Part shown: positions 1 to 64,000 of the stretch, one piece after another
Numbering within the stretch: the first letter of the stretch is position 1
Layout of the letters: each line of letters opens with the position of its first letter
NCBI GenBank assembly: GCA_963790045.1
Contig: CAWBMS010000008.1
Location: 133,126 to 197,125 of the forward strand
From: Ignavibacteriota bacterium
GTDB taxonomy: Bacteria; Bacteroidota; Ignavibacteria; UBA10030
Length of the DNA stretch: 64,000 nucleotides
Direction of reading: 5' to 3'
Position numbers and translations under genes: made by a program
The notes under the pieces: model-generated
Told to the model about the DNA's origin: nothing
Databases searched by the model: none
The model's input: only the letters and a program-made list of their open reading frames with translations

Positions 1-342
1 AGCAATATCTACCAGCGCTATATCCCGTGGTACGGTAGAGCGTGGTTTTACTGAAGTTGTATTTTACTTTCAATGCCGCGTCGTTATTCACATTGGCGTA
101 CACGATGAACCTGCCGCCCACTGTGATCATCGATGTCACGAGGGCATGCTCGGCCGCACTTTTCGTGTCGGTCGTTCCTGCCGTGGAATCGGTTACTTGT
201 TTATCGGCGTTTGTAATTTGAGCAAGCAGCGTTTTGAAATCCGCTACGAACTCTACCAGCGCATCGATCAATGCAATCTTCACAGCATTGAGCGTGAAGA
301 ACGCATCCAATCCGGTGTACATAGTGTATTTGTTTGTTAAAT
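1..342 (-). CDS. hypothetical protein, 3'-partial at the window edge (N-terminal 114 codons visible)
   Basis: The minus-strand frame is open from an ATG (plus-strand cat at 340-342), preceded by a GGAGGA RBS, to position 1 with no stop. It is absent from the ORF track because it has no stop. I recognise no family. Confidence 0.4.
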
Positions 343-454
343 CGATTCTCATAAAATCCTCCTTTGGTTTTTATGTTTTCGAAACGGCTGATCCTTTCTT
401 TCTTGATACATTCAAAAATATTTTCTGTGTGTCATCATGCGAACAAGAACCATC

Positions 455-750
455 ATGGTGGGACACGCATTTGGCTATGCCATCCCATTGGGACCTGCGT
501 GTCACCATACCATGTTATCTGGTAGGACACGCATTTGCCGAAGGCATCCCTTTGGGACCTGCGTGTCACCATGCGAACAAGAACCATCATGGTGGGATAC
601 GCATTTGGCTATGCCATCCCTTTGGGACCTGTGTGTCTCCATGGAGACATCCAAGAATGGATGTCCTACCAATGAGATTGATGATAAACAAACTTTCTGG
701 TTGGACACGCATTTGGCTATGCCATCACGTTGTGACCTGCGTGTCCTTAA
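455..750. repeat. REP-like palindromic repeat cluster with about 5 units (core GGTGGGACACGCA ... TGCGTGTCACCAT)
   Basis: Units of about 55 bp recur and contain the inverted repeat gacacgca/tgcgtgtc. The same family recurs at 1258-1492 on the other side of the RAYT gene. Confidence 0.7.
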
Positions 751-788
751 CAAAAACAAATCTGTGTGTCATAACAACCATGCAATAA

Positions 789-1244
789 TCATCCACATAT
801 ATTTTCATTACACCACCATCCCACATATTTTTCCGGATACTCTGTGAATCCCTTCCTCACGGGATTGTTATACATATACTGTAGTTTTTCATGCACCTCA
901 TCGCTGTCTCTCATAATTCTGTCATAAGATTCTTTCTGCCAGATCCTTCCACGAGTGTTCCGATGCAGATTGATTGTATGTGCCGTCGTACCTTTGATGC
1001 CATGCATAACACGGCTGAGTGTCATTCCTTTTTTCGTCTGCAACAATACATGCACGTGATCCGGCATCACCACCACCGCATAACAATCATAATATTTTCC
1101 ATCTCCATTTTTGATGTGTTCCAACACGAGACCTTGTTCATCCTCGTTCAACATATCACCCTCAACACAAAAGGTGACGAAATAAATGCATTCATCCATA
1201 CTCCAATGCGGTAAATGCCGCCGTGTAATTTTTATTTCATCCAT
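789..1244 (-). CDS. REP-associated tyrosine transposase (RAYT; IS200-like Y1 HUH transposase)
   Basis: It carries the HUH motif MPDHVHVLL and an N-terminal RRHLPHW-type motif, and is flanked on both sides by the same REP palindromes. The tracked ORF start (1310) reads through REP sequence, so I trimmed the start to the MDEIKITRRHLPHW methionine. Confidence 0.7.
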   Translation of the reverse strand: MDEIKITRRHLPHWSMDECIYFVTFCVEGDMLNEDEQGLVLEHIKNGDGKYYDCYAVVVMPDHVHVLLQTKKGMTLSRVMHGIKGTTAHTINLHRNTRGRIWQKESYDRIMRDSDEVHEKLQYMYNNPVRKGFTEYPEKYVGWWCNENICG

Positions 1245-1257
1245 AAAACAACCTTTC

Positions 1258-1492
1258 TGGTGGAACACGCATTTGGCTATGCCATCACATTGTGACCTGT
1301 GTGTCACCATACCATGTTATCTGGTAGGACACGCATTTGCCGAAGGCATCCCATTGGGACCTGCGTGTCACCCTGAAGACATCCAAGAATGGATGTCCTA
1401 CCGCAGGATTTTTGATATTGTAATAAAAAAGAAGACCTCTGGTGGGACACACATTTGGCTATGCCATCACATTGTGACCTGCGTGTCACCAT
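1258..1492. repeat. REP-like palindromic repeat cluster, same family as 455-750
   Basis: It contains tggaacacgcatttggctatgccatcacattgtgacctg(t/c)gtgtcaccat units. Confidence 0.7.
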
Positions 1493-1539
1493 GAAGACAT
1501 CCAAGAATGCTTGCCTGCCGACAGGCAGGAATGTCCTAC

Positions 1540-1860
1540 CTGCATATTTTTTAAAAATTTCGCCATTGCTTCACTCCCATCGGTCATTGTTTCCTATCCC
1601 TATGACATTGCTTCAGTCCGGTATGTCATTGCTTCAATCCGTTTTGTAATTGTTTCCATGCCCGTTCCCATTGTTTCATCCGGTTTTGTAATTGTTTCTA
1701 TACCGCCTGCCATTGCTTCATACCGTGCTGTCATTGTTTCCATCGGAGGCATCATTGTTTGCTCTGGTTTTGTAATTGCTTCAAGACTTGCGCTCATTGT
1801 TTCGTTCCGAGAAGCCATTGTTTGATGCCATGAGCCCATTGTTTCACCCCGAATATTCAT
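1540..1860. repeat. degenerate tandem minisatellite with a period of about 24-27 nt (core CATTG(C/T)TTC), about 12 copies
   Basis: CATTGTTTC/CATTGCTTC recurs at regular spacing. Both strands carry repeat-derived ORFs: 1511-1825 on the plus strand, and 1600-2070 on the minus strand with ETM/EAM 8-aa periodicity. Confidence 0.6.
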
Positions 1861-2338
1861 TGCTTTGCAGCCATAAGGTAATGCTGAAAAAATTATTGCC
1901 GATGTGGAGAGAATGAAAATGATTGTGCCGCATCCCGAATGCGCTGCTTGAAATTGTAATTGCGTTGATAGATTTTGTAATGTGATGGCGCGAAGCGATG
2001 TATTCCGATTGCATCGCGTAAAGCGGATTGCGTTCCAGAATTTTTTCCATGCACACCTTCCCATGAGCATAGAGCAACCTTCTACTATATTATTATCTTT
2101 TAAATTGAAGTTTGAATCGCGGGCCGAATCTGCTTTTCAATGTTATCCATTCTATTAAAACCATCCGTTGTATAACAGCGAATCTTGGTTTCCCTTATGG
2201 CCGTTGACTGCAAATCTCTATTGCAATTATACAACTGCCGTTCATAAAAAGCAAGCATTTTTTTAAAAAAAAAGATAATGCCTACCCGTGTGTGCCGTGG
2301 TTGCACATTGTCGCAGTTCGTTGCTTCAGGCAAAGTCG

Positions 2339-3085
2339 TTACCGAAAAAACATCCCCAGTAATTTTTCGCTGAGGTAAAACAAGAGCATCCCCGCAAACA
2401 CTAAAAACGGCGGCCAGCGGCTTTCGGTTTTGTTCACTTCGGGAATCAAATCGCTCGCACCGACGTATGTCACTGTGCCTGCAGAAAATGCAAACGCAAT
2501 ACCCACCATGCGCGAGTCCACGTTTTCAAGGAAGAAAACAGAGCTGGCGCCAAGCAGCGTGGCAAACGCAATGCCGACAGCAGAGTATAAAACGATCTTC
2601 TTCGGAAATCCGGCGCTCGTCATAATCGAGCCGATGGTCAACCCTTCGGGGAATTTGTGCAGAAGAATGGCAAAGAAAATGAGCAAGCCGAGGAAAAAAT
2701 TATATTGCAGCCCGACAGAAATAGAAAGCCCGTCAAAAAATGCATGGATGCACAACCCGACGAATGCCGAGTAGCCCGTTTTTTTTGTCATCATCACATC
2801 GTGGTGCGTCTCTTCGCCGAAATGCAAGTGCCCGACAACGGTGTGTTCAAAGAAATGGATCGTTGCAAAACCGATGAGAATCCAGATTGCCGCCGTCGTA
2901 TCTAACATCTTAAAGCTGGAAGGAACAAGTTCGATGAACACGAGCGAAAGGATGAAGCCCGCGCCGAGTGCGAGCAGTGTTTCCTGCGCGCGCGCCGGCC
3001 AGTTCTTTTTGTACACGATGAGCGCACCGCCGAACACGACGGCAAGCGAAGCGATAAGAGCGAGAAGAAGAATTTGAACTTTCAT
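2339..3085 (-). CDS. zupT: ZIP family zinc/metal transporter (ZupT-like)
   Basis: It has multiple transmembrane segments, the HHDVMM motif and the HAFFDGLSISVG signature typical of ZIP/ZupT. Confidence 0.8.
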   Translation of the reverse strand: MKVQILLLALIASLAVVFGGALIVYKKNWPARAQETLLALGAGFILSLVFIELVPSSFKMLDTTAAIWILIGFATIHFFEHTVVGHLHFGEETHHDVMMTKKTGYSAFVGLCIHAFFDGLSISVGLQYNFFLGLLIFFAILLHKFPEGLTIGSIMTSAGFPKKIVLYSAVGIAFATLLGASSVFFLENVDSRMVGIAFAFSAGTVTYVGASDLIPEVNKTESRWPPFLVFAGMLLFYLSEKLLGMFFR

Positions 3086-4269
3086 TTCGTCATCGTATAG
3101 GGAACACGGCGATATTTTTTTGCGTCGCTGTGAGAGTTTTCATAATCTTTCATATCGAGCACTTTTTCATACTGTTCAAGCGCCTGCGGACGCTGTCCGC
3201 GCACATCGTAGATCATCCCGATCAACAGATTCGCCTGCGCCATAAATCCGGATGAGCCGTCTTTATCTATTTTGTGACTCAACACATCACATTGATACAA
3301 ATAATTTAGCGCTGTGTCAAATCGATTTGCCATAAAATCAAATTTGCCGAGATAGAACAAGGCTTCGCGTTTATCATAGGTATCGTACCCGAACACTTTT
3401 TCATCGCAATACTGATCGATGTCCGTAAAAATATCACGTGCTTCTCCTATTCTTCCTAAACTCACTAAGCATCGTCCAAGGAATCGATAAAAAATAGAGT
3501 TGCGGGGAAACCGTTCGTGCAACCGCATGGCAATATAATATGCTTTCGGATAATTTTTTTCAAACATATAATAGCTTTGCATCAAAAAGTACGACGCTTC
3601 GACGCCTGCATACTTTGCATGTTCCGAAGCCAGACGGAGTTGTTCCAGCCCTTTCGACCTATCGCCGCTGGGAAAGAACAGCATGAACGGCTTTGCCACC
3701 GGATAATGATCGGGAATGACTTCGGCATAATAATTATAAATACCGATGCCGAGCAGCACATCGTAATTGTTCGGCTCTAACGCATACGCTTTGCGTACTA
3801 ACGGTAATGCGACCATCCCATCGTTTGCAGCGCCAAGCCATTTGCCGCGATTTGCACGCAGACGCCCGCGGAATCCTACGGCGCCGCCCTTGAAAAACAT
3901 CGCCGTAACATCCTTGGAGTTTTCATCTAACCGCTTCTCGCACATATCGATAACAACTTCAAGGTCATTATAGAGCTTGTCGTCTTGCGATTCATCGTCG
4001 AAGTTGCACAGAATCCGTTCCCACTGAATCATTGCCTTAAAAAAATATCCAACGGGATGATCCGGGCGCAGGCGGATGACTTCCGCAAAGTCGCTTTCTG
4101 CTTTCTCGAATTCAAAATTATAAACATGCTGAATGCCGGCCTGTACCCGCCGGTCAATTGTGGAATCCTGAATCCATTGTGCGTGTACCGGTGTGAAGAA
4201 ACACAAAATGAAAAGCGTCAGAAAAAATATCTTCATTCCGACGCTTTGTATAAATCTCGTTACAACCAT
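3082..4269 (-). CDS. TPR-repeat protein with an N-terminal signal peptide
   Basis: Hydrophobic leader MKIFFLTLFILCFFTPVHAQ; the Y/F/A-rich periodicity is TPR-like. Confidence 0.6.
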   Translation of the reverse strand: MVVTRFIQSVGMKIFFLTLFILCFFTPVHAQWIQDSTIDRRVQAGIQHVYNFEFEKAESDFAEVIRLRPDHPVGYFFKAMIQWERILCNFDDESQDDKLYNDLEVVIDMCEKRLDENSKDVTAMFFKGGAVGFRGRLRANRGKWLGAANDGMVALPLVRKAYALEPNNYDVLLGIGIYNYYAEVIPDHYPVAKPFMLFFPSGDRSKGLEQLRLASEHAKYAGVEASYFLMQSYYMFEKNYPKAYYIAMRLHERFPRNSIFYRFLGRCLVSLGRIGEARDIFTDIDQYCDEKVFGYDTYDKREALFYLGKFDFMANRFDTALNYLYQCDVLSHKIDKDGSSGFMAQANLLIGMIYDVRGQRPQALEQYEKVLDMKDYENSHSDAKKYRRVPYTMTK

Positions 4270-4310
4270 ACTGCTTTGTGCTACCGCACGACGATAACAC
4301 AGTCCTCCCG

Positions 4311-5798
4311 TTATAAAAATTTCACCGCAAAATATTCTTTCAATCGCGCAGCGGCAATGCGTTCCTGCTGCATGGAGTCGCGTTCACGCACGGTGACCGT
4401 TTGATCCTGCAACGTCTGTGAATCCACCGTAATGCAGAATGGCGTTCCTGCTTCATCTTGCCGTCGATAGCGCCGCCCAACGGCTCCACTATCATCATAG
4501 AATACACGGAATTGATTTCGCAGATCCGCTTCGATTTTGTGCGAAAGTTCCGGCATTCCGTCGCGATTGACAAGCGGAAAGATTGCCGCTTTGATTGGCG
4601 CAAGTTTCGGATGCAGTTTGAGGACTACACGAGTTTCAGTTGCACCTTCTTCTGCTGTCGGTGCTTCTTCTTCGTGATACGAAGCGGTCAGGAAAGCCAT
4701 GAACGAGCGGCTCGCGCCCGCAGATGTTTCGATCACGAATGGCGTGTATTTTTCTTTCGTCTCTTCATCGAAATATTTTAACGACTTGCCGGAAAATTCT
4801 TCGTGCCGCGAAAGATCGAAATTCGTACGGTTGTGCACTCCTTCAATTTCTCCCCAGCCGAACGGGAACAAAAATTCGATGTCATAGGCATCCTTCGCAT
4901 AATGCGCTAATTTATCTTTGGGATGTTGATGCCATTGTAGTTGTTCGCGCTTCATGCCGAGATCGACAAACCACTGCATACGTTCGCCGCGCCAGTATTC
5001 AAAAAATTGATCGTCAGTTCCCGGCTTGCAAAAGAATTGCATTTCCATTTGTTCGAATTCGCGCGTGCGGAACAAAAAGTTTTTCGTATTGATCTCGTTG
5101 CGGAATGCTTTTCCGATCTGCGCAATACCGAACGGCAATTTCTGGCGCGATGCATTCATCACGTTCTGGAAATTCACGAAAATCCCCTGCGCTGTTTCAG
5201 GACGAAGGAACACCACCGACGATGCATCCTCCACCGGGCCGACAAATGTCTTGAACATGAGATTAAACTTGCGTGCGTCGGTGAACGTGCCTTTATTGCC
5301 GCACGCGGGACACGAAAGCATCGGAACGATCTTTGCTGCCTGCTCATCGGTTGCCGTCAATGCTGCAAATTCCGATGCAATGAATTCATCTTTCTGCTGT
5401 CCGCCGTACTTTTGCGCATCGATCTCTCGCAACACATCTTTTTTCTTCTTTAAGGACATTTCGTCAAACAGCACATCGATGCGATAGCGCGCTTTGCACT
5501 GCTTGCAATCTACCATCGGGTCGGTAAAATTCTCGACATGTCCGGATGCTTCCCACACGCGTGGGTGCATCAGAATCGATGCATCGATGCCTTCCACGTT
5601 CTCGCGGTAGGTCATGCTCTTCCACCATTGCTGTTTCAAATTGTTCAGCATCTCTACGCCAAGCGGGCCGTAATCCCAGCAGCCGTTCAAGCCGCCGTAA
5701 ATTTCGCTGGATTGAAATACAAAGCCGCGCCGTTTTGCCAGCGAGACAATTTTATCCATCACCTTTACTTGATCGTTATTCGATTTATTCTGTGCCAT
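4311..5798 (-). CDS. glyQS: glycine--tRNA ligase (class II dimeric GlyRS)
   Basis: The N-terminus MAQNKSN...FVFQSSEIYGGLNGCWDYGPLGVE is diagnostic. The start is set at the internal ATG at 5798. Confidence 0.9.
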   Translation of the reverse strand: MAQNKSNNDQVKVMDKIVSLAKRRGFVFQSSEIYGGLNGCWDYGPLGVEMLNNLKQQWWKSMTYRENVEGIDASILMHPRVWEASGHVENFTDPMVDCKQCKARYRIDVLFDEMSLKKKKDVLREIDAQKYGGQQKDEFIASEFAALTATDEQAAKIVPMLSCPACGNKGTFTDARKFNLMFKTFVGPVEDASSVVFLRPETAQGIFVNFQNVMNASRQKLPFGIAQIGKAFRNEINTKNFLFRTREFEQMEMQFFCKPGTDDQFFEYWRGERMQWFVDLGMKREQLQWHQHPKDKLAHYAKDAYDIEFLFPFGWGEIEGVHNRTNFDLSRHEEFSGKSLKYFDEETKEKYTPFVIETSAGASRSFMAFLTASYHEEEAPTAEEGATETRVVLKLHPKLAPIKAAIFPLVNRDGMPELSHKIEADLRNQFRVFYDDSGAVGRRYRRQDEAGTPFCITVDSQTLQDQTVTVRERDSMQQERIAAARLKEYFAVKFL

Positions 5799-5838
5799 AA
5801 TCTTTAACCTTTTACCTTCCAAATTCTAACTTCTAATC

Positions 5839-6903
5839 TTAAACCACTTCCACCCTGCTCTGATCGCCGATCATAAAGCGATGCACCTGCGGCTTACCTG
5901 CGGCTTTCACGATTTCCACGTCATTGCCAAGAATGCTTCCTTCGATTCGCAATCCCACTTTAGAAATTTTGCAATCACGCAAGATGATGCTGTATTCCAC
6001 TTCGCTGTCTTCGATGACCGTTCGATCTCCGACCGATGTGAACGGACCGACATAACTGTTTTCAATCACACAATTTTTACCGATGATGACGGGGCCGCGC
6101 ACGATGCTGTTGATGATCTTTGCGCCTTCTTCGATCACGACGCGTCCCGCGACGTTAGAGTGTGCATCGATTTTGCCATCAATACGCGGATCGATGTTAT
6201 CTAAGATCAATCGATTGGCTTCGAGTAAATCCACGGGCTTACCGGTATCTTTCCACCAGCCGGTAATTTCCGTGTAACCGACTTTGTAGCCCTTCTTGAT
6301 TAAATACGTGTGTGCATCAGAAATTTCTAGTTCACCGCGATCACTCGCTTTGATATTTTTTACCGCTTCAAAAATATGTTTGTCGTACAGATAAATTCCT
6401 GCAACAGCAAAATTGCTTTTGGGCTTCTTCGGTTTTTCTTCTACGCGAAGAATCCTGCCGTTTTTTATTTCAGGAACACCGAAGCGTTCCGGATCTTTCA
6501 CACGCGACAAGGTTAAATAGCAGTTGCAGCCGCTCTGTTCAAATTCTTCCACGAACCGTTTAATGCCGCCCACCAGCATGTTGTCGCCAAGATAAAATAC
6601 AAATTTATCGTCGCCGACAAATTTTTCTGCAAGCTGCACCACCTGCGCCAAACCGCCGGGCACTTCCTGCGGAATGTACGTGATCTTCACGCCCCAGCGC
6701 GAACCATCGCCGACATAGTTTGGCACTTCCAAACTATCTGCCGTATGCACAATGCCAATTTCTTTGATACCGGCATTCACTGCCGCTTCAATGGCATAAT
6801 ACAATATCGGTTTGTTGGCAATGGGAATGAGATGTTTATTTTGTGTATGCGTAATGGGGCGCAATCTCGTTCCGCGTCCGCCGCTTGCAATCAGTGCTTT
6901 CAC
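5839..6903 (-). CDS. sugar-phosphate nucleotidyltransferase, long-form glucose-1-phosphate thymidylyltransferase-like with C-terminal hexapeptide repeats
   Basis: It has the GGRGTRLRPIT motif at the N-terminus and left-handed beta-helix repeats at the C-terminus. Confidence 0.75.
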   Translation of the reverse strand: MKALIASGGRGTRLRPITHTQNKHLIPIANKPILYYAIEAAVNAGIKEIGIVHTADSLEVPNYVGDGSRWGVKITYIPQEVPGGLAQVVQLAEKFVGDDKFVFYLGDNMLVGGIKRFVEEFEQSGCNCYLTLSRVKDPERFGVPEIKNGRILRVEEKPKKPKSNFAVAGIYLYDKHIFEAVKNIKASDRGELEISDAHTYLIKKGYKVGYTEITGWWKDTGKPVDLLEANRLILDNIDPRIDGKIDAHSNVAGRVVIEEGAKIINSIVRGPVIIGKNCVIENSYVGPFTSVGDRTVIEDSEVEYSIILRDCKISKVGLRIEGSILGNDVEIVKAAGKPQVHRFMIGDQSRVEVV

Positions 6904-7880
6904 TTTTTCCTCTCGTTCGTATTTTCCTGTAACAATTTTTTAATCTCTCGCGCGGTGTGTGCTGAAATCTTATTGTCTTCTACCGCCATTTCAAGCGCTT
7001 GCATTCCTAGTACCTGATATAAATTCAAAATCTTTTTATCGAATCGTTGTAACGCTACTGTATGTTTTCGTATCAACAGTTCATCGCCGCGTGCAGCGGG
7101 GCCCGTCAATGCATGGCGAGCACCGATGCTGATGGCATTTTCTATGCTTGCGGTTACCAGCGGCTGCAATTGCCGCAACGATAATTGTAAAGTCGTGTTC
7201 TGCAAAAGTTTTTCTACCGCACCGAGTAATGCAACGGTGTAGTTCGATGCCAGAACACACGCAATATGATACAAAATTTTCTCTTCTTTTGGAATGATGA
7301 TCGCATTGCCGCCTAATTCTTTCACCAAGTTCTTTGCGAATCGAATCGCTTTAGAATTTCCTTCAATCCCGTACCATATACCCTGCATACGCTGTAATTG
7401 CCGATTCGTGTTCATTCCTTTTGGAAATGTTTGTATAGGATGCAGCGAGAAAACCGTCACTCCTTGTACTTGCAACGGACGCAATTCATCGCTCGTCAAT
7501 GAACCGGATGTATGACAAACGATGAGCGATTTGAAATTGAGTTTTGAATTTTGTACTATCTGCATTGCAACTTCGGCAATCGAAGAATCCGAAACGGTGA
7601 GTAGTATAATTGATGTATCAGGATGAATATCAGCAACATCATTTGAAAAATTCTTACAATGCACTAATCGTGCAAGTTGACACGCTGATGTTTTTTTCCT
7701 GCTGATAACAGAGACAATGGGAAAGTGTGACTTGCGTAAAAGCAGTGCAAGCGTTGTTCCCACGACTCCAGCACCAACTACGGTAATAGCCGCTTTATTT
7801 TGAGGAGATTGAGATTTGACGTTTCGTTTCATCATTAATACGTTCGTGTCTTTCATTCTTTCAATAAGGTAACGAGCCAT
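6900..7880 (-). CDS. NAD(P)-binding Rossmann-fold protein (DUF2520-like)
   Basis: It has a VVGAGVVGTTLA dinucleotide-binding motif. The start codon is uncertain. Confidence 0.5.
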   Translation of the reverse strand: MARYLIERMKDTNVLMMKRNVKSQSPQNKAAITVVGAGVVGTTLALLLRKSHFPIVSVISRKKTSACQLARLVHCKNFSNDVADIHPDTSIILLTVSDSSIAEVAMQIVQNSKLNFKSLIVCHTSGSLTSDELRPLQVQGVTVFSLHPIQTFPKGMNTNRQLQRMQGIWYGIEGNSKAIRFAKNLVKELGGNAIIIPKEEKILYHIACVLASNYTVALLGAVEKLLQNTTLQLSLRQLQPLVTASIENAISIGARHALTGPAARGDELLIRKHTVALQRFDKKILNLYQVLGMQALEMAVEDNKISAHTAREIKKLLQENTNERKK

Positions 7881-7957
7881 TGAGTGACTTTCAACGGGAA
7901 TCTTGCATCTCCAAACGTTTCTGTGTAGATTAACGCGCAGAAATTAAGGAATAGTTC

Positions 7958-9334
7958 ATGGCATTAATGGTTAGCATTTCAGGAATTCGCGGCACCATCG
8001 GCGATTCACTTACACCGGAAACAATTGTGAAATATGCGGCAGCGTATGCGGAATATTGCAAACGCGGACACATTATTATTGGACGGGATGGAAGAATCAC
8101 CGGTAAGAATGTTGAGGATATTGTTGTTTCAACATTGGTACAAATGGGCTGCGAGGTAACAACGCTGGGCATTTGTCCCACACCGACTGTTGCTCTTGCT
8201 GTGGAAAAGCTTAAAGCTGCGGGCGGCATCTCCATTACCGCAAGCCACAATCCGATGATCTGGAACGGATTGAAATTTTTTGCATCCACCGGTTTATTTT
8301 TGGATGCTGATGAGAATCATGCGTTCTGGAAATTAGCCGGTGTTTCATCGCACACATACGTCCCGTGGGATAAACAAGGCAAGCATCAATCACTCGAATC
8401 ATTTATTGATGATCACAACAATGCTGTTCTTTCTCTTCCTTTTTTAAAAGTTGCAGACATTCGCAAACGGCATTTCAAAATTGTATTAGATTGTGTGAAT
8501 GCTGCCGGCGGGGCAATCGTTCCAAAACTTTTAGCGGAATTCGGCTGCGAAGTTATTCCGTTGAGCTGCGATATTTCCGGTGTTTTTTCTCATACGCCGG
8601 AGCCGATCCCAGAAAATCTTACCGATTTATGCCATGCCGTGAAGATGCATAAAGCCGATCTTGGCATTGCCGTCGATCCTGATGTTGATCGATTGGTGCT
8701 GATCAATGAAAAAGGCGAACCATACGGCGAAGAATACACCATCGCAACGTGCGTGGATTTTGTTTTGAAAAAATTAAAATCGCTTCCATCGACAACCGAC
8801 AATCAAAAATTTCAAGTCGTCGTTAATCTTTCTACAACGCGTGCTGTTGAAGATATCGCAGCAAAGTATGGTGCGAGCGCGACACGAACGCCTGTTGGAG
8901 AAATTAATGTTGCAAAGAGAATGAAAGAATTGAACGCGGTGGTCGGCGGTGAAGGAAGCGGTGGAATAATTTTACCTGCCGTGCATCTTGGTAGAGATGC
9001 CATGGTCGGTATTGCACTTGTCTTGCAGCATCTCACAGAATTCGGCGGAACATTGTCTGCATTGAAAGCGACGCTGCCGCAGTATCTCATTACGAAAGGA
9101 AAAGTCGCACTCGGCACCTTGAATGCCGATGGCATTCTGAAACGCCTTCAACAACAATATGCTGCCGGCGGAAAAATCAATACCGATGACGGATTAAAAA
9201 TTGATTTTGCGGATTCGTGGGTTCATCTTCGTAAATCGAACACCGAGCCCATCATCCGCATCATCGCCGAAGCGCATTCCAAGTCCGAAGCAGATGCGCT
9301 CGTTCAAAGATTTACCAAGGAAATTTTTTCATAA
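7958..9334 (+). CDS. glmM: phosphoglucosamine mutase / phosphomannomutase family protein
   Basis: It has the active-site TASHNP motif and the GIRGT N-terminal motif of the PGM/PMM family. Confidence 0.8.
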   Translation: MALMVSISGIRGTIGDSLTPETIVKYAAAYAEYCKRGHIIIGRDGRITGKNVEDIVVSTLVQMGCEVTTLGICPTPTVALAVEKLKAAGGISITASHNPMIWNGLKFFASTGLFLDADENHAFWKLAGVSSHTYVPWDKQGKHQSLESFIDDHNNAVLSLPFLKVADIRKRHFKIVLDCVNAAGGAIVPKLLAEFGCEVIPLSCDISGVFSHTPEPIPENLTDLCHAVKMHKADLGIAVDPDVDRLVLINEKGEPYGEEYTIATCVDFVLKKLKSLPSTTDNQKFQVVVNLSTTRAVEDIAAKYGASATRTPVGEINVAKRMKELNAVVGGEGSGGIILPAVHLGRDAMVGIALVLQHLTEFGGTLSALKATLPQYLITKGKVALGTLNADGILKRLQQQYAAGGKINTDDGLKIDFADSWVHLRKSNTEPIIRIIAEAHSKSEADALVQRFTKEIFS

Positions 9335-9355
9335 TTTCTAATTCAGAATAGGAGA

Positions 9356-10456
9356 ATGGTGCAAAACATTCGCGATCTTCTTCGGCTTGCTTCTGTTCCG
9401 AAAATCGGCGCACAGAAAATTCGCGCGCTTGTTGCCCATTTCAAATCTGTCGAAAATGTTTTCGGCGCTTCGATAAAGGAACTTGCCCAAGTTTCCGGTA
9501 TCGATAAAAAAATCGCGTCGCACATTCTCCACCATACCGACGGTGAAAAATTTGCCGATGAACAGCTTAAACGATTGAATCGAATCAACGGACGTATTCT
9601 CACCATCTGGGATAAAGAATATCCTGAATTACTGAAGAAGATTTACGATCCACCGGCATTACTTTTTGTGCTGGGAAATTTTAACAACGCCGATCTTCGT
9701 TCCATCGGCATGGTCGGCACACGGCATCCGACATCCTATGGACAAACTGTGACCGAGCAATTATTTACCGAACTCGCCCGCCAGCAAATCACCATCGTCA
9801 GCGGATTGGCGCGCGGCATCGACACCATCGCCCACACAACGGCGCTCCATGCCAACACGCGAACGATTGCTGTGATCGGATCGGGAATCGATGTTCCCTA
9901 TCCGCCGGAAAATAAAAAATTGATGGACCGTATTGTGGAACACGGCGTAGTCGTTTCGGAATTTTTTATGGGCACAAAACCCGATGCACCGAATTTTCCA
10001 CGGCGCAACCGCATCATCAGCGGATTATCTGTCGGCACGGTTGTGATTGAATCTGCGGAAGACGGCGGCGCAATGATTACCGCTTCTACCGCATTGGATC
10101 AAGACCGCGAAGTGTTTGCTATTCCCGGCAACATCACCGAGAAACGCAGCGCAGGGACCAACAAACTGATCCGCGAGGGGCGTGCAAAACTTATCACCAA
10201 TGTCGAAGATATTTTTGCTGAGTTACAACTTCAATTGAGTTTGCCACTTGATGATGCAGCACCGACACGTGTCACGCTCAATCTGTCCTCGGCGGAACAA
10301 CAGATTTTTAATCTTCTTGCATCGGATCCAACACACATCGATGCACTTGCTGAACAAGCAAACGCTGCCACTTCCGACGTTCTCGTCTCATTGCTTTCGT
10401 TGGAATTCAAAGGCATCGTCCGGCAGTTACCCGGCAAACTGTTTATGAAGCTATGA
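9356..10456 (+). CDS. dprA: DNA processing protein DprA (Smf)
   Basis: It has the conserved GLARGIDTIAHTTAL Rossmann core of DprA. Confidence 0.85.
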   Translation: MVQNIRDLLRLASVPKIGAQKIRALVAHFKSVENVFGASIKELAQVSGIDKKIASHILHHTDGEKFADEQLKRLNRINGRILTIWDKEYPELLKKIYDPPALLFVLGNFNNADLRSIGMVGTRHPTSYGQTVTEQLFTELARQQITIVSGLARGIDTIAHTTALHANTRTIAVIGSGIDVPYPPENKKLMDRIVEHGVVVSEFFMGTKPDAPNFPRRNRIISGLSVGTVVIESAEDGGAMITASTALDQDREVFAIPGNITEKRSAGTNKLIREGRAKLITNVEDIFAELQLQLSLPLDDAAPTRVTLNLSSAEQQIFNLLASDPTHIDALAEQANAATSDVLVSLLSLEFKGIVRQLPGKLFMKL

Positions 10457-10552
10457 TCGACAAAGTCGGTCAAGAACATTTTAGTCCAATCTCTTTTCAT
10501 GTTTTTTCTCCCTTTGCTCTCGAAGAATTTTTCTTTATACTTCTTATGCAGT

Positions 10553-11143
10553 ATGATGAACGTTGATACCATACAAATAGAGGAATCGTTACCGCGCATA
10601 AAATTCGCATGCAATGTGAATGCATGCCGCGGTGCGTGCTGTACGCTTCCCGGCGGACTGGGCGCGCCGCTGCTCGATGAAGAATTAGCAGAAATTGATA
10701 AAGCATTGCCCATCGTCGAATCGATGCTGCCAAGCGAACATCGCGATGTTATTTATCAGCACGGAAAATACGAAGGCACATCCGGTTCGTACACAACCAT
10801 GTGCATCAATCATCATGCATGCATATTCGTTTTGTATGAAAACGGCGTTGCAAAATGCGCGTTTGAAAAAGCATATTTCGAGAAAAAACTTTCTTGGCGT
10901 AAACCGATTTCATGCCAGCTTTTTCCCATTCGTGTCGATCGCGGATGGACGCAGCGCTTGCGATATGAACGAATCTCGGAATGCGATCCGGCAATCGAGA
11001 ACGGCATCGACAACAATATTTTTTTAGACGATTTTTTAAAAGACGCGTTGATACGCGCTTATGGCGAACGATGGTACCGGCAATTCAAAGAAGTCTGCGA
11101 ATGGCATCGTGCGCAAGGCAACAAGTTTTTATTCAACCAATGA
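10553..11143 (+). CDS. cysteine-rich conserved hypothetical protein (DUF3109-like)
   Basis: It has a CNVNACRGACC cysteine cluster. Its stop overlaps the rpoN start (ATGA). Confidence 0.45.
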   Translation: MMNVDTIQIEESLPRIKFACNVNACRGACCTLPGGLGAPLLDEELAEIDKALPIVESMLPSEHRDVIYQHGKYEGTSGSYTTMCINHHACIFVLYENGVAKCAFEKAYFEKKLSWRKPISCQLFPIRVDRGWTQRLRYERISECDPAIENGIDNNIFLDDFLKDALIRAYGERWYRQFKEVCEWHRAQGNKFLFNQ

Positions 11144-12602
11144 TCAATCTTCAACAACAACTTCGTCTCGGGCTTAAGCTCACTCCGCAGCAAATTCAAT
11201 ATTTAAAATTGCTGCAATTACCGACGCTTGCCTTGGAACAGCGTATTAAATTAGAATTAGAAATGAATCCGATGTTAGAGTTGAGCGAAGAACAGGAACC
11301 GACTCTGGAACAAGAAGCACCGGAGACCGATTCCCAGGAGGATGAAGAGGTTCAAGCAAAACAAGAAGAAGACAAAGTCAAGCAAGAAGAAGACAGTTAT
11401 ACGCTTGACGATTATATGAACGACGATCTTGCAGGATTCAAAAGCCCCGAGACAACAAAAAACAGTAATGATGACGACGAATCCTACGAATCCCCTTTGC
11501 CGTCCACGATTCCGTTAACCGAACGATTACTGAGTCAATTCCGTTTTCTTTCCATCGATGACGAAGACATTCTTCTTGCTGAAGAAATATTGGGGAATGT
11601 CGATGAGGATGGATATCTCCGGCGGGAATTAGAACTCATCGTTCAGGATCTAAATTTAAGTTTCGGATTGAACATCAGCGTGGAAAAAGCAACCGCTGTT
11701 CAGCAAAAAATCTTGCACTCGATCCGCCCGGTATCGCCGCACGCAATCTTCAAGAGTGTTTGGTCGTGCAGCTTAAAGCCAGCACACAGCCGCAGGCGCT
11801 CAAAGAACTCGCCATCAAAATTCTCACCACATATTTTGAAGATTTCAAATTGAAGCGCTTCGATAAGCTTGAAAAGAATATCGGTGTCAGTCATGACACA
11901 TTTAAAAAAGCAGTTGAACTCATTCAACATTTAAACCCCAAGCCCGGCGAAGGCGAATTTTCCGTACAAGAGAACTATATCATCCCTGATTTTATCGTCG
12001 AGAAAGATGAAGATGATTTCATCATTACGCTGAACGACCGTAATATTCCACCGCTGCATCTTAACAATGCATACAAAGAATTGGTGACGCCGAAAGGAAA
12101 AAATGTCTCCGCGGAAGCAAAAGATTTTGTCAAGAAAAAATTTGAATCAGCCAAGTGGTTTATTGCTTCCATCCATCAACGGCGCGAAACACTTTTAAAA
12201 GTCATGAGAGTCATTGTGGAAAAACAGCGGCTGTGGTTCACTGAAGGTGAAATATTAAAACCGATGATTTACAAAGATATATCTGAAGTTGTTGGCGTGG
12301 ATATTTCCACCATTAGCCGAGTGGTGAATAGCAAATATGTTCAGACAGAATTCGGCGTACACTCGTTGCGTTTCTTTTTCACATCGGGATTGGAATCTGA
12401 AGGCGGCGATGATGTCTCAAACCAAGAAGTGAAACAGCGCGTTCGGGATATTATTGCTGCCGAAGAATCAAAGCATCCGCTCAACGATGATAAGATTGCC
12501 GAGATGTTAAAACAAAGCGGCTTGCACATCGCTCGACGCACGGTTGCAAAATATCGCGAACAATTGGGGCTACCTATTGCTCGTCTTAGAAGAAAAGTAT
12601 AA
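11140..12602 (+). CDS. rpoN: RNA polymerase sigma-54 factor RpoN, with an apparent -1 frameshift in an A6 run (11705-11710)
   Basis: The N-terminus MINLQQQLRLGLKLTPQQIQYLKLLQLPTLALEQ is the sigma-54 region I. The core motif LDPPGIAARNLQECL continues in frame 0, and an RpoN box (ARRTVAKYRE) lies at the C-terminus. Adding one A to the A6 run restores a single ORF reading VQQKNLALDPPG. Confidence 0.85.
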
Positions 12603-12616
12603 CATGAAAGCTACCT

Positions 12617-13159
12617 ATGGAATCAACTTATAAAATTCATGGAACGACCATTATCGGATTGCGTCATAACGGCAAGGTTGCTGTTGGCGGCGATGGTCAG
12701 GTAACGTTGGGCAGCACGGTGATGAAACAGTCGTCCAACAAAATTCGGAAACTGTACAACAATTCTGTGCTCGTTGGATTTGCCGGCTCTGCTGCCGATG
12801 CATTCAGTTTACTAGAACGGTTTGAAGAAAAGCTGGAACAGCATCAAGGACAAATCGTTCGTTCTGCGGTCGAGCTTGCAAAGCTCTGGCGTACCGATAA
12901 ATATTTACGGCAGCTTGAAGCATTGCTTGCCGTTGTCGATAAAGAACATGCGCTTATTGTTTCCGGTACTGGTGATGTAATCGAACCGGATGACGGTATT
13001 GTCGCGGTCGGCTCCGGCGGTATGTATGCGCTTGCAGCGGCGCGTATGTTAGTGCAACATACAAAATTTGAAGCAAAAGAAATTGTCCGTGAATCGCTGA
13101 ACGCTGCTTCCAATATCTGTATCTATACAAATAAAAATTTTACTATTGAAGAATTATAA
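12617..13159 (+). CDS. hslV: ATP-dependent protease subunit HslV
   Basis: It has an N-terminal Thr ([19 protein letters not shown]) and is 180 aa long. Confidence 0.9.
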
Positions 13160-13162
13160 CCT

Positions 13163-14551
13163 GTGAAGAAAAAAGAAATCATTAAACCGACACGAGAATT
13201 AACACCACGAGAAATTGTTCGCGAATTAGATAAATATATTATCGGGCAGCAAGCTGCAAAAAAAGCCGTTGCCATCGCCTTGCGTAATCGCTGGCGGCGA
13301 CTCCACGCTCCGGAAACAATTCGGGAAGATATTATGCCGAATAATATTATTCTCATCGGCCCAACGGGCGTTGGAAAAACAGAAATCGCACGGCGGCTGG
13401 CAAAACTTTCCGGAGCTCCTTTTCTCAAAGTGGAAGCGTCTAAATTTACGGAAGTCGGTTATGTCGGCCGCGATGTTGAATCGATGATTCGCGATCTCAC
13501 CGAAATCGCTGTAAATATTGTGAAAGCCGAAAAGGCATCGGAAGTGGAAGCAAAGGCACGAGTGCTTTCCGAAGAACATATTCTCGATCTTCTCATTCCA
13601 CCTGTTAAACACCGCAACACACCAGATTCATCCAACCATGATGTTCCTACGCTGGAAGATGAAAATGCAAAAACGCGGAATAAGTTTCGCGAGAAGTTGC
13701 GCAAAGGCGAACTGGATGAACGAACAGTAGAGATCGAAGTGCATTCTTCGCAAATGCCGTTGATGCAGGTGATGGGGCCTTTTTCTATGGAAGAAATGGG
13801 CATCAACTTGCAAGAGATGCTTGGAAGCATCGCTCCGCAAAAACAAAAGCAACGGAAACTCACTGTTGCTGAAGCGCGGCAGGTATTGATGCAGGAAGAA
13901 TCGCAAAAGTTGATTGACATGGAAAAGGTTGTGAAGGAAGCATTAGAACGAGTAGAAAATTCCGGCATCGTCTTCATCGATGAAATCGATAAAATCGCCA
14001 GCGCGCGCGGACAATCTTCCGGCCCTGATGTTTCACGCGAAGGCGTTCAACGCGATTTGCTTCCCATCGTTGAAGGATCCAGCGTGTTAACCAAACATGG
14101 CATGGTGAAAACGGATCATATTTTATTTATCGCTTCTGGTGCATTTCATATTTCAAAACCATCTGATTTAATTCCTGAGTTGCAAGGACGTTTTCCCATT
14201 CGTGTTGAATTAAATAGTTTAACAGAAGATGATTTCGTTAAAATCCTAACGCTTCCACAAAATGCACTCATCAAACAATACACGGCATTGTTGGAAACGG
14301 AAAATATTTCGCTGGAGTTCGAGGAAGGCGCTATTCAAGAAGTTGCGAAGATCGCTTATGAAGTGAACGACCAAGTGGAAAACATCGGCGCACGAAGATT
14401 ACATACGATTTTGACAACTTTATTAGAAGAAGTTTTGTATGATGCGCCCGATGAAATAAAAGATTCACATATTCGTATCTCTCAGACAAATGTGCAGGAA
14501 AAACTTCAGGCAATTGTTAGAAACCGCGACTTGAGTAGATACATCTTATAA
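13163..14551 (+). CDS. hslU: ATP-dependent protease ATPase subunit HslU
   Basis: It has a [15 protein letters not shown] Walker A motif and the HslU I-domain. Confidence 0.9.
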
Positions 14552-14573
14552 CTCCCCATTCACCTAAAATGAA

Positions 14574-14610
14574 AAAGGCGCAACGTTAACACATTGCGCC
14601 TTTTGTTTTA
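14574..14610. terminator. bidirectional rho-independent terminator between convergent hslU and an OMP gene
   Basis: It is a GGCGCAA...TTGCGCC hairpin followed by TTTTGTTTT. Confidence 0.6.
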
Positions 14611-14629
14611 TACAACACTTTTCGATTAA

Positions 14630-16039
14630 CTAAAGTCGAATCTTCATACCGACAGCAACGGTAAGAGCGTTGAAACTTTTTGGTGAAAATGCTGAACCGA
14701 AAGTGTCGGTTGCAAAATCAAGATCGATCACCCAGAAATCGAGCCCGAATCCGAATGCCCAACGCGTTTTGTCATCTCCTCCCATAATAAGCCCCGTGCG
14801 TAACGGTAATAACGGAATGAGCCGGTATTCGGTGCCGAGAGAAAACCTCGGCTTGGTGGTATTGCCAAACGAGTCGTTAAATCCTTGCGCATATTCAAAC
14901 GCGAGCAAGAGATGGCCGGGGAGAAATGATAATCCCGGAATATTTTGCGCCTCCATACTTGTGCCCAAACGCATAATGGTCGGTAAGGATGTTTTAAACG
15001 ACTGCCCGGGTTGATTCTTTCCTTTAAAAATATTTTTTGCGCTGTCTTGAATCGATGCCGAATATCCAGTAAAGACATAATAACCGTTCCCCATCGTTTC
15101 AATGACATTCTTATCCCATGTAATACTTCCGATATCGGTCAAGCTCCATGAAACGATCATACCGTTTTTTAATTCTGCCGTGACACCGAAATCAAGCCCT
15201 GTCCCAGTACCAACAGGGTCAGGAAATGGTTTAGCTTTCGGTTTCGTTGTATCGTCGTTATTAAAGAAATCGACACCAGCACGCTGTGCAGCAAAATCGG
15301 TACTTGCAGTAATAGTATTTAAGCCGAGATCATCTGTGGTAGAATTTGTAATGGAAGAATGATTCTTCGTCATCTGGAATATTCCGTACCCGCGAATAAG
15401 TTTTACTCCGGCGCCGACATACAACGATTTGATCACGGGAAGAATGTTGGGAATTTTTCTCGCATAGGAAATATTATATTCGCGGTACCACCATGCGTTA
15501 AATGATGTTCCATCTAAATTATACATCGAGTTCGAAGGCATGCCGACTAAAAAGAGATCAACATAACCACGTGTAAGCGTAATCGTGGCACCGGCATGAT
15601 CCATAATTGCAAAGCCGAAACTTCCAAGGACTCCTGCTTGCAACGAAACGCCGCCAAACATCTCATCGACATTAACGGTCGTCCGCGGGTTATCCGGCAT
15701 TTGATTGCGAATAGTATTTTTATCTGCATCCGTCAACGGATACGAGATGCGATTTCCACCGCCGGTATCGATGCCGGTAAAATATTTTTGATAAATATCA
15801 TAGGACATCAGCTCCGTACTCACACGGGCATCCGTTTGTCCGAGATTAATCACAAACGGTGCTACACCCGGCGCAGCTAAGTTTGCAGGATTCACACCGA
15901 TGGCATCGGTGCCGCGGGTGACCGATACTGCGGTACGCCCCATGCCGAGTGTGGTCAAGCTGGTTCTATCTCCGGCAAAAGCAAAAGAAGATACAACCAC
16001 CGTCAATGTAACAAGCGAAGATATGATCGTCGTTTTCAT
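14630..16039 (-). CDS. putative outer-membrane beta-barrel protein (FadL/PorV-like); family not certain
   Basis: It has a signal peptide MKTTIISSLVTLTVVVSSFAFAG and alternating amphipathic strands. An AGGAGA RBS lies at the trimmed start, immediately after the stop of the upstream gene. Confidence 0.5.
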   Translation of the reverse strand: MKTTIISSLVTLTVVVSSFAFAGDRTSLTTLGMGRTAVSVTRGTDAIGVNPANLAAPGVAPFVINLGQTDARVSTELMSYDIYQKYFTGIDTGGGNRISYPLTDADKNTIRNQMPDNPRTTVNVDEMFGGVSLQAGVLGSFGFAIMDHAGATITLTRGYVDLFLVGMPSNSMYNLDGTSFNAWWYREYNISYARKIPNILPVIKSLYVGAGVKLIRGYGIFQMTKNHSSITNSTTDDLGLNTITASTDFAAQRAGVDFFNNDDTTKPKAKPFPDPVGTGTGLDFGVTAELKNGMIVSWSLTDIGSITWDKNVIETMGNGYYVFTGYSASIQDSAKNIFKGKNQPGQSFKTSLPTIMRLGTSMEAQNIPGLSFLPGHLLLAFEYAQGFNDSFGNTTKPRFSLGTEYRLIPLLPLRTGLIMGGDDKTRWAFGFGLDFWVIDLDFATDTFGSAFSPKSFNALTVAVGMKIRL

Positions 16040-16049
16040 GGCTGTTCTC

Positions 16050-18206
16050 CTATTTCGATTTGATGGTGTAAGTGATGTTGCCGATACCGACAATGCGAAT
16101 ATAATTCGATCCTAGCACACGCACTGTTTGACCATTCGTCGATTGTAGATTATAAAGTGTAACACGAATCGAATCGGTCTGGTTAAAATATCCCATATCC
16201 GTACTATTAAGCGACACTGTCGATGTGGATTGTGTAGTACCGCTCGCCCATCCGCTCGAAACAGTTACAGGTGCAGCAGCAATACGCATCACATCTGTTT
16301 TATTGATTGAAGTATCGGGTAAAGTGAACAGGATATCATTCTTCCGAGTCGTTTTATTGTATTTCAAAAATTCCGCCTTCATTTGCATTTGAAGCGGCAA
16401 GTTGTTGACCACCGTGAACGATGCTGATCCTTGCCCGACATTTTTAGTAAAGTCCGTGGGAATTTGAGAACTATCGAATGCCATCGTCTGCGCATACGTG
16501 CTATTGCCGATCTGGACTCTGAGTGGAAGATGGATATCGAATGTTGGATAAATTCCACTGGTATCATTGAAAGTATAATTCACTTGTTTCGTCACAAAGT
16601 TCGGATCAAGCGTGACCGATCCACGCACGTAAAATGAATCAGGAACATTGGGGAAATATCGCGTAAGCGAATTAAAGAACGCCGAATCGGTTTTACTTCG
16701 TAAAATAATTTGTGTACCAACACCCGGTTCAATAAGTTTATAATCGGGACTCGTACCTGAAATAATCACGAGCGAATCGCTGCGATGCTGTTGTGTATTT
16801 TTGGCGATAATGGTGAGATGATAATTCGCTTCGCATCCGTCATTCCCGCCCATCGGTAAATTCATTGCAAGGTAGATGCTGTCGAGCGCAATCGATCCGT
16901 TATATCCTTTTAAATCTCTTACATCGATGTTCGATGGGAATCGTTGATCGATATTGACAACGGTTGTTCTGATTCTGCCGGTAATAGATTTCAAAACGAA
17001 ATCAGAATTATGGATAAGAGCCGCTTTGATGTTGTCGCTCTTCCCGACTAATTTTTTTGCACCTTCTGAATTCAATGTCGTAATGGTTGCCGTATAAGAA
17101 AGCTGTGTGCCAAATTGATTTGAACCTGTACCGCCTCCTTCAATTTTATATTTAGTCATATCAAACGGCAACGTTAACGAATCTTTCCCCGCTACTGTAG
17201 TATTAACGGTATAGGATGAATTTGTCGTAAGATCAATCAATTTGTCGATCTTCAACGTCATTCCCACTTTGATGTTCAAGTTATTATAGAACTTCAATTG
17301 AAACAATCCTGCATCGAACGTTGCAGAGCTTAAAACAGTTGAATCATCAATCTGCCATGCAGAAGAACCAGGAGAATAAACCACTTGTGTCGGCACAACA
17401 GCTAATGCGCTATCGGCAACCAAATTCGAAGCAGTCAAAGCAAATGAAACTTTTGAATTGATATCAACGGTAAACGCCTTCGTTGTGCCCGGTGTATAAA
17501 TTTTGATCGAATCCATTTTCATTGCACCGCGCAGTATTTTTTTTCTGATAGAAGATGTCTTTGTCATCGTAACGCCGGAAGCAATGGTATCGTTGCGTCC
17601 GAAGAATGCCGCAACTTTATTGGTATCGAATGGACTGGAGGAATTATTTCGCAGCACGACGGAATCTGTGAATACAATCGGAAGACCGAGTGTATTGGTG
17701 ACACTCATAGACATTGAATTCGTGGCTGTATCGGTTAGAAGGACGAAATCGAACTGAGAACTATTATCGAATGCCGAGCCGACTGTTTTAAAATTTTGCG
17801 GAGTAAATCCTGGATATGTGCCATTCGGAAGAAGAGAACTGACATTGCTTGCAGCTACCGATTGAGAAGCCGACAATGAACCAATTGAAAACGTTCCGAC
17901 AGCAACGCGGATGCTGGTGTCGGTCGCTGATGCAGTCGGCAGTGCGATGGTTTGTTTTGCCGCCGATTGTTTGTTCACATAATCGTAAACACCGACCGTA
18001 CTGTCAACGACAAGAAAGTTGTTTGCACTTTTCTGCTCATACTCGCTGAAGTATTTTGTAATATCCACCAGAGGAATATTCCCCAGCGAAACAGTCGATG
18101 CAGGCGCAACCGGTGAGAGCGGCATTTCAATACATTGCCACGACACGACGGCTATGACAATAAAAACAAGTGGCATAACCAACAATATTAGCGATTTATT
18201 TTTCAT
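16050..18206 (-). CDS. large S/T-rich secreted or cell-surface protein
   Basis: It has a signal peptide (MKNKSLILLVMPLVFIVIAVVS), is rich in low-complexity S/T/N and beta-strands, and appears co-transcribed with the downstream OMP. Confidence 0.5.
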   Translation of the reverse strand: MKNKSLILLVMPLVFIVIAVVSWQCIEMPLSPVAPASTVSLGNIPLVDITKYFSEYEQKSANNFLVVDSTVGVYDYVNKQSAAKQTIALPTASATDTSIRVAVGTFSIGSLSASQSVAASNVSSLLPNGTYPGFTPQNFKTVGSAFDNSSQFDFVLLTDTATNSMSMSVTNTLGLPIVFTDSVVLRNNSSSPFDTNKVAAFFGRNDTIASGVTMTKTSSIRKKILRGAMKMDSIKIYTPGTTKAFTVDINSKVSFALTASNLVADSALAVVPTQVVYSPGSSAWQIDDSTVLSSATFDAGLFQLKFYNNLNIKVGMTLKIDKLIDLTTNSSYTVNTTVAGKDSLTLPFDMTKYKIEGGGTGSNQFGTQLSYTATITTLNSEGAKKLVGKSDNIKAALIHNSDFVLKSITGRIRTTVVNIDQRFPSNIDVRDLKGYNGSIALDSIYLAMNLPMGGNDGCEANYHLTIIAKNTQQHRSDSLVIISGTSPDYKLIEPGVGTQIILRSKTDSAFFNSLTRYFPNVPDSFYVRGSVTLDPNFVTKQVNYTFNDTSGIYPTFDIHLPLRVQIGNSTYAQTMAFDSSQIPTDFTKNVGQGSASFTVVNNLPLQMQMKAEFLKYNKTTRKNDILFTLPDTSINKTDVMRIAAAPVTVSSGWASGTTQSTSTVSLNSTDMGYFNQTDSIRVTLYNLQSTNGQTVRVLGSNYIRIVGIGNITYTIKSK

Positions 18207-18299
18207 CGGATTTCCCTCATTAATCTGGTTCATATTTATTACAATATAACTACACAGGTATGCTTTGTCAAGAAAATGCCTGCATCACACGTCGCATTA

Positions 18300-18365
18300 T
18301 AAACACATTGTGCGTTGCCGCACAAACAACAAGGGCTGATGCAGAATTGTTTCAACATCAGCCCT
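18300..18365 (-). terminator. possible terminator hairpin downstream of the 18392-18727 gene
   Basis: It is a GGGCTGATG...CATCAGCCC hairpin followed on the minus strand by a T-rich tract. Confidence 0.35.
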
Positions 18366-18391
18366 CAATAATCAATGATTATGCAATACCG

Positions 18392-18727
18392 TTAATGAAA
18401 TTTTTCATCTTTTGGCGGAGCTTGAAAACCTAATGGTGCTGTTCCAAGAATGTCTCCCTGCAATTTTATCTCGCCAAATTTCTTTTCATATTTATCAACA
18501 TTATCGCGCAGTGCATTCAAAAGCATTTTGGCATGCTGCGGCGTCATGATAATGCGCGCGTGCACTCTTGCTTTAGGAACACCCGGCAAGACGCGAGTAA
18601 AATCAATAATGAATTCTGCCGGTGAATGGGTAATGATTGCAAGATTGGAATAAATCCCTTCCGCCTCTTTTTCACCAAGCTCGATATTGATTTGTTGTTG
18701 AACAGGTTCGCTCATATCATTTTTCAT
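18392..18727 (-). CDS. small conserved hypothetical protein (DUF3467-like)
   Basis: 111 aa with IDFTR-type motifs. Confidence 0.45.
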   Translation of the reverse strand: MKNDMSEPVQQQINIELGEKEAEGIYSNLAIITHSPAEFIIDFTRVLPGVPKARVHARIIMTPQHAKMLLNALRDNVDKYEKKFGEIKLQGDILGTAPLGFQAPPKDEKFH

Positions 18728-18732
18728 CTAAA

Positions 18733-20202
18733 TTATTTCCCATTCTTCCGGATTTTATCCGCTTCATCCAATGCCGTTGCGGCTTTGTCTGCTTGCCCAA
18801 GGCGCGCATAGATAGTTCCCAGCGTATTCCAGATGACAGCATCGTTCGAGCGCAATTCTGTTTCAACTGCTGCACCATTCTTTATCGCTGCTTGAGCGCT
18901 TTTCCATTTTGAATCGGCAACTTTTTCGAGCCACGGAAGCGCTTCCTGAAATTTCTGTTTATATGCTACCGACTCATCGCCCTTTTCTTCCGCCGCTTTC
19001 TTCATCTCGACGCCCCAGTTGTACAACGTTGCACCAAGATCGTACAAAGCATCGTTATACTCAGGATCGATTTTTAGTGCTGCATTGTATTCCGCAATCG
19101 CATCATCATAGTTTGCAACTGTTCGGTATAACACACCGAGGATAAAATGATTTAATTTATTAGTCGGGTCGTTCACTATTGCCTGCTTAAACGCAACCGT
19201 TGCTTCCTTAATTCTATCGGCACCCACGTATGCTTGAAGCAGAAAACTCAGATTTTCGTTGTCTTTTGGATCAACGTTCTTAATCGTTTCAAACACATCC
19301 ACTGCTTTATTGAATTCAACAACAGCCGCAAAATAGCTCGTTGAATCGATGTGCGGATTATACGGTTGGGAAAATACTTTCGAGATCACTTTATCGTTCT
19401 CAATTGTAAACGTTACATTATATTTGTTGTACACCCACTGGACTTTTTGGGAATCATCCTTTTTAACGGCTTTCCCTTTTTTCTTCGCTACCTTCTCTTC
19501 ATCAGGAGCGCCTAATTCTCTTGTAACATCGGACTTATAACTTCCTTTATCTAATTCTGAAAGAGATTTAACGGAACGAATTTTTTCCGCATTATCCGAT
19601 TCAAATTTATTTTTCAATATCAATCCTTGTGAAGCATAAATTCTTCCTCCTAGTTTATAGCTCTCGGCATCTTTCCCCAATTCCCATGCTTTTGTATAGA
19701 CCCCGATCGCATTGGCATAGTCGCCTTTGCCACTGTATGCAATACCGATGTACTTATAGGTAATCGATGTTTCCGGCCATGCTGTTGCTGCTTTCAACAA
19801 TTCTGTCAGGGCTTTATCATAATACATCAGACTGTCGGCAGAAGCTTTTTTCAGAAAATCGATACCTTCGTTCGTCAATTTGCCCCACGTGTTATATTTG
19901 ATTCCATAAATTTCTTTCGCATGCTCATTGGAAATTTTCAGCGCCTCCCTAAAGGCCTTATTCATATTTTCATAGTCTCCGGTCTCTGATCTCAACGTCC
20001 CTAACAAATACCACGCTTCTTCATTGGCTGGATTTTTTTGTGTTTCTTTTTCAAGCGATGCAATTGCTGCCGGATAGTTTTTTTGTTGAATATAGACTTT
20101 TGCTCCCGTTAGTTCTGGTGAACCGCATTGAAATGCTTGCGTCATCAATCCAATGACTGTGAGTGTCATAATCATTGTAAAGAAGTTGTGTCTCATGGCC
20201 AT
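18733..20202 (-). CDS. TPR-repeat protein with a signal peptide
   Basis: It has an N-terminal hydrophobic leader and multiple TPR-like AxxxYxxG repeats. Confidence 0.7.
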   Translation of the reverse strand: MAMRHNFFTMIMTLTVIGLMTQAFQCGSPELTGAKVYIQQKNYPAAIASLEKETQKNPANEEAWYLLGTLRSETGDYENMNKAFREALKISNEHAKEIYGIKYNTWGKLTNEGIDFLKKASADSLMYYDKALTELLKAATAWPETSITYKYIGIAYSGKGDYANAIGVYTKAWELGKDAESYKLGGRIYASQGLILKNKFESDNAEKIRSVKSLSELDKGSYKSDVTRELGAPDEEKVAKKKGKAVKKDDSQKVQWVYNKYNVTFTIENDKVISKVFSQPYNPHIDSTSYFAAVVEFNKAVDVFETIKNVDPKDNENLSFLLQAYVGADRIKEATVAFKQAIVNDPTNKLNHFILGVLYRTVANYDDAIAEYNAALKIDPEYNDALYDLGATLYNWGVEMKKAAEEKGDESVAYKQKFQEALPWLEKVADSKWKSAQAAIKNGAAVETELRSNDAVIWNTLGTIYARLGQADKAATALDEADKIRKNGK

Positions 20203-20456
20203 GCCCTTCGTAATAATCTATTGGTGATATATAATTTTGTGTATAAAAATATACCAAAAGCTCGTACGAGATGCAAGATGTTGATAGACATAAAGATTGT
20301 AGAGCATCGGAAAAACAAATGCGCATGCTGCTTTTTATTCCAAAAAAGAATAGAATGGCGATACAACTAATGGAACTTGTTTCGATAAAAGCTGTTATTC
20401 AACAATATTCCATTGATGAATCGTTGCAACAGCTTCGTGAGCGGTCCATAACGACG

Positions 20457-20891
20457 TTATCGTTTTCCGGTAATATAATTTTCCAGATGCTGGATGGTCT
20501 GCTGCTGGTCGGAGATAATTTCTTTCACGACATCGCCGATGGAAATCAATCCCACTAATTGTTTATGGTCGAATACCGGCAGATGACGGACTCGTTTTTG
20601 CGTCATCAAAGCCATACATTCTTCAATAGATTGATCCGGATGCACAAACATGACAACCGAAGTCATAATATCTTTTACCACCGTCATTTTGGAGGATTCC
20701 CCCTTTAAAATAATTTTCCGCGCATAGTCGCGTTCAGAAAATATTCCTGCAAGTTGTTCCCCGGACATCACAAGAAGTGCACCGACATTTTTTTCTGCCA
20801 TCACGCGCAAGGCATCATACACCAATGTGTCAGGCGTAACCGACCAGACGTCTTTTCCTTTTGTTTGAAGAATGTGCCGAACGGTTGCCAT
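20457..20891 (-). CDS. CBS-domain pair protein
   Basis: It has two CBS motifs. The start is trimmed to MATVRHIL, which has a strong GGAGAGAGG RBS. Confidence 0.8.
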   Translation of the reverse strand: MATVRHILQTKGKDVWSVTPDTLVYDALRVMAEKNVGALLVMSGEQLAGIFSERDYARKIILKGESSKMTVVKDIMTSVVMFVHPDQSIEECMALMTQKRVRHLPVFDHKQLVGLISIGDVVKEIISDQQQTIQHLENYITGKR

Positions 20892-21031
20892 ACCTCTCTC
20901 CTTTTCTGAACTGCCATACTCTCTCATTTGTACCTGACAAAACATAAAACAACCGTCTCGCAGGAATAGTTCTAAGATTTTTTTGGAACCCGCGCCTGCA
21001 AGGAAGATACCATCGAATGGATATATATGCC

Positions 21032-21373
21032 TTACGAGCGAAAAATAAAATACACCGCACCGAGAATGCACAACCCCGCCCAAAGATAATCCCACTTCAT
21101 CGGCTGGTTCATATACAACACAGCGAACGGTACGAACACCGACAGCGTGATAACTTCCTGCAAAATTTTTAACTGTGCTAAACTTAGCGTGGTGTAACCG
21201 ATGCGATTGGCGGGAACTTGCAGTAAATATTCAAACAGCGCAATTCCCCAGCTTGCAACTGCCGCAACGTACCATTTCCGATCACTGAGATTTTTCAGGT
21301 GCGCATACCACGCAAATGTCATAAAGACGTTCGAGCAAATTAATAGCAATGTTGTCTGGACAATGACAGGCAT
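21032..21373 (-). CDS. small DMT-superfamily membrane protein (DUF486-like)
   Basis: It has four predicted transmembrane helices. The start is trimmed to MPVIVQ. Confidence 0.55.
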   Translation of the reverse strand: MPVIVQTTLLLICSNVFMTFAWYAHLKNLSDRKWYVAAVASWGIALFEYLLQVPANRIGYTTLSLAQLKILQEVITLSVFVPFAVLYMNQPMKWDYLWAGLCILGAVYFIFRS

Positions 21374-21485
21374 ATAAAATATTCTTTCTGAATGTTTCGG
21401 GAATTGAATGACAACAAACGAGGAAGCCAGTCTTCGACTCCGCTCGGACTGCACTTCCTCGTTTTCAAATCGATTTACAATGGTG

Positions 21486-23534
21486 TTACCAGATTTTTAT
21501 CTGCACACTATCTGCACGATACATCGGTTCACCGGATTGAATGCCGAACGTCGAATAAAATTCCGGCATATTGACCAATGGCCCGTTCACGCGGAACTTC
21601 GCCGGCGAATGTTCGTTGCTGCGCACCTGATTCGCCGTCATTTCCGGACGCTCGTTCACCATCCATCCAAGTGCATACCCAAGGAAAAATCGTTTGTCTG
21701 GATTTAATCCCGCAAGCGATTCATGATTTTTGTATTGATTCGTTTTCTTGAATGCCTCGTACGCCATCATCGTTCCGCCAAGGTCGGCAATGTTCTCACC
21801 TTGCGTCAATTCGCCGTTAATGTGCAAACTATCGACAGCAATATAACCGTTAAATTGCCGGACGATCATTTTTGTTTTTGCCGTGAACTTGATACTATCG
21901 TCCATCGTCCACCAGTTGTTCAAATTTCCCGATGCATCGTATTTACATCCCTGGTCATCGAAGCCGTGTGTAATTTCATGCCCAAACGTTGCGCCGATAA
22001 TCGAATACAGCAGCGCATCGTCCGCCAGCACATGTTCGTAGCCGGGAATAATAATATTGCAGCCGGGAATCACGATCTCGTTGTTGGAAGGATTATAATA
22101 CGCATTGTACGTTTGCGGCGTCATATCCCATTCCGTACGATCAACGGGCTTGCCGTATTTCGCAATCATATAATGGAACGCCCACGCATTTGCGTTAATG
22201 CCGTTATGCACATACGAAGATCGGTCGATCTTCATACTGCTCAAGTTTTTCCATTTATCGGGGTAACCGACTTTCATCACAATCGCATCGAGTTTCTTCA
22301 GCGCTTTTACTTTTGTCGCATCGCTCATCCAATCCAATGTTTTGATGCGTTCGGTATATACTTCTTTAATGGCTTTACCGATTTCAACTAATTTCGCTTT
22401 TGTTCCTTTCGGAAGATAATCCGACACATACACCTGTCCGATTAATTCTCCGAGCGACCCATCGGTTTGTTCCACCACGCGCTTCCATCGTGGTTTAGGT
22501 TCTTGCACTCCGCGTAACGTACCGGAATAGAAATTGAATGTTTCGAGATACGTTTTGTCATCTAAATATCGTGCAAGTCCGCGCACAAGATGATACTTAA
22601 GGTAATCTTTCCAATCGGCAAGCGGAACGGTTTTCAAATATCCATTGAGCGCTTCAAGAAATTCCGGTTGACCGACGATAACCGTATCCACTTTTTGCAA
22701 TCCGACGCCATCGATGAAAGTTGTCCAGTTGAGGTTCGCGGTGGATGCTTGCAATTGTTTGAAGGACATCTTGTGATAATTGGTAAGCGGATCGCGCGTG
22801 TCTTCCCGCTTGCGCATGACGCCGGCAAGCGCTGTTTCTAATTTCATCATGCGTTCGGCAGATTGTTTTGCCTGCGCATCATTGTAGCCAATAATTTTGA
22901 ACATGCGTTCAACGTGTTCCACAAATTTTTGCCGGATAGCGATGGCGCGTGCATCGGTATCAAAATAATAATTGCGATCCGGCATGCTGATACCGCCCTG
23001 CCAGATAAAGATTGCATTTTTACTGCTGATCTTATCGTCCTGCCCTACGCCGAATGAAAACATCGGATCGCCGGAAACGACATGCACATACGCAGCCGTT
23101 TGTAACAAATCATTGACAGATTTTATTTCATCGATCCTCTTCAAATCGTAGTGCAGCGGTTTCAATCCATTTTTATTCAATGCAACGCTATCCATGCCGG
23201 TGAAAAAGAAATCGCCGATCTTTTGTTTGTTGCTTCCTTTCGCTGCATGCTTCAACGCCGACAACGATTCACACAAATTCCGAATCTGTGCGTTGATCGT
23301 ATCCTGTATAATCTGCCAGATACCGTTGCTCTGCTCGCTGGCAGGAATTGGATTTTCTTTAAACCATTTTCCGTTGGCATATAAAAAGAAATCTGTTCCC
23401 GGCTTCACCGTCGTATCGATATGAGCAACTAAGGGATCGACCCAGAGCGTGTTGTTTGTTGTTTGACCGAACACCAGAGATGGAATGAAGATCAACATTA
23501 TTCCGATGGAACAATGAACGATTCGTTTTTTCAT
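21486..23534 (-). CDS. pepO: M13 family zinc metallopeptidase (PepO/neprilysin-like)
   Basis: It has the HEITHGFD zinc motif, is 682 aa long and has a signal peptide. Confidence 0.9.
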   Translation of the reverse strand: MKKRIVHCSIGIMLIFIPSLVFGQTTNNTLWVDPLVAHIDTTVKPGTDFFLYANGKWFKENPIPASEQSNGIWQIIQDTINAQIRNLCESLSALKHAAKGSNKQKIGDFFFTGMDSVALNKNGLKPLHYDLKRIDEIKSVNDLLQTAAYVHVVSGDPMFSFGVGQDDKISSKNAIFIWQGGISMPDRNYYFDTDARAIAIRQKFVEHVERMFKIIGYNDAQAKQSAERMMKLETALAGVMRKREDTRDPLTNYHKMSFKQLQASTANLNWTTFIDGVGLQKVDTVIVGQPEFLEALNGYLKTVPLADWKDYLKYHLVRGLARYLDDKTYLETFNFYSGTLRGVQEPKPRWKRVVEQTDGSLGELIGQVYVSDYLPKGTKAKLVEIGKAIKEVYTERIKTLDWMSDATKVKALKKLDAIVMKVGYPDKWKNLSSMKIDRSSYVHNGINANAWAFHYMIAKYGKPVDRTEWDMTPQTYNAYYNPSNNEIVIPGCNIIIPGYEHVLADDALLYSIIGATFGHEITHGFDDQGCKYDASGNLNNWWTMDDSIKFTAKTKMIVRQFNGYIAVDSLHINGELTQGENIADLGGTMMAYEAFKKTNQYKNHESLAGLNPDKRFFLGYALGWMVNERPEMTANQVRSNEHSPAKFRVNGPLVNMPEFYSTFGIQSGEPMYRADSVQIKIW

Positions 23535-23689
23535 GATACGTTCCTTTGTAAGTTTTTTTCATGTTGTATTTTAAAATATAAAAAAAGAACGAAGGATGCC
23601 AAGGTACACGGTCAAAGAAGAAATGGGAACCGTGAAAGCACATTGTCTATTTCCATCTCTATTATGCTGTGAGGAAAATGCTTAATCTT

Positions 23690-24010
23690 TCCCCGAATGG
23701 CTTTTCCCCTGCTCGTGCATGTTTTTCCTTCACAATTTTTATAAAAAGTTCATGCGTCTGTGCTTTCGCCCTTCTCCCGAACGTAATTTCCCAACGCCCA
23801 ATATCATTTTCCCTTCTCTTTTTTGTAATTATTTTACACCGGATGGCTTTTTCCTAATCCCGATTACAATTTCCCAACCCACGGACGGCGTTTCCCTTCT
23901 CCCGAACGCGTTTTCCCATCCCCCGACTGGTTTTTCTCTTCTCTTTTTTGTAAAAATTTCAGCCCGAACGTCTTTTCCCTAATCCCGGACATTCATTTTT
24001 TGCCCCCGTG
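23690..24010. repeat. degenerate tandem repeats (units of about 25-30 nt, CCCGAACG...TTTTCCC)
   Basis: The motifs cccgaacg / tttccc(t/a) recur in the non-coding tract upstream of the REP cluster. Confidence 0.5.
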
Positions 24011-24027
24011 GAGGTATTTCCCTGAAT

Positions 24028-24257
24028 GTGACCGTCACCCACTCCGTTTAATCTAAGCTGGTGACGGTCACATGCTCTGTTCTCAATTCGTGACCGTCAC
24101 CTACTCCGTCTAAGCCAAGCTGGTGACAGTCACATGCTCTGTTCTCGATTCGTGACATTCACCTACTCCGTTTAAGCCAAGCTGGTGACGACCACACCCC
24201 CGGCTTAAATTGTGACCGTCACTCGCGCTGTTTTAGCTTGGTAAGTGATGGTCACAT
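24028..24257. repeat. REP palindrome array (GTGACCGTCAC / GTGACGGTCAC alternating, about 4 units)
   Basis: Perfect 11-nt palindromic cores alternate in orientation at spacings of about 30 nt. Confidence 0.8.
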
Positions 24258-24267
24258 AATCCTTTTG

Positions 24268-24843
24268 TTACGAAAAAATATATTTCTCTATTTTGTATTT
24301 ATCCTCCGCCTGATACAATTCAACAAATTGTTGATACGTATTATTTTGAGAGAACTGTTCCAATACAATTTCCGGATGGATGAATTGTATCGGTATATCT
24401 CCGTAATATTCTTTGCAACTGCTAAATTGCCAATGCTGTGGCTGGGAAACAAGTTTCGCCCGAACAGGATTCAGATGGATATACCGCGAAAGATGAAGAA
24501 GATACTCGTTCTCTTCAATCTGTCGTAATTTATATTTTCCATCGAACAAATGCCCCGTCCGCTGCTGTTCCAAATTAACGGCCTTCACATATCCGTTACA
24601 AAGTTTTGCAATAAATTGCGACAACCCGTTTGCGTCGAGTTGTTGAAGAATGAAATGATAATGATTGGGCATAAGACAGTAGGCGATCATTTTGACAGCA
24701 GCTGGAGCGAGTGCATTTTGCATGCGTTCGAGGAACATTTGATATTGGTAGGGATGGAAAAATATAGAAGAATGATTGTTACCACGATTATACACATGGA
24801 AGTAAGAATCAACAGAAGCAAGATATTTTGTTTTGATGGACAT
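24268..24843 (-). CDS. REP-associated tyrosine transposase (RAYT, IS200-like Y1/HUH)
   Basis: It has the HUH motif CLMPNHYHFIL and a conserved Tyr region, and is flanked on both sides by GTGACCGTCAC REP arrays. Confidence 0.8.
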   Translation of the reverse strand: MSIKTKYLASVDSYFHVYNRGNNHSSIFFHPYQYQMFLERMQNALAPAAVKMIAYCLMPNHYHFILQQLDANGLSQFIAKLCNGYVKAVNLEQQRTGHLFDGKYKLRQIEENEYLLHLSRYIHLNPVRAKLVSQPQHWQFSSCKEYYGDIPIQFIHPEIVLEQFSQNNTYQQFVELYQAEDKYKIEKYIFS

Positions 24844-24870
24844 CGACTAAATCTCCTCACCTGCTCATCT

Positions 24871-25180
24871 GTGACCGTCACCTACTCTGTTCAAGCTTAG
24901 CTGGTGACGGTCACATGCTCTGTTCTCAATTCGTGACATTCACCCACTCCGTTTAATCTAAGCTGGTGACGGTCACATGCTCTGTTCTCAATTCGTGACC
25001 GTCACCCACTCCGTTTAAGCCAAGCTGGTGACAGTCACATGCTCTGTTCTCGATTCGTGACCGTCACCTACTCTGTTCAAGCTTTGCCGGTGACGGTCAC
25101 ACTCCACCGGCTTAGCTCGTGACCGTCACTTGCTCTATTTCAACTTGGTAAGTGACGGTCACATGATCCGGTCACATAAC
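24871..25180. repeat. REP palindrome array, same family as 24028-24257 (about 5 units)
   Basis: It has the same GTGAC(C/G)GTCAC cores. Confidence 0.8.
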
Positions 25181-25182
25181 AT

Positions 25183-25911
25183 CTATTTTTTTGTCGTATC
25201 TGTCGATGGAGATGTAGATGAGGATGTATTGCCCTTGTCGTCCGTCTTTTTGGATTTATGCGGCGGGGCGGTGTAGCGCGTTTTTCTTGCTGTTTCTAAT
25301 TTGGCAAGAAGATCGGGCTTGCCTTCAAACGCCAGAGTTGCGGCATTCTGGAAAGCATCGGCAAGCGTAATGGTTGCTTCGATGGAGGCATCGAACGCTT
25401 CAGTGGCTTGCTTCGCATCCGTTTTGCATTCCTCCTGCACTTTGTTAGCGGCGGTAAGCGCAACGCTATCGGTTTGCAGCGCCGCAATATCCGCAGGCAG
25501 CACGCCCTGTTTGGCAAGCCGCTCCTGATACGTCGGGAATCCCTTGCCGTAATCCGACGCCCAGCCGATCAGCACGGGCGAAGATCCCTTATGGTCTTCG
25601 CCCACATGGAAGACTTTTCCTTCCGGACTACTTTTGCCGAACTCCTTCTTCACCGCATTTTTAGTCTTTTTGATGCGGGATGCAACGGGTGTGCGCGCTG
25701 CTTCTTCATTCCGTGTAAGGTTCTTCAATTTTTCGTGGATTACTCCGGCAGCCGACCGCTTCACCTCCATATCTGCTTTTGCCGCCGTGTACTCGGCAAA
25801 CCGGCTTTCGGGAAAACGCTCCGTGAACAGAGCTTTGTTGTCGGTATAAAGAGCTTCTTTCAGATCGTACTCTTCTGCAAGCCCTTCGGAATAAACTGTT
25901 TGTGCTGCCAT
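25183..25911 (-). CDS. hypothetical protein, compositionally GC-rich, embedded between REP arrays
   Basis: The 242-aa ORF has a GGAGGT RBS. Its C-terminus is Ala/Lys/Glu-rich with an S/T/K-rich tail. I recognise no family. Confidence 0.5.
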   Translation of the reverse strand: MAAQTVYSEGLAEEYDLKEALYTDNKALFTERFPESRFAEYTAAKADMEVKRSAAGVIHEKLKNLTRNEEAARTPVASRIKKTKNAVKKEFGKSSPEGKVFHVGEDHKGSSPVLIGWASDYGKGFPTYQERLAKQGVLPADIAALQTDSVALTAANKVQEECKTDAKQATEAFDASIEATITLADAFQNAATLAFEGKPDLLAKLETARKTRYTAPPHKSKKTDDKGNTSSSTSPSTDTTKK

Positions 25912-26043
25912 ACCATACCTCCATAAAATTGATGTGTAAGATTATGAAGGGTCCCCATTTTATTTAAGACGATTCGTGGGGGCCCCGCTTGGTTATGTGA
26001 ATCGTTTGTTTATTTATGCGTGTGTGTTTCCTTTATTTTTTAT

Positions 26044-26115
26044 TTATGCATGTGACCGTCACCTACTCGTGCATGTGACCGTCACTCGCTTTGCGTTGAC
26101 AGAGTTAGTGACGGT
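26044..26115. repeat. REP palindromes (GTGACCGTCAC family), isolated pair
   Basis: The sequence reads gtgaccgtcacctactcgtgcatgtgaccgtcactcgc...agtgacggtcac. Confidence 0.7.
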
Positions 26116-26135
26116 CACAAACTTTGTCCGTTTTC

Positions 26136-26195
26136 TGTAAGGGTTGAAAATTTTCAACCCTTACAAAGTATTGTTCGGGAGATCATCTCCCGAAC
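26136..26195. terminator. two strong stem-loops at the distal end of the CRISPR array (possible array terminator)
   Basis: One has a 13-bp stem (tgtaagggttgaa aatt ttcaacccttaca) and the other a 10-bp stem (gttcgggaga tca tctcccgaac). Neither is followed by a clean U-tract. Confidence 0.35.
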
Positions 26196-26234
26196 AGCGA
26201 GGGCAATTACATCGAATTAAAAGTTACAACGTCT

Positions 26235-26790
26235 GTTTCAACTTCCTTTCAAATGGAATAACTGTCAGCGGCAGAGGCAACAAAAGTTGATTGCGAAACG
26301 TTTCAACTTCCTTTCAAATGGAATAACTGTCAGCATGACTTGCAATGATAACATCGTTTTCTTTGTTTCAACTTCCTTTCAAATGGAATAACTGTCAGCC
26401 ATAAATAATCATCGCTTTGATATTGTACTGTTTCAACTTCCTTTCAAATGGAATAACTGTCAGCACAATTCCGGAGCGGGAAGAACCTATAGCGGTTTCA
26501 ACTTCCTTTCAAATGGAATAACTGTCAGCAGAGGGCAAAGAGAAGAATTGCGATTGCTAGTTTCAACTTCCTTTCAAATGGAATAACTGTCAGCCGCTCA
26601 AGATGTTAAGCCGCTACTTAATCGGTTTCAACTTCCTTTCAAATGGAATAACTGTCAGCATGCTCGAAGTTCTTCTTCGTTCGCGCCTGTGTTTCAACTT
26701 CCTTTCAAATGGAATAACTGTCAGCCGCATAGGTCGTGAGCAACGTTGCTTGTAAGTTTCAACTTCCTTTCAAATGGAATAACTGTCAGC
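26235..26790. CRISPR. CRISPR array with 9 identical 35-nt repeats (GTTTCAACTTCCTTTCAAATGGAATAACTGTCAGC) and 8 unique spacers of 30-31 nt
   Basis: Repeats start at 26235, 26300, 26365, 26430, 26495, 26560, 26625, 26691 and 26756, and all are identical. The spacers are unique and non-repetitive. The minus-strand reading of the repeat ends in GTTGAAAC. Confidence 0.95.
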
Positions 26791-26908
26791 TTAGTACCAT
26801 GCAAATCCCAGTTCTTCATAGGGTTAGAGAATAAATAGTATAGAAATAAACGGGAAGAACGCAGTTTATTGAAGGGGAGATACCAAAAAATCCATTGTAC
26901 TTGGAATT

Positions 26909-26931
26909 GGTGAGTGGGCAAGCCCCTCACC
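26909..26931. ncRNA. stem-loop within the 250-bp cas12-like/array spacer region (candidate tracrRNA or scaffold element)
   Basis: The hairpin ggtgag tgggcaagccc ctcacc lies in the non-coding region between the gene stop (27040) and the array (26790). Confidence 0.25.
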
Positions 26932-27039
26932 TTCCGGATGATGTCGGCGAACGCCGCCATTCTTGCTATATCGGCAGCAAGATGAAACCACCCGTACCGT
27001 CTTCCGTTTTCACAGAAGAAAATGATTCTCTCTTAATTT

Positions 27040-28485
27040 TCAAAGAACAGTGCCGCCAGTATACTTGTGATACCATTCACATTCATCTTTGCGGGTTACC
27101 ACTTTAGTACTTTTGGCTATATTGCATGCGGCATTATAATCCGCATTGACGATTGTATCAAAATTTTTGCACGAGGGATTCTTACATTTAAATTCCGATT
27201 GACTGATACGTTGTTCTTCTGCTTCACTGCCACATTCGGTACATCGCTGGCTGGTATGATACGGATCAATACAGACCACTTCCATTCCTTTGCGGGCAGC
27301 TTTATCTTTGATCATCGTTTGTAATTCAAAGTACGACCAATTACGTAGAACAAAATCTCCCTGCAATGATTTTCCGTTTTCGTCTTTACCGTATCCTTCA
27401 AGAAGTTCTAATTTAATAACACCTGCGCGATACTTTTCTGCGAACTCGATAATGCGTCGCGAAACAGTGTGGTTATAAGTGCGAACAAAATGACGCTCTT
27501 TGTCCTTTAACGCTTCCATAGCTTTCAATTTCTTCCCGCGGCCTTTTCCGCCTTGCGTATTGCGCAAAGCAATTTGTAAATGCTTTCTGCGTTGCTGCAT
27601 TTGTGTACGCACACGTAAGAATTCGTTGCGGCTGCCAATTGCCAGACGGGCAAGCCCATCTGATAATGCACAATATGCCGGAACATTCAAGCCGAGATCG
27701 ACGCCAACCGAACGCGCTGTATCTAATACCAGCTTTTCTTCTTCAAATTTTATTGCGAGCAGTAAGAATATTTTTCTATCCTGCACCTGCATCTGGGAAT
27801 CACACATTTGGTAATCACCGGCAAGCACACGATCCATAATAATTTCGTTGCCACTACGGTCCCGTCCGAACCGTAATTCAAAATTCAACCCTTCTAACCA
27901 ATGCAACAGAACTTTTCCATCCTTCTTTTCAAACCGGAGACTTTCTTTCATAAACGGAATCGGCATGCCTTTTCGGAAACTACTAATTGCTCGTTGACCG
28001 CGGCGAACATCGAGGAGTTCCTTTTTAAACTTATCTACCACCGCATTATTTAATGCAGCTTTAATATAGGAAGGCATATCAGGGAATTCATCGGCAAGCA
28101 TTTGGTAGGTGGAGTTCTTTTCCCCTGTAACATAAAATGCTTCTGCTTCCGTGCGTGCCTCTAATGTTAAAGTGGCTTTTGCTTTGGTAAGTTTCTCTAA
28201 TTTTTTCTGTAATTTTTCTGCCGCGGCTTCGTCGGCTTCTTTCTTTTTTGCTTCTAAAGTTTTTTTATAATCTTCTTTAATTTCCTGCGCCTTTTCGGAA
28301 AGTTTTTCATCTGTCCATACGATTCGTTGTTTGAATGTGTCGTTAAAGTATTGATTGCTAACAATGAGATTTGCTGCACGGAAAACATCGTTGCTTAGTT
28401 GCCGTAAATACCGCCACGCCAAATTACGTTTTTCAGCATCTTGTTCATCTATCCATAATTCTATTTTACGGGTTATGATCGGCAT
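27040..28485 (-). CDS. TnpB/Cas12-like RuvC nuclease (481 aa), a candidate compact type V CRISPR effector
   Basis: RuvC-I is GVDLGLNVPAYCALSDG, RuvC-II is IKLELLEGYGKDENG and RuvC-III is NADYNAACNIAKS. A zinc finger CTECGS...FKCKNPSCKNF lies between RuvC-II and RuvC-III, the same arrangement as in Cas12f/TnpB. A Lys/Glu-rich coiled-coil insertion of about 60 aa follows the N-terminal WED-like region. It has the same orientation as the array and lies 250 bp upstream of it. Confidence 0.8.
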   Translation of the reverse strand: MPIITRKIELWIDEQDAEKRNLAWRYLRQLSNDVFRAANLIVSNQYFNDTFKQRIVWTDEKLSEKAQEIKEDYKKTLEAKKKEADEAAAEKLQKKLEKLTKAKATLTLEARTEAEAFYVTGEKNSTYQMLADEFPDMPSYIKAALNNAVVDKFKKELLDVRRGQRAISSFRKGMPIPFMKESLRFEKKDGKVLLHWLEGLNFELRFGRDRSGNEIIMDRVLAGDYQMCDSQMQVQDRKIFLLLAIKFEEEKLVLDTARSVGVDLGLNVPAYCALSDGLARLAIGSRNEFLRVRTQMQQRRKHLQIALRNTQGGKGRGKKLKAMEALKDKERHFVRTYNHTVSRRIIEFAEKYRAGVIKLELLEGYGKDENGKSLQGDFVLRNWSYFELQTMIKDKAARKGMEVVCIDPYHTSQRCTECGSEAEEQRISQSEFKCKNPSCKNFDTIVNADYNAACNIAKSTKVVTRKDECEWYHKYTGGTVL

Positions 28486-28526
28486 ACTGCATGCTTCCGT
28501 GTTAAATTATTTCTTTGTCTCTTCAT

Positions 28527-28608
28527 CTCACTCCGCCGACTTCCCCAAACGCACTCCTTGGAGAAGCACATTATATCCAACCGTTTTAAACTTGCTGTAA
28601 AGTTACAT
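28527..28608. repeat. copy A of an 80-bp conserved element, located 40-120 bp upstream of the cas12-like start
   Basis: It is near-identical to 29667-29747, which lies upstream of the RAYT gene. It contains gttttaaacttg, resembling the 5' end of the CRISPR repeat (gtttcaacttcc), and on the minus strand a TATAAT-like box (ggatataatg). Confidence 0.7.
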
Positions 28609-28914
28609 GAACGCCTTATTAAAAGCAAATAAATTACTTCTGCTTCGATCATAATATTGTATTTCCCAATAATCCATTATCCTCATGCCTGCGCTCGGTA
28701 TCGGTTGCCCAACATTGAATGTCCTCACCATGAATTTAATTCATTGCTCCATGTTGTGGGCACGTTCCGCCAAATAGACTGCGGATAAACGCAACGTGCC
28801 CCTGCCGATTTTAATCAATACAACAATATTCTGAAAATAATTTTCCATCGTAGGGACGTGATTCATCACGTCCATTTTATTTATTATATCCCTTTCTTGC
28901 ATCACGTCCTCATA

Positions 28915-29010
28915 ACGAATTTATGAATCAAATTAATGGATTTGATGAATCAAATTAATGGATTTGATAAATCAAATTAATGGATTTGATGAATCAAATC
29001 CCTACGATGA
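28915..29010. repeat. tandem array of a 22-bp unit containing the perfect palindrome GGATTTGATGAATCAAATCC (about 4 copies)
   Basis: The unit aatggatttgatgaatcaaatt is repeated. It overlaps the 3' end of the RAYT ORF, and a further copy occurs at about 29340-29380 inside the ORF. Confidence 0.7.
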
Positions 29011-29643
29011 TATATCTGCGTTGAACAATCGTTGTACACTGTCGGGATGTTCATGATCCATTGCCCACATCACAGGGTTTCCGGCAATATATTTACGAAT
29101 GTTGTTCAATTCTTTATCGCTGCGAATAACATGTTCGTAGAAACGGGATTGCCAACGGAAATTATCATATCCCGCATCGTGAATAAATTTCGTCGTCCGC
29201 GCTTTATAATGGCGAACAATTTTACCTAAGGTCAATTTTGGATTTTTCATCAATCCCCATTCATTCGTAGGGACGTGATTTATCACGTCCTGATTTATAT
29301 CCGCATGATTAACCACGTCCGAATGGTTCATCGCATCCCCGTTTAGGATTTGATGAATCAAATCCCTACGATGGTCATATTCCAACAATACCAATATTCC
29401 ATGAACGTGATTGGGCATTATGATATATTCATCCAATTGCACATTTGCAAAATGTTTTGTTATATCGTTCCAACAACGCTCTGCAATTATTCCAATCGGC
29501 AACAAATGGATTGCTTCGTCATTTATTTCACCAAACATATTTTCATGATTATGCGTGCAAATCGTAATAAAATATCCGCCCGGCATCGAGTAGTCGTACT
29601 CTTTTAATCGAATGGATTTTCTCTGACAACGTGTTGCAATCAT
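29002..29643 (-). CDS. REP-associated tyrosine transposase (RAYT, IS200-like Y1/HUH), third family
   Basis: It has the HUH motif IIMPNHVHGILVL and the conserved RWQSRFYEHVIR (Y-motif) region. It is flanked by GGGACGTGAT..ATCACGTCCC palindromes at about 28850-28880 and 29270-29300. Confidence 0.8.
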   Translation of the reverse strand: MIATRCQRKSIRLKEYDYSMPGGYFITICTHNHENMFGEINDEAIHLLPIGIIAERCWNDITKHFANVQLDEYIIMPNHVHGILVLLEYDHRRDLIHQILNGDAMNHSDVVNHADINQDVINHVPTNEWGLMKNPKLTLGKIVRHYKARTTKFIHDAGYDNFRWQSRFYEHVIRSDKELNNIRKYIAGNPVMWAMDHEHPDSVQRLFNADISS

Positions 29644-29666
29644 CGTATGTATCTCTTTGTTTTTAT

Positions 29667-29747
29667 TCCACCGACTTCCCCAAACGCACTCCTTGGAGAA
29701 GCACTTTGTATCTACCTAACCGTTTTAAACTTGGTTTAAAGTTACAT
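29667..29747. repeat. copy B of the 80-bp conserved element, upstream of the RAYT gene
   Basis: It is about 90% identical to copy A (28527-28608). Confidence 0.7.
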
Positions 29748-29989
29748 TATCAAATATTAAAACGCAAGGGGAAGAAGAGAAAAGAGGCAATTGCTATGAA
29801 TTTTTTAGGGAATCAGGTAGAAACATAACCAAAATAGGTTTGAGTAAACAGTTTCAGAAGGTTCTCTTCACGACGATTAAACCGATATTCAACGTCTTTC
29901 GTTGTGCGCAAAATCCCTGATGCAAGCCCACAACGTGAAGAACTCTATAAAAAAGAAAAGGCAGTCACAAAAGTTGTGACTGCCGAGAG

Positions 29990-30062
<73 letters not shown>

Positions 30063-30289
30063 ATCATTATATACATTAATATAACGATTGCTTGCCCCGT
30101 AATCAAGGTAATTCTTTTTTCATTTTTTGCATCATTTCCTCATCATTCTTCCATTGACTTCTCAAATAACCTTTGCGATATTATCGCCACGAAATATTGT
30201 TTAGTTCAAAGCTTTTGCTTTGGAACCTGCCCGGCTGCTGCCATCAAGTGCAACGGCGGCAGATCTACAAACCAGTTTTAGGAGTTCCT

Positions 30290-31619
30290 ATGAAACGGAC
30301 CAGAGTCATTATTATGGGCGCCGCGGGACGGGACTTCCACAATTTCAATACCGTCTTCCGCATAGACGACCGATACGAAGTCGTCGCTTTCACCGCAACA
30401 CAAATTCCCAACATCGATGGACGCAAGTACCCGGCAGAACTTGCCGGTGCATTGTATCCGCACGGCATTCCCATTTTTCCCGAAACGGAATTAACGCGCC
30501 TCATTAAAGAGATGCATGCCGATGAAGTGATCTTTGCTTACAGCGATGTTCCCTTTCAGTATGTGATGAGTAAGGCAGCGCTTGTGATGGCGGCAGGCGC
30601 TGATTTCAAAGTTCAAGGTGCGGCGCCAACGATGTTGAAAAGTAAAGTTCCGGTAATTGCCGTTGTTGCCGTGCGAACCGGAGCCGGCAAAAGTCAAACG
30701 TCGCGTAAAGTGTGTAATATTTTGAGAGCCGCGGGAAAACGTGTTGTGGCAATCAGGCATCCGATGCCGTACGGAGATTTGGTAAAGCAAAAAGTGCAGC
30801 GGTATTCTTCGTTAGAAGATTTGAAAACGTACGAATGCACAGTAGAAGAAATGGAAGAATACGAACCGCATATCGTGAACGGCACGATGATTTATGCCGG
30901 TGTTGATTATGAAGCGATCTTACGGCAAGCGGAACAAGAAGCCGATGTGATCGTGTGGGATGGCGGCAATAACGACATGTCATTCTATCAACCCGATCTC
31001 ACTATTCTCGTCGCCGATCCCCATCGTCCCGGGGCATGAAATTTCCTATTATCCCGGCGCCGTTAATTTATATCTTGCAGATGTGGTCATCATCAACAAA
31101 GTGGAAACGGCAGCACGTGAAAACATCGATGCTGTTCGAAAAAATATCGTTACAATCAATCCGAAGGCAGTCATCATCGAAGCAGCTTCACCCATTACGG
31201 TGGATGATGAATCCATCATTCGCAATAAACGTGTGCTCGTTGTGGAAGATGGTCCAACGCTCACACACGGCGAAATGACATACGGCGCAGGAGTGGTTGC
31301 CGCGCGTATGTTCGGCGCAAAAGAACTTGTCGATCCACGGCCGTGGGTTGTAAATTCTATTGCTGAAACTTTCCAAAAATATCCGCACATTGGTATATTA
31401 CTGCCTGCGATGGGCTATGGTGGAAAACAAATCAAAGATTTGGAAACCACCATTAATCGTGTTGAATGCGATTCGGTAATCATCGGCACGCCGATCGATC
31501 TGCGCCGCATCATCAACATCAACAAACCGTCCACGCGTGTGCGATATGAATTAGATGAAATTGCAAAGCCCGATTTGCACGACATCCTGCAAACATTTTT
31601 ACAGAAACACGGATTGACA
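30290..31619 (+). CDS. P-loop NTPase with an N-terminal Rossmann-like domain (DUF1611 / cyclic-2,3-diphosphoglycerate-synthetase-like), with a +1 frameshift at GGGG 31031-31034
   Basis: It has [10 protein letters not shown] at the N-terminus and a [12 protein letters not shown]-loop. Two ORFs (30290-31039 and 30960-31622) rejoin as ...[14 protein letters not shown] if one G is removed. Confidence 0.45.
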
Positions 31620-31640
31620 TAACTTGAAGGAGAGCTACAC

Positions 31641-32589
31641 ATGAAACGAGATTTTCTAAGTATCAACGATTGGTCCACCAAAGAGCTGTTGGAAGTTTTA
31701 AAAATTTCCCGGCAAATGAAAGCCAATCCAAAAAAGTTTTCCAAAGCGCTTGCCGGAAAATCAGTCGCATTGATTTTTGAAAAACAATCGCTGCGCACGC
31801 ACGTAACGTTTGAAATCGGTGCAAAGCAAATGGGAGCGAACACCACATACCTCACGAATGCGGACATCAGTCTGGGCAAACGCGAAACGATCTATGATGT
31901 GGCAAAAAATTTGGAACGCTGGGTGGATGCTGTCGTCATCCGTACGTATGCGCAGCAAAATGTTGTCGAGCTTGCCAAGTTACGGTTCTCATGTCGTCAT
32001 CAATGCGCTGACGGATCACGAACATCCATGTCAAGCAGTTGGCGATTTCATGACCATACAGGAACATCTTAAAACATTCAAGGGGAAAAAATTTGTATGG
32101 ATCGGCGATGGCAACAATGTCTGTCATTCGTTGATGCTGCTTGCGGCAAAAGTCGGAATGAATTTTACTGCTGTTACACCGCCGACACATAAACCGGATA
32201 CACAGGTTGTTGCGGCTGCAATCGAAGAGGCAAAAAAGACAGGCGCTGTTATTGAAATCATTCACGATCCGGTTGCCGGCGCAACAAATGCCGATGTGAT
32301 TTATACAGATGTCTGGATTAGCATGGGACAGGAAGCCGAACGTGAAACAAAGATGCAGGCGTTTCGTGCATATCAAGTGAATGCAGATTTGATGAAGCGT
32401 GCAAAACCGACCGCCATCTTCCTGCATTGTTTACCGGCACATCGCGGTGAAGAAGTTACCGCAGCTGTGATCGACTCTCCGCAATCAGCAGTGTTTGATG
32501 AAGCGGAGAATCGCCTGCATTCTCAAAAGGCAATTTTGTATTACGCATTGCAGAAAAGCAAGCGCAGTAAGAAATTACGTCGCAGATAA
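31641..32589 (+). CDS. argF: ornithine carbamoyltransferase, with a +1 frameshift near 31977
   Basis: It has the SLRTHVTFE (STRTR) and HCLPAHRGEEV (HCLP) motifs. The frame switches at aagttacgg, and removing one T gives ELAKYGSHVVINALTDHEHP. Confidence 0.85.
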
Positions 32590-32652
32590 TTTATGATAGA
32601 TTTTTCACCTTGCTCCTGAAACCAATTTCAGCAGCAAGGTGATAGATAGAAT
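32493..32652. repeat. direct repeat copy 1 (argF 3' end plus downstream hairpin), duplicated at 33767-33926
   Basis: About 160 bp are near-identical; the last 120 bp, including the caccttgctcctgaaaccaatttcagcagcaaggtga hairpin, are identical. Confidence 0.8.
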
Positions 32653-32766
32653 TCAAACAGCTCTTGATCATACTCAATTCAGGATTACAAATTTTTTCAT
32701 GATGCGGATAAATTATTTCAATAAGTATAGAACGATGATGGAGTAGCCCAGAAATTGTTCTGGTTT

Positions 32767-33563
32767 TTATTTGCAGATACCTCCTTGTCCCACATATTGG
32801 AAAGCTTCTATTGGCATTTGGGTAATTTTGGACACATAAAAGAAATTATCGATATACGCTTCGGTTAAAAATTTATCATTCGTCGAATAGGTGAGAAATG
32901 TGCGGAATGATATTGGAGTAGAGATCGTATTAAATTCTGAATACAAAAGAGTAAATTTTTTAGGTACAAATTCATTATTTAGATCTGGCAACCATTTCCC
33001 AGATTGATTATCCAAGTAAAAAACAGTAGGAAAAGGCAATGAAGTATCCTTCATTGATGCTATGCCGGGTTGAAGATCTTCAACCTTCTTCTCTGCAATA
33101 GTATGCATCGCCATGGAGATGATAGTGCCGGGCGGGATAAAGGTAATCCTCTCTGGTTTCGTGATTTGTGATATTGATGACCATGTGGTAGATCGATTTG
33201 CAAAATCTTCAAGTGTTGTAAATGCAGAACCATTGGTTGTCATGGTCGTCAGTACCATCCCAATAATCATGTCTTTGTCTCTCCGGTAATAAAAGAACAT
33301 TTTTTCCAATCGATATAGATCGGTTGATTCAATTTATTGCGAATCAACATCTCAATCGTTCCATTCATCTCCCAAAAAGAATATGTAACTGAGATGGTGT
33401 CATTTTCATATTCAAAATATTGTCCGATTTTTGGACAATTCGTTGATCGTACATCCATCAGTAATACATTGGTTTGTTGGATAGAAGAGGGCATGCATCC
33501 GCTCCACAAACAACCAAACAAAAGGAAGAAGAAACCTGCAAACAATTTCAATACCGTTTTCAT
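32767..33563 (-). CDS. hypothetical lipoprotein or secreted protein, split by a frameshift near a T6 run (about 33290)
   Basis: A 98-aa ORF with a signal peptide/lipobox-like MKTVLKLFAGFFFLLFGCLWSGC and a 180-aa ORF overlap by 43 nt in different frames. The gene lies between the two 160-bp direct repeats. Confidence 0.4.
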
Positions 33564-33766
33564 CTTTAACCTCCTGATACTTAATAATTATAACTTTCAT
33601 TGTTGCTTTTATGTATTGTGAGATCACAAGTAATATGCCAAAGAAGTTGTGGATTTTCAAGACGATATCTCATTAATTAAACTTGAATTGTCTGGAATTC
33701 TATTCATTGTGTCTATTTGAAAGTACATCAGAACGATGAATGGTGAACAATAACAATAAACCTTTT

Positions 33767-33926
33767 GTCTTCGATGAAGCAGAAAATCGTTTGCATTTTC
33801 AAAAGGCAATTTTGTATTACGCATTGCAGAAAAGCAAGCGCAGTAAAAAATTACGTCGCAGATAATTTATGATAGATTTTTCACCTTGCTCCTGAAACCA
33901 ATTTCAGCAGCAAGGTGATAGACAAC
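33767..33926. repeat. direct repeat copy 2 (pseudo 3' fragment of argF plus hairpin)
   Basis: It encodes ...VFDEAENRLHFQKAILYYALQKSKRSKKLRRR* and the same hairpin. Confidence 0.8.
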
Positions 33927-34114
33927 GATTCATATCAAAAGGGCTGGTTGATGGAACTCACCATTCAAGCCGTGCTCGGGCAAAGAATGTATCATAGCAT
34001 CATCAGCCGGCTGCTGTAACACCATACATTTCCATAAACTTTACCCATTCAAAATTTCATAAAATTATTTTATTGCCTTGCATCCTCAGTTTTTGTATAT
34101 TAGGAATGTTATAT

Positions 34115-34187
34115 TGCCCTGTGGTGTAATTGGCAACACGTCTGACTCTGGATCAGAAGAGTCCAGGTTCGATTCCTGGCGGGGCAG
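34115..34187 (+). tRNA. tRNA-Gln (CTG)
   Basis: It has a U1:A72 pair, the anticodon loop CUCUGGA, a TTCGATT T-loop and a cloverleaf of 73 nt. Confidence 0.85.
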
Positions 34188-34255
34188 CAAATTATTGAAA
34201 ATTGATACAATTTCGAGTAATTGAGACTCGAACGCATTACTTTACAATCTGTAAT

Positions 34256-34328
34256 GGCCCTATCGTCTAAGGGTTTAGGACGTGACCCTCTCAAGGTCGA
34301 AATACGGGTTCGAATCCCGTTGGGGCTA
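34256..34328 (+). tRNA. tRNA-Glu (CTC)
   Basis: Its D-arm TCGTCTAAGGGTTTAGGAC matches bacterial tRNA-Glu. The anticodon loop is CUCUCAA and the T-loop is TTCGAAT. Confidence 0.85.
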
Positions 34329-34461
34329 CGTTACAATAGTCAAGGCATGAATCTGGGAGGGCAGCTGTTATCAATTTTTCAATTATTTTCATTTCATGTA
34401 ATTTTTTTGTTGCTCCTTTCGTTAAGAATTTCTATTTTCAGCCATCTAATTTGTCCCATCA

Positions 34462-37400
34462 ATGAGAAACGCTATGGCATTAGATCTATTAGAACAAATT
34501 TTGCCTTTTATTAAAAACGCAATTTATCCACAGCGGCTTGCGCTTACCGACTGGCGCATCAAAGAAGGCAATCACCCGGAATCGGCGGCAACAACATACA
34601 ACGATAAATCGTGGACAGCGATTCAATTTCCATTTCAATTGGAAAAAACCGATAAAACATTTTGGGTGCGCAAAACAATTGCCGTTCCCGAATCATTTGC
34701 CGATCATCCTATTGCTTTACTTTTAAATTTTCAAGATGGGTTATTATATGTGAACGGCAAACCGTATTGCGGTATCGATCAATACCACAACGAAATCTTT
34801 TTAACTGAAAAAGCTAAAGCAGGAGAAAAATTTATTTTTGCATTGGATGCCTTCAGCGGCAAAAGACAAGATCGTTCACTGTTTGAATCTGCTGAATTAG
34901 TTGTATTGGATGCCACTGCACGTAGATTATATAACGGTTTGATAATTTTGCATGAACTGGAAACGTTCTTCGACGGTACGCAAGAAGAAAAAGAAATTCA
35001 TGAACTAATCCGGCGAACGCTGATCTATTTAAAATATTTTCGTCCCGGCGGAGAAGAATATCCCAACGCCATCAAGCGCGCCTATAGCTTTTTATTAAAC
35101 ACGTTGGAGACAGAATTCAAAACGACCGTTGCCGGTATTGTCCATCTCATCGGCCACGCACATATCGATGTTGCATGGTTGTGGACATTGAAAGATACTG
35201 CACGCAAATGCGGCAAAACATTTGCCACGACATTACGCTTGATGGAAGAGTTTCCCGAATTTAAATTCGCGCAAAGCCAGCCATATCTTTATGAATTGAC
35301 GAAGCAACAGTATCCTGAAATATATAAACTCATCAAACAACGAATTACCGAAGGACGATGGGAACCCGTCGGCGCGATGTGGGTTGAAACAGATTGCAAT
35401 TTGCCGAACGGAGAATCGTTGGTACGACAAATTTTGTTTGGGAAGAAATTTTTTAAGGAGGAATTCGGCATCAATGCCAAGATAGCGTGGCTGCCGGATT
35501 CATGCGGTTTTGTGTGGTCGCTTCCGCAAATTCTCAAAAAGTCCGGTATCGATTATTTTTATACCTCCAAGCTCTTAGGGAACGATACAAACAAATTTCC
35601 TTACACCTCTTTTTGGTGGCAAGGTATCGATGGAACAAAAATATTAACACATCACTCCCCTGTCGGATTGGAAGGAATCGTTTCACCATTACACATTCAA
35701 AAAAATACATTTTCCAATCCTGAAGAAGCACCTGCACCACTTAATCTCCAAACGTACGGATGTAACATCGGCGGCAGCGGAATCACAAAAGAGCAATTGG
35801 AATATGCCGCAGTCTTAAAAACTATCACCGGTATCCCCTCTTCAAAATTATCGACAGTGCAAGAATTTTTCCAGCAGCTTGAACAACAAGCGGCTGAGTT
35901 TCCAATATGGAACAACGAACTCTATCTTGAAACTCATCGCGGAACGTACACGACGCATGCAAAAATCAAAAAAGATAATCGGGAATGTGAAACACTCCTT
36001 TACAACGCAGAATTACTCATCACATTGGCGATGCTTTATGCTGGCAAATCTGCGGCACGGAAATATCCGCAGCAAGCATTGGCGGCTGCATGGCAACGAT
36101 TATTGCTCAACCAATTTCATGATATTCTAACGGGAACGTCTATCTCTGCTGTCTATGAGGACGCAGCAAACGATAATGCCGCGATTCGGAAAACTACGGA
36201 CACACTTATTACAGCCGCACTTGCCGGCATTACAACACCTGTAAAGAAAAGTTCAAAAGAATTTTCATGCGTTGTATTCAATCCGCTCGGCTGGATGCAT
36301 AGTGAATACGTCGAAATAACGGTGCCGACAATCGCAAAACATTTTGTTATGACTGATGAAATGGGAAAGACGATTGCATGCCAAATAGTCAACCAATCTG
36401 AACAAGAACTGCGACTATTGTGCTATATTGAAAACATCCCCGCTTTCGGAACAAAGAATCTCACGATAAGACCCGCCGAATCAATCAATCCCATCAGCAC
36501 CATTTGGAAGATAACGTTGCATAGTGTTGAAACGCCGTTTTACAAACTGCGGTTCGATAACAAAGGCACAATCACTTCTTTATATGCACGGCATCTTAAA
36601 CGCGATCTCATCGAAAAAGGAAAACGCGGCAATGTCTTGCAAACCTTTCATGATGCACCGCGGGAATGGGAAGCTTGGAATATCAACAGCGATGTTGAAA
36701 AATTAAAACTTGAGCTTTGGCACTTCAAACAAATCCGGATCGAGGAAGAAGGTCCGTTGCGTGCAACGTTGCGTTTGGATTTTAAAACCGACAATGGATC
36801 GACCTTGTCTCAACACATTCATTTTTATCATAAATCACCGCGCATCGATTTTCGGACGCACCTTAAATGGCGAGAGCGGCAAACGTTATTGAAAGTTGCT
36901 TTCCCGCTTAATATTAAATCGCGTTTTGCTTCGTACAAAATTCCGTTCGGCGTCATTCAACGGCCGACAAAATCTTCGGAGCCATTCGAGCGTGCAAAAT
37001 TTGAAGTGCCGGCACAACAATGGGCAGATGTCTCGGATAAAAAATGCGGCGTCAGTCTTTTGAATGATTGCAAGTACGGTTACGATGTCAAAGACAATGT
37101 GCTGCGGTTAACGCTCCTTCGCTCACCGCATGCGCCTAATCCCCACGATCCATCAAAAGCGGATAGCGCGACAATCGATTTGGGCGATCACACGTTTTCG
37201 TATGCATTATATCCACACACCGGAACATGGGCAGACGGAAATATACAACAACATGCTGTTGAGTTTAACAATCATCTCATAACAACACCCCATGCCGTCA
37301 AGGTGCTTATGCCAAGCTTGGTGGTAAGTTCTCAATCCAATGTTATTGTGAGTTTTGTGAAAAAAGCTGAAGAGGGACATGAAATCGTGTTACGGCTGTA

Positions 37401-37590
37401 CGAGTCCCATGGCACAGCGACAGAAACCGTATTGCAATTTGGTTTTGATGCAAAACGTGCGACGGAATGCGACCTTTTAGAAAACGGGATCAAAGATTAT
37501 AACGTGAAGAAAGCAAAACTTGCGCTCAAATTTAAACCGTTCGAAATTAAAACGATTAAAGTAGCTGCAATATCGAAGAAGCGTAAATAG
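34462..37590 (+). CDS. glycoside hydrolase family 38 alpha-mannosidase
   Basis: It is 1042 aa long with a GH38 N-terminal catalytic core (HAHIDVAWLWT) and a C-terminal beta-sandwich. Confidence 0.85.
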   Translation: MRNAMALDLLEQILPFIKNAIYPQRLALTDWRIKEGNHPESAATTYNDKSWTAIQFPFQLEKTDKTFWVRKTIAVPESFADHPIALLLNFQDGLLYVNGKPYCGIDQYHNEIFLTEKAKAGEKFIFALDAFSGKRQDRSLFESAELVVLDATARRLYNGLIILHELETFFDGTQEEKEIHELIRRTLIYLKYFRPGGEEYPNAIKRAYSFLLNTLETEFKTTVAGIVHLIGHAHIDVAWLWTLKDTARKCGKTFATTLRLMEEFPEFKFAQSQPYLYELTKQQYPEIYKLIKQRITEGRWEPVGAMWVETDCNLPNGESLVRQILFGKKFFKEEFGINAKIAWLPDSCGFVWSLPQILKKSGIDYFYTSKLLGNDTNKFPYTSFWWQGIDGTKILTHHSPVGLEGIVSPLHIQKNTFSNPEEAPAPLNLQTYGCNIGGSGITKEQLEYAAVLKTITGIPSSKLSTVQEFFQQLEQQAAEFPIWNNELYLETHRGTYTTHAKIKKDNRECETLLYNAELLITLAMLYAGKSAARKYPQQALAAAWQRLLLNQFHDILTGTSISAVYEDAANDNAAIRKTTDTLITAALAGITTPVKKSSKEFSCVVFNPLGWMHSEYVEITVPTIAKHFVMTDEMGKTIACQIVNQSEQELRLLCYIENIPAFGTKNLTIRPAESINPISTIWKITLHSVETPFYKLRFDNKGTITSLYARHLKRDLIEKGKRGNVLQTFHDAPREWEAWNINSDVEKLKLELWHFKQIRIEEEGPLRATLRLDFKTDNGSTLSQHIHFYHKSPRIDFRTHLKWRERQTLLKVAFPLNIKSRFASYKIPFGVIQRPTKSSEPFERAKFEVPAQQWADVSDKKCGVSLLNDCKYGYDVKDNVLRLTLLRSPHAPNPHDPSKADSATIDLGDHTFSYALYPHTGTWADGNIQQHAVEFNNHLITTPHAVKVLMPSLVVSSQSNVIVSFVKKAEEGHEIVLRLYESHGTATETVLQFGFDAKRATECDLLENGIKDYNVKKAKLALKFKPFEIKTIKVAAISKKRK

Positions 37591-37637
37591 TATTTACCGC
37601 CTCCAATATTTTCAATCGAGCAAAAGGAAATAAGTTC

Positions 37638-38510
37638 ATGCAGCTTGTCGATCTGTTAAAACGATTTCGGAAAGGGATTTCTTTTGCAATTGGGCTGGTC
37701 GTGCTGGAACAAGTTGCTTGGATCCTTGAACCAGCCGTTTTCGGAAAAGCAATCGATGCGTTGATTGATCAGGCGCGGGGCGATGTTTCAAAATTTTCGG
37801 ATATCTTTCTCCCTTTGGGATTGTGGATCGGCGTCTTTCTCGTCAATTCGGGAACCGGTGTGATCCGTCGTGTGGTCGATGAAAAAATATTTCTCGCCTT
37901 ATTTTCCCAACTCGCATTTGAAATTTCAACGACAGCAAAAGAGAAGAACCTGCGCCCATCGAAGACGGCTGCACTTGCACAGCTTTCGGAACAATATGTA
38001 ACATTTTTTCAATATCGTGTGCCTGAAATTATTGAACAAGCAATTGAAATCAGCGGCGCAGTCATCGCCCTCGCGGCTTTTGATTGGCGCATTTCTCTAA
38101 CATGCCTCACGATTATTTTGCCACTGATCTTGATGAATCGTTTTTATAACCGTCACGTCAGCACGTTACAAACAACGTTGCACGACACGTTTGAAAGTAC
38201 CTACGACGTCTTTTCCACACAAAACCCGGAATCAATACGCGCGTATTACAATTCGACATCGGTCATCAAACAAAAGATTGCCAACTGGGGAGCTTTTAAT
38301 TTTGGAATTATGCGAATGACGTTGCTTGCTATTTTTATAGTCGTGTTGTTTATCGCTATCGACCTTGACAACTTTACTACCGGTAATATTTATTCTATCG
38401 TAGCTTACATCTGGACATTTATCACATCATCAGAATATTTACCGGAGTTGATGGAAAGCTGGACATCGCTTCGAGATATTTCCAAACGCCTGCAAAAAGC
38501 ATCGCTCTAG
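37638..38510 (+). CDS. membrane protein resembling an ABC-exporter transmembrane domain (no ATPase domain)
   Basis: It has six predicted transmembrane helices; the N-terminus resembles MsbA-type transmembrane domains. Confidence 0.45.
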   Translation: MQLVDLLKRFRKGISFAIGLVVLEQVAWILEPAVFGKAIDALIDQARGDVSKFSDIFLPLGLWIGVFLVNSGTGVIRRVVDEKIFLALFSQLAFEISTTAKEKNLRPSKTAALAQLSEQYVTFFQYRVPEIIEQAIEISGAVIALAAFDWRISLTCLTIILPLILMNRFYNRHVSTLQTTLHDTFESTYDVFSTQNPESIRAYYNSTSVIKQKIANWGAFNFGIMRMTLLAIFIVVLFIAIDLDNFTTGNIYSIVAYIWTFITSSEYLPELMESWTSLRDISKRLQKASL

Positions 38511-38523
38511 CAGAGACCGTGAG

Positions 38524-38919
38524 TTATTCAGCAACATCGATGAGTTGTCGAATTTTTATGAGCACATCGGGCGGTTGGTAGGGTTTTTGAACAAAATGTT
38601 TTGCGCCCGATTTGATAATTTCTTGTTTCAATTCGGGATCAAAATAGCCGCTCGCCAAAATAGCTTTCACACGAGGATTGATCGCTTTCATCTGAAGAAA
38701 CGCTTCCCAACCTCCAAGCTTCGGCAAACCCAAATCAGACAGCACAACGGCAATTTCATTACTATGCTTACGAAATATTTCTACCGCAGTTTCTCCATCC
38801 GAAGCCGTTATAATGCGATATCCATTTTCTTCGAGAAACATTTCTAACAAAACACGCAATTGTTCTTCATCTTCAACGAGAAGAACCGTTTCACCTTTTC
38901 CCGGTGTTTCTGAATCCAT
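38524..38919 (-). CDS. single-domain response regulator (CheY-like receiver)
   Basis: It has the VLLVEDEEQLR...SDLGLP...KAILASGY receiver motifs, including the phospho-accepting Asp. Confidence 0.8.
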   Translation of the reverse strand: MDSETPGKGETVLLVEDEEQLRVLLEMFLEENGYRIITASDGETAVEIFRKHSNEIAVVLSDLGLPKLGGWEAFLQMKAINPRVKAILASGYFDPELKQEIIKSGAKHFVQKPYQPPDVLIKIRQLIDVAE

Positions 38920-39055
38920 CGTACCAACTTTCGTTTAAGATTATGGTATTCATTGTTCAAACGAGTTGTGACAATCTACTATAGATTTTTTTATCGATCA
39001 AGAAAAAATATTTCTCTTGCTCACCTTTTGGACTAAGCTTCAACGTACCCGTTCA

Positions 39056-40591
39056 TCAAAATGGAAAATCTTGATTGCTGTCAAAGACCTTTTGTGGTTT
39101 TTGTTCTTGCGGCTTTTTCGCTTTGAGATGCACAGCATTTGCCACGACATAAATTGCCTTGTCCGGTTTTACCGGACACGCATGTTCGCAAGCACCGCAC
39201 CCGATACAAATATCATCGTTCACTTCTGGCAGAAAGAGGCCTTCGTACGGAACCATGTGAACAGCTTTCGTGGGGCAATGTTCCGAACAAGCGCCGCAGT
39301 CTGCTTTTTTCGTTACGACAATGCAATCGGTTTTTATGAATGTGGCTTTCCCAAGTTGAGTTTCTTTTTTCTCGGCAATGTTTAACGGCAACAATGCGCC
39401 TGTCGGACACACGTGGCTGCATTCGACACAATCGTAATTGCAATAACTGGCATTGTAATTCATCTTCGGCTGCAGCATGCCTGCCATACCGTAATCAAAC
39501 AATGAAGGTGCAAGCACTTGAGTCGGACATGCGGTAACGCACAGATGGCATGCCGTGCACAAATTGGAAAATCGCTGCACACTGATCGACCCTGGCGGCG
39601 AAATGGGATGCGAACGATTTTCTTCATAATTATTTTTTTTTTCAGATATTCCCGGTATCATACGTAAGCCAAGTGCCGGCACAAGCAGTGTGGCAAAAAA
39701 TTTCCTTCTGCTTTTGTTTGTCGGAATGCTTCGGTTTTTAAATCGCCAGGAAAATTCATACTTCATTCCTGAAGTAGGACAGGCATCAAAACAATTGAAG
39801 CATCCGACACATGACGAAAAATCGAGTTTCTTCGTTTCCGTTTCGATGCACGATGCCTTGCATTTGTTTTCACACATCCGGCAACTTTTACATGTGTTTT
39901 CATCGATTCGAATTTTGAATGCAGAAAACCGAGACAACAAACTTAGCAATGCTCCGGTGGGGCATAATAAATTACAGAACAATCTGCCTTGTGTATAGGA
40001 CAAATAGCCGATGAATGCTGTGAACACAACAGCAAAAAGTACAGAACTGACCATGAATCGGAGCACGGGAATGTGGTACACGGCAAACACACCGAATTGT
40101 TCCAGCAATACCGAAACGCCGTTGTTCAACGATACGGCAAGAAAGCCAAGCACATTTGAAGCGACGCGGCCAAAGTTGGTGAAGGGTTCAAATAAATTCA
40201 GCAACAATGGGCTGCCGACTGCAAAGAGAATAAACGTAACGGCAAATAATGAATAATGAATAAGCGTCAGGGGCTTCCGGTATTTCGATTTTTTTCTTCG
40301 ATCAAGTTTCCTGGACAGATGAATAAATAAATCCTGAAATGTTCCTAACGGACAAATCGTTGAACAGTACACCCTGCCGAATAATAACGTCAGCACCACT
40401 GAAAAGATCAGACCTATCGATACGACGCTGAGAATTTTCAACGTGCGCAACAACGCAGGAAGTACTTGGATGCTCGTGAAACCGATGCTCCACGTAGAGG
40501 GTACCACATACCAAATATCCAAAAACAAACTACACGTAAGAAGAAAAAATATCAGCGATGCGATAATGCGAACGCGTTTCAGCCAATGCAC
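39056..40591 (-). CDS. NapH/MauN-family membrane polyferredoxin (4Fe-4S)
   Basis: It has a CSTICPLGTFQD motif, multiple CxxCxxCxxxCP clusters and several transmembrane helices. Confidence 0.7.
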   Translation of the reverse strand: MHWLKRVRIIASLIFFLLTCSLFLDIWYVVPSTWSIGFTSIQVLPALLRTLKILSVVSIGLIFSVVLTLLFGRVYCSTICPLGTFQDLFIHLSRKLDRRKKSKYRKPLTLIHYSLFAVTFILFAVGSPLLLNLFEPFTNFGRVASNVLGFLAVSLNNGVSVLLEQFGVFAVYHIPVLRFMVSSVLFAVVFTAFIGYLSYTQGRLFCNLLCPTGALLSLLSRFSAFKIRIDENTCKSCRMCENKCKASCIETETKKLDFSSCVGCFNCFDACPTSGMKYEFSWRFKNRSIPTNKSRRKFFATLLVPALGLRMIPGISEKKNNYEENRSHPISPPGSISVQRFSNLCTACHLCVTACPTQVLAPSLFDYGMAGMLQPKMNYNASYCNYDCVECSHVCPTGALLPLNIAEKKETQLGKATFIKTDCIVVTKKADCGACSEHCPTKAVHMVPYEGLFLPEVNDDICIGCGACEHACPVKPDKAIYVVANAVHLKAKKPQEQKPQKVFDSNQDFPF

Positions 40592-40600
40592 ATCGTCACC

Positions 40601-41536
40601 TTAGATTGAAATACGTTTAATGTTCAGGTTCTCGATATCCATTCTGCCGACTTTTTTATCGGCGGCAATTTTAATATGCCGGACATCCACAGGATTTTCG
40701 CCGAACAATTTGGCTGCCGCTGTATCGATAGCAACAATATCGGTGGAGATCAACTGAGACTTCATTAACACCACATCATTCTGCGACACTCCGCGCGGAC
40801 CGTTCTGTTTCATAACATAATACGCATCCACAACATTTAATGTCGGCTTTCGATAGCCAGCAAAATCAGCAATACATTGATGCACATCGTTCCCATGCCA
40901 GAACCGGCGATCCCATACATTCCCCATCATGTTTTTCATCGAAATGGTGATACGGGTGCTGTTATGATTTTTGAGAATCGGTACATTGATGAAGACATCG
41001 GATTCCAGTATCAATTCATGTTCTTTCACCGTCTTTAAATTTTTTGCATTGGGAAGAGAAACTTCGTGATAATAATTTTCAGAATGAGCAGGTGCCATTT
41101 TTCCACCGGCATCTTTCACTGCTGATTCAATGCCGCTGTTCTTATAGCATTGTTGCCAGTTATCGCACGTGTGATCGAAGACATACACCTCTTTTGCTCC
41201 GGCATGCAAACATTGTTTGACGATTTCGGCAACGAGTTTCGGGTTGGTATTGCCGCCGCGATCGGGCGTTACATCCCAACCAATATTTGGCTTTATAACA
41301 ACCTTTTGTCCTTTTTTCACAAACGCACGAATTCCACCAAGCGCTTCTATTCCTTTTTGAAACATAACATCGGGCTCACCGCCTTTAATCGCTACCATGT
41401 GATATGGAAGCGGAGCAGCTTTTGCAGTTGAAGAAAATATTTTTTCGTATCCCGTAACGATGGATGTTCCGGCAAGTACACCAGCGCCGACACCCCACTT
41501 CATAAATTCACGTCGATCCATGTTCTTTCCTTTCAC
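40601..41536 (-). CDS. DUF362 family protein with a Tat signal peptide
   Basis: It has the twin-arginine motif MDRREFMKWGVGAGVLAG and a DUF362-like core. Confidence 0.55.
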   Translation of the reverse strand: MKGKNMDRREFMKWGVGAGVLAGTSIVTGYEKIFSSTAKAAPLPYHMVAIKGGEPDVMFQKGIEALGGIRAFVKKGQKVVIKPNIGWDVTPDRGGNTNPKLVAEIVKQCLHAGAKEVYVFDHTCDNWQQCYKNSGIESAVKDAGGKMAPAHSENYYHEVSLPNAKNLKTVKEHELILESDVFINVPILKNHNSTRITISMKNMMGNVWDRRFWHGNDVHQCIADFAGYRKPTLNVVDAYYVMKQNGPRGVSQNDVVLMKSQLISTDIVAIDTAAAKLFGENPVDVRHIKIAADKKVGRMDIENLNIKRISI

Positions 41537-41634
41537 AAAATGAACAACATTGAGTAAATTGATTTCCCCAAAACAAAAGCCATCTCAACGTACCGTTAAG
41601 ATGGCCTCTCCCAGAATATTTCAACAGTATATTT

Positions 41635-42201
41635 TTATTGTACGTTACTAAAATAGTAGTATGCAATAGTTGTCGCAGCGATCAGCTTTACCGCATCCCA
41701 CCAAGAAAAAATGAGGAAGCCGGATGCAATGGCATTCCACCAATTATTAAAAAAGACGAAATTGAGTTGGATCGTGCCGAATGAAAAAACAATCAAGAGT
41801 CCAACGGTCATCGTCAACAACATCCACCAATATTCTTTTCGAAGGCGAATCAAATATCCCACAACAAACGCTGCGATGGGAAATGCAAATAAATATCCGC
41901 CTGTTGGTCCAAGAAGTTTAGCAATACCAAAAGCGCCGCCAGCAAATGCAGGCAGTCCAAACAATCCTAATGCTAAATAGAATGCCATAGACAAGGCACC
42001 GTTTTGAGCGCCAAGAAAGACGCCGGCGCAAAGCACAAAAAATGTCTGTGTTGTGAATGGTACTGGATAATGCGGAATTTCTAACTGCGCGGCAAGAGCC
42101 ATAACGACAGCATAGCCCGCGATCCAAAGAGATTGAAGGGCAACGCCGGATACCATGGTGCCATTGGCTTTTTTTACCAGACTTTTTTGTGCTATATGCA
42201 T
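41635..42201 (-). CDS. bioY: biotin transporter BioY
   Basis: It has a GGYLFAFPIAAFVVGYL motif and five transmembrane helices. Confidence 0.75.
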   Translation of the reverse strand: MHIAQKSLVKKANGTMVSGVALQSLWIAGYAVVMALAAQLEIPHYPVPFTTQTFFVLCAGVFLGAQNGALSMAFYLALGLFGLPAFAGGAFGIAKLLGPTGGYLFAFPIAAFVVGYLIRLRKEYWWMLLTMTVGLLIVFSFGTIQLNFVFFNNWWNAIASGFLIFSWWDAVKLIAATTIAYYYFSNVQ

Positions 42202-42359
42202 TTCTTTTCCATTATAGAACATCGATAAGATAGAAAAATGTAAGACGAAAATCAATGAAAGAGAAGTGTATTTCTGATTGACTTACTTTCGATTTTTCAA
42301 TATATTGATAAGCCAACTCAATAATGGGTTGGTCTTTTTTTGTAGTGTTACACCATTAT

Positions 42360-42431
<72 letters not shown>

Positions 42432-42517
42432 CAAAATTATTGTCGTATGTTCCAATACAAAATTGAAAGTCGAGTTTTGAGCAAGCATCATCAACCGGAT
42501 TGCAAAAAGGATTTGCG

Positions 42518-43462
42518 ATGAGCGAGTTAATGATATTTTCCGGACGTTCAAACCGTTCGTTAGCAGAACGTATTTGTGCCGAAGCAACTATCCCGTTGGG
42601 CAATGCCCTCATTCAAACATTTAGCGACGGTGAGTTGTGGGTGAAGTATTCGCAAAACATTCGCGGTGCGGATGTTTTTATTATTCAATCCACACAAGCG
42701 CCGGCAGAAAATATTATGGAACTTCTGATGTTGATCGATGCTGCTATGCGTTCATCAGCAAAGCGTGTCACGGCAGTCATCCCGTATTTTGGTTATGCAC
42801 GGCAAGATCGAAAAGATCAACCGCGCGTATCGATCAGCGCAAAGTTAGTTGCGAATTTGCTGACGGAAGCTGGAGCCGATCGTGTGATTACTATGGATTT
42901 GCATACGCCGCAAATTCAAGGGTTCTTTGATATTCCGATGGATCACTTATATTCATCGGTGGTACTGGTTGATTATTTCCGCAAAATGGATATGTCCAAT
43001 TTTGTGGTAGCATCTCCGGATTTAGGCAGCATTAAGATGGCGCGTTCGTATGCAAAACGATTGGGATGCGATCTTGCTGTTATCGACAAACGACGCCCGA
43101 GGCCGAATGAAGCTGAAGTGATGAACATCATCGGTTCGGTCGAAGGAAAGAATATATTGATTGTGGACAACCTGCTTGATACAGGCGGCACCTTTGTGAA
43201 CGCTGCCGAAGCATTGAAAAAAAGCGGCGCATTAGAAATTTACGGCGCTTGCACGCATCCGATTCTTTCGGGAAAAGCGTACGAACGCTTAGAAGCATCT
43301 GTTGTATCCAAACTCATTGTGACGGATACGATTCCGTTGAAACGTACATCGCCAAAGATTGAAGTACATTCCATTTCAAAAATTTTTGCAGAAGCGATCT
43401 TGCGAACACATCGCAATGAATCGATTAGTTCGCTATTTGATATTGATAAAGATAAGATTTAA
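42518..43462 (+). CDS. prs: ribose-phosphate pyrophosphokinase
   Basis: It has the PRPP synthetase motifs (DLHTPQIQGFFDIP, VDNLLDTGGT). Confidence 0.9.
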   Translation: MSELMIFSGRSNRSLAERICAEATIPLGNALIQTFSDGELWVKYSQNIRGADVFIIQSTQAPAENIMELLMLIDAAMRSSAKRVTAVIPYFGYARQDRKDQPRVSISAKLVANLLTEAGADRVITMDLHTPQIQGFFDIPMDHLYSSVVLVDYFRKMDMSNFVVASPDLGSIKMARSYAKRLGCDLAVIDKRRPRPNEAEVMNIIGSVEGKNILIVDNLLDTGGTFVNAAEALKKSGALEIYGACTHPILSGKAYERLEASVVSKLIVTDTIPLKRTSPKIEVHSISKIFAEAILRTHRNESISSLFDIDKDKI

Positions 43463-43477
43463 CCAAGGAGAACAACG

Positions 43478-44185
43478 ATGTCAGAAATAACCTTGACGGC
43501 TGAAGTGCGCAAAGCATTTGGAAGACGCGCAAAAACTCTTCGCACCGTCGGAAAAGTCCCCGGCATTTATTATGGTCACGGGCAACAAAATATCGCGGTG
43601 TCGCTTCTGGAGGCATCCCTCCGCCCGCTCTACACGACCACGGCAACACATGTCATCAACTTAAAACTTGATGATGGTTCAACACACCTGTGTGTGCTGC
43701 GCGATGTGCAGCTCGATCCAGTAACAGAAAAGCCGGTACATTTCGATTTATTCGGACTCAGCGAAAACGAGGCAGTAACAATCGAAATCCCTGTTAAATT
43801 AACGGGTGGAATTCCGAAAGGTGTTCGTGACGGCGGTATCTTACAGCAAGTGTTGCATAAACTTCGTGTTTCGTGTTTACCAAAAAATATTCCCGATCAT
43901 ATCGAGATCAATGTCAGCGATTTAGCGATCAACCACTCGGTACACGTGAAGAATATTTCTATTCCCAATGTAACAATTGTGGAAAACGAAACCAGTACTA
44001 TCGTTGGTGTTGTTCCGCCGACAGTTCAGAAAGAAGCTGAAGTCGCCGCAACGACAACCGCGGCAGTTCCTGTTGAAGGAGCCGCACCTGCTGCTGAACC
44101 CGAAGTTATTGCCAAAGGCAAGAAACCGGAAGAAGGCGCAGAAGAAAAACCTGCGGCTCAAAAACCTGCTACTCAGAAAAAGTAA
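43478..44185 (+). CDS. rplY: 50S ribosomal protein L25 / general stress protein Ctc
   Basis: It has the L25 N-terminal domain plus an Ala/Glu/Pro/Lys-rich C-terminal tail. Confidence 0.85.
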   Translation: MSEITLTAEVRKAFGRRAKTLRTVGKVPGIYYGHGQQNIAVSLLEASLRPLYTTTATHVINLKLDDGSTHLCVLRDVQLDPVTEKPVHFDLFGLSENEAVTIEIPVKLTGGIPKGVRDGGILQQVLHKLRVSCLPKNIPDHIEINVSDLAINHSVHVKNISIPNVTIVENETSTIVGVVPPTVQKEAEVAATTTAAVPVEGAAPAAEPEVIAKGKKPEEGAEEKPAAQKPATQKK

Positions 44186-44208
44186 CAGTTTCGAGCGATC
44201 ACTGAGCG

Positions 44209-44742
44209 ATGCATCTCATTGTCGGTCTTGGAAATCCCGGCAGGCGGTATGAATACACCCGCCACAATGTTGGGTTTCTTGTTGTTGACCAGCTTGCTGC
44301 ATCGCTCAAAGCAACCTTTCGTCCGGCACAGGGCGACTATTGGTTTGCATCTTGTTCTTTGAATGGTCTTGATGTCGTTTTGATGAAGCCGACAACGTAT
44401 ATGAATAATAGCGGTATCGCCGTGCAACAATTTTTGGAATCACATGCCTTGCCGTTGGAACAAGTGTTGATTGTTTGTGATGATTTTCAACTGCCGCTTG
44501 GCTCCTTGCGAATCCGCGAAAGCGGATCGGATGGCGGACATAACGGTTTAGCATCCATGATCTATCACGTTCAATCGGAAAATATTCCGCGCATGCGGTG
44601 CGGAATCGGTTCAGAACATCTTCCAACAGATAAATCATTGATGGCAGATTTTGTTCTTTCGGAATTTGAAAAAGATGAACATGAAGTTGTCAGCACAATG
44701 TTGCAGCAGGCAGGAGATGCATGCCCGCATCTTCATCACTGA
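44209..44742 (+). CDS. pth: peptidyl-tRNA hydrolase
   Basis: It has MHLIVGLGNPGRRYEYTRHNVGF. Confidence 0.9.
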   Translation: MHLIVGLGNPGRRYEYTRHNVGFLVVDQLAASLKATFRPAQGDYWFASCSLNGLDVVLMKPTTYMNNSGIAVQQFLESHALPLEQVLIVCDDFQLPLGSLRIRESGSDGGHNGLASMIYHVQSENIPRMRCGIGSEHLPTDKSLMADFVLSEFEKDEHEVVSTMLQQAGDACPHLHH

Positions 44743-44883
44743 AGGCATTGTCAACGCGATGAATCAGTTCAACAACATCAAGCCGACAATCTCAGAAATT
44801 TAATTAACCCTGCCCTGCTGTTTGAAGGTTGCCTTCAAAAAAAAGCGGGGCCATTTATTCAACACAAGTCCAAAGGGAATCTT

Positions 44884-45330
44884 ATGGCACAACAACAAAA
44901 GAATTACGAGGTTACGTTTATCGTGAACGCTGCCCTCGATGATCCGCAGATCGATACCGCGATTGAAAAGGTGAAAGAATTCATCGTCAAGAACGGCGGC
45001 GAAATTGTGGAACTCACCAAATGGGGACGCAAGCGATTTGCATATCCCATTAAAAAGAAAAATAACGGCTTTTATGTCGTTATCGTCTTCAAATCTGTCG
45101 GCGATCTCGTTGCAAAACTTGAACGCGCTTTTCAACTCGATGAAAACTTCTTGCGCTATCTTGTCATCTATCTCGACAAGAAAGCTACAGCAGGGAGAAT
45201 CCCGGGTAGTGAACTATTAAAATTAGGCACTGCTGCTCCAATCATACCCAGCGGTGTACCATTGGTTACACCGGCCGTCACCGAGGAAATACCCGCGGAC
45301 GATGCTGAAGTTGAAAAATTAGAATTGTAG
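44884..45330 (+). CDS. rpsF: 30S ribosomal protein S6
   Basis: It has YEVTFIVNAALDD...WGRKRFAYPI. Confidence 0.9.
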   Translation: MAQQQKNYEVTFIVNAALDDPQIDTAIEKVKEFIVKNGGEIVELTKWGRKRFAYPIKKKNNGFYVVIVFKSVGDLVAKLERAFQLDENFLRYLVIYLDKKATAGRIPGSELLKLGTAAPIIPSGVPLVTPAVTEEIPADDAEVEKLEL

Positions 45331-45342
45331 AAAAGGAATATT

Positions 45343-45693
45343 ATGGCACAGCAAAATCAAAATTCACGTTCCGGCGGTGGAAGATCATTCTCAGGGCGAC
45401 CAACATCCGACGGACGACAGCCCTATGGCAGACAAACAAACGGCAGGCAATCGCCGAACGCACGTCAACAACAACAGCATAAAAAACGTACATGCCGTTT
45501 TTGCGATTCCAAAGATGTTTATATCGATTTCAAAAACGAAAAACGTCTTGCGCGCTTTGTCAATGAACAGGGCAAAATTATTCCACGCCGCATTACCGGC
45601 ACGTGCGCCCGGCATCAACGCCAACTGCAAATCGCCATTAAACGCGCGCGGCACCTGGCATTGCTTTCATTCGTCAACGAAGCAGTGAGTTAA
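45343..45693 (+). CDS. rpsR: 30S ribosomal protein S18 (with an N-terminal R/Q/G-rich extension)
   Basis: It has the CRFC...[26 protein letters not shown] core. Confidence 0.9.
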
Positions 45694-45705
45694 GGAGAGA
45701 GCACT

Positions 45706-46149
45706 ATGAAAATCATTTTACGGCAAAACCATGAAAAGCTTGGCGCCATCGGCGAAGTTGTATCTGTAAAAGATGGCTACGCACGCAATTATCTTATTCC
45801 GCGCGGCATTGCCTACGAAGCAACACGGGGCAGTCTTCAACAATTAGAAGAAGAAAAGAAAACGGCTACACGCCGTTCGGATCGCGAAAAGAAAAACGCC
45901 GAAGCTTTGGCGGCTGAAGTCGAAAAAATCTCTCTCACCATCAAAATGAAAGTTGGCGAGGACGATAAATTGTTCGGGTCGGTCACATCGCAGCAAATTG
46001 CTGAGTCGCTTGCCGCGAAGAACATTACGCTCGATAAACGCAGCATTGAACTTGAAGAACCGCTGAAAGCGCTCGGCACATTTGAAGTGCCTGTAAAACT
46101 TTCGGCCGGCGTATCAAGCAAAATCAAAGTGTGGATCGTGCGCGAATAA
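45706..46149 (+). CDS. rplI: 50S ribosomal protein L9
   Basis: It has MKIILRQNHEKLGAIGEVVSVKDGYARNYLIPRG. Confidence 0.9.
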   Translation: MKIILRQNHEKLGAIGEVVSVKDGYARNYLIPRGIAYEATRGSLQQLEEEKKTATRRSDREKKNAEALAAEVEKISLTIKMKVGEDDKLFGSVTSQQIAESLAAKNITLDKRSIELEEPLKALGTFEVPVKLSAGVSSKIKVWIVRE

Positions 46150-46174
46150 TCATCGCTTCAACACTGTATCGTCA

Positions 46175-46205
46175 AAAGGCAGCATTCGTGCTGCCTTTTT
46201 ATTTT
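46175..46205 (+). terminator. rho-independent terminator after rplI
   Basis: It is a GGCAGCA ttcg TGCTGCC hairpin followed by TTTTTATTTT. Confidence 0.7.
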
Positions 46206-46356
46206 CTGCATCTCAACAAAACAACCATCAGGAACTCCATCTCTTTTCTTACTGTTTTAATGACAGAATGAACTATGCCAATGTTGGCTTCCACTAATTC
46301 ATAGCTGTTATTGGCAACTGTTCACACGGTCATGACGAAAAAAAAAGGGAGATAGA

Positions 46357-48199
46357 ATGACACGAAAGACGAAGAACGTCGAAGATGTCACCATTCGCTT
46401 TGCCGGAGATTCCGGCGATGGCATGCAACTTACCGGGACACAATTTACCAACACTACAGCAATTTTTGGAAACGATTTAAGCACCTTGCCGGATTATCCC
46501 GCAGAAATTCGTGCGCCGCAAGGTACGACGATTCGGCGTCAGCGGATTCCAAATTCATTTCGGAGGTACCGAAATCAACACACCGGGCGATACTACGACG
46601 TGTTGGTTGCGATGAACGCTGCGGCGTTACAAGTCAATCTCCGCTCACTCATCAAAGGCGGCTCCATCATTGTCAACACGGACGGCTTTAATGAAAAGAA
46701 TTTAAAGCTTGCAGGATATTCGGAAAATCCTTTACATAACCAATCGCTGGCGGATTATTTGGTGTACGAAGTGGATATCACAGAACTGACATCACTCGCC
46801 CTGCAAGATCTAGGGCTTACAACAAAAATTATCGATCGTTCCAAAAACTTTTTCGCGCTCGGCATGATGTATTCGGATGTGCCAATCGTTCCTTAGAACC
46901 GACACTGAAATGGCTGAAAGAAAAATTTGCCTCCAAGCCGGACGTGCTGGAAGCAAACACGCGCGTCTTGAAAGCAGGTTGGAATTTCAGCGAGACAACG
47001 GAAATATTCAGAGTGCGGTATGATATTGCTCCTGCAAAACTCCATCCAGGCAAATACAGAAACATTACCGGCAATCAGGCAACAGCTTGGGGATTCTTGC
47101 CGCGGCAAAGAAAGCAAACTTGGAATTGTTTCTCGGCAGTTATCCTATCACTCCTGCAAGCGATATTTTGCATGAACTTGCGAAGTATAAAAACTTTGGC
47201 GTGAAAACATTTCAGGCAGAAGATGAAATTGCCGGCATCTCCTCGGCAATCGGCGCAGCGTTTTCCGGTTCGCTTGGCGTTACGACAACCAGCGGACCGG
47301 GGCTTGCATTAAAAACTGAAGCGCTGGGATTAGCGGTGATGGTGGAATTACCTCTTATCGTCGTCAACGTGCAGCGCGGCGGGCCAAGCACAGGGCTTCC
47401 GACAAAGACCGAACAAGCGGATTTATTTCAAGCGTTGTATGGACGCAACGGTGAAGCTCCGATCCCTGTTATCGCCGCATCGACGCCTTCCGATTGTTTC
47501 AATGCAGTCTTTGAATCCGCACGCATCGCAATCAAATATATGACGCCCGTCATTTGTCTGACCGACGGATATCTTGGCAACGGTTCAGAACCGTGGCTCA
47601 TTCCCGATTACAATCAATTGCCCAATATCGCTCCCACATTCCGAACAAACCCGGAAGGATTCCTTCCCTATCTGCGTGATGAAACAACGCTTGCACGCCC
47701 GTGGGCAATTCCCGGTACACCGGGATTAGAACATCGCATCGGCGGATTAGAAAAACAAAATATCTCAGGCAACGTAAATTACGAACCCGAAAATCATGAA
47801 CTAATGGTAAAGCTCCGAGCCGATAAAATCGCTCGCATTGTGAATGATCTTCCGTTGGCAAAAGTGGACGGCGATGCAAGCGGTGATCTTCTTATCGTCG
47901 GTTGGGGAAGCACGTACGGGGCTATTCGCACAGCGGTACAACGGCATCGCGCAAAAGGCCATTCCGTTGCTCATCTCCATCTTACATATTTAAATCCTCT
48001 GCAAAAAAATATCGGCGAACTATTATATCATTACAAAAAAATTCTTGTGCCGGAAATCAATAACGGCCAACTGATTCACATTCTTCGTTCAAATTATCTT
48101 GTCCCTGCAACCGGACTCAATAAAATCCAAGGGCTTCCCTTCCGTGCGGAAGAAATTGAACACAAAATGGATGAACTGCTGAAAGGCAACAACGAATGA
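46357..48199 (+). CDS. korA: 2-oxoglutarate/2-oxoacid:ferredoxin oxidoreductase alpha subunit, interrupted by at least 4 indels (three frames)
   Basis: The N-terminus [20 protein letters not shown] is diagnostic. The expected [20 protein letters not shown] is readable only in an alternate frame between two compensating indels (about 46545-46610). Further frame switches occur at about 46880 and about 47095 (AWGFL|AAAKKANLE). Confidence 0.75.
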
Positions 48200-49248
48200 C
48201 AACTCTCGTGGACAACATCATCGCACAAGCGCGTTCTATCGAAACGCCCAAATACATATCCAAGGATTTTCAAAGCGATCAAGACGTACGTTGGTGTCCA
48301 GGCTGCGGCGATTATTCCATTCTTGCGCAAGTACAGCGCATTATGCCTGATCTTGGTATTCCGCGGCATAACATCGTATTCGTTTCCGGCATCGGCTGCT
48401 CCAGCCGCTTTCCGTATTATATGGATACGTACGGCTTTCACAGCATTCACGGCAGAGCAACCGCTATTGCCTCCGGTGTTAAGCTGGCACGCCCCGATCT
48501 TTCCGTGTGGGTTGTCACTGGCGATGGCGACGGCATGAGCATCGGCGGGAATCATCTGATTCATTTGCTTCGAAGAAATGTCGATGTGAACGTCCTTCTC
48601 TTCAACAACCAAATTTATGGATTGACAAAAGGACAATACTCGCCGACATCGGAAAAAGGAAAAGTTACAAAATCAACGCCGTACGGTTCAATTGATTATC
48701 CATTCAATCCTGCGGCATTGGCGCTCGGCGCAGGTGCAACATTCGTGGCACGTACATTGGACCGCGATCCAAAACATTTACAGCAAATGCTTAAAAGAGC
48801 AGCCGGCCATGTTGGAACATCGTTCGTGGAAGTGTACCAAAACTGCAACGTATTTAACGACGGTGCGTTTTCGCATCTCACAGATAAAGAAACAAAAGAC
48901 GATTATGTTGTTTTTTTGGAACATGGCAAACCGCTTATCTTCGGCAAAAATAATGATAAGGGTGTTCGCTTGAGCGGCTTTACGCCGGAAGTCGTTTCTC
49001 TAACTGATGGAAAATATTCTGCCAACGATTTGATGATCCACAATGAACATGACACCACGCTTTCTTTTATTCTTGCCAATATGACGTACAACGAATTTCT
49101 TCCGCGTCCACTCGGAATTTTTTTAGATATTGCACGCCCTTCCTACGATGCCGAAATGCAGCGACAGATTGAATTCGCCAAACAAAAACGCGGCGAAGGC
49201 GATATGATGGCACTGTTAAATTCCGGCGAGACTTGGATAATTCGATAA
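48196..49248 (+). CDS. korB: 2-oxoacid:ferredoxin oxidoreductase beta subunit (TPP-binding)
   Basis: It has a [11 protein letters not shown] motif, the GDGD TPP fold, and an ATGA overlap with korA. Confidence 0.9.
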
Positions 49249-49274
49249 TAATTCTATATTGAATATTAGTAAGT

Positions 49275-50327
49275 ATGGTTCTGGAGTGGGGGGAAAATCC
49301 ATATTTACGTTTTACAACGACAACAATTCATGAGGAAGCAGTGCCAATTCAGTTTGAAAAATTTCGACAAATGATTGAATCGCATCAGCGGTTTCTTCTC
49401 ACCACGCATATCAATCCCGATGGCGACGGACTGGGAACCGAAGTTGCACTCGCACTCTACATACAAAAGCTCGGCAAGCAGGCAACAATTCTCAATTGCA
49501 GTGCAACGCCCTATAACTATTTGTTTCTCGATAAACTTTTTCCAATTCAGCATTTTCAAAATCCGACAGATGCACACTTGATCGAAGAGACAGAAGTAGT
49601 TTTAGTAATCGACACGAATCATTTAGACCGTGTTGCAGCAATGAAGCCGTTTATTGAAAAATGCAAAGCCCTCAAGATTTGTATCGACCATCATTTGGAC
49701 CCGGCAGAGTTTGCCGACATTTATATTTTAGACGAACCTTCTTCTGCAACGGGAGAAATTGTGTATCGCTTGTTAAGTTATCTCAACGGACGCACTATCG
49801 ACCGAGAAACCGCCATTGCACTTTACACGGCAATTATGACCGACACGGGCGGCTTTCGGTATCCGCGTACAAGTCCTGAAGTACATAAAATTGTTGCCAA
49901 CTTAATTCAAATGGGCGCTGATCCCGTCGCCATTCATGAGTATGTGTACGAACGCGGGCAGATCAATCGGCTACAATTGCTCGGCATGGCGCTTGCGACA
50001 CTTCAGCTTGCGCATAACGGCAAGGTGGCATATATGATTTTGACAAAACACATGTTCGATGTAACCAACACATCGGAAGCCGATACCGACGCTTTTGTTC
50101 CTTACACGCTTTCCATCGATGGTGTGAAAGTTGGATTGATGTTCACCGAAATGGAAAGCGGCATTAAAATAAATTTTCGTTCCAAAGGCGATATTCGGAT
50201 TAACCAGCTTGCAAAAGAATTCGGCGGCAACGGACACAAGAATGCAGCAGGCGCTCGTATTGCCAACGGCACGTTAGAAGAATATGTACCCCAGGTCATT
50301 GACCATGTCGGCGCATACACACCGTAA
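49275..50327 (+). CDS. nrnA: DHH/DHHA1 family phosphoesterase (NrnA-like oligoribonuclease/pAp phosphatase)
   Basis: It has the DHH motif (CIDHHLD) and a DHHA1 GGGH-like C-terminus (GGNGHKNAAGA). Confidence 0.75.
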   Translation: MVLEWGENPYLRFTTTTIHEEAVPIQFEKFRQMIESHQRFLLTTHINPDGDGLGTEVALALYIQKLGKQATILNCSATPYNYLFLDKLFPIQHFQNPTDAHLIEETEVVLVIDTNHLDRVAAMKPFIEKCKALKICIDHHLDPAEFADIYILDEPSSATGEIVYRLLSYLNGRTIDRETAIALYTAIMTDTGGFRYPRTSPEVHKIVANLIQMGADPVAIHEYVYERGQINRLQLLGMALATLQLAHNGKVAYMILTKHMFDVTNTSEADTDAFVPYTLSIDGVKVGLMFTEMESGIKINFRSKGDIRINQLAKEFGGNGHKNAAGARIANGTLEEYVPQVIDHVGAYTP

Positions 50328-50420
50328 GTTTCCTTTTTCTCCCATTTGACTCAACTTCTTGCACAGCCCTATACAAAGACATCGTATAGACAATGGAATT
50401 GGCATCAACGAAATATCCGT

Positions 50421-50987
50421 TTACTTCAATCCCAGACGCTCTGCATCCTGCTTCATTGCCTCGATCACGAAAGTTATATGCTCTTCAAGCAGAACACCTA
50501 ACTCCTCTGCTCCCTGCGTGATATCTTCCCTGCTGACATTTTTTGCGAACGCTTTGTCTTTCATTTTTTTCTTCACCGATGACGCCGCCAGATCCATAAT
50601 CTTATTCGGACGTACAACCGCAACCGCCGTAATGAAACCGCAAAGTTCATCGCACGCATACAACACTTTCGCCATTTGTGTTTCGCGCGGTACGCCGGAA
50701 TAATTTGCATGCCCAAGAATGGCAATAACAATATCTTCCGGCCAACCTTTCTGCCGCAAAATCTCCGCGCCTTTTGTCGTATGTTCCGGTATGGTGGGAA
50801 ACTGTTCATAATCGAAGTCGTGCAGCAATCCGGTTATAGCCCAGAGTTCTTCATCTTCATTGTACTTGCGAGCGTACGCCCGCATTGCCGCTTCCACAGA
50901 ATACATGTGTTTGCGCAGTGCTTCATTCTTAACATATTCGTGCATTAATTCTAAAGCATCTTGATAATTCATACTCTTATTTTGCAT
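50421..50987 (-). CDS. HD-domain phosphohydrolase
   Basis: It has the H..HD motif (LLHDFD). The start is trimmed to MQNKSMNYQ. Confidence 0.7.
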   Translation of the reverse strand: MQNKSMNYQDALELMHEYVKNEALRKHMYSVEAAMRAYARKYNEDEELWAITGLLHDFDYEQFPTIPEHTTKGAEILRQKGWPEDIVIAILGHANYSGVPRETQMAKVLYACDELCGFITAVAVVRPNKIMDLAASSVKKKMKDKAFAKNVSREDITQGAEELGVLLEEHITFVIEAMKQDAERLGLK

Positions 50988-51804
50988 GTTGAATGTTTGC
51001 TTGATACTCTTTGATATACTTTGCAACATCGACCATCGGCGCAATCCAAATATTTTGTTCATGCTGTTTGAGGTATTGCAACAACAATCGGTGATCTTCC
51101 AACGAAACATTGATATTGTGTTCACCGCCGACGCCATGGAATAAAAAGACAATCAGCGCCTGGTGCGCTTCGGCATTTTTTACTAATTGAATCATCTGTT
51201 CGGCAGTGTTTCCATTGATCATATAACAGCCGATATCGTATAAATTAATTTCGCCGATGTGCTGTGTTTTTCCTTCCACACCGCGCGCAGCAACAAATTC
51301 TTTTTTGATATCCGGCACATACGACGAATCGCCGAACTTCGTATCGCCGCATGGATACGCAAACGTGCGCTCTTTTTTCCCGTCAAGCATGTTCAATATG
51401 ACATTATTCAGCGTGATCTCATCGATTAACCGTGAACGCGTATAATGGTTCAGATTGTAATCTGCCGGCACCCATTCCCGTCCTGGCGCATCGCCTGCGC
51501 ACGGATGAAAAAGCGAATGATTGCCTAATTCGTGCCCATGTTGCGCGAGCGTTTTCCAATCGGTAGGTCGTGCTCGAAATCCTGGAAAATTTCCGGAGAC
51601 ATAAAACGTCGCTTTTAATCCCAGTGAATCCAGCAATGGTGCGACATGATCAATATCCGTATTTAAGGCATCGTCGTATGTCAACACGACGGCACATTTT
51701 TTATGATTCCAGATATTATCATCCTGCGCATACAATGGATAGCAACAAACGGCCAAAAGAATAATGGGAAATATTTTTTTAATCGATTCAAAAGAACAAC
51801 ACAT
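50977..51804 (-). CDS. polysaccharide deacetylase (NodB-homology) family protein, secreted
   Basis: It has a signal peptide and a TYDDALNTD NodB motif. Confidence 0.75.
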   Translation of the reverse strand: MCCSFESIKKIFPIILLAVCCYPLYAQDDNIWNHKKCAVVLTYDDALNTDIDHVAPLLDSLGLKATFYVSGNFPGFRARPTDWKTLAQHGHELGNHSLFHPCAGDAPGREWVPADYNLNHYTRSRLIDEITLNNVILNMLDGKKERTFAYPCGDTKFGDSSYVPDIKKEFVAARGVEGKTQHIGEINLYDIGCYMINGNTAEQMIQLVKNAEAHQALIVFLFHGVGGEHNINVSLEDHRLLLQYLKQHEQNIWIAPMVDVAKYIKEYQANIQHAK

Positions 51805-51849
51805 GACATTACCTTTCGTGAATATGTTTAATCGCGATATAAATCTTTT

Positions 51850-52515
51850 CTACATATAACTTTTTCGTGAGGGGCATATATTTGCTAATCTGCATTGACC
51901 GCATAGCGGCTTCCGCGCATTGCAAGTTTTTCGTCCATGCAAAATTAAAAGATTGCTGAAAAGGTACCAATCTTTTTTCGGAATGATCTTCAACAAATCC
52001 TGTTCAACTTTTTCGGGCGTATCTTCTGCCGTTAATCCGAGTCGCTTTGAGAGACGCAGAACATGCGTATCGACAACGATGCCGCTTTGAATGCCGAACG
52101 CTCCTCCGAGAACGCAATTTGCCGTCTTGCGCCCCACGCCGGGCAATTGCAAAAGTTCTTCCATCGTTTGCGGAACCGTACTGCCGAACTTTTCCATAAT
52201 TGTTTGTGCCGCACCGATAATGTTTTTTGCTTTGTTGTGGTAAAAGCCGGTGGATTTAATGTCCATCTCCAATTCATGCCGCTCGGCATGCGCAAAATAT
52301 TTTACAGTAGGGTATTTTGCAAAGAGCGCGGGCGTCACCATATTCACTCTCACATCGGTACATTGTGCGGAGAGAATGGTGGATATTAAAAGTTCCAATG
52401 GATTGGAAAATTGCAGCGCCGTTTTGGCTTCGGGAAATTCTTTCTTCAACTGTTTGAGAATTTCCTTTTCACGCTCTCCATTCTTTTCCTGATAAACCTT
52501 CGGCATATCAACCAA
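51850..52515 (-). CDS. nth: endonuclease III
   Basis: It has the HhH-GPD motif LPGVGRKTANCVL and a C-x6-C-x2-C-x5-C 4Fe-4S cluster. Confidence 0.9.
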   Translation of the reverse strand: MVDMPKVYQEKNGEREKEILKQLKKEFPEAKTALQFSNPLELLISTILSAQCTDVRVNMVTPALFAKYPTVKYFAHAERHELEMDIKSTGFYHNKAKNIIGAAQTIMEKFGSTVPQTMEELLQLPGVGRKTANCVLGGAFGIQSGIVVDTHVLRLSKRLGLTAEDTPEKVEQDLLKIIPKKDWYLFSNLLILHGRKTCNARKPLCGQCRLANICPSRKSYM

Positions 52516-53419
52516 GAATTTCTTTGGAGAATGCGTATTCGATTGTTACTGGAATTTTATTTTTCTTCACGGCTTTTATGAAATACGCAGCTGTCTCTTG
52601 CAGCAATATTTTATCTTTTCCGCGAAGGGTTAAGCGGAACTCTAATTCATCCCCGATGCCTAATTTCCTCTGCCATAACGAGACATGTGAAAGTTTTGCA
52701 TCCGTCAGAATATCGGAAAGAATCGATGTGGCGCCGGATTTTATTTCTTCATACGTTCCATTCGTTTTGCTGAATGCGACACTCAATTCTGTCTTTTCGT
52801 GAGTTCGAACCAATTCATTTTTAGAGTAAAGGAGATTGAAGACTGTGAATTTTGCACCGCTGAACACACGGAGATGTTTCCCATGCGCGCCAGCTCGAAT
52901 GCCGATTCTACTTTTTATAATAAATTCAAGAATATCAAGATTCGAACCGCCTTCAAAAATAAAAAAAGATTCATGCACATCTTTTGCAGGAAACTCTAAA
53001 TTGCGCAAAAACTTTCTTCCAGCCGTGATCCATTTATTGAATCCCGCTTCCGCGCTGTCGAACAAAAGTTCCTGCTCTGAAGAAGATGCGACACCATAGG
53101 ATATTTTCGGCAGCAGCTGCTCCGATATTTGACTTACCTGATCGCCGATAATTTGTTCAATGTCAGATGTATCAGACTGGATCGGCGTTGAAAGAAATTG
53201 AGAAAGCGCACCGCGCATAGTCTGCACGGTCTTTGATTTCACATCGGCAAGATGGGCACTCCATTCCTGTTGAATCTTTTGTGATTCTTCATGAACGGCT
53301 TCGTGCAGTTGAAGAATTGTCCGAACATATTCTTTATTGGTAACATTTTTACCGGGGTAATGCAAGACCGAATAACCAATCACCGGAATTTCTGTCGATA
53401 ACACGTTATAGATGCTCAT
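52508..53419 (-). CDS. hypothetical protein
   Basis: It is a 303-aa ORF in an operon-like arrangement with nth. I cannot confidently assign a family. Confidence 0.4.
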   Translation of the reverse strand: MSIYNVLSTEIPVIGYSVLHYPGKNVTNKEYVRTILQLHEAVHEESQKIQQEWSAHLADVKSKTVQTMRGALSQFLSTPIQSDTSDIEQIIGDQVSQISEQLLPKISYGVASSSEQELLFDSAEAGFNKWITAGRKFLRNLEFPAKDVHESFFIFEGGSNLDILEFIIKSRIGIRAGAHGKHLRVFSGAKFTVFNLLYSKNELVRTHEKTELSVAFSKTNGTYEEIKSGATSILSDILTDAKLSHVSLWQRKLGIGDELEFRLTLRGKDKILLQETAAYFIKAVKKNKIPVTIEYAFSKEILG

Positions 53420-53455
53420 AATTTATTCTCTTCCCTGTCTATTTATAAAACTAAG

Positions 53456-55204
53456 TTACGCTTCTTTGAAGTATTTATCAACTGCCTCTGCAGAGATTGT
53501 GTTTAGCACATCGCTTGCTTCAAGCCAGCCCTTGCGTGCAATGCCGATGCCGTATTGTACATCGCGCAATCCTTCCGTATTATGTGCATCAGGATTGATG
53601 GCGATGCGAACGCCTTTTTCTTTTGCGAACTTTACATACCGCCAATCGAGGTCCAATCGCATTGGATGCGCGTTGATCTCGATACATTTTCCAAGATCAC
53701 CTGCGACAGAAATAATTTCGTTGAGATTCAACGGATACGCTTCTCGTTCCAGCAATAATCGTCCTGTCGGATGCCCGAGCATCGTGACATATTTGTTTTT
53801 TAATGCTTTCACGATACGCTGCGTTGCTTCTGCTTCCGTCATTTTAAATTTACTATGGATCGATGCAACGACATAATCAAACTGCGCCAGCAACGTATCA
53901 TCATAATCCATGGAACCATCAGGCAAAATATCGCATTCCACTCCGGCAAAAATTCGGAAACCGTTTACTTGTTCATTAAGCTTTGCAATGGTTTGTATCT
54001 GTGCACGCGCTCGTTCAGGTTTCAAACCTCGTGCATACGCTGCCGCCTGACTGTGATCGGCAATGCCAAGATATTCCCATCCGATTTGTTTTGCAGCATT
54101 CACCATTTCTTCCAGCGAATTATTACCGTCGCTGCTTGTTGTATGGCAATGGAACGTTCCGCGCAAATCTTTTTCTTCAATAAGTTTTGGAATATTTTTC
54201 TTTTTTGCTGCTTCGATCTCTCCAGTATTCTCACGCAGTTCAGGCGGAACAAATTCCAATTTCAAAGCAGCATATATATCTGCTTCGTTCTTGCAAACAG
54301 GAAGCTTTTGGGCTTTGCGTTTTTCTGATAGATCAGCAATCATTGAAAAATTGTATTCGTTCAAACTCCAGCCAAACATTCGAGCAAGGGATCGCATTTC
54401 TACATTATGCTCTTTGCTGCCCGTAAAATAATTTAATGCAAATGGAAACTCTTTTTCTTGTACCACGCGCAAGTCACAATGAATTCCTGATTTGAGTATC
54501 ACGCTTGACTTGGTATCGCCTGCCGCAATCGTACTTGCCACATCGGGATGTGAAAGAAATGTTTGAAAGATAATTTTGCGATCTTTTTCTTCCGCCGTAA
54601 TTAAAATATCAATATCGCCAATAATTTCTTTTCGTCGCCGCAAACTGCCGGCAATTTCACATTGCTTTACTTGCTTTAATGCTTTTAGAGCAGCGACAAC
54701 CCTATCGGCGGCATCTTTTGCTTTGGGATAGAGAAATTTATCGCTGGAATGCTCAAGATGTTCGATACCTTTCAAGATGTTTGTTTCTGTCTTTTCTCCA
54801 AAACCTTCGACCTTGAGCAAACGATGTTCAAGGCATGCAGTTTTCAAATCGCTAATCGATTGAATTTTTAATTTCTCGAAAAGCACTTTGACCTTCTTAG
54901 GCCCCAGCCCCTGAATGCGCAGCATTTCTAAAACGCCTTTTGGAAAACTTGCGCGCAGTTCTTCATATTGTTGAGAGTGCTCTTTCGTGTAAAGATCGGT
55001 TATGATTTCCGATAATCCTGAACCGATGCCTTTTACCGATGTTAATTTTTTCTCGCCGATTAATTTGCCAAGGTCATCGGTCAACGATCCGATCACTTGT
55101 GCTGCATTATGATATGCGCGGGAACGAAACGGATTTTCGCCTTTGAGTTCCAAGAGCGTTCCCATTTCATCCAAGATGCCAGCTATTTCTTTTTTGTTCA
55201 TCAC
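53456..55204 (-). CDS. polX: DNA polymerase X family protein with a C-terminal PHP domain
   Basis: It has the N-terminal HhH/8-kDa domain (NPFRSRAYHNAA), pol beta-like palm motifs and PHP histidines. Confidence 0.85.
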   Translation of the reverse strand: MMNKKEIAGILDEMGTLLELKGENPFRSRAYHNAAQVIGSLTDDLGKLIGEKKLTSVKGIGSGLSEIITDLYTKEHSQQYEELRASFPKGVLEMLRIQGLGPKKVKVLFEKLKIQSISDLKTACLEHRLLKVEGFGEKTETNILKGIEHLEHSSDKFLYPKAKDAADRVVAALKALKQVKQCEIAGSLRRRKEIIGDIDILITAEEKDRKIIFQTFLSHPDVASTIAAGDTKSSVILKSGIHCDLRVVQEKEFPFALNYFTGSKEHNVEMRSLARMFGWSLNEYNFSMIADLSEKRKAQKLPVCKNEADIYAALKLEFVPPELRENTGEIEAAKKKNIPKLIEEKDLRGTFHCHTTSSDGNNSLEEMVNAAKQIGWEYLGIADHSQAAAYARGLKPERARAQIQTIAKLNEQVNGFRIFAGVECDILPDGSMDYDDTLLAQFDYVVASIHSKFKMTEAEATQRIVKALKNKYVTMLGHPTGRLLLEREAYPLNLNEIISVAGDLGKCIEINAHPMRLDLDWRYVKFAKEKGVRIAINPDAHNTEGLRDVQYGIGIARKGWLEASDVLNTISAEAVDKYFKEA

Positions 55205-56205
55205 GCAATAACTTTTTGTGCAGAAAATTTTTCGCGCCGTTCCATCAATTGCATTTTAAAATGATATAACGTGTCGATGATCGGTTGAGGTTCCGTGTAA
55301 TTCATCAATTCCTGCCGAACACGCGATGCGTTGGGAAAACCTTTTAAGTAACCGGAGTAATGTTTCCGAAATTCAAAAATCCCTTTTCGCTCTCCTTTGA
55401 GTTCTAACGAAAGCTGAAAATGTTCGATTAGCAATCGGAATCGTTCTTCGATTGAAGGGTCAAAAACACTTTGCGGATTTATCCGGTATTGTTTTGCTTG
55501 CTGAAATATCCATGGATTTTCTATCGCGCCTCGTCCAATCATGACGCCGTCACAGCCGGTCTCACGAAATGCTTGTTCAATTTTTTCCGATGTATCTAAT
55601 GATCCGTTGACGATAATTGGAATCGAGACGGCAGATTTTATTTTCGGAATCCAGCTAAAATCCGGATCGCCTGTATGAGCTTGCGTCCGTGTCCGGCAAT
55701 GGATCGTCAATGCCGCGATACCGGTCTGTTCCAGCATCTTTGCCACTTCCACAATGTGGATCGATTCCGCATCCCAGCCGAGGCGTGTTTTGACGGTTAC
55801 CGGCAGCTGAACCGTTTTTACAACAGCGGCAACAATTTTTTCCATTCGCGGAAGATCGCGCAGCAAATCGGAACCGGCGCCGTTGCCCACAACTTTACGC
55901 ACCCAGCATCCGCAATTAATGTCAATCAAGTCCGGGTGCATGCTTTCGGCAATTCGCGCTGCGCCCTCCATAGAATTTTCGATGCCACCGTAAATTTGAA
56001 TTCCGCATGGGCGTTCTTCGTCTGTAAAATTCATTTTCAATTTTGTTTTTTCTGAATCGCGTATCAATCCCTCGGAATTTACAAACTCGGTAAAGACCAC
56101 ATCGGCACCAAGCCGCTTGCATACAATACGGAATGCCCGATCTGTTACGTCCTCCATCGGCGCAAGCAATAACGGCTTATCGATATTATAAGAACCGATC
56201 TTCAT
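55201..56205 (-). CDS. dus: tRNA-dihydrouridine synthase
   Basis: It has LLAPMEDVTDRAFR and a TIM-barrel with a catalytic Cys region. Confidence 0.85.
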   Translation of the reverse strand: MKIGSYNIDKPLLLAPMEDVTDRAFRIVCKRLGADVVFTEFVNSEGLIRDSEKTKLKMNFTDEERPCGIQIYGGIENSMEGAARIAESMHPDLIDINCGCWVRKVVGNGAGSDLLRDLPRMEKIVAAVVKTVQLPVTVKTRLGWDAESIHIVEVAKMLEQTGIAALTIHCRTRTQAHTGDPDFSWIPKIKSAVSIPIIVNGSLDTSEKIEQAFRETGCDGVMIGRGAIENPWIFQQAKQYRINPQSVFDPSIEERFRLLIEHFQLSLELKGERKGIFEFRKHYSGYLKGFPNASRVRQELMNYTEPQPIIDTLYHFKMQLMERREKFSAQKVIA

Positions 56206-56303
56206 ACTGGAAAATATACAAAACCCCGCAGGCAGTTACAACTACTTGTTTGATAGATGGTAAATAATTTTAACGAACAAATAACTTTCGCGATGAAACG
56301 TGT

Positions 56304-57308
56304 TTATTTCTTTAAGACCGTTCGATAAAAATCTGTCTTATACTGAAGAATTTGTTTGCCGTATTCTTCGCGAACAAACACATAACATGCGGAACCAAGA
56401 AATGACAATAACAGCGATGTCAAGACGATGATACTGCGTTTGGGTTTATCCTTTTTCGCAGCCGGACGAGCATAATCCATCACGCTAATTAATGGAATAT
56501 TTTTTATTTCTTCGATCTTAATAATTTCATATTGTTTTTTCAATTCGGTGTACAGCGTCGTATTGATTTGCACTTCCCGCAACAATCGTTCCTGTTCCAA
56601 AATTAATTGCGGAGAAGATGCAATAATTCTATTGGTCTCTCGAAAATCTTTTAATCGATTTTCTGATTGCTCAAGATCGCTTTTAACTTCTGATAAACGA
56701 CCTTCAATAAACTTACGTTGCTCGGAGGCATTCGTTTTCTTTTTTGTGCGGATGAATTTATCTAATTCATTGATCACAGTATTGAGAATATCGGCGGATA
56801 ACTGCGGCTCATTCGTTTCTATTTCCAAACTAACGACATTTAATTTGATATTGCTGGAAACAGATAATCCATCCTGCAAACTTTTTAGTCCGATTTCATA
56901 ACACAGTTCCGGTGTTTTGGCTTTGATCTTCCAGTATTGAATCAGATCGACAGAATCTGCAAAAGCGTTTGTTTTATATTTTTTATAAAGAACGTTTTTT
57001 AGAACCGATTCACTTTTTATGATCGTCGGATATAATTTCACGATAGAAACATCGCCAGAGCTCACACCCGCCATCGCTGCAAGATCGGACAATCCGCCCA
57101 GTGACGAGAGTTTAGATTTATCGGTGTCCGGAAGAATCGTGGCAGTTGACTTAAAGGATTCGGGCAGCAACAGACTAATGATGACTGCGGCAACGGTTAT
57201 ACATCCGGTCACGATGCCGATAATTTTTTTCTGCGACCAAAGAATGGCCAAAAATTTCATGACATCAAAATTCATTTTCGATTGCTGTTGTTCGATTTCT
57301 TGATCCAT
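56304..57308 (-). CDS. polysaccharide chain-length determinant (Wzz-domain) protein
   Basis: It has two transmembrane helices flanking a coiled-coil periplasmic domain, and is adjacent to a Wza-like exporter. Confidence 0.7.
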   Translation of the reverse strand: MDQEIEQQQSKMNFDVMKFLAILWSQKKIIGIVTGCITVAAVIISLLLPESFKSTATILPDTDKSKLSSLGGLSDLAAMAGVSSGDVSIVKLYPTIIKSESVLKNVLYKKYKTNAFADSVDLIQYWKIKAKTPELCYEIGLKSLQDGLSVSSNIKLNVVSLEIETNEPQLSADILNTVINELDKFIRTKKKTNASEQRKFIEGRLSEVKSDLEQSENRLKDFRETNRIIASSPQLILEQERLLREVQINTTLYTELKKQYEIIKIEEIKNIPLISVMDYARPAAKKDKPKRSIIVLTSLLLSFLGSACYVFVREEYGKQILQYKTDFYRTVLKK

Positions 57309-57370
57309 TATTTTATTCTTTGACTAAATATATATAGTGATGGAATTCTCTTATACCGCTTCAATCTGTT

Positions 57371-59746
57371 CTATTTTGTGATTTGAATAATACCAACAAT
57401 CATCGTTGCAATGCTTGCCATTACCGTTGCCCATGATGTTAAAATCGGCAACGTTTTATCTTCCGTTTCAATTTTCTTCGGCACATAGACTGTACTTCCC
57501 CCCAAGATGTCTGGATTAGGAAAAAACCCCCAACTTGGTTCCCATTTGCGGCCGTTGGGTAAAGTTACAATTGTTTTTCCATCATCTGCATTATCGGTAT
57601 ATCCACCAGCTTGATGAATATAGTATTTCAAGCTCGCACCTTTTTTATAAACGACCGCAGCAGGAACAAATACTTCGCCTCTCACTAAAACCACATTTTG
57701 TTCCACAGGAATACTAATGATGTCTCCTTCCATCATCGTAATATTTTGAGATGATTCCGTATCTGCAAGGGCTTCTTTGAAATCAATTGGTACCAATCCC
57801 AAAGCTTTCCATCTTCGTATCATCGTTGCTCCCTCTAAATATGCACCGCTGCGTAAACCACCTGCACGTTTAATAAAGCTTGCCAAACGTTCACCTTCAC
57901 TTTGAATTACATACGCGCCGGGATACATTACATACCCTTGCATGGTGACTAATTGGGGTAAATTAAACTTAGGATTTGTCGGAACGACTACATGATCATA
58001 ATCCTTAAGATAAATCGGCCGATTCGATTGATCATCCCAGTAATGATCGGTAACATCAAATTTCCTGATGGTACTAAATTTCCCAAGGTGATCAGTATCA
58101 AGCTTGGCAAGTTCCCAGTTGTTTTTTGAGGCGCCATCCGTCAATCCTCCCGCCATAACGACGAGGTCTGTAACGGTCATACTATCCATACGGACATAAC
58201 TGCCGGGTTTTTGAACCGCTCCTGCAATAGACACAGTACGCTCTGGAAAGAAAAAGTTTTGATTATAGATTATTACTTCATCTTCCGATTCAAGTTCCAT
58301 ATTATTTTCAGGATCGTTCATCATGGCTTTGTTGAGATTGAACGGAAGTATCTCACGACGACGATTGGGCAATACGCGAGTAATATCGGCACGTTCACCA
58401 AATGTATCGCTGAGCAAACTATCTGCTTCGATGATCAAATCACGAATCTTCATCCCTTGGCATAGTTCAAAAGTTCCCGGCTTTTTTACATTCCCTGAAA
58501 TTTGAATTCGATTCTGTAAAAAATTATTGATCTTCAGCACCGAAACGATGTCACCATTTTCCAATTCGAACGTACTATTCAACAACGCATCGACGGAATT
58601 AAAGGGGACATCGATATCGAGAATGTTTTTAGAAAACAATTTCCTTTGCGCGAAAGGAATAATTCGTTCGACATGAATTCGATCGCTATATGCCTCGGCC
58701 TGCAATCCGCCTGCCATGGTGATGATATCCTTCAGAATTTCTTTGGATTTCATTTCATAGATTGCCGGATGGATGACGTCGCCGGTTAATGCCACACGTT
58801 TTCCAGCAGGATGCACAAATACGACATCGCCATCTTGCAAACGGATATCTTTGGATTTATCGCCGCGCAATGCATAATCATAAAAATCAATTTGTGAAAA
58901 TATTTTATTATTCCGGAGTACATCAATCGAACGAAGAGAGCCGTTCATCGTTGGGCCACCGGCAACATACAGAGCCAAAAACGATGTTGACATGGAAGAA
59001 ATAGCATATCCACCCGGCTTCGTTACTTCGCCCAATACAAAAACTTGAATGGTGCGCAACTTGCCTGTCGATACATCTAACCACGTATTGGCATTTGATG
59101 CACCGCCTCTTAATCCGGAATAAATTGCCGTCATGCGCTGCATCAACCGGCTTTTCAATGCTTCAATAGTTACGCCCTGAGCGACAACCGGACCGACATT
59201 GGGAATAACGATATTGCCTTCGCGGTTAATCGTCAATTGCAGATATAACTGTGTTTCTCCCCACATCGTTAAAAGTATTTCATCCCCCGGGCCTAAAAGA
59301 TAATTCGATGCCGTCGGTAAATTTAATACCGGCTCAAAAGTCGATGTTGGGAATTGAAAAATATTATACCCGAATGGCAATAGCTCTGCAGGTATATCCC
59401 TTCCTTCAAACCCCGGAACACTCAATGCCATCTTTTGTATTTCAGGTGTGTTTATAAGAAGACTATCTGCCTTATGTTTTTTCCCGACAGTAGAACTATC
59501 AAGCTCAGTTTGCGATTGACCGGCAGAATTTAAATACTGTTGGAGATATATTCCTAGTGCATTAGCTCTCTCTGTCGCTTCTTTTTCCGACATTCCCGCT
59601 TCTTTTATTTTTGTTCTTATCTGATCCGGCGGAGCAGCTTGAAGCTCTTGTTGTGCCTGTTGTTTTACTGCTTCTTTCTCTTGAGAAAAAGCAAAGGTAT
59701 AAAGTAAAATCGAGAAAAGAAGTAAAATATAAAATTGTTTTTTCAT
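57371..59746 (-). CDS. polysaccharide export protein (Wza-like, multiple SLBB domains)
   Basis: It has a Poly_export N-terminal motif plus repeated SLBB beta-grasp units, and is 791 aa long. Confidence 0.8.
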   Translation of the reverse strand: MKKQFYILLLFSILLYTFAFSQEKEAVKQQAQQELQAAPPDQIRTKIKEAGMSEKEATERANALGIYLQQYLNSAGQSQTELDSSTVGKKHKADSLLINTPEIQKMALSVPGFEGRDIPAELLPFGYNIFQFPTSTFEPVLNLPTASNYLLGPGDEILLTMWGETQLYLQLTINREGNIVIPNVGPVVAQGVTIEALKSRLMQRMTAIYSGLRGGASNANTWLDVSTGKLRTIQVFVLGEVTKPGGYAISSMSTSFLALYVAGGPTMNGSLRSIDVLRNNKIFSQIDFYDYALRGDKSKDIRLQDGDVVFVHPAGKRVALTGDVIHPAIYEMKSKEILKDIITMAGGLQAEAYSDRIHVERIIPFAQRKLFSKNILDIDVPFNSVDALLNSTFELENGDIVSVLKINNFLQNRIQISGNVKKPGTFELCQGMKIRDLIIEADSLLSDTFGERADITRVLPNRRREILPFNLNKAMMNDPENNMELESEDEVIIYNQNFFFPERTVSIAGAVQKPGSYVRMDSMTVTDLVVMAGGLTDGASKNNWELAKLDTDHLGKFSTIRKFDVTDHYWDDQSNRPIYLKDYDHVVVPTNPKFNLPQLVTMQGYVMYPGAYVIQSEGERLASFIKRAGGLRSGAYLEGATMIRRWKALGLVPIDFKEALADTESSQNITMMEGDIISIPVEQNVVLVRGEVFVPAAVVYKKGASLKYYIHQAGGYTDNADDGKTIVTLPNGRKWEPSWGFFPNPDILGGSTVYVPKKIETEDKTLPILTSWATVMASIATMIVGIIQITK

Positions 59747-59763
59747 AGGTTGACCGATAAATA

Positions 59764-60270
59764 TTATTTTTGAGATACTTTTTTAAACTGCTTTATTAGA
59801 GCAGCCAGTGTTGTCTCGATAGATTCCGAGACTATTTTCACATCGGCGAGCACCGGCATAAAATTCGCGTCGCCATTCCATCTTGGCACGACATGAAAAT
59901 GAATATGCTTGTCGATGCCGGCACCCGCTACTCTGCCGATATTCGCGCCGACGTTAAATCCTTCCGGATGGCTAACGGCTTTCAGTGCTGTGATGCATTG
60001 TGTTATGACCTTCATACATTCAAGCTGCTCGTTGTCTTCAAAATCTTCCATCGATGATGTGTGCCGGTACGGAACAACCATCACATGCCCGCTGTTGTAC
60101 GGAAACCGATTCATCACCACAAAACAAGATTGTCCCCGCCAAACGATTAAATTTTTCACATCGTTCTTTTTATCTTTTGCAATAGAACAAAAAAGACACC
60201 GATCCTTTTTCTTCTTTTCATTAAACGTTTTGATATAGGCCGAACGCCACGGCGAAAATATTTTCTTCAC
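59764..60270 (-). CDS. HIT-family (histidine triad) nucleotide hydrolase/phosphorylase
   Basis: It has the HIT motif HIHFHVVPR. Confidence 0.8.
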   Translation of the reverse strand: MKKIFSPWRSAYIKTFNEKKKKDRCLFCSIAKDKKNDVKNLIVWRGQSCFVVMNRFPYNSGHVMVVPYRHTSSMEDFEDNEQLECMKVITQCITALKAVSHPEGFNVGANIGRVAGAGIDKHIHFHVVPRWNGDANFMPVLADVKIVSESIETTLAALIKQFKKVSQK

Positions 60271-60395
60271 GAACGTTTCATCTTCACATGGTTGTGCATC
60301 ATAGCTCTATCAATGAACGTGGAGTTTCGTTTTATTGAATTTTATATTTCAATATAGGAAACATCTTGTTCGTATTCAAGAAAATCAAAATCGAT

Positions 60396-61394
60396 CTAAA
60401 ATTCTACTTGAAGATTCATGGTGTATGCCAGTTCCACATGATAGCCATCGACATTTCTCGGTTGAACACCTGAAGATGCATGTAATGTTGAATTGAGATG
60501 CGCTGCATTCCATGCTGCTTCTAATGCATTCAACACATGGTTGGCTACGAGGATATAAGACATTGACGATGCAATATTATAATAATTATTTGCATCACCG
60601 CGCATATTCCGGTAATAAAGAAAATGTGGCGTTACCTTATCATTGACAACATCCACATTCGTAAGAGTAGGTATTCCGTTTGACCATGCATCATCCCATC
60701 CGCCGGCAAATTGCGGATACTTGCCAATGAGTTCATAATATTGTTGCTGCGGGCGCAACGGCAACTGATGTGAAAACCCGGTGACAACATTATCGGAATT
60801 ACCCCCGATCAACGTTTCGCATTGATTCAATGCATTCCAATTTACCAATTCCCATGGGGGAAGAGAACTTGCAGCATAACCATCTTTCAATATGGCACCA
60901 TTGTTGGATACCGCTGTTGAATAATATGTGGGATAATAATACTGGATCCATTTAACATATCTTACTACGGAATATTTTGCATCTACATAAGATCCATTAA
61001 CATATCCATCGGCATAATTTTGGAAATCCTGCGTTTGTTGATCTCCTTTGTTTGTATATTTGGAGTAAAGAATCCACAATGCTACTTCGGCGCCGGCAAA
61101 CAAGGCGCTTTGCAAATAACTTTTTGTATAAAATTGTCCTGCTCCGGGAATAACAGCAGAATATAACCCGGCACGCATGGGCGAATATCGATTGTGATGT
61201 TGAGCAATATGACTGCTGTCAATATTGCTTAACAATGAATTTGCATCCGGCATCATCATCAAATCGGTGCGAAGATCGCCGGTATTGATTGATAAAGTCC
61301 CAGTTTCATTTTGGCCGAGATATTGTGCTTGCGCAGTTGAACAAGCCAGAATCAATATCACTGTGAGAACAAATAGAATTTTCGAGTGTTTCAT
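60396..61394 (-). CDS. hypothetical secreted protein, Tyr/Asn-rich
   Basis: It has a signal peptide MKHSKILFVLTVILILACSTAQA. Confidence 0.5.
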   Translation of the reverse strand: MKHSKILFVLTVILILACSTAQAQYLGQNETGTLSINTGDLRTDLMMMPDANSLLSNIDSSHIAQHHNRYSPMRAGLYSAVIPGAGQFYTKSYLQSALFAGAEVALWILYSKYTNKGDQQTQDFQNYADGYVNGSYVDAKYSVVRYVKWIQYYYPTYYSTAVSNNGAILKDGYAASSLPPWELVNWNALNQCETLIGGNSDNVVTGFSHQLPLRPQQQYYELIGKYPQFAGGWDDAWSNGIPTLTNVDVVNDKVTPHFLYYRNMRGDANNYYNIASSMSYILVANHVLNALEAAWNAAHLNSTLHASSGVQPRNVDGYHVELAYTMNLQVEF

Positions 61395-64000
61395 TGGTAC
61401 CTCATTTGTGTTTTCGGCATAAGTTCGTTGATATCAAATCCAAATAATATTCCGAGATAGAATCGCCATTCTTTTCCATATTCAACCGAACTTACAGTCG
61501 TGCTATTGACTTTTGTGCTAAAGGTATCGAACCCGTATGCGCCGGAAAAAAAGATTCTTGTCGGATACGAATAAAATGAAAATGATTCAAGGCGCAATTC
61601 AAATCCCATATCATGTTTCCACGTTGAGTAATTCGGTACTTCGCCCGACCATGCATTGCCAACATCGTAGAATACGGATGCAAACAACTTCGTAAAATAA
61701 AATTGCAGAAAGCGGTAGTTGAGTTGCGTGGAAATAGGAAAGCGATAGGTGGCATTAGCTGTCAACATTTCGTTGCCGCCAAGAGAATAAAATGTATAGC
61801 CGCGCATGCCAGTAAAGCCGCCGGCATAAAAATCAAAAAAATCATCAACCGTCGGTCCTAAAATACTGCCGCCGTGCAGCGAGAGCGACAACGTTTGTTT
61901 GTAAAACGGCAACGGCAAATATTCATTCCACAATAATTCGAGGCGATGTAATCGATATGGCGTAAAGACCGAAACAACTGCTCCACTATTATCCACTGAA
62001 AGAGAATCCGATGGATTAAAGTCATCGACTTCATAACTATATCGGAATAAAAACGAACGTCCGGTGGGATTAATATCACGATCCAGTGTCGGTAGAATAC
62101 CGTTATATTTTATTTGCATTGAAAAAGTACTGCCCTTAAAATATGTCGCCCGCGTAGCTGGTTGATATTGGTTGTTAAAGACAGGATCATACCAGCCGCC
62201 GATTGATTCATCGTATTTGCTCCATGAATATCCCAGTTTGAGTTCGGTATTTTCAGTAAATATTTTTTGACGGAACGATCCATCAAATTCAAACATAGAG
62301 TATGTTACATCGATGTTAACGGGATCTGGTGGCGGATTACCCGGTAGCGCGAATAAATTATTGGTTTCCCTGCTAATACTGTACACTTCCAATGAAAGCG
62401 TTGGCTCTAATCCCAATTGATACAATAACGGAATACGGTCAGAATAATCAACGGTAAAAAATAAATCACGTTCCAATTTTCTGTTAATCGCTGCACCGCC
62501 GACGAGATCCACTTTATCTAAAACATCCGACGAAGTAAAATACAATCCAGGTTTAATAACATCAATACCGCTGTTATGCGTGTTGTAATTGTCAACACGT
62601 AATAACGGAATCAGTGAGATGCTCGTAAAGACAGAATGATACGGTTTTGAAAGATATGTTACATTCGATAGTTCAGCCGAGGAAGAATCAAGATGCGATT
62701 GAAATAACGGACGAATTGATGTGATCGAAACTGATTGCACCAGTTGCAACGCATCTTTTGGAATATTAGAAACAGAATAATGCTGCGCTGTAGAATCAGC
62801 GAGATAGGAGATTTTAAATCCCGACGATGTATATGTTGAATAAACAAGATTACCCGCACTATCGACAGCCGGATAAAAGGCGCCGCCAAGTACATTGGTC
62901 AGTTGCCGAGACGAACTATCGTCAAAGAAATATTTATAGATATTAAAAATATGTGTTTGGTCGGAAGCATACACCAACGATTTTCCATCCGGAGAAAAAC
63001 TTGGATTACGCGAGTCGCCTTTGATGGAAAGAAATTTTAGATTCGCACCACTGGTATCGACGATGCCGATAGATTGATTCTGACCAATCGAGTAACCGAA
63101 TGCAGTTTTTTTGCCGTCAGGTGAACATGTCGGCGTATAAACTTGCTCGCCATTTTCAAAATGCGTTACCTGACGGATATTTTTTCCATCAGCATTTGCC
63201 ATACCAACATTCAGGGTTCCGTCATGCCCGTAAGCAAAAACAATGTGGTTGCCATCAGAAGAAAGTTTAGGATTCAGCGCGCGCAGTCCGAAGGTTAAGC
63301 GTGTTTCTTTTTCCGTTGCAATTTCCAATCGATATAAATCGCTGTATGACGACCAATGCGGATTATTGTGATCAAGTTTGGCATAATACATATACCTTCC
63401 ATCCGGTGAAAAAGATATTGTAGAATGGACAAGTATATCTCTCGATGTAATCATTTTTGTTTTTTTGTTCTGACAATCATAAAGATAGACACTGCTGGTG
63501 CTAAAATAATCCTGACCTTGATTGGAAACGTATGCGATATATTTTCCATCCGGGCTAAATATTGGAAAGAAATTTCCAAACCCTTCTTTTTCAATCAACG
63601 TGCCTTCGCGTAAATTTGGACGAAGCGAATCAGCAATGGCTTTATATTTTTTTGTCTTTTCTTCTTTCCATTGCGCGTACAATTCTTCTCCCGTGACGCC
63701 CAGCGTTGCTTGAATTGCACCATCAACCGTGAGGCGATATGGCACTGCAAGATTTCGTGAAATTTTTTGGAGTTTATCCACACCATATTTTTCTGCAATG
63801 AAATCGATAATGGAAAAACCGGCATTGTAAGAAGATTCATTTCCCAAACTGGTTTTCCCAAATACCGCCATCTCTTCCCACGAAAGCGGATTGCCATCTA
63901 ACATATACATTCGCAAAATCATATCACGATGTGTATCCCAATAATCGAACTTCAACGATGGATTGTTGTATTGCGCAATGCCTTCTGCGAACCAACTGGG
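61391..64000 (-). CDS. TolB-like PD40 beta-propeller protein with a C-terminal putative outer-membrane beta-barrel; 5'-partial (runs off the window)
   Basis: It has FSPDGK PD40 repeats. The tracked start at 63955 is a TTG, but the same frame is open up to position 64000, so the true start lies beyond the window. Confidence 0.6.
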   Translation of the reverse strand, partial: PSWFAEGIAQYNNPSLKFDYWDTHRDMILRMYMLDGNPLSWEEMAVFGKTSLGNESSYNAGFSIIDFIAEKYGVDKLQKISRNLAVPYRLTVDGAIQATLGVTGEELYAQWKEEKTKKYKAIADSLRPNLREGTLIEKEGFGNFFPIFSPDGKYIAYVSNQGQDYFSTSSVYLYDCQNKKTKMITSRDILVHSTISFSPDGRYMYYAKLDHNNPHWSSYSDLYRLEIATEKETRLTFGLRALNPKLSSDGNHIVFAYGHDGTLNVGMANADGKNIRQVTHFENGEQVYTPTCSPDGKKTAFGYSIGQNQSIGIVDTSGANLKFLSIKGDSRNPSFSPDGKSLVYASDQTHIFNIYKYFFDDSSSRQLTNVLGGAFYPAVDSAGNLVYSTYTSSGFKISYLADSTAQHYSVSNIPKDALQLVQSVSITSIRPLFQSHLDSSSAELSNVTYLSKPYHSVFTSISLIPLLRVDNYNTHNSGIDVIKPGLYFTSSDVLDKVDLVGGAAINRKLERDLFFTVDYSDRIPLLYQLGLEPTLSLEVYSISRETNNLFALPGNPPPDPVNIDVTYSMFEFDGSFRQKIFTENTELKLGYSWSKYDESIGGWYDPVFNNQYQPATRATYFKGSTFSMQIKYNGILPTLDRDINPTGRSFLFRYSYEVDDFNPSDSLSVDNSGAVVSVFTPYRLHRLELLWNEYLPLPFYKQTLSLSLHGGSILGPTVDDFFDFYAGGFTGMRGYTFYSLGGNEMLTANATYRFPISTQLNYRFLQFYFTKLFASVFYDVGNAWSGEVPNYSTWKHDMGFELRLESFSFYSYPTRIFFSGAYGFDTFSTKVNSTTVSSVEYGKEWRFYLGILFGFDINELMPKTQMRYQ

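Follow-up and report, generated by a model that had tools for sequence, protein, structure and literature searches.

What kind of system is formed by a small TnpB/Cas12-like gene that lies beside a CRISPR array and has no adaptation genes with it? A first-pass annotation of the stretch of DNA analysed here, 64 kb in length (the window), had read this pair as a minimal type V locus, its effector a miniature one that is either Cas12f/Cas12n-like or a recently domesticated TnpB. Our analysis supports that reading and narrows it, with profiles and structures placing the protein in Cas12f. We observe an effector of this family with intact catalytic residues, a CRISPR array and a conserved, covarying predicted tracrRNA, and the locus is very probably a stand-alone, chromosomal CRISPR-Cas system of type V-F (Cas12f1 group, V-U3 lineage), probably in a Bacteroidota genome.

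The features of the locus are all on the minus strand. The cas12f gene, an ATG-initiated ORF of 481 aa (27040..28485), is followed by a predicted tracrRNA of ~119 nt (26885..27003, with approximate ends), by an A+T-rich leader, delimited from the sequence as the stretch from the tracrRNA U-tract to the first repeat (26791..26884), and by the array itself (26235..26790). The array is as first described: nine 35-nt repeats and eight unique spacers, of which seven are 30 nt and one is 31 nt long. The reported distance of ~250 bp downstream of the gene, in the same orientation, is likewise recovered, with a measured gap of 249 nt (27039-26791) between the end of cas12f and the first repeat. The repeat, read on the minus strand, is GCTGACAGTTATTCCATTTGAAAGGAAGTTGAAAC; its nine copies, the terminal one included, are 100% identical and recur with a period of 65/66. 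Three lines of evidence support an array orientation matching that of the gene: the 3' end of the repeat (GGAAGTTGAAAC) resembles the ends of Cas12f repeats; the tracrRNA anti-repeat is on the same strand; and in a 72%-identical related locus (L001) a degenerate repeat marks the gene-distal end of the array. The repeat is of one family with those of the Cas12f arrays of Alistipes, Prevotella and Bacteroides.

The leader presumably holds the array promoter, and an equivalent spacer region is present in L001 and in a further relative, L003. Just past the last repeat are two stem-loops (26136..26196) with terminator-like matches (26196-26172, minus strand, 11 pairs; and 26136-26165), the count of such matches being not above the shuffle expectation; from their position they likely end the pre-crRNA transcript. 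The region upstream of cas12f (28486..28631) holds a ~97-nt element (28532-28628) that is a direct repeat, its second copy being upstream of a neighbouring RAYT-like gene; there are two copies in the window, and the element may be the cas12f promoter or 5' UTR. The CRISPR-Cas unit covers about 26136-28485 plus this upstream region. The span originally assigned to it, 26130-29750, extends too far upstream, where it includes a RAYT-like ORF (29002-29643) that is unrelated.

The predicted protein belongs firmly, on profile and sequence comparison, to the Cas12f family and, within type V-F, to the lineage derived from V-U3. Among its matches are the PADLOC Cas12f profile PDLC01699, aligned over almost its entire length (370 bits, E 3.6e-111; positions 2-397 of the 399 in the profile), the PADLOC Cas12u3 profile (357 bits, E 4e-107) and, over residues 385-456, the Pfam family PF07282 Cas12f1-like_TNB (58.4 bits; cut-off 26.3). 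With 165 bits it also clears the 100-bit cut-off of guided_TnpB, an NCBIfam umbrella model. In a phmmer search of the PDB the best match is Al3Cas12f (9NZO, E 1.3e-93) and all of the top 14 sequence matches are Cas12f: Al3Cas12f (1e-93) is followed by CnCas12f1 (8HR5, 2e-70), RhCas12f, dCas12f, AsCas12f, OsCas12f, SpCas12f and Un1Cas12f. The Cas12f2 (Cas14b) subtype was considered and rejected: the match to NCBIfam NF049972 CRISPR_Cas12f2 scores 118.5 bits, below the 450-bit cut-off, and is confined to the C-terminal half. In a neighbor-joining tree the protein falls in a subclade with proteins from environmental Bacteroidota (P0002, P0003 and P0005), and the Alistipes proteins are separate.

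The complete TnpB/Cas12 catalytic architecture attributed to the protein at first pass is indeed intact. The tri-split RuvC domain is C-terminal and carries D263 (VGVDLG), E360 (IKLELLEG) and D449 (VNADYN), all three in invariant or near-invariant columns of an alignment with 28 homologues. A TNB zinc finger is inserted between RuvC-II and RuvC-III, with its CxxC...CxxxxC motif complete (C415/C418...C434/C439). The AlphaFold2 model (pLDDT 86.7) shows very long helices at residues 17-58, 60-82 and 86-118. Its top Foldseek matches are 9NZR, 8HR5 and 9NZO, with Al3Cas12f and CnCas12f1 first at E 3e-32, and the top 23 are Cas12f without exception; the match to the TnpB structure 8H1J is far weaker (3e-11). 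The profile and structure checks proposed at first pass thus both lead to Cas12f, in the V-F1/V-U3 lineage and outside ordinary IS605 TnpBs.

The gap between gene and array encodes a conserved predicted tracrRNA. It starts 37 nt past the cas12f stop codon and opens with a P1 stem (CGGGUG/CAUCCG), whose loop GUUUCA is complementary to the repeat 3' end, UGAAAC; next come two variable hairpins, a hairpin GGUGAG...CUCACC, an anti-repeat tail (AAUUCC..AAUGGA) and a U6 tract. Its minimum-free-energy fold has a z-score of -3.0. Counterparts conserved in sequence lie downstream of cas12f in related loci, in a long form (L001, L003, L084 and L006) or a short one (L004, L005 and L007), making five long forms, the window locus included, and three short. 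Unconstrained folding recovers a common architecture in four of the five long forms despite their differing hairpin sequences; for L006, P1 has to be enforced. Pairing is 100% in P1 and in the third hairpin's lower stem across the eight sequences, against 33-47% when slid. One compensatory pair, U:A to C:G, occurs in the stems of the tracrRNA. Covariation is also intermolecular, between the tracrRNA and its cognate repeat: the loop pairing is GUUUCA-UGAAAC here and GUUGCA-UGCAAC in L004, and further compensatory changes are seen in the anti-repeat against the cognate repeats. The first-pass account of this DNA did not include a tracrRNA gene.

Among 80 related genome loci most have an array ~100-300 nt downstream of the gene, and L001 repeats the arrangement in the window with a gene, a gap of roughly 250 nt and a nine-repeat array. 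This linkage of gene and array is kept across phyla, which argues against an IS200/IS605 TnpB that merely lies close to an array, with its Y1 neighbours as TnpA and the downstream RNA as an omega-RNA. Such a TnpB would agree with the NCBIfam family name ('RNA-guided endonuclease TnpB'), with the public annotation of homologues as 'transposase' and with two Y1_Tnp-type ORFs within 3 kb. However, the best NCBIfam match of these ORFs, itself sub-threshold, is to the REP-associated tyrosine transposase (RAYT), both ORFs are accompanied by REP palindromes of their own, and in 13 related loci Y1_Tnp does not recur next to the gene. Moreover, the RNA begins past the stop codon and bears an anti-repeat, rather than overlapping the ORF or finishing at a transposon end, and the TnpB-type matches of the protein score far below the Cas12f profiles. 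We regard such a TnpB as exceedingly improbable. It is also very unlikely that the guides steer Cas12f to host genes in a regulatory capacity, as has been published for dCas12f-sigmaE systems of Bacteroidetes and for CRISPR-associated clusters of nuclease-dead Cas12f (PMC13472631). The family itself includes nuclease-dead members (P0033, P0048 and P0057) that form one clade and show a RuvC-I D to N change together with other motif changes. The window protein, however, retains D263, E360 and D449 and the full C-terminus; no sigma-factor gene adjoins cas12f, there being no sigma-factor domain among the best 25 of the 103 Pfam families matched in the window; and no spacer matches elsewhere in the 64-kb window at <=5 mismatches in its first 24 nt. 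A nuclease-dead dCas12f was rejected on the intact active site and C-terminus and the lack of a sigma factor among the scanned neighbours of cas12f.

The stand-alone type V-F reading leaves the question of how the array is supplied with spacers. The ORFs that we compared with PADLOC and Pfam, 63 in number, non-overlapping and no shorter than 70 aa, span the whole 64 kb. In agreement with the first-pass annotation, no Cas1, Cas2 or Cas4 was found among the best 25 of the 31 PADLOC and 25 of the 103 Pfam families matched, every PADLOC family outside the best 25 being weaker than E 3e-6; nor are adaptation genes recurrent in the 13 related loci. V-U3-derived loci are distinguished from Cas14a-type V-F1 loci by the lack of a linked adaptation module. 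This lack is unsurprising here, since published V-U3 systems as a rule have no such module (Karvelis et al. 2020, PMC7229846). The array here presumably receives its new spacers from adaptation proteins whose genes lie elsewhere, or receives them rarely.

The same absence would fit a frozen array, in which a working nuclease and its guides gain no spacers and persist as a slowly decaying remnant directed against fixed old targets. Consistent with this, the search for protospacers and a PAM suggested at first pass came up empty, with no protospacer in phage, plasmid and IMG/VR collections: matches of the whole array to the phages of INPHARED and the plasmids of PLSDB were only at chance level (E at least 0.6), and 22-nt seeds from seven of the eight spacers had no match in IMG/VR. 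Yet the perfect identity of the nine repeats, down to the terminal one, and the uniqueness of the spacers suggest that the array is live, and the arrays of relatives, with 3 to 22 repeats and unrelated spacers, point to turnover somewhere in the lineage. We therefore consider a frozen array unlikely. A further idea is that the array is updated by a route other than a linked Cas1-Cas2. In its bolder version spacers would reach the array through the flanking RAYT-like HUH/Y1 transposases, or through some other route that does not use Cas1; in its tamer version a CRISPR system unrelated to this one, encoded elsewhere in the genome, would load them in trans. Y1 genes do not recur beside the loci of relatives, which counts against the RAYT-like supply, and we hold the idea as a whole to be highly improbable.

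A mechanism for the type V-F system can be proposed by analogy with Al3Cas12f, CnCas12f1 and AsCas12f, from which we infer expression, processing, dimerisation, PAM use and dsDNA cleavage. The leader would drive transcription of the array; the anti-repeat tail of the tracrRNA would pair with the middle of the repeat, and the P1 loop GUUUCA with its last bases, UGAAAC; and the tracrRNA:repeat duplex would be processed to a mature guide. One tracrRNA:crRNA would be bound per asymmetric Cas12f homodimer, which would recognise a 5' PAM, most likely T-rich, and form an R-loop over ~20 nt of the spacer; both T-rich PAMs and dimers are known in the MG119/Al3Cas12f family (PMC13186708). A single RuvC site would then cut both DNA strands, with the consequent destruction of invading phage or plasmid DNA. 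Since no protospacer was found for any spacer, this defence role is one that we infer.

In biological terms the locus is an ordinary miniature system of a well-studied kind and adds little: it is a further V-U3-type Cas12f locus, its family has >1000 database homologues and several cryo-EM structures, and work on close relatives has extended to purification, cryo-EM structures and genome editing (PMC13186708). How V-F arrays without adaptation genes gain spacers is a question that concerns this locus too and is made no easier by it. Its value is practical: a compact ortholog of 481 aa with a guide scaffold of ~140 nt, 39% identical to Al3Cas12f, which is among the most active miniature editors. 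The ortholog belongs to an under-sampled subclade of environmental Bacteroidota, in which the tracrRNA has two extra hairpins; together with the covarying relatives, the tracrRNA prediction and the scheme of its pairing with the repeat offer a direct basis for sgRNA design.

Among known systems the best match in both sequence and structure is Al3Cas12f (Cas12f-MG119) of Alistipes sp. (9NZO, 9NZR; Guan et al., Nat Struct Mol Biol 2026, PMC13186708), with which the protein aligns end to end (residues 4-467; 481 versus 488 aa). The two have in common the order of gene, tracrRNA and array, and the long N-terminal helices of the model may correspond to the extended REC alpha2/alpha3 helices of Al3Cas12f; the tested Al3Cas12f sgRNA further shares the stem with a loop pairing to the final 6 nt of the repeat, the long conserved hairpin and the 3' anti-repeat. 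They differ in the repeat end (GTTGAAAC in the window, ATATCCAAC in Al3Cas12f), in the two extra hairpins of the window tracrRNA, which are within the P1 loop, and, in alignments read by eye, at several dimer and REC residues of Al3Cas12f (R49 to L, Y62 to Q). These residue changes, and the identity of only 39% to this nearest tested enzyme, count against the type V-F reading given here; in the neighbor-joining tree the window protein neighbours the Alistipes Cas12f proteins rather than joining them. The V-U3/Cas12f1 systems of Clostridia and Bacilli (CnCas12f1, 8HR5; AsCas12f, 7WJU/8J12; SpCas12f1, 9I8Y; PMC7229846) are also stand-alone miniature effectors with a tri-split RuvC and zinc finger, a tracrRNA region and an array, and without cas1, cas2 and cas4, but similarity to them is lower (241 and ~150 bits respectively), the host phylum is another and the repeat and tracrRNA sequences are different. 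With IS200/IS605 TnpB (e.g. ISDra2 TnpB, 8H1J) the system shares ancestry, the RuvC and zinc-finger core and, by analogy, RNA-guided DNA cutting; unlike these elements it has neither transposon ends nor a cognate TnpA, and its guide would come from a CRISPR array and a tracrRNA. Finally, the nuclease-dead dCas12f-sigmaE systems (9N9C; Hoffmann et al., PMC13472631) belong to the Cas12f branch (158 bits) and likewise have Bacteroidota hosts, but their dCas12f proteins carry a C-terminal truncation or RuvC mutations and are encoded beside sigmaE genes, whereas the window protein is full-length with its active site intact.

The CRISPR array (26235-26790, minus strand) consists of nine perfectly identical 35-nt repeats (GCTGACAGTTATTCCATTTGAAAGGAAGTTGAAAC) with a period of 65-66 nt and eight differing spacers, of which seven measure 30 nt and one 31 nt. 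It lies on the same strand as the 481-aa cas12f ORF (ATG start; 27040-28485), with a gap of 249 nt between the stop codon of the latter and the first repeat. Hence, both the composition of the array and its placement about 250 bp 3' of the gene in a shared orientation agree with the first-pass annotation; the span proposed there does take in the features of the locus, but its end at 29750 also includes an unrelated gene. The locus bears all the testable hallmarks of a type V-F Cas12f1 system (V-U3 lineage). We claim no promoter, since a sigma-70-type scan gave counts not above those of shuffles and Bacteroidota promoters fall outside its model.

The protein matches the Cas12f1-like TNB zinc-finger domain of Pfam (58 bits; cut-off 26 bits) and, below threshold, OrfB_IS605; the sole NCBIfam model that it passes is the umbrella 'RNA-guided endonuclease TnpB family' (165 vs 100 bits). 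Within the defence-specific PADLOC library it covers the entire Cas12f profile PDLC01699 (370 bits, E 3.6e-111) and matches the Cas12u3 profile (E 4e-107): we regard this profile match as decisive for its classification as a Cas12f. A sequence search of the PDB placed the Alistipes enzyme Al3Cas12f at the top (9NZO/9NZR; E 1.3e-93, residues 4-467 aligned) and CnCas12f1 second (8HR5; 2e-70), with RhCas12f, a nuclease-dead Cas12f, AsCas12f, OsCas12f, SpCas12f1 and Un1Cas12f following in that order. An AlphaFold2 model built from 28 homologues (mean pLDDT 86.7) has very long N-terminal helices, and a structure search with it recovered Al3Cas12f and CnCas12f1 first (E 3e-32), other Cas12f structures next and ISDra2-type TnpB only at E 3e-11. 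The catalytic residues D263, E360 and D449 are retained, as are all four cysteines of the zinc finger. Thus, the earlier reading of the protein as a miniature type V effector with a full catalytic architecture holds, and the profile and structural comparisons it had proposed both point to Cas12f. Three other assignments were rejected, namely Cas12f2 (its specific NCBIfam model failed, at 118 vs 450 bits), dCas12f and a mobile TnpB. An exact-protein look-up found no record.

A protein search recovered 1074 homologues at E <= 1e-10, the closest being a Bacteroidota MAG protein (72% identical) and further proteins from environmental Bacteroidota and Ignavibacteria. Neighbour-joining puts the window protein together with the homologues P0002, P0003 and P0005, adjacent to and outside the Alistipes (Al3Cas12f-like) clade. 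Species-representative genomes, when scanned, yielded 80 loci (from Alistipes, Rikenellaceae, Prevotella, Bacteroides, Bacillus, Clostridia and others), and in most of these a simple periodic-repeat detector found an array ~100-300 nt 3' of the gene. Repeats of the related loci are 35-37 nt long with a common ending, ...TTTGAAAGG...CCAAC or ...GAAAC; from this shared length class and ending, the window repeat is classed by sequence as a member of the same family.

The homologues P0033, P0048 and P0057 (45-49% identical to the window protein) form one clade with a RuvC-I D->N change (VGVNLG), HTSQ replaced by LISQ, RISQ or QISQ, and NADYNAALNIA by FSDYNAALNNA; judging from these substitutions, they are probably naturally nuclease-dead Cas12f proteins nested in an otherwise active family. 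Four loci from Deltaproteobacteria, Desulforhopalus, Phycisphaerae and Anaerolineales (L008, L011, L013 and L048; 38-41% identical) have arrays of a quite different type, with 28-29-nt repeats, GT...CCCACGCGTG.GGGGATGGGTC, which we take to resemble type I repeats. These loci might share their arrays with another CRISPR type.

Between the gene and the array lies a predicted tracrRNA gene (27003-26885, minus strand; ends approximate), so called on the basis of its conserved fold, its covariation with the repeat and a topology like that of the experimentally validated single-guide RNA of Al3Cas12f. A block 3' of cas12f is common to the window and the related loci L001, L003, L084 and L006 in a long form, which starts with GACGG.ACGGGTGGTTTCAT and ends with ...CATCCGAAGGGTGAG...CTCAC(C/T)AATTC..AGTA.AATGG and a T-run; L004, L005 and L007 have a shorter version. 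The protein encoded at L001 is 72% identical to that of the window. The window copy folds at -43.9 kcal/mol (z-score -3.0). Unconstrained folds give one architecture in four of the five long forms, and in L006 only with the first stem enforced: this stem, P1 (CGGGUG/CAUCCG), encloses a loop that starts with GUUUCA and in the long forms holds two hairpins, and is followed by a conserved third hairpin (GGUGAG...CUCACC) and a single-stranded 3' tail. The two hairpins within the loop differ wholly in sequence from locus to locus while keeping the hairpin form, and are absent from the three short forms. As RNAalifold on the MAFFT alignment mis-paired these variable hairpins owing to offsets of 1-2 columns, pairing was assessed instead by folding each sequence under constraint and with a core structure specified by hand. 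In P1, and likewise in the third hairpin's lower stem, 100% of cells in the eight-sequence alignment are paired, against 33-47% with the partner slid, and one pair shows a compensatory change from U:A to C:G in L005 and L007.

In the window, L001, L003 and L006 the P1 loop motif GUUUCA complements a repeat that ends in UGAAAC, and in L004 the loop reads GUUGCA and complements UGCAAC. Likewise, the window tail AAUGGA complements UCCAUU in the repeat, the L001 tail AAUGGAG complements CUCCGUU and the L006 tail AAACGA complements UCGUUU. By these sequence matches, the predicted tracrRNA covaries with its cognate repeat. The Al3Cas12f sgRNA likewise has GGCGC-GUUGGA-GCGCC with a repeat end UCCAAC, and its 3' anti-repeat UUCACUUGA matches UCAAGUGAA (supplement of PMC13186708). 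A candidate sgRNA design for the window system consists of the tracrRNA up to ...AAUGGA, followed by a GAAA loop, the repeat from UCCAUUUGAAAGGAAGUUGAAAC and a 20-nt spacer. Neither the tracrRNA nor the repeat nor the duplicated upstream element corresponds to an Rfam family, whether at the gathering threshold or with E allowed up to 1.

The locus is flanked by two divergent RAYT-like ORFs (only 30% identity, over 71 aa). Around the first (191 aa, 24268-24843, minus strand) are 17 copies of the palindrome GTGACNGTCAC against 0.02 expected by chance, all within the 2-kb stretch 24028-26118, the last three (26052-26118) directly 3' of the presumed terminator hairpins of the array. Between this cluster and the array is a 242-aa ORF (25183-25911, minus strand) with no Pfam domain and a sub-threshold NCBIfam match to 'PQLLE family protein' (37.9 bits vs an 80-bit cut-off); GC rises there to 51% vs ~42% around. 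The second RAYT-like ORF (213 aa, 29002-29643, minus strand; palindromes within 28843-29643) has three tandem copies of GGATTTGATNAATCAAAT just past its stop codon and GGACGTGAT.ATCACGTCC nearby at 28843-28873. One in-frame copy of each palindrome also lies inside it (29346-29365 and 29260-29290) and splits its Y1 domain match: it looks as if this gene was invaded by its own REP elements. A direct repeat of ~97 nt (28532-28628 and 29667-29767; 46-nt core 93% identical) has one copy 47-143 nt before the cas12f start and the other 24-124 nt before that of the second RAYT-like gene. Its core can fold into a hairpin, CUUCUCC-N13-GGGGAAG, whose loop contains AAGGAG; only these two copies occur in the window and none in the other loci. 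Possible readings are a duplicated promoter/5' UTR and a trace of the RAYT gene insertion. At the equivalent position L001 has an unrelated 85-nt duplication (L001 9193-9277 and 9840-9924). A tRNA-Met gene (29989-30062, minus strand) lies directly upstream of the block formed by the second RAYT-like gene and cas12f, with no clear island boundary visible in base composition. Farther off, tandem repeats occupy 425-643 (a 70-nt unit x 3.2, with a palindrome) and 1601-1743 (21/42-nt units).

Housekeeping genes among the listed Pfam families (DprA, peptidyl-tRNA hydrolase, PRPP synthetase and OTCase), together with tRNAs, identify the window as chromosomal DNA. In line with the first-pass annotation, no Cas1, Cas2 or Cas4 model is among the PADLOC and Pfam matches listed for the 63 non-overlapping ORFs (70 aa or longer) of the full 64 kb, and other PADLOC matches, such as the ShosA model (best E 1e-69), have no cas link. 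Across 13 related loci (141 ORFs), neither adaptation nor Y1 transposase families recur in two or more loci among the 25 most frequent families. For PAM-dependent dsDNA cleavage, minimal loci of a nuclease gene, a putative tracrRNA region and an array are enough, and some of them also give plasmid interference (PMC7229846).

It is very probable that the locus works by the standard Cas12f mechanism: the pre-crRNA would pair with the tracrRNA at two sites, the anti-repeat and the P1 loop; the processed guide would be bound by a Cas12f dimer; and the complex would recognise a 5' PAM, with the RuvC site cleaving dsDNA. By analogy with the MG119/Al3Cas12f family, the PAM is expected to be T-rich. 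The protospacers and PAM that the first-pass annotation had proposed to find through the spacers did not emerge: in blastn searches (word 11, E up to 10) of INPHARED phages and PLSDB plasmids the whole array gave only chance-level matches (best E 0.6), for seven of the eight spacers (1, 2, 3, 4, 5, 7 and 8) the exact 22-nt PAM-proximal seed had no match in IMG/VR, and no spacer matches a second site in the window. That the effector is functional but its array frozen is an unlikely reading. A search of metagenome_contigs and viral_contigs for the repeat (two-copy degenerate and 24-nt exact patterns), aimed at turnover of the spacers or a twin array linked to cas1, found no other array. Besides the window, a single copy of the locus was recovered, L083, a 2-kb Logan contig, 99.9% identical, in which the array was assembled as one repeat, so it affords no spacer comparison.

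We give little credence to a regulatory, host-targeting role like that of dead Cas12f relatives, as the active site of the window protein is intact. Least plausible of all is an ordinary IS605 TnpB that lies next to an array by chance, against which stand the conserved array linkage, the presence of the tracrRNA and the RAYT type of the neighbouring Y1 genes. An IS605-like unit linking RAYT/TnpA to Cas12f was also rejected: Y1_Tnp is not recurrent in the 13 loci, and the upstream ORFs of L001 lack a significant Pfam match and hence are not counted as Y1 transposases.

The main value of the standard Cas12f system favoured here is as a compact ortholog, ready to test, with a predicted guide RNA. 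It may belong to the Al3Cas12f clade in the strict sense: its long REC helices and guide topology are similar, but its identity to Al3Cas12f is 39% by BLASTP and it falls in a neighbouring subclade.

Follow-up and report, generated by a model that had tools for sequence, protein, structure and literature searches.

A Type V-F1 CRISPR–Cas12f Locus from Ignavibacteria with a Conserved tracrRNA Gene between cas12f and a Minus-Strand Array

Introduction

A lone effector accompanied by an array is the defining trait of the V-U3 group of CRISPR–Cas systems, now V-F1. Cas12f1 guides combine a long bulged stem with a pseudoknot stem of 5–7 bp, and their processing is typically performed by RNase III (PMC11246509). 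The best solved relative of the protein described here is Al3Cas12f/Cas12f-MG119 from Alistipes (PDB 9NZO and 9NZR), 9NZO being Al3Cas12f from an Alistipes contig (PMC13186708). The MG119 tracrRNA was discovered via small-RNA sequencing of a cell-free expression reaction and mapped to the Cas12f-MG119-2 system, and a working guide of this family consists of the tracrRNA, GAAA, and the last 16–17 nt of the repeat (e.g., UCAAGUGAAUAUCCAAC), followed by the spacer (PMC13186708). In the guides of Al3Cas12f and MG119-3, the 3' end of the repeat stands immediately 5' of the spacer, and the PAMs of the MG119 family are T-rich and located on the 5' side (PMC13186708).

Here, we analyse a locus of this kind in a 64-kb stretch of DNA, the whole of which is referred to as the window. 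A preliminary description had noticed a CRISPR array and had proposed that it is transcribed on the minus strand, co-directionally with a neighbouring cas12-like gene, from a leader at the end proximal to that gene. The reading that we favour, with a probability of about 0.8, is that of a V-F1 Cas12f locus with the minus-strand order cas12f, tracrRNA gene, leader, array, and two hairpins, which would operate through a tracrRNA-dependent crRNA mechanism. The strand and the leader end inferred earlier hold, and the functional map is revised, chiefly by a tracrRNA gene between cas12f and the array. The comparisons rest on a homologue set of 80 genomic loci, obtained by an alignment-based scan, together with contigs found by exact-protein look-up; a scan of genome contigs with the single Cas12f protein had returned nothing, whereas the alignment-based scan succeeded.

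The Cas12f Effector

The minus-strand open reading frame at 27040–28485, which adjoins the array and had been called cas12-like, encodes a Cas12f protein of 481 aa, a type V-F1/V-U3-like effector according to Pfam, NCBIfam, PDB, and PADLOC. It matches Pfam Cas12f1-like_TNB (PF07282) with an E-value of 8e-16, scores above the cutoff of NCBIfam guided_TnpB (165 bits), and is recognised by the PADLOC models for Cas12f (E 3.6e-111) and Cas12u3 (E 4e-107). Its closest match among solved structures is the 'Cas12f effector' of 9NZO/9NZR (E 1.3e-93, residues 4–467), followed in the ranking by 8HR5, RhCas12f, AsCas12f, and Un1Cas12f. The protein shows the small size (about 400–550 aa) and the C-terminal RuvC domain interrupted by a zinc finger (TNB) that mark V-F1 effectors; the RuvC residues D262, E359, and D448 form an intact triad, and the zinc-finger residues C414, C417, C433, and C438 are present. 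In addition, the array is adjacent and, by comparative orientation, co-directional, beginning 249 nt past the cas12f stop, and two helices with the repeat are predicted computationally for the tracrRNA, a short one in the pseudoknot and a long, bulged one with weaker support. We assign the locus to the type V-F1 (formerly V-U3) CRISPR–Cas12f systems. Assignment to Cas12f2 (NCBIfam NF049972) was rejected, as the match reaches 118.5 bits against a cutoff of 450 bits and covers the C-terminal half only.

The closest homologues of this Cas12f come from Ignavibacteriales/Bacteroidota MAGs, and hundreds of its relatives are labelled 'transposase' or 'IS605 OrfB' in databases. For a Tol/PD40 protein at the end of the window, too, the named relatives, about 55% identical, belong to MAGs of Ignavibacteriales and Bacteroidota, and the host is probably Ignavibacteria/Bacteroidota-like. 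Among the PADLOC families listed for the window, 25 of 31, the cas matches are Cas12-type models and one 'Csx1' model. In 12 related loci, the Csx1 model finds exactly one protein per locus, just as the Cas12f models do, and its match is probably Cas12f itself.

The CRISPR Array and Its Orientation

The array occupies 26235–26790 and comprises nine identical 35-nt repeats and eight spacers; it is real, since nine exact repeats cannot be chance. The repeat unit reads GTTTCAACTTCCTTTCAAATGGAATAACTGTCAGC on the plus strand, in nine exact copies that include both terminal ones, and GCTGACAGTTATTCCATTTGAAAGGAAGTTGAAAC, ending in GTTGAAAC, on the minus strand. The start-to-start period is 65 nt, once 66 nt, and the spacers measure 30 nt in seven cases and 31 nt in one (26660–26690). 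All of this agrees with what had been noticed earlier about the identity of the repeats, the lengths of the spacers, and the minus-strand repeat ending. When the array was extended at both ends with up to 40% mismatches allowed, no degenerate tenth repeat was detected. Read on the minus strand, the spacer formerly numbered 8 (26726–26755) is indeed the cas12f-proximal one and becomes S1 (26755–26726), next to the leader, while S8 (26299–26270) is the distal one.

Transcription of the array on the minus strand is well supported, because three independent lines agree, namely the comparative anatomy of related loci, the experiments published on relatives, and the tracrRNA found here. Some 45 related loci have a co-directional array 65–520 nt (mostly 65–340 nt) past the stop codon of cas12f, with repeats of typically 36 nt and spacers of 29–31 nt. 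Moreover, in the roughly 20 related loci that have a degenerate repeat, it is always cas-distal and never proximal (e.g., L002, L006, L018, L022, L023, L026, L041, L043, L047, and L052), and in L008 the decay of the repeats progresses toward the distal end. Together with the published guides, these loci bear out the proposed co-directionality with cas12f and the position of the leader at the cas12f-proximal end. The opposite arrangement, in which the array would be transcribed on the plus strand with the hairpin/REP side as its leader, could appeal to the start of the plus-strand repeat, GTTTCAAC, which is shared by many repeats, and to the hairpins, which fold equally well on either strand. 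However, every comparative line opposes it, and the degenerate repeats of the relatives lie at the end equivalent to 26235; we consider this arrangement very improbable.

The ending GTTGAAAC had been likened to the 3' handle of a crRNA, a comparison that fails since Cas12f crRNAs carry their repeat-derived segment on the 5' side of the guide, where its final six bases pair with the tracrRNA; GUUGAAAC is the repeat–guide junction and the partner of a tracrRNA loop. A type I/III system, in which Cas6-type cleavage would yield a 5' tag from the final 8 nt of the repeat, (A)UUGAAAC, alongside class 1 cas genes, was considered and discarded, since the likeness to type I/III repeats is confined to the ending GTTGAAAC and the cas matches among the PADLOC families listed (25 of 31) are those given above.

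A tracrRNA Gene between cas12f and the Array

The 249 nt between cas12f and the array (26791–27039) had been described as an AT-rich leader. Their GC content is 43.0%, compared with 43.4% for the window, and they fall into two parts: a structured one at 26885–27020 with 50% GC, and an unstructured one at 26791–26884 with 37% GC. Only the latter can be a leader; most of the interval is a tracrRNA gene, as judged from its conservation and covariation. This gene is located on the minus strand at 26885–27043, with a core at 27020–26885, and is delimited by conservation, covariation, and a covariance model. By homology to the long Al3Cas12f guide, its 5' end may extend up to ~27043, in which case it would overlap the stop codon of cas12f, and the predicted length of the RNA is about 135–160 nt (about 27043/27020–26885).

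The region is conserved directly past cas12f in L002 (about 70% protein identity), L004 and L005 (60%), L085 (55%), and L008 (50%), and in a shorter form in L006, L088, L094, L007, and L009. RNAalifold predicts 30 pairs for five close relatives, and 16 of these pairs carry compensatory changes. The covariance model derived from this alignment matches the window at 26882–27020 on the minus strand and yields 10 matches in nine loci outside its training set, all in the sense of cas12f, namely L008 (E 3e-19), L094, L088, L006, L057 (two matches), L009, L007, L062, and L012. In a search of 824 kb on both strands, 15 of 15 matches were on the cas12f-sense strand, and they lay just past the cas12f stop wherever the position was checked. 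The minus strand is further indicated by conserved G·U pairs, because these would be A·C on the opposite strand, and the fold z-score of the region is −4.26 on the minus strand versus −2.81 on the plus strand. Rfam contains no family for the region, either at gathering thresholds or at E-values up to 1.

The architecture of the RNA can be followed along the minus strand. Stem 1 (CUUCUG-UGAAAA-CGGAAG, 27001–27018) is present in the MFE fold, and by inspection a hairpin is found at the same place, with different sequence and with pairing kept, in L002, L004, L005, and L085. It is followed by an invariant pseudoknot stem, CGGGUG (26994–26989) with CAUCCG (26940–26935), which includes a G·U pair and is unchanged in five of five relatives. 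Two clade-specific, covarying hairpins (26982–26961 and 26958–26943) are inserted in the pseudoknot loop, whereas in L006 and L088 the pseudoknot stem encloses a 6-nt loop alone. The main hairpin, GGUGAGGGGCUUGCCCACUCACC (GGUGAG...CUCACC, 26909–26931), is preceded by a conserved GAAGG motif; the base of its stem is conserved, its distal part covaries, and the motif recurs across the family. Finally, a run of six T (26885–26890) past the anti-repeat is the probable 3' end of the tracrRNA, and T-runs past the anti-repeat are found in the window, L002, L004, L005, and L094. Termination at this run is uncertain, because no hairpin immediately precedes it.

The preliminary description had taken the whole of 26791–27039 as leader. 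In a reading of this kind, with no tracrRNA, Cas12f itself would recognise and process the repeat in the manner of Cas12a. The lack of an Rfam match would suit this view. Nevertheless, the region is conserved, structured, and covarying with the repeat, the repeat itself forms no hairpin, and Cas12f1 systems rely exclusively on a tracrRNA (PMC11246509), so that a locus devoid of tracrRNA seems very improbable. Cas12a-like self-processing was discarded on the same grounds, the lone repeat being without structure (MFE −2.9 kcal/mol, z +0.41) and a tracrRNA being present; an unstructured repeat fits a tracrRNA-dependent system rather than a self-processing one.

Pairing between Repeat and tracrRNA

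The tracrRNA contains two separate stretches that can pair with the repeat. The short anti-repeat (SR/AR), GUUUCA (26983–26988, minus strand), is enclosed by the invariant pseudoknot stem and matches the six bases that end the repeat, UGAAAC, with perfect complementarity. For every locus, the loop that carries it was delimited by the stem around it and a ...UGAG motif further downstream, blind to the repeat. Across 33 loci, 85.1% of cells pair, compared with a shuffle mean of 65.6% (none of 500 shuffles reaches the observed value), and all six pairs show changes on both sides; when the partner is slid by one to three columns, pairing drops to 13–48% (at most 47.6%). The combinations encountered are GUUUCA/UGAAAC, GUUGCA/UGCAAC, GUUGGA/UCCAAC, GUUGUG/CACAAC, GUUUUG/CAAAAC, and UCUCA/UGAGA.

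The long bulged anti-repeat (LR/AR) is located at 26891–26906 on the minus strand, where UUCC-AAGUAC-AAUGGA follows CUCACCAA. Its UUCC (26906–26903) would pair with GGAA of the repeat and its AAUGGA (26896–26891) with UCCAUU, with an internal loop between them; the pairing in the window is short, 4 + 6 bp around this loop. In relatives, this element tracks the repeat, as in L002 (AAUGGAG/CUCCGUU), L085 (CAAAUAAC/GUUAUUUG), and L006 (CAAAUGGAA/UUCCAUUUG). The best helix of a locus with its own repeat averages 8.1 bp, compared with 6.4 bp for mismatched locus pairs, 22% of which reach 8 bp, and the evidence for LR/AR appears weaker than that for SR/AR. General pairing searches do not capture this bipartite arrangement. 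RNAduplex and RNAcofold comparisons of the tracrRNA with the repeat do not discriminate (−18.9 kcal/mol, with a shuffle mean of −17.1 and a value of −16.6 for the plus-strand repeat), and a search for anti-repeats of at least nine consecutive pairs, G·U allowed, on both strands between positions 24 and 31 kb returned only chance-level matches of 9–12 nt in coding regions, missing the bipartite anti-repeat.

Leader, Promoters, and Termination

What is left as the leader proper is a 94-nt segment at 26791–26884 on the minus strand, with 37% GC and a fold z-score of −0.15. Scans for sigma-70-type and TAnnTTTG motifs found no recognisable promoter for the tracrRNA or for the array. Sigma-70-type matches occur at the level of chance (9 versus 6.3 ± 2.2 in shuffles); one of them, TTGCCC-16-TACAAT (26921–26894), falls inside the tracrRNA, and the best one, TTGATA-17-TATAAT (27161–27133), was rejected as a promoter, because the codons for D-Y-N in the NADYNA motif conserved in cas12f give rise to it. 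The Bacteroidota-type TAnnTTTG motif is absent from the leader and ahead of the tracrRNA, while a TTTG-N19-TAACTTT match is found upstream of cas12f at 28629–28599, about 115 nt from its start.

This distribution of motifs leaves some room for the possibility that a single transcription unit, driven by the promoter candidate upstream of cas12f, comprises that gene, the tracrRNA, and the array, with the tracrRNA and crRNAs released by processing. The 94-nt 'leader' would then have no promoter of its own, which would alter the meaning of the word leader and leave the strand unchanged. The Bacteroidota-type match upstream of the gene, together with none in the leader, points in this direction, as do the T6 run with no adjacent hairpin and a leader that cannot be aligned with those of the relatives. 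However, the recurrence of a T-run past the anti-repeat in relatives speaks against a single unit, and, by inspection, the Alistipes clade carries a TAnnTTTG-like box right past the cas12f stop, suggesting that in this clade the tracrRNA has promoters of its own. A single unit is a tentative option, less likely than not.

On the other side of the array, the two strong hairpins at 26136–26195 had been proposed as a transcription stop. Both exist, with fold z-scores of −6.6 (minus strand) and −6.9 (plus strand), but as terminators they are weak candidates with one weak U-tract between them. Hairpin 1 (26172–26196, minus strand), identified in a terminator scan, has an 11-bp stem with six G–C pairs followed by AUACUUUGUA, passes a loose terminator rule, and is the first one met on the minus strand; it may be regarded as a weak candidate for the intrinsic terminator of the array transcript. 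Hairpin 2 (26136–26165) is a perfect 15 + 15 palindrome that lacks a U-tract when read on the minus strand; no strand is assigned to it. Terminator-like sites are no commoner here than in shuffles (3 versus 2.6), and textbook terminators stand right after the array in some relatives (e.g., L006, L026, and L047). Termination past the array is plausible in the window, because the next gene (25911–25183) is co-directional.

The hairpins were also considered as REP elements and rejected, since both are unique in the window and the true REP motif, TGTGACCGTCAC, differs from them. This motif is present in 18 copies at 24027–25163 and 26051–26119, compared with 0.19 expected by chance. The array sits between two Y1 transposase genes and next to this REP cluster, and the neighbouring Y1 genes look like REP-associated transposases rather than IS605 TnpA partners.

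Spacer Acquisition and the Age of the Array

The earlier remark that Cas1–Cas2 are missing locally is confirmed, as neither they nor Cas4 matched any of the 62 ORFs of the 64-kb window (among the PADLOC families listed, 25 of 31), and no adaptation genes recur in at least two of 12 related loci within 5-kb flanks. Cas14a loci of DPANN archaea, by contrast, carry cas1, cas2, and cas4. The uniform 30-nt spacers had been thought odd under these circumstances, and they turn out to be the norm among related loci. The source of the spacers was sought in several collections: the whole array gave only chance matches with phages (E ≥ 0.6) and no match with plasmids, the 5' 20-mers of all eight spacers had no match in IMG/VR, and no self-target was found within the 64-kb window, where the best spacer match has nine mismatches.

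An identical terminal repeat, from which a young or actively homogenised array had earlier been conjectured, is a minority state among related Cas12f loci, and not a unique one, as L005 has eight identical repeats. S1 (26755–26726) is the newest spacer only if acquisition occurs at the leader end. Three relatives that have one Cas12f and leader in common but different first spacers (L085, L086, and L087) were rejected as evidence for such acquisition, since Logan contigs assembled at k = 31, to which two of the three belong, cannot phase spacers across a 36-nt repeat. As for the locus itself, no second reliable copy of the array was found by exact look-ups of Cas12f and of the neighbouring 242-aa protein or in JGI metagenomes, where the 25 nt at the 3' end of the repeat gave 0 matches. 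The exact look-ups led to readable DNA only in Logan contigs of run ERR11594402. One of these, L001, contains cas12f, the tracrRNA region with one substitution, the leader, and then a single repeat followed by the same trailer. Its one-repeat form is most likely a collapse of the assembly graph, because Logan assembles at k = 31, below the 35-nt repeat length, although it could also be a genuine one-repeat variant. In a marine relative, an identical two-spacer array is present in six independent assemblies, and therefore some arrays in the clade are static.

The array of the window could itself be static, its guides no longer renewed by adaptation and passed on or moved only as a block, in which case the order of spacers would say nothing about their age and the identical terminal repeat would come from recent origin or recombination, not from ongoing acquisition. 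The invariance of the marine array, the absence of cas1, cas2, and cas4 from the window (PADLOC families listed) and of any that recur in the flanks of related loci, and the failure of the spacers to match phage, plasmid, and viral collections would all fit a set of this kind. Nevertheless, the rest of the genome could contain adaptation genes, eight diverse spacers kept strictly to 30–31 nt resemble the products of a Cas1–Cas2 ruler, and the degenerate distal repeats of relatives imply polarised growth at some time; a static array is a minority possibility. Far less likely is that spacers are gained, lost, or moved without Cas1–Cas2, through recombination or Y1-transposase activity, or that fixed guides serve a role other than defence. 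The context of this proposal comprises the identical repeats, the 30–31-nt spacers, the lack of protospacer matches, and the Y1 genes with their REP cluster, while the invariant array of the marine relative gives a hint toward a fixed-guide, non-defence role.

Proposed Mechanism and Significance

In the favoured reading, a V-F1 locus with tracrRNA-dependent crRNAs, the elements would follow one another on the minus strand as cas12f (28485–27040), tracrRNA (~27043/27020–26885), leader (26884–26791), array (26790–26235), and the two hairpins. Transcription of the array on this strand would give a pre-crRNA, in which each repeat would pair with the tracrRNA twice, through the short pseudoknot helix UGAAAC:GUUUCA and the long bulged helix UCCAUU...GGAA:UUCC...AAUGGA. 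Cleavage by an RNase of the host, which in systems with a tracrRNA is typically RNase III, and subsequent trimming would then release crRNAs composed of roughly the last 17–24 nt of the repeat as a 5' handle and the spacer-derived guide, with a predicted start inside the repeat, near UCCAUUUGAAAGGAAGUUGAAAC. Finally, a Cas12f dimer carrying the tracrRNA:crRNA duplex would cleave PAM-flanked double-stranded DNA. The processing enzyme, the cut sites, and the handle length are proposed by analogy with relatives and the literature, and we infer dimerisation, a T-rich PAM, the promoters, and the termination site in the same way.

The main value of these results lies in correct annotation, as databases label the protein 'transposase' and neither annotate the tracrRNA nor, in Rfam, contain a family for it. 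The strand, together with the tracrRNA boundaries predicted from sequence, would be what the design of a single-guide RNA needs for a compact 481-aa nuclease, a protein of an environmental Ignavibacteria/Bacteroidota clade that is ~40% identical to characterised orthologues. The tracrRNA is a clade-specific variant, with two extra pseudoknot-loop hairpins and the UGAAAC:GUUUCA short helix. Otherwise, the locus adds one more example of a V-F1 system with no adaptation genes and leaves the current picture of CRISPR biology unchanged.

Comparison with Known Systems

The genomic relatives of Al3Cas12f have the same order of cas12f, tracrRNA, and array, with 36-nt repeats and 29–31-nt spacers, and in this family the same pseudoknot loop pairs with the last six bases of the repeat. 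Nevertheless, relatives of the Alistipes clade are 37–41% identical to the window Cas12f, and the host is probably Ignavibacteria/Bacteroidota-like, not an Alistipes. The repeat of the window ends in UGAAAC, compensated by GUUUCA in the tracrRNA, whereas that of the Al3Cas12f family ends in UCCAAC. Moreover, the two extra hairpins in the pseudoknot loop of the window, unlike Al3Cas12f, are common only to L002, L004, L005, L008, and L085.

AsCas12f1 (7WJU/8J12), Un1Cas12f1/Cas14a1 (7L48/7C7L), and the CnCas12f1-like protein (8HR5) belong to the same family (E 1e-41, 2e-20, and 2e-70, respectively) and likewise depend on a tracrRNA with a long bulged stem and a short pseudoknot stem (PMC11246509), but they are more distant in sequence, and the stems of their tracrRNAs are of other numbers and lengths. 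The protein is also matched by nuclease-dead, transcription-guiding homologues of Cas12f (PDB 9N9C; PMC12259090; E 2.8e-45), which occur in Bacteroidota; they differ from it in that its RuvC triad is intact and in size, 481 aa against 365 aa.

The likeness to TnpB and its omega RNA in IS200/IS605 elements extends beyond the guided_TnpB cutoff that the protein passes, since the scaffold begins at or just past the 3' end of the gene and shares the pseudoknot core GGG...CC-GAAGG-UGAG...CUCAC. However, the guides of the window come from a separate nine-repeat array and not from a transposon flank fused to the scaffold, and no IS ends were identified at the locus. A TnpB/omega RNA element was rejected on account of the array and of a scaffold that ends in an anti-repeat and a T-run.

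Array content and variation among related loci

The GC content of two spacers of the window array, S6 (26400-26429) and S7 (26335-26364), is 27% and 30%, respectively, versus 43-53% for the remaining six, a difference suggesting that the spacers were drawn from at least two distinct target sources. In L001 (1780-1815), a Logan contig from run ERR11594402, cas12f, the tracrRNA region, and the leader are the same as in the window, apart from a single A-to-G change in the tracrRNA region, and are followed by a single repeat and then by the same trailer. This one-repeat form is probably a collapse of the array during assembly at k=31, or it could be a real spacer-less variant generated by recombination between repeats.

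In a marine relative (protein P0014, loci L088-L093), the array consists of two spacers and a half-degenerate third repeat, and does not differ among six independent metagenome assemblies. This locus adjoins HTH_17 and primase (Zn_ribbon_DnaG/AAA_25) genes, neighbors which suggest that it is a mobile element carrying a fixed guide set. In the Cas12f protein alignment A1, the first RuvC aspartate (D262 column) is replaced by Asn in 4 of the 36 close homologues (P0033, P0041, P0048, and P0057), which retain E359 and D448 and may be nuclease-impaired relatives.

Repetitive elements flanking the locus

Beyond the array trailer, 18 REP-like copies of TGTGACCGTCAC (with at most one mismatch) are found at 24027-25163 and 26051-26119, against a chance expectation of 0.19, for the most part as inverted pairs spaced by approximately 34 nt. 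This cluster flanks a gene resembling REP-associated tyrosine transposases (ORF 24268-24843, minus strand; NF047646, E 7e-19), and its final doublet lies 115 nt past the trailer. Hairpin 2 includes GGGTTGAAAA/TTTTCAACCC (26142-26159), similar to GTTGAAAC, with which the repeat ends, and to the complement of this ending, a likeness that is probably a coincidence.

Upstream of cas12f, at a distance of 516 nt, is a second RAYT-like Y1 gene (ORF 29002-29643, minus strand), accompanied by palindromes of its own, GGATTTGATGAATCAAATCC and GGACGTGATTCATCACGTCC. Direct repeats of approximately 100 nt (28532-28628 versus 29667-29767, 93% and 76% identity) lie on either side of this gene and, thus, the stretch immediately upstream of cas12f was apparently duplicated on both sides of an insertion adjoining tRNA-Met (29989-30062). 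A match to the Bacteroidota promoter pattern, TTTG-N19-TAACTTT (28599-28629, minus strand), lies within the duplicated segment 28532-28628, about 115 nt 5' of the cas12f start codon.

Possible signals around the cas12f stop codon

In Alistipes-clade loci L013, L018, L021-L023, L025, L026, and L051, a TAnnTTTG-type box (e.g., TATCTTTG or TATATTTG) occurs directly 3' of the cas12f stop codon, within the first 20 nt, and is a likely tracrRNA promoter in this clade; the window has no counterpart of this box. A second box, GTTCTTT(G/A)A(A/T)AT, is present in 11 of the 53 loci (the window, at 27038-27049 on the minus strand, L002, L006, L007, L018, L020-L022, L025, L036, and L039) and may mark the 5' end of the tracrRNA or act as a promoter element. 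The window, L002, L006, and L007 have this box at the cas12f stop codon or overlapping it, and in the Alistipes clade the box is found 21-27 nt 3' of this codon, the position at which the long guide (sgRNA2) of Al3Cas12f, the closest solved relative, begins inside the box.

What the first reader, a model, noticed from the sequence alone, without database searches (positions are those of the whole stretch)
26791..27039. 250-bp non-coding gap between effector stop and array is a candidate tracrRNA/scaffold locus
In TnpB the ω-RNA scaffold is encoded across the 3' end of the gene and the adjacent downstream DNA. In Cas12f-type systems this scaffold becomes a tracrRNA encoded near the effector gene. 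Here a 250-bp non-coding region with a stable hairpin (26909-26931, ggtgag...ctcacc) sits exactly in that position. I found only a weak (12/20) anti-repeat match at about 26890-26910, so how it pairs with the repeat is unresolved.
Basis: inference. Interest (0 to 1): 0.55.

Follow-up and report, generated by a model that had tools for sequence, protein, structure and literature searches.

The report
Cas12f tracrRNA gene beside CRISPR array

Summary
Confirmed. A 481-aa Cas12f gene lies on the minus strand (28485..27040). It is followed by a 249-nt gap and then a 9-repeat CRISPR array (26790..26235).

The gene-proximal ~135 nt of the gap (about 27018..26885, minus strand) has the conserved guide-RNA scaffold of the Al3Cas12f/MG119 clade:
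- stem 1;
- stem 2 (GGGUG/CAUCC), here carrying two extra hairpins in its loop;
- a GGAA linker;
- a bipartite anti-repeat and then a U6 run.

A covariance model built without this clade, but including the published Al3Cas12f sgRNA, finds exactly this site and nothing else significant in 64 kb (35.9 bits, E=1.3e-6). Across about 95 distinct homologous sites, 98.9% of pair cells are paired, and 177 cells show changes on both sides.

It forms helices of about 7 and 6 bp (about -11 kcal/mol), which is not significant on its own. It does covary with each locus's own repeat (own vs permuted repeats, 0/20000).

Transcript ends and activity are untested. This is a new member of a known kind, and interest is low to moderate. 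One loose end: a conserved GTTCTTTGA box marks the 5' edge of the unit.

The parts
27040..28485 (-). cas12f effector gene (481 aa). RuvC residues D262, E359 and D448 are present.
   Evidence: The best solved relative is Al3Cas12f (9NZO), E=1.3e-93.
27040..27048 (-). GTTCTTTGA box. It overlaps the last two codons and the stop codon. It is a recurring nucleotide element at the 5' edge of the tracrRNA unit; its function is unknown.
   Evidence: 15 of the 34 exact occurrences in about 2 Mb of loci lie just upstream of a scaffold, in different reading frames. It also precedes the two gene-less scaffold copies of L138.
27001..27018 (-). tracrRNA stem 1 (CUUCUGUGAAAACGGAAG), followed by the conserved linker ACGGUAC (27000..26994).
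   Evidence: -7.0 kcal/mol, z = -7.7. A hairpin of unrelated sequence sits at the same place in most homologous loci. MG119 and Al3 tracrRNAs start with such a stem.
26936..26993 (-). Stem 2: GGGUG (26993..26989) pairs with CAUCC (26940..26936). Its loop GUUUCAU carries a clade-specific insertion of about 44 nt with two hairpins: 2a at 26981..26962 (loop GCCGAUAU) and 2b at 26958..26943.
   Evidence: pairs CG/UA and GC/UA/AU covary. RNAalifold on 7 near relatives gives hairpins 2a and 2b with compensatory changes in nearly every pair.
26909..26935 (-). Linker GGAA (26935..26932) and stem 3 GGUGAGGGG-CUUG-CCCACUCACC (26931..26909).
26891..26909 (-). Anti-repeat. The proximal helix C-AAUUCC (26909..26903) pairs with repeat GGAA(G)UUG. 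An internal loop AAGUAC follows. The middle helix AAUGGA (26896..26891) pairs with repeat UCCAUU.
   Evidence: plus compensatory variants in L085, L162, L002 and L005. Family permutation test 0/20000.
26885..26890 (-). U6 run, the probable 3' end of the tracrRNA. It is preceded by the weak hairpin UCCA-AGUACAA-UGGA.
   Evidence: U-runs lie at the same place in L002, L001, L161, L162, L093 and L086, and sequence conservation stops here.
26862..26870 (-). Possible distal anti-repeat AAUAAACUG, complementary to the repeat 5' part CAGUUAUU with one bulge. This is uncertain.
   Evidence: Read directly. Relatives have a clear distal helix (L001 UCCAACAA:UUGUUGGA, L085 UUAGUUACAA:UUGUAACUAA, L139), but in the window it lies beyond the U-run.
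26791..26884 (-). Unconserved A+T-rich leader between the tracrRNA and the first repeat.
   Evidence: no conservation among near relatives; no convincing promoter match.
26235..26790 (-). CRISPR array: 9 identical 35-nt repeats and 8 spacers of 30-31 nt. The crRNA sense is GCUGACAGUUAUUCCAUUUGAAAGGAAGUUGAAAC followed by the spacer.
   Evidence: The orientation follows from the anti-repeat pairing and from the repeat 3' end (GAAAC / ACAAC / CCAAC) shared with characterised relatives.

Best explanation
The gene-proximal part of the gap (about 27018 to 26885, minus strand, ~135 nt) is the tracrRNA gene of a type V-F (Cas12f) CRISPR system.

**Shown:**
- The sequence has the conserved scaffold of the Al3Cas12f/MG119 clade.
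- The scaffold is read on the strand of the gene.
- It ends in a segment that can pair with the repeat.

**Inferred from characterised relatives:**
- The RNA folds into stem 1, stem 2 (with two clade-specific extra hairpins in its loop) and stem 3.
- Its 3' anti-repeat pairs with the 3' two-thirds of a crRNA repeat through two short helices: CAAUUCC:GGAA(G)UUG and AAUGGA:UCCAUU. The last five repeat bases (GAAAC) and the spacer stay free.
- A Cas12f homodimer binds this dual RNA and cuts PAM-flanked DNA with its intact RuvC site.
- The duplex is thermodynamically weak, so assembly probably depends on the protein.

The rest of the gap (26884..26791) is the array leader.
For: 1. The effector is a Cas12f close to structurally solved, tracrRNA-dependent enzymes. 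Its catalytic D262, E359 and D448 are present.
2. The layout gene, then a gap of about 65-410 nt in most loci, then an array on the same strand recurs in most of the 160 homologous loci.
3. Alignment A2 of 40 cores: 98.5% of pair cells are paired, against 40-53% when the partners are slid. 86 cells show changes on both sides.
4. Model R1 finds one site in the window (26906-26993 minus, 43.8 bits) and 165 sites in the loci, almost all just 3' of the gene and on its strand. On 95 distinct hits, 98.9% of cells are paired, 177 cells show changes on both sides, and 0/500 shuffles do as well.
5. Model R2 was built without the window and its three nearest relatives, but with the published Al3Cas12f sgRNA. 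It still finds only this site: 35.9 bits, E=1.3e-6; the next hit has E=1.2.
6. G-U pairs are common in the helices (GU 43, 54 and 25 of 95 at three pairs). This fixes the strand, because they would be A-C mismatches on the opposite strand. The minus strand folds better (z = -4.6 vs -2.8).
7. Near-clade alignment: 21 of 33 predicted pairs carry compensatory changes, including the two inserted hairpins.
8. The anti-repeat covaries with the repeat. Proximal helix: AAUUCC/GGAAGUU (window), AAUCCC/GGGAGUU (L085), AAUCCC/GGGAAUU (L162). Middle helix: AAUGGA/UCCAUU (window), AAUGGAG/CUCCGUU (L002), AAACGA/UCGUUU (L005), AAAUGU/ACGUUU (L162).
9. Own-repeat duplexes average -16.1 kcal/mol against -12.0 for permuted repeats (sd 0.59), 0/20000 permutations.
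10. RNAcofold keeps the scaffold and forms exactly these intermolecular helices.
11. Conservation among near relatives begins at stem 1 and stops at the U-run. This matches the 113-131-nt tracrRNA parts of the published MG119/Al3 guides, which also begin at stem 1.
Against: - No expression data exist. The 5' and 3' ends, the promoter and any processing are not established.
- In the window alone, the anti-repeat:repeat duplex is weak (-10.6 to -12.1 kcal/mol, ddG about -5 in cofold) and not better than shuffled repeats (127/1000).
- The U6 run lacks a strong preceding terminator hairpin.
- Some helix-2 pairs of alignment A2 were partly imposed by how I trimmed the sequences. The unimposed pairs, the model-based alignment A3 and the independent model R2 give the same answer.
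- No protospacer was found, so activity and the PAM are unknown.
Confidence: 0.85

Rival explanations
1. The scaffold is not a separate trans-acting RNA. It is the 5' part of one long transcript (cas12f 3'UTR, scaffold, leader, array). It acts in cis on the first repeat, or as an omega-RNA-like or dCas12f-like natural single guide.
For: - The gene, scaffold and array are all on one strand, with no convincing promoter or terminator between them.
- The U6 run lacks a strong hairpin.
- The related dCas12f systems use single guide RNAs with the same core.
- In relatives, a distal helix pairs with the repeat 5' end. In the window, a candidate for it (26862-26870) lies beyond the U-run.
Against: - Conservation stops at the U-run, and the ~95-nt leader is not conserved.
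- In the window a full 9-repeat array follows, whereas in dCas12f loci a guide is fused to the scaffold.
- In L138 the scaffold units with their 5' box are duplicated independently of a gene, which suggests self-contained units.
- For MG119-2, RNA-seq of TXTL lysate identified a tracrRNA and a crRNA.
Confidence: 0.08
2. The gap is only the CRISPR leader and promoter, and the effector works with crRNA alone, as Cas12a does.
For: The anti-repeat match in the window alone is no better than chance. No Rfam family matches the region.
Against: - The structured core has strong covariation and lies at the same place in more than 100 loci.
- It is homologous to validated tracrRNAs.
- The repeat has almost no hairpin of its own (-2.9 kcal/mol), unlike repeats that work alone.
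- Cas12f enzymes solved so far carry a guide RNA of about 130-200 nt.
Confidence: 0.03
3. The scaffold is a decaying relic of a system that no longer functions.
For: No cas1, cas2 or cas4 was found among the ORFs scanned beside the gene. No protospacers were found. The anti-repeat is weak.
Against: - The ORF and RuvC triad are intact.
- All nine repeats are identical.
- All 13 core pairs are intact.
- A second sample (L165) has the same protein and a gap with a single SNP, in a loop.
- Relatives also lack adaptation genes, so this is the normal layout.
Confidence: 0.04

Closest known systems
Al3Cas12f (Cas12f-MG119-28) guide RNA, PDB 9NZO/9NZR, and the MG119-2 and MG119-3 tracrRNAs (PMC13186708)
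   Same: - The effector is the best PDB match (E=1.3e-93).
- The RNA plan is the same: a 5' stem 1; GGGNN-GUUGNA-NNNCC stem 2; a 4-nt linker ending in AG; stem 3 NUGAGG...CACUCAN; then AA(U) and immediately the anti-repeat.
- The register on the repeat is the same: the last 5-7 nt are unpaired.
- The tracrRNA is encoded in the intergenic DNA next to the nuclease gene.
   Different: - The window's RNA has a ~44-nt, two-hairpin insertion in the stem-2 loop, whereas Al3 has its large insertion inside the stem-3 loop.
- The window's linker is GGAA rather than UUAG.
- The anti-repeat is two short helices with an internal loop, whereas the engineered Al3 sgRNA has one 10-11-bp helix.
- Nothing has been tested experimentally for the window.
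PDB 8HR5 protein (deposited name 'Transposase'; I recall it as CnCas12f1)
   Same: Second-best solved relative of the protein (E=2e-70). It is a dimeric Cas12f that uses a tracrRNA-derived sgRNA (my own knowledge).
   Different: I could not retrieve its guide sequence, so the RNA comparison was not made.
dCas12f-sigmaE natural single guide RNAs (PMC13472631; PDB 9N9C)
   Same: The same stem 2, linker and stem 3 core lies directly 3' of the gene; model R1 hits L055-L080 at 38-55 bits.
   Different: Those RNAs carry their own 14-16-nt guide and no tracrRNA was detected, and the proteins are nuclease-dead. The window has a separate array, an anti-repeat and an intact RuvC site.
TnpB omega-RNA (reRNA) of IS200/IS605 elements
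   Same: It is the evolutionary ancestor, and its scaffold is also encoded at or after the 3' end of the nuclease gene on the same strand (established knowledge; discussion).
   Different: - The omega-RNA overlaps the ORF's 3' end and is fused to a guide taken from the DNA flanking the transposon end.
- In the window, conserved structure starts about 20 nt after the stop codon and the guides come from a CRISPR array.
- No IS ends were identified.
Un1Cas12f1 (Cas14a1), AsCas12f, OsCas12f and RhCas12f tracrRNAs
   Same: They have the same role and lie in the same general position near the effector and array. Several stems precede a 3' anti-repeat.
   Different: Their proteins are more distant (E=1e-20 to 1e-43). 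Their published guide sequences differ, but I did not align them with model R1, so whether they share the core was not tested.

Membership tests
Type V-F (Cas12f) tracrRNA, Al3Cas12f/MG119-type scaffold | Encoded next to a cas12f gene and a CRISPR array | tested here: met
   It lies between the gene's stop codon (27040) and the first repeat (26790), on the same strand.
Type V-F (Cas12f) tracrRNA, Al3Cas12f/MG119-type scaffold | Conserved scaffold (stem 2, linker, stem 3) homologous to experimentally validated guide RNAs | tested here: met
   Model R2 includes the Al3Cas12f sgRNA and excludes the window's clade. It hits 26906-26993 (minus) at 35.9 bits, E=1.3e-6, the only significant hit in the window. 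All 13 R1 pairs are formed.
Type V-F (Cas12f) tracrRNA, Al3Cas12f/MG119-type scaffold | Helices supported by covariation across homologous loci | tested here: met
   98.5-98.9% of pair cells are paired, 86 and 177 cells show changes on both sides, and slid controls give 31-53%. In the near clade, 21 of 33 pairs have compensatory changes.
Type V-F (Cas12f) tracrRNA, Al3Cas12f/MG119-type scaffold | Anti-repeat complementary to the locus's own repeat | tested here: met
   It is in the expected register directly 3' of stem 3, with helices of about 7 and 6 bp. Family-wide, own repeats beat permuted repeats in 20000 of 20000 permutations. In the window alone the duplex is weak and not significant (127/1000 shuffles).
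Type V-F (Cas12f) tracrRNA, Al3Cas12f/MG119-type scaffold | Expressed as a discrete small RNA that binds the effector and is needed for DNA cleavage | not testable with these tools
   This needs RNA-seq, RIP-seq and cleavage assays.
TnpB omega-RNA / natural single guide RNA | Scaffold overlaps the 3' end of the nuclease ORF | tested here: not met
   Conservation among near relatives starts at stem 1, 21 nt after the stop codon. Only the 9-nt GTTCTTTGA box overlaps the stop.
TnpB omega-RNA / natural single guide RNA | Guide fused directly to the 3' end of the scaffold, with no CRISPR array | tested here: not met
   The scaffold is followed by an anti-repeat, a U6 run, a ~95-nt leader and a 9-repeat array.
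Rfam-curated RNA families | Match to any Rfam 15 covariance model | tested here: not met
   There is no hit in 26150-27250 even at E<=1. Only four tRNAs are found in the whole window.

The most novel reading that the evidence does not exclude
The tracrRNA unit has a defined and so far undescribed 5' boundary element, the box GTTCTTTGA. In the window it overlaps the cas12f stop codon.

The box is kept at the nucleotide level in distant Bacteroidota and Bacillota loci, whatever the reading frame. It also precedes gene-less duplicated tracrRNA copies.

It could be a processing or 5'-end signal, or a promoter part, that releases the tracrRNA from the cas12f 3'UTR. That would be a vestige of how omega-RNAs are made from tnpB transcripts, and a handle on how the single omega-RNA split into tracrRNA plus crRNA.
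Probability: 0.15. Interest if true: 0.5.

Novelty: new member of a known kind. Interest (0 to 1): 0.3.

Why it matters
It turns an unannotated 481-aa "transposase-like" ORF plus array into a complete, testable Cas12f system: effector, tracrRNA and crRNA, with a concrete sgRNA design. The system is related to Al3Cas12f, one of the most active miniature editors.

The clade-specific features are useful for comparing guide-RNA architectures, but they do not change what is known about Cas12f. These features are two extra hairpins in the stem-2 loop with a conserved YCCGWUAU-like loop, and a very weak split anti-repeat. The conserved GTTCTTTGA box is the only element that might lead to something new, namely tracrRNA biogenesis.

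Tried and rejected
- **Single-sequence duplex search** of the repeat against both strands of the gap and the gene's 3' end. The best hits (-18 to -22 kcal/mol) were scattered, some inside the ORF or on the wrong strand. A sliding scan of the 10-kb region gave many better duplexes elsewhere. Thermodynamics alone cannot locate the anti-repeat here.
- **Plus-strand tracrRNA.** Rejected because of the G-U pairs and the weaker fold.
- **Rfam** at gathering and E<=1 thresholds found nothing.
- **Promoter and terminator scan**. The only strong sigma70-like site (27161..27133, minus strand) sits in the codons of the conserved FDTIVNADYN motif. The host is probably Bacteroidota, so I did not rely on it. 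No terminator is called at the U6 run.
- **Bacteroidetes TAnnTTTG motif**, searched by eye near the box and in the leader: no match.
- **Pairing partner for the GTTCTTTGA box** (linker, stem-2 loop, repeat): no covarying partner. The linker varies while the box stays fixed.
- **Protospacers** for the first 20 nt of spacers 1-3 in IMG/VR: none.
- **Conserved neighbours** such as cas1, cas2 or RAYT in L001 and L002: none.
- **My first regex-based collection of cores** imposed part of stem 3. I therefore repeated the count on model-derived hits and with a leave-clade-out model.
- **CnCas12f1 guide sequence** could not be found in the library.

Full report
**What is in the sequence.** The window carries a minus-strand ORF of 481 aa (28485..27040). 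A gap of 249 nt follows (27039..26791). Then comes a CRISPR array of nine identical 35-nt repeats with 30-31-nt spacers (26790..26235).

The protein belongs to the TnpB/Cas12f family: NCBIfam guided_TnpB 2.8e-48, Cas12f2 model 3.4e-34, Pfam Cas12f1-like TNB domain 8e-16. Its best solved relatives are Al3Cas12f (9NZO/9NZR, E=1.3e-93 over residues 4-467), the 8HR5 protein (2e-70) and RhCas12f (9NZP, 4e-56) (the entry-to-enzyme assignment for 9NZO-9NZT is). The RuvC residues D262, E359 and D448 are present.

The repeat-like stretch is at 26890-26909.

**Orientation.** In crRNA sense (minus strand) the repeat reads GCUGACAGUUAUUCCAUUUGAAAGGAAGUUGAAAC. Repeats of homologous loci end in the same way (GAAAC, ACAAC, CCAAC). 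So does the crRNA part of the published Al3Cas12f sgRNA (…AUAUCCAAC). Gene, gap and array are therefore read in one direction.

**Comparative evidence.** I collected 160 loci that encode relatives of the protein, from genome and metagenome collections, plus five contigs for the nearest proteins. In most loci with enough flanking DNA, an array follows the gene on the same strand after a gap of about 65-410 nt.

The gaps share a core that can be read by eye:
- a hairpin of variable sequence (stem 1);
- GGGYN-GUUGNA-NRYCC (stem 2);
- a 4-nt linker ending in AG;
- GUGAGG…CACUCAC (stem 3);
- AA(U);
- a stretch complementary to that locus's own repeat.

In the window this core reads, on the minus strand:
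- CUUCUGUGAAAACGGAAG (stem 1, 27018..27001);
- ACGGUAC;
- GGGUG GUUUCAU [CUUGCU-GCCGAUAU-AGCAAG] AAU [GGCGGCGUUCGCCGAC] AU CAUCC (stem 2 with two inserted hairpins, 26993..26936);
- GGAA;
- GGUGAGGGG-CUUG-CCCACUCACC (stem 3, 26931..26909);
- AAUUCC AAGUAC AAUGGA (anti-repeat, 26908..26891);
- UUUUUU (26890..26885).

**Statistical tests of the scaffold.**
- On an alignment of 40 distinct cores, 98.5% of pair cells form standard pairs, against 40-53% when the 3' partners are slid by 1-3 columns. 86 cells carry changes on both sides, and 0/500 shuffles do as well.
- Part of stem 3 had been imposed by the way I trimmed the sequences. I therefore built covariance model R1 and searched every locus.
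- R1 finds 165 sites, nearly all on the gene strand immediately after the gene. On the 95 distinct hits from the first hundred loci, 98.9% of cells are paired and 177 cells show changes on both sides. Pairs that were never imposed covary freely: 4/75 is UA:52 and CG:39; 90/171 is UA:33, GC:19, UG:15, AU:12, CG:12.
- In the window, R1 hits only 26906-26993 on the minus strand (43.8 bits).
- The window was in that seed, so I built a second model, R2. It left out the window and its three nearest relatives and added the published Al3Cas12f sgRNA. R2 again finds only this site: 35.9 bits, E=1.3e-6, with the next hit at E=1.2.
- The abundant G-U pairs fix the strand. The 138-nt minus-strand segment folds far better than shuffles (z = -4.6, 0/200), and the plus strand does less well (z = -2.8).
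- In the seven nearest relatives, RNAalifold recovers stem 2, both inserted hairpins and stem 3. 21 of 33 pairs have compensatory changes.
- The two-hairpin insertion in the stem-2 loop is seen in the window, L165, L002, L001, L161, L081/L164, L082 and L005 among the cores I inspected. L039 and L048 also carry long but unrelated inserts in that loop.

**The anti-repeat.** The best duplex between the window's tail and its repeat is -10.6 to -12.1 kcal/mol, and 127 of 1000 shuffled repeats do as well.

The position and comparison settle the matter. The segment follows stem 3 directly, in the same register as the anti-repeat of the Al3Cas12f sgRNA (…CACUCAAAAAAUUCACUUGA paired with UCAAGUGAAU-AUCCAAC).

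Both helices change together with the repeat:

| Helix | Locus | tracrRNA | repeat |
|---|---|---|---|
| Proximal | window, L001 | AAUUCC | GGAAGUU |
| Proximal | L085 | AAUCCC | GGGAGUU |
| Proximal | L162 | AAUCCC | GGGAAUU |
| Middle | window | AAUGGA | UCCAUU |
| Middle | L002 | AAUGGAG | CUCCGUU |
| Middle | L005 | AAACGA | UCGUUU |
| Middle | L162 | AAAUGU | ACGUUU |

Over 28 loci with distinct repeats, own-repeat duplexes average -16.1 kcal/mol against -12.0 (sd 0.59) for permuted assignments, 0 of 20000 permutations. RNAcofold of the proposed tracrRNA with the repeat keeps the scaffold and forms these helices, with a net gain of only about -5 kcal/mol. The split, weak duplex is therefore a property of this clade, and I infer that the protein stabilises it.

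Many relatives add a third, distal helix with the repeat's 5' end: L001 UCCAACAA:UUGUUGGA, L085 UUAGUUACAA:UUGUAACUAA, L139 CUGACAGC:GCUGUUAG. In the window the only candidate is AAUAAACUG at 26870..26862. It lies beyond the U-run, so I leave it open.

**Boundaries.** Among the near relatives, sequence and structure conservation begins at stem 1 and ends at the U-run. The remaining ~95 nt up to the first repeat is not conserved. U-runs sit at the same place in L002, L001, L161, L162, L093 and L086.

The published guides also begin at stem 1. The MG119-2 tracrRNA was identified by RNA-seq, and the listed sequence is a modified version. The active short Al3Cas12f guide is 134 nt. I therefore place the tracrRNA at about 27018..26885 (~135 nt). 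The ends are inferred, not shown.

**Mechanism.**
- Shown: a conserved, covarying scaffold of the Al3Cas12f/MG119 type on the gene strand, ending in a repeat-complementary segment.
- Inferred from the characterised relatives (PMC13186708): the tracrRNA pairs with repeat-derived crRNA, a Cas12f homodimer binds the dual RNA, and it cleaves PAM-flanked double-stranded DNA.
- Not known: the promoter, processing and the PAM.

**Rivals.**
- A crRNA-only system with a mere leader is excluded for practical purposes by the covariation and the homology.
- One long cis-acting or single-guide RNA, as in the related dCas12f systems, cannot be excluded without transcript mapping. It is disfavoured by the end of conservation at the U-run, by the full array, and by the independent duplication of scaffold units in L138.
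- A dead relic is unlikely, given the intact ORF, the identical repeats and a near-identical copy in a second sample (L165).

**Comparison with what is known.** This is the normal architecture of a Cas12f locus. Its RNA is a member of the same scaffold family as the MG119/Al3Cas12f guides. The same core is also used by the dCas12f-sigmaE single guides.

It is not in Rfam. It differs from Al3Cas12f in where the peripheral hairpins are inserted and in the split anti-repeat. It differs from a TnpB omega-RNA in not overlapping the ORF and in not carrying its own guide.

My verdict is a new member of a known kind.

**One loose end.** The 9-mer GTTCTTTGA overlaps the stop codon in the window (27048..27040). 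It recurs just upstream of the scaffold in phylogenetically scattered loci and in different reading frames, sometimes after the stop codon. It also precedes each of three scaffold copies in L138, two of which have no gene in front of them. These account for 15 of the 34 exact occurrences in about 2 Mb.

The long Al3Cas12f sgRNA design starts with UUGAAAU, which pairs with AUUUCAA as an extra 5' stem. The window could form a similar stem, GAAAAU (27041..27036) with AUUUUC (27023..27018), but this is speculative. I found no covarying partner and cannot say whether the box is a promoter part, a processing site or a 5' extension.

Noticed in passing
window 27040-27048 (minus strand); also L002, L003, L026, L028, L029, L091, L093, L104, L138 (three copies), L162, L163 and L165: The exact 9-mer GTTCTTTGA recurs 17-56 nt upstream of the tracrRNA core. 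It does so whatever the reading frame, and also before scaffold copies that have no gene in front of them. It appears to be a nucleotide-level boundary element of unknown function.
   Followed up: partly
window 24023-24264, 24866-25171 and 26047-26127; ORF 24268-24843 (minus): Tandem 62-nt REP-like repeats built on GTGACCGTCAC palindromes flank an ORF that resembles a REP-associated tyrosine transposase (NCBIfam 7e-19, Pfam Y1_Tnp 4e-8). A second, weaker RAYT-like ORF lies at 29002-29643. This association with cas12f is not seen in L001 or L002.
   Followed up: partly
window 28532-28628 vs 29667-29767; 28843-28873 vs 29260-29290; 28917-28999: Direct repeats 76-93% identical lie just upstream of the starts of cas12f and of the 213-aa ORF. 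There is also a repeated hairpin (GGGACGTGAT..ATCACGTCC) and a 22-nt-period tandem repeat between the two genes. These may be shared promoter regions or mobile-element remnants.
   Followed up: no
L165 (Logan ERR11594402), positions 1531-2066: A second sample has the identical Cas12f protein and the same gap with one SNP (window 26901, in the anti-repeat internal loop). It shows only one repeat, followed by the window's trailer. This is either a minimal array or a k-mer assembly collapse of the array.
   Followed up: partly
L138 5288-6900; also L072, L069, L067, L031: Several loci carry two or three tandem copies of the scaffold. In L138, two of the three copies are each followed by a small array. 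In the dCas12f loci these are the tandem natural sgRNAs described in PMC13472631.
   Followed up: partly
window 27133-27161 (minus strand): A near-consensus sigma70-type promoter (TTGATA, 17 nt, TATAAT; 11 of 12 matches) lies inside the cas12f 3' end, within the codons of the conserved FDTIVNADYN RuvC motif, about 85 nt upstream of the stop codon. It may be chance, or an internal promoter for the tracrRNA.
   Followed up: no
alignment A1, column of window residue D262: Three of the 25 closest homologues have Asn in place of the first RuvC aspartate. They may be naturally nuclease-impaired relatives.
   Followed up: no
window 20000-32000; L001 and L002 flanks: No cas1, cas2 or cas4 was found among the ORFs scanned beside cas12f. 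In L001 and L002 the effector, tracrRNA and array sit among unrelated genes. Yet the window's array has eight spacers where L165 shows none.
   Followed up: partly

Follow-up and report, generated by a model that had tools for sequence, protein, structure and literature searches.

A probable stand-alone type V-F CRISPR-Cas locus with an extended-REC Cas12f in an uncultured Bacteroidota chromosome

The window (the whole 64-kb stretch of DNA that was analysed) contains a gene for a miniature type V-F effector, followed by a predicted tracrRNA and a CRISPR array. The features of the locus, all on the minus strand, are listed below in the direction of transcription.

27040..28485, minus strand: cas12f gene, an intact ORF with an ATG start, encoding a type V-F effector of 481 aa
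28132..28308, minus strand: Lys/Glu/Ala-rich antiparallel helical hairpin of REC, residues 60-118 (alpha2 60-82, alpha3 86-118)
27697..27699, minus strand: RuvC-I catalytic Asp263, in the motif GVDLGLN (residues 261-267)
27406..27408, minus strand: RuvC-II catalytic Glu360, in the motif IKLELLEG (residues 357-364)
27169..27243, minus strand: TNB zinc finger CxxC...CxxxxC (CTEC...CKNPSC; Cys415, 418, 434 and 439), between RuvC-II and RuvC-III
27139..27141, minus strand: RuvC-III catalytic Asp449, in the motif NADYNAACNIA (residues 447-457)
26888..27006, minus strand: predicted tracrRNA of ~115 nt, directly after the cas12f stop codon, with conserved structure and covariation
26791..26887, minus strand: leader separating tracrRNA and first repeat, its sequence not conserved among loci
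26235..26790, minus strand: CRISPR array of 9 identical 35-nt repeats with 8 unique spacers (30-31 nt)
26172..26196, minus strand: terminator-like hairpin directly past the last repeat (consensus match only)

The cas12f product falls within the size range of miniature Cas12f proteins (about 400-700 aa), and its RuvC domain is split (I, II, III), with a zinc-finger/TNB insert separating RuvC-II from RuvC-III, as is typical of the single, TnpB-derived effectors of type V-F. It begins with a WED strand (residues 3-12) and REC helices (17-161), continues as WED/RuvC from residue ~176, and ends with the TNB zinc finger (415-439) and RuvC-III (447-457). The original prediction had named the three RuvC motifs and the CxxC...CxxxxC finger; all were recovered, with the D263, E360, D449 triad intact. 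The protein has more than 1000 homologs, and residue conservation was counted over 52 aligned ones: E360, D449 and all four zinc-finger cysteines are invariant (52/52), and position 263 is Asp, as in the window protein, in 43 homologs and Asn in the other nine. The conserved motifs predict that the window protein is an active nuclease.

Matches of the gene to Pfam, NCBIfam and PDB families are far beyond chance. Pfam PF07282 (Cas12f1-like_TNB) covers residues 385-456 (8e-16), and the NCBIfam model guided_TnpB is matched at 2.8e-48 (165 bits vs a cut-off of 100). The NCBIfam Cas12f2 model (NF049972) gives 118.5 bits, below its curated cut-off of 450; the protein passes only the general guided_TnpB model and is not of the Cas12f2 type. 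An exact look-up of the protein in public assemblies returned no record, its 100%-identical cluster representative lies only on one 2-kb Logan contig, and the best match among GTDB representative genomes is 72% identical.

The closest structures are those of Cas12f proteins. In a phmmer search of the PDB the best match was Al3Cas12f (9NZO/9NZR; 1.3e-93, residues 4-467), followed by CnCas12f1 (8HR5; 2e-70) and further Cas12f proteins, with much weaker TnpB entries. Identity to Al3Cas12f by BLASTP is 39%, end to end. An AlphaFold check with Foldseek, as proposed in the original prediction, likewise placed the protein nearer to Cas12f than to canonical TnpB: the top four PDB matches of the AF2 monomer model (pLDDT 89 overall) were Al3Cas12f or CnCas12f1 chains (E ~1e-32), AsCas12f came next, and ISDra2 TnpB scored 6e-11 with a TM of 0.30. 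The best 14 phmmer and best 24 Foldseek matches were all Cas12f or dCas12f structures, and Cas12p, g, m, k and TnpB scored far below Cas12f in both searches.

The Lys/Glu-rich insertion was the main point of the original prediction, which described a charged helical segment of ~60 aa in the place of Cas12f-type REC insertions. This description agrees with the AF2 model, in which helices span residues 17-58, 60-82 and 86-118; the quoted Lys/Glu string corresponds to residues 70-117, and the hairpin of residues 60-118 (pLDDT 86-92) lies after helix alpha1 and the WED strand of the N-terminus. Lys and Glu make up 44% of the hairpin vs 20% of the entire protein. The hairpin aligns with Al3Cas12f residues 68-120, where two conserved anchors, FND..R and (E/Q)NSTY, flank it. 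Its length is 54-91 aa in most of the 52 homologs and ~34 aa in six (P0072-type); measured from anchor to anchor (query residues 55-125), the segment has 71 aa vs 58-66 aa in Alistipes-type homologs. The published hallmark of Al3Cas12f and CnCas12f1, the latter described as having "large extended alpha-helices", is a pair of long helices (alpha2 and alpha3) that enlarges the REC domain; in Al3Cas12f these helices contact the NTS in one protomer and the gRNA's stem 2 in the other (Guan et al., PMC13186708). By the definition in that paper, the AF2 helices and the collinear alignment to the Al3Cas12f REC place the window protein in the extended-REC lineage, and the modelled insertion is, on this evidence, the extended REC hairpin already published for Al3Cas12f and CnCas12f1. 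As the hairpin has been described in these relatives, the window system is considered a new ortholog of a known type rather than a new type of system.

Al3Cas12f of Alistipes sp. is an obligate dimer that recognizes a T-rich PAM, cuts dsDNA and shows high native editing in human cells, where it beat OsCas12f at 6/8 loci (Guan et al., Nat Struct Mol Biol 2026, PMC13186708). The window protein resembles the Al3Cas12f / Cas12f-MG119 family in size (481 vs 488 aa), domain order, RuvC triad, CCCC finger and the enlarged REC with an alpha2/alpha3 hairpin in the equivalent position. The guide RNAs are also alike: in both, the loop of a 5' hairpin pairs with the 3' end of the repeat, a further stem follows, the anti-repeat at the 3' side is short, and the tracrRNA lengths are similar (~115 nt vs 113 nt). 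The two differ in that the extra tracrRNA hairpins of the window lie inside the pseudoknot loop and not in stem 2, in the longer anchor segment, in the separate branches of the tree (see below), in the low identity of the proteins, and in some residues of the dimer interface. As read from the BLASTP alignment, R49 and Y62 of the Al3Cas12f interface are replaced by Leu and Gln, whereas Y60 and R63 correspond to Phe and Arg, a conservative and an identical position.

CnCas12f1 of Clostridium novyi (497 aa; Su et al., Nat Chem Biol 2024), whose title, as cited in PMC13186708, gives a C-rich PAM, shares the long extended REC helices and a Lys/Glu-rich region that aligns with that of the window protein (Foldseek 3e-32); however, it is of Firmicutes origin and its N-terminal ~95 residues align weakly. 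The short-REC orthologs (E values between 1e-20 and 1e-56), which are of the same subtype, match in the RuvC/TNB core, which aligns from residue ~126-149 onward with AsCas12f (7WJU/8J12), OsCas12f (9NZQ) and RhCas12f (9NZP) and from residue 211 onward with Un1Cas12f1 (7C7L/7L48). They lack the alpha2/alpha3 extension, and no sequence alignment to them is obtained for the N-terminal ~125-150 residues of the window protein (~210 in the case of Un1Cas12f1). These orthologs are tracrRNA-dependent and form asymmetric homodimers. Canonical TnpB proteins, in contrast, are monomers of ~400 aa with a single omega-RNA, encoded by transposons without a CRISPR array; ISDra2 (8H1J) and ISFba1 (8IAZ) share the ancestral fold of WED, small REC, RuvC and zinc-finger/TNB, but the similarity is much lower than to Cas12f (ISFba1 phmmer 4e-6). 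Finally, the dCas12f-sigmaE protein of Flavobacteriia (9N9C), from the same phylum, is homologous over residues ~4-404 (30-32% identity, phmmer 3e-45). Such dCas12f proteins are C-terminally truncated, miss part of the RuvC site, mostly lack arrays and have a sigma-E partner (Hoffmann et al., PMC13472631), whereas in the window the protein is of full length, its active site is intact and an array accompanies it.

The tracrRNA was located by comparison of related loci. A search for the anti-repeat by RNAduplex (repeat vs 45-nt windows around the gene) gave best energies of -22.4 kcal/mol (plus strand, leader) and -22.2 kcal/mol (coding region); since these matches were indistinguishable, the approach was dropped in favour of the comparative analysis. 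In the resulting model a closing stem CGGGUG/CAUCCG encloses the loop GUUUCA and two variable hairpins, and is followed by the stem GGUGAG/CUCACC, the 3' anti-repeat AAUGGA and a U-run. The loop is complementary to the repeat 3' end UGAAAC, and the anti-repeat to UCCAUU of the repeat. Of 20 related loci, most have a match to the covariance model, R1, directly 3' of the gene; 94% of the cells are paired vs 34-48% in slid controls, and compensatory changes were found in 24 of the 27 pairs. Moreover, across the related loci, changes in the loop and the 3' tail are matched by changes in each locus's own CRISPR repeat, and seven different loop hexamers fit their own repeat ends: GUUUCA/UGAAAC, GUUGCA/UGCAAC, GUUGUA/UACAAC, CUUGUA/UACAAC, GGCCCA/UGGGUC, GGCUCA/UGAGUC and AUCUCA/UGAGAC. 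Conserved structure and co-variation with the repeat thus argue, by computation, for base pairing between a tracrRNA and the repeat, as in type V-F; the ends and expression of this RNA are predicted. Natural minimal tracrRNAs of ~70 nt occur in two related loci (L005 and L085). R1 had no match in Alistipes loci at E<=1, and an Rfam search of positions 23500-30500 (E<=1) returned only tRNA-Met and chance matches, with no known family over the tracrRNA.

The array, which the original prediction had assumed in referring to a native array, starts 250 nt 3' of cas12f, adjacent to the effector gene as in type V-F systems, and its repeats, in the direction of transcription, read GCTGACAGTTATTCCATTTGAAAGGAAGTTGAAAC, with the 3' part UCCAUUUGAAAGGAAGUUGAAAC. 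The minus-strand orientation was assigned because of the type V-like 3' end ...GTTGAAAC, the pairing with the tracrRNA, the degenerate distal repeat in related locus L001 and the terminator-like hairpin after the array. The concatenated spacers had no match among phages and, among plasmids, nothing beyond one chance match at E=0.9; searches of IMG/VR with the initial 20 nt of every spacer (eight in all) returned nothing. Spacer matches were also absent from the window at up to 7 mismatches and from all fetched related loci at up to 5 mismatches.

No Cas1 gene, nor any other cas gene of Cas1 size, was found in the 64-kb window (Pfam or NCBIfam on flanking ORFs and all ORFs of at least 250 aa). 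The ORFs scanned with Pfam/NCBIfam, which outside 24-32 kb included part of the small ones, contained neither Cas2 nor Cas4. Next to cas12f there is no gene for a sigma-E or HTH partner. Two Y1_Tnp-like genes (24268-24843 and 29002-29643) lie 2.2 kb and 0.5 kb from cas12f; their products score best as REP-associated tyrosine transposases, and REP-like palindrome arrays are found around them. Several housekeeping genes are split in the assembly, and these splits look like long-read indel errors, not pseudogenisation.

The order gene-tracr-array recurs in L001 (Bacteroidota, 72% identical), L003 and L005; in L007 the tracr is present and only two repeat-like copies were found. The genomic contexts of the homologous loci differ and the gene-tracr-array unit is kept. 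In a simple, rough NJ tree the window protein groups with P0002, P0003 and P0005 in a branch of environmental Bacteroidota and Ignavibacteria sequences, apart from the branch of Al3Cas12f, P0119, P0105 and P0084. In the same tree the nine homologs with Asn at the RuvC-I Asp position form a monophyletic sister subclade. The motifs QYFND and ITRKIEL, conserved in the N-terminal region of the window subclade, are not in the sequence list of PMC13186708. By the tree, the identity, these motifs and the tracr model, the window protein lies outside the narrow Al3Cas12f clade (gut Alistipes-type, Cas12f-MG119-3-like) and, judged from sequence, is assigned to an environmental sister subclade of Al3Cas12f.

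Taken together, this minus-strand locus of an uncultured Bacteroidota chromosome is very probably a stand-alone type V-F system, made up of an extended-REC Cas12f, a tracrRNA and an array of nine repeats. Its CRISPR-associated effector could instead act mainly as an RNA-guided DNA binder or regulator, or as a nickase, comparable to Cas12m or to the dCas12f relatives frequent in Bacteroidota, rather than as a double-strand nuclease. The sister subclade with Asn in RuvC-I, the truncated flavobacterial homologs (PMC13472631), the missing adaptation genes and the lack of identifiable foreign spacer targets are in line with such a function; however, we consider it unlikely, given the three catalytic carboxylates and complete TNB zinc finger of the window protein, the absence of an adjacent sigma-E or HTH gene and of spacer matches within the window at up to 7 mismatches, and the fact that the nearest characterised relatives are efficient nucleases. 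It is very unlikely that cas12f and the array are remnants, in decay or already inert, whose expression or function has been lost: there is no adaptation module, the spacers have no matches and housekeeping genes are split, but the ORF is intact and aligns with homologs over 98% of its length, the nine repeats are identical, every conserved tracrRNA stem is retained, and the splits resemble long-read indel errors. Finally, it is hardly credible that the gene is a transposon-borne IS200/IS605 tnpB with an omega-RNA and with its TnpA encoded by the Y1-transposase-like neighbours, for, although NCBIfam goes no further than "RNA-guided endonuclease TnpB family" in naming the protein, public labels of homologs read "IS605 OrfB transposase" and Y1_Tnp-like genes lie on both sides, the gene is followed by an array with unique spacers in an order kept among homologs in unrelated contexts, the downstream RNA is predicted to pair with the repeat in trans like a tracrRNA, the nearest structures by Foldseek are Cas12f and not TnpB, and the Y1 genes, RAYT-like, with REP arrays and at some distance, are not in the IS605 arrangement.

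In the proposed type V-F system, the tracrRNA would pair with the crRNA repeat at two sites, AAUGGA/UCCAUU and GUUUCA/UGAAAC (a pseudoknot), a step that the comparison of sequences supports. By homology to the characterised relatives Al3Cas12f and CnCas12f1, two Cas12f protomers may join asymmetrically on a single guide RNA via their REC domains, and the Lys/Glu-rich alpha2-alpha3 hairpin (60-118) would make the surface for dimer and nucleic-acid contacts larger. By the same homology, once a PAM has been recognized and an R-loop has formed, a single RuvC site (D263, E360, D449), backed by the CCCC finger, would cut both strands of the invader DNA. More tentatively, and with less than even probability, the window protein and its relatives could represent an environmental extended-REC subclade (Bacteroidota/Ignavibacteria) set apart by a slightly longer hairpin, by a tracrRNA layout of its own, with variable hairpins nested in the pseudoknot loop, a 6-bp anti-repeat and the natural ~70-nt versions, and by the lack of an adaptation module.

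To our knowledge, no CRISPR nucleases with demonstrated genome-editing activity are smaller than Cas12f proteins. Since the efficient editor Al3Cas12f belongs to the extended-REC lineage, an ortholog of 39% identity whose guide RNA has been predicted in full (tracrRNA, repeat and pairing scheme) is a ready-to-test editing candidate. The comparative data also give a tracrRNA model, supported by covariation, that covers the environmental subclade as a whole. In its biology the locus is an ordinary, stand-alone chromosomal type V-F system that raises no new question, and its main value lies in the genome-editing toolbox: should its PAM, guide needs or dimer stability differ usefully from those of Al3Cas12f and CnCas12f1, it may offer a new compact editor scaffold. 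The Asp-to-Asn sister clade could record a stepwise path from a nuclease to an array-guided DNA binder.

The ORF at 27040-28485 (reverse strand) is intact, starts with ATG and comprises 481 codons, being untouched by the frame breaks seen in three other genes of the window. Its translation contains every motif quoted in the original prediction, which described an effector with the complete RuvC triad and a REC-like charged insertion.

Predicted guide RNA and protein motifs (residues from the translation of the window ORF)
26888-27006, reverse strand: predicted tracrRNA, from comparative analysis of related loci
Residues 70-117: Lys/Glu string quoted in the original prediction
Residues 261-267: RuvC-I, GVDLGLN, Asp263
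Residues 357-364: RuvC-II, IKLELLEG, Glu360
Residues 415-439: CTEC...CKNPSC, between RuvC-II and RuvC-III
Residues 447-457: RuvC-III, NADYNAACNIA, Asp449

Pfam identifies a Cas12f1-like TNB domain (8e-16), and NCBIfam assigns the protein to the RNA-guided TnpB family (2.8e-48, above the family cut-off). Glu360, Asp449 and the four cysteines do not vary across an alignment of 52 sequences, and position 263 is Asp in 43 of them and Asn in nine. The window protein itself has Asp263; given this conservation, it is reasonable to predict a cleavage-competent enzyme.

In a sequence search covering all PDB chains, the top matches were Al3Cas12f structures 9NZO and 9NZR (E=1.3e-93, residues 4-467, the Lys/Glu region included; 39% full-length pairwise identity), followed by CnCas12f1 (8HR5, 2e-70) and then RhCas12f, nuclease-dead Cas12f, AsCas12f, OsCas12f, SpCas12f1 and Un1Cas12f1, while the bona fide TnpB ISFba1 reached merely 4e-6. 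Alignments with short-REC orthologs begin only at about residue 126-149 (about 211 for SpCas12f1 and Un1Cas12f1); therefore, the first ~125-150 residues are peculiar to the long-REC proteins. AlphaFold2, given 52 homologs, yields a confident model (mean pLDDT 89), and Foldseek against PDB again placed Al3Cas12f and CnCas12f1 chains first (E 3e-32 to 5e-30) and AsCas12f next; with ISDra2 TnpB at 6e-11 and TM 0.30, the protein is distinguishable from a canonical TnpB.

The stretch at residues 60-118, with a Lys+Glu content of 44% vs 20% overall, is modeled as an antiparallel two-helix hairpin (alpha2 and alpha3) within REC, since the model has a strand at 3-12 followed by helices 17-58, 60-82, 86-118, 122-133 and 139-161. 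Between conserved anchors (query residues 55-125), this segment is 54-91 aa long in 46 of the 52 homologs, 22 of which have exactly the 71 aa of the window protein, and 33-36 aa in the other six; its sequence varies, its richness in K/E/R/D/Q/A being constant. The pattern of length and composition fits a helical arm of structural, not catalytic, function. The same extended-REC architecture, in the same position, has been published for Al3Cas12f, a two-protomer complex in which REC alpha2/alpha3 touch the non-target strand and the gRNA stem 2 hairpin (Guan et al., Nat Struct Mol Biol 2026; PMC13186708). Thus, the observation of the insertion and its REC-like interpretation are supported, but the distinctiveness claimed for it is not new.

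The CRISPR array (26235-26790) contains nine identical 35-nt repeats, GCTGACAGTTATTCCATTTGAAAGGAAGTTGAAAC on the strand of the gene, whose ...GTTGAAAC end is characteristic of type V, and unique spacers of 30-31 nt that matched no phage, plasmid or IMG/VR sequence, nor the window itself. The last repeat is followed by a terminator-like hairpin. Just past it lies a perfect 30-nt palindrome (26136-26165, TGTAAGGGTTGAAAA/TTTTCAACCCTTACA), which includes GGTTGAAAA, similar to the repeat 3' end AGTTGAAAC, and may serve as a terminator in both directions. The arrangement of gene, ~250 nt spacing and 9-repeat array recurs at the closest public homolog (72% identity, Bacteroidota MAG), where the repeat is related, its distal copy is degenerate and no cas1, cas2 or cas4 is called nearby. 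An array lies shortly past the gene in about two-thirds of the ~40 nearest loci taken from species-representative genomes.

A conserved block immediately past the stop codon emerged when the DNA between gene and array was compared for the window and related loci L001 (the 72%-identical one), L003, L005 and L007. In the RNAalifold prediction, the stem CGGGUG/CAUCCG closes around the loop GUUUCA and a pair of variable hairpins, the stem GGUGAG/CUCACC comes next, and the 3' end is a single-stranded tail of AAUGGA plus a U-run. In most of 20 related loci, a covariance model of four input sequences places the element directly on the 3' side of the cas12f-like gene; in the alignment fitted by the model itself, 94% of paired cells can pair, vs 34-48% with partners slid, and 24 of 27 pairs have compensatory changes. 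The loop hexamer co-varies with the final six bases of the repeat of its own locus in seven distinct combinations (including GUUUCA/UGAAAC, GUUGCA/UGCAAC, GGCCCA/UGGGUC and AUCUCA/UGAGAC), and the 3' tail does so with a stretch inside the repeat (window: AAUGGA/UCCAUU; L001: GAAUGGAG/CUCCGUUU; L007: AACGA/UCGUU; L062: an 11-bp duplex). The predicted RNA would thus combine two-site repeat:anti-repeat pairing with a pseudoknot, as in known Cas12f guides. The experimentally validated Al3Cas12f sgRNA has the same layout: there, the GUUGGA loop of the hairpin pairs with UCCAAC at the end of the repeat, and 3' UUCACUUGA with UCAAGUGAA. Natural "minimal" tracrRNAs of about 50-70 nt occur in L005 (1550-1618) and L085 (5492-5544), without the pair of hairpins inside the pseudoknot loop and still matching their own repeats; they suggest how short the guide scaffold of the subclade could go.

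In a rough NJ tree the window protein groups with environmental Bacteroidota and Ignavibacteria sequences (P0002, P0003, P0005, P0007 and others), apart from the gut Alistipes branch including Al3Cas12f. The tracrRNA covariance model had no match in Alistipes loci, and two motifs conserved in the N-terminal region of the window protein's subclade do not occur among the sequences that the Al3Cas12f paper (PMC13186708) lists. The protein is therefore a new ortholog in a known lineage with solved structures, and belongs to a sister subclade not yet characterised.

Nine homologs of 474-494 aa (P0033, P0037, P0041, P0043, P0048, P0049, P0057, P0058 and P0066), monophyletic in the NJ tree, replace the RuvC-I Asp by Asn (VGVNLG) and retain the RuvC-II Glu, RuvC-III Asp and zinc finger. 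The one locus of this group looked at, L086, has two degenerate CRISPR-like arrays (2796-3300 and 5643-6070), and the same minimal tracr core stands in identical copies ahead of both. The group may be a naturally nuclease-attenuated, array-guided subclade, and may be the array-associated dCas12f cluster that PMC13472631 mentions. For the Flavobacteriia relatives (L061, L066-L082; Chryseobacterium, Elizabethkingia, Maribacter and others), the alignment is confined to query residues ~4-404 at 28-33% identity and the fetched flanks contain no array, consistent with the C-terminally truncated, sigma-E-associated dCas12f of Hoffmann et al. (PMC13472631).

The window is chromosomal, encoding GlyRS, HslU, GlmM, PolX, sigma-54, PRPP synthetase, ribosomal protein L25 and four tRNAs. 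Its HslU has a 100%-identical counterpart on an ENA metagenome contig and a 94%-identical one in a "Bacteroidota bacterium" MAG. Cas1 was not found among ORFs of at least 250 aa, nor Cas2/Cas4 among the ORFs scanned, and none of the genes immediately beside the cassette is a cas gene. The cassette is flanked by Y1 transposase genes at 24268-24843 and 29002-29643 (both reverse strand); being RAYT-like and accompanied by REP-like palindrome arrays, they are not an IS605 TnpA/TnpB pair. Tandem GTGACCGTCAC palindrome arrays with 62-nt and 124-nt periods surround the former gene, and 3.7 copies of a 22-nt tandem repeat ATTTGATGAATCAAATTAATGG lie just 3' of the stop codon of the latter; together with the genes (regions 24028-25165, 26047-26119 and 28919-29643), they look like REPtrons. 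The interval from the array to the first RAYT gene holds a 242-aa Ala/Lys/Glu-rich ORF (25183-25911, reverse strand) with no Pfam match and only a weak, sub-threshold NCBIfam match to the "PQLLE family" (1.5e-9, 38 bits, cut-off 80). Three genes (sigma-54 rpoN, an unannotated gene and ornithine carbamoyltransferase; 10981-12602, 30173-31622 and 31641-32589) are each interrupted by a frame change that leaves a pair of overlapping ORFs; indel errors in a long-read metagenome assembly are the most likely cause, not pseudogenisation.

As the charged REC extension is already known from Al3Cas12f, the window adds an ortholog to the family, not a new distinctive feature. Its value is modest and chiefly practical: a candidate compact nuclease with a fully predicted guide.
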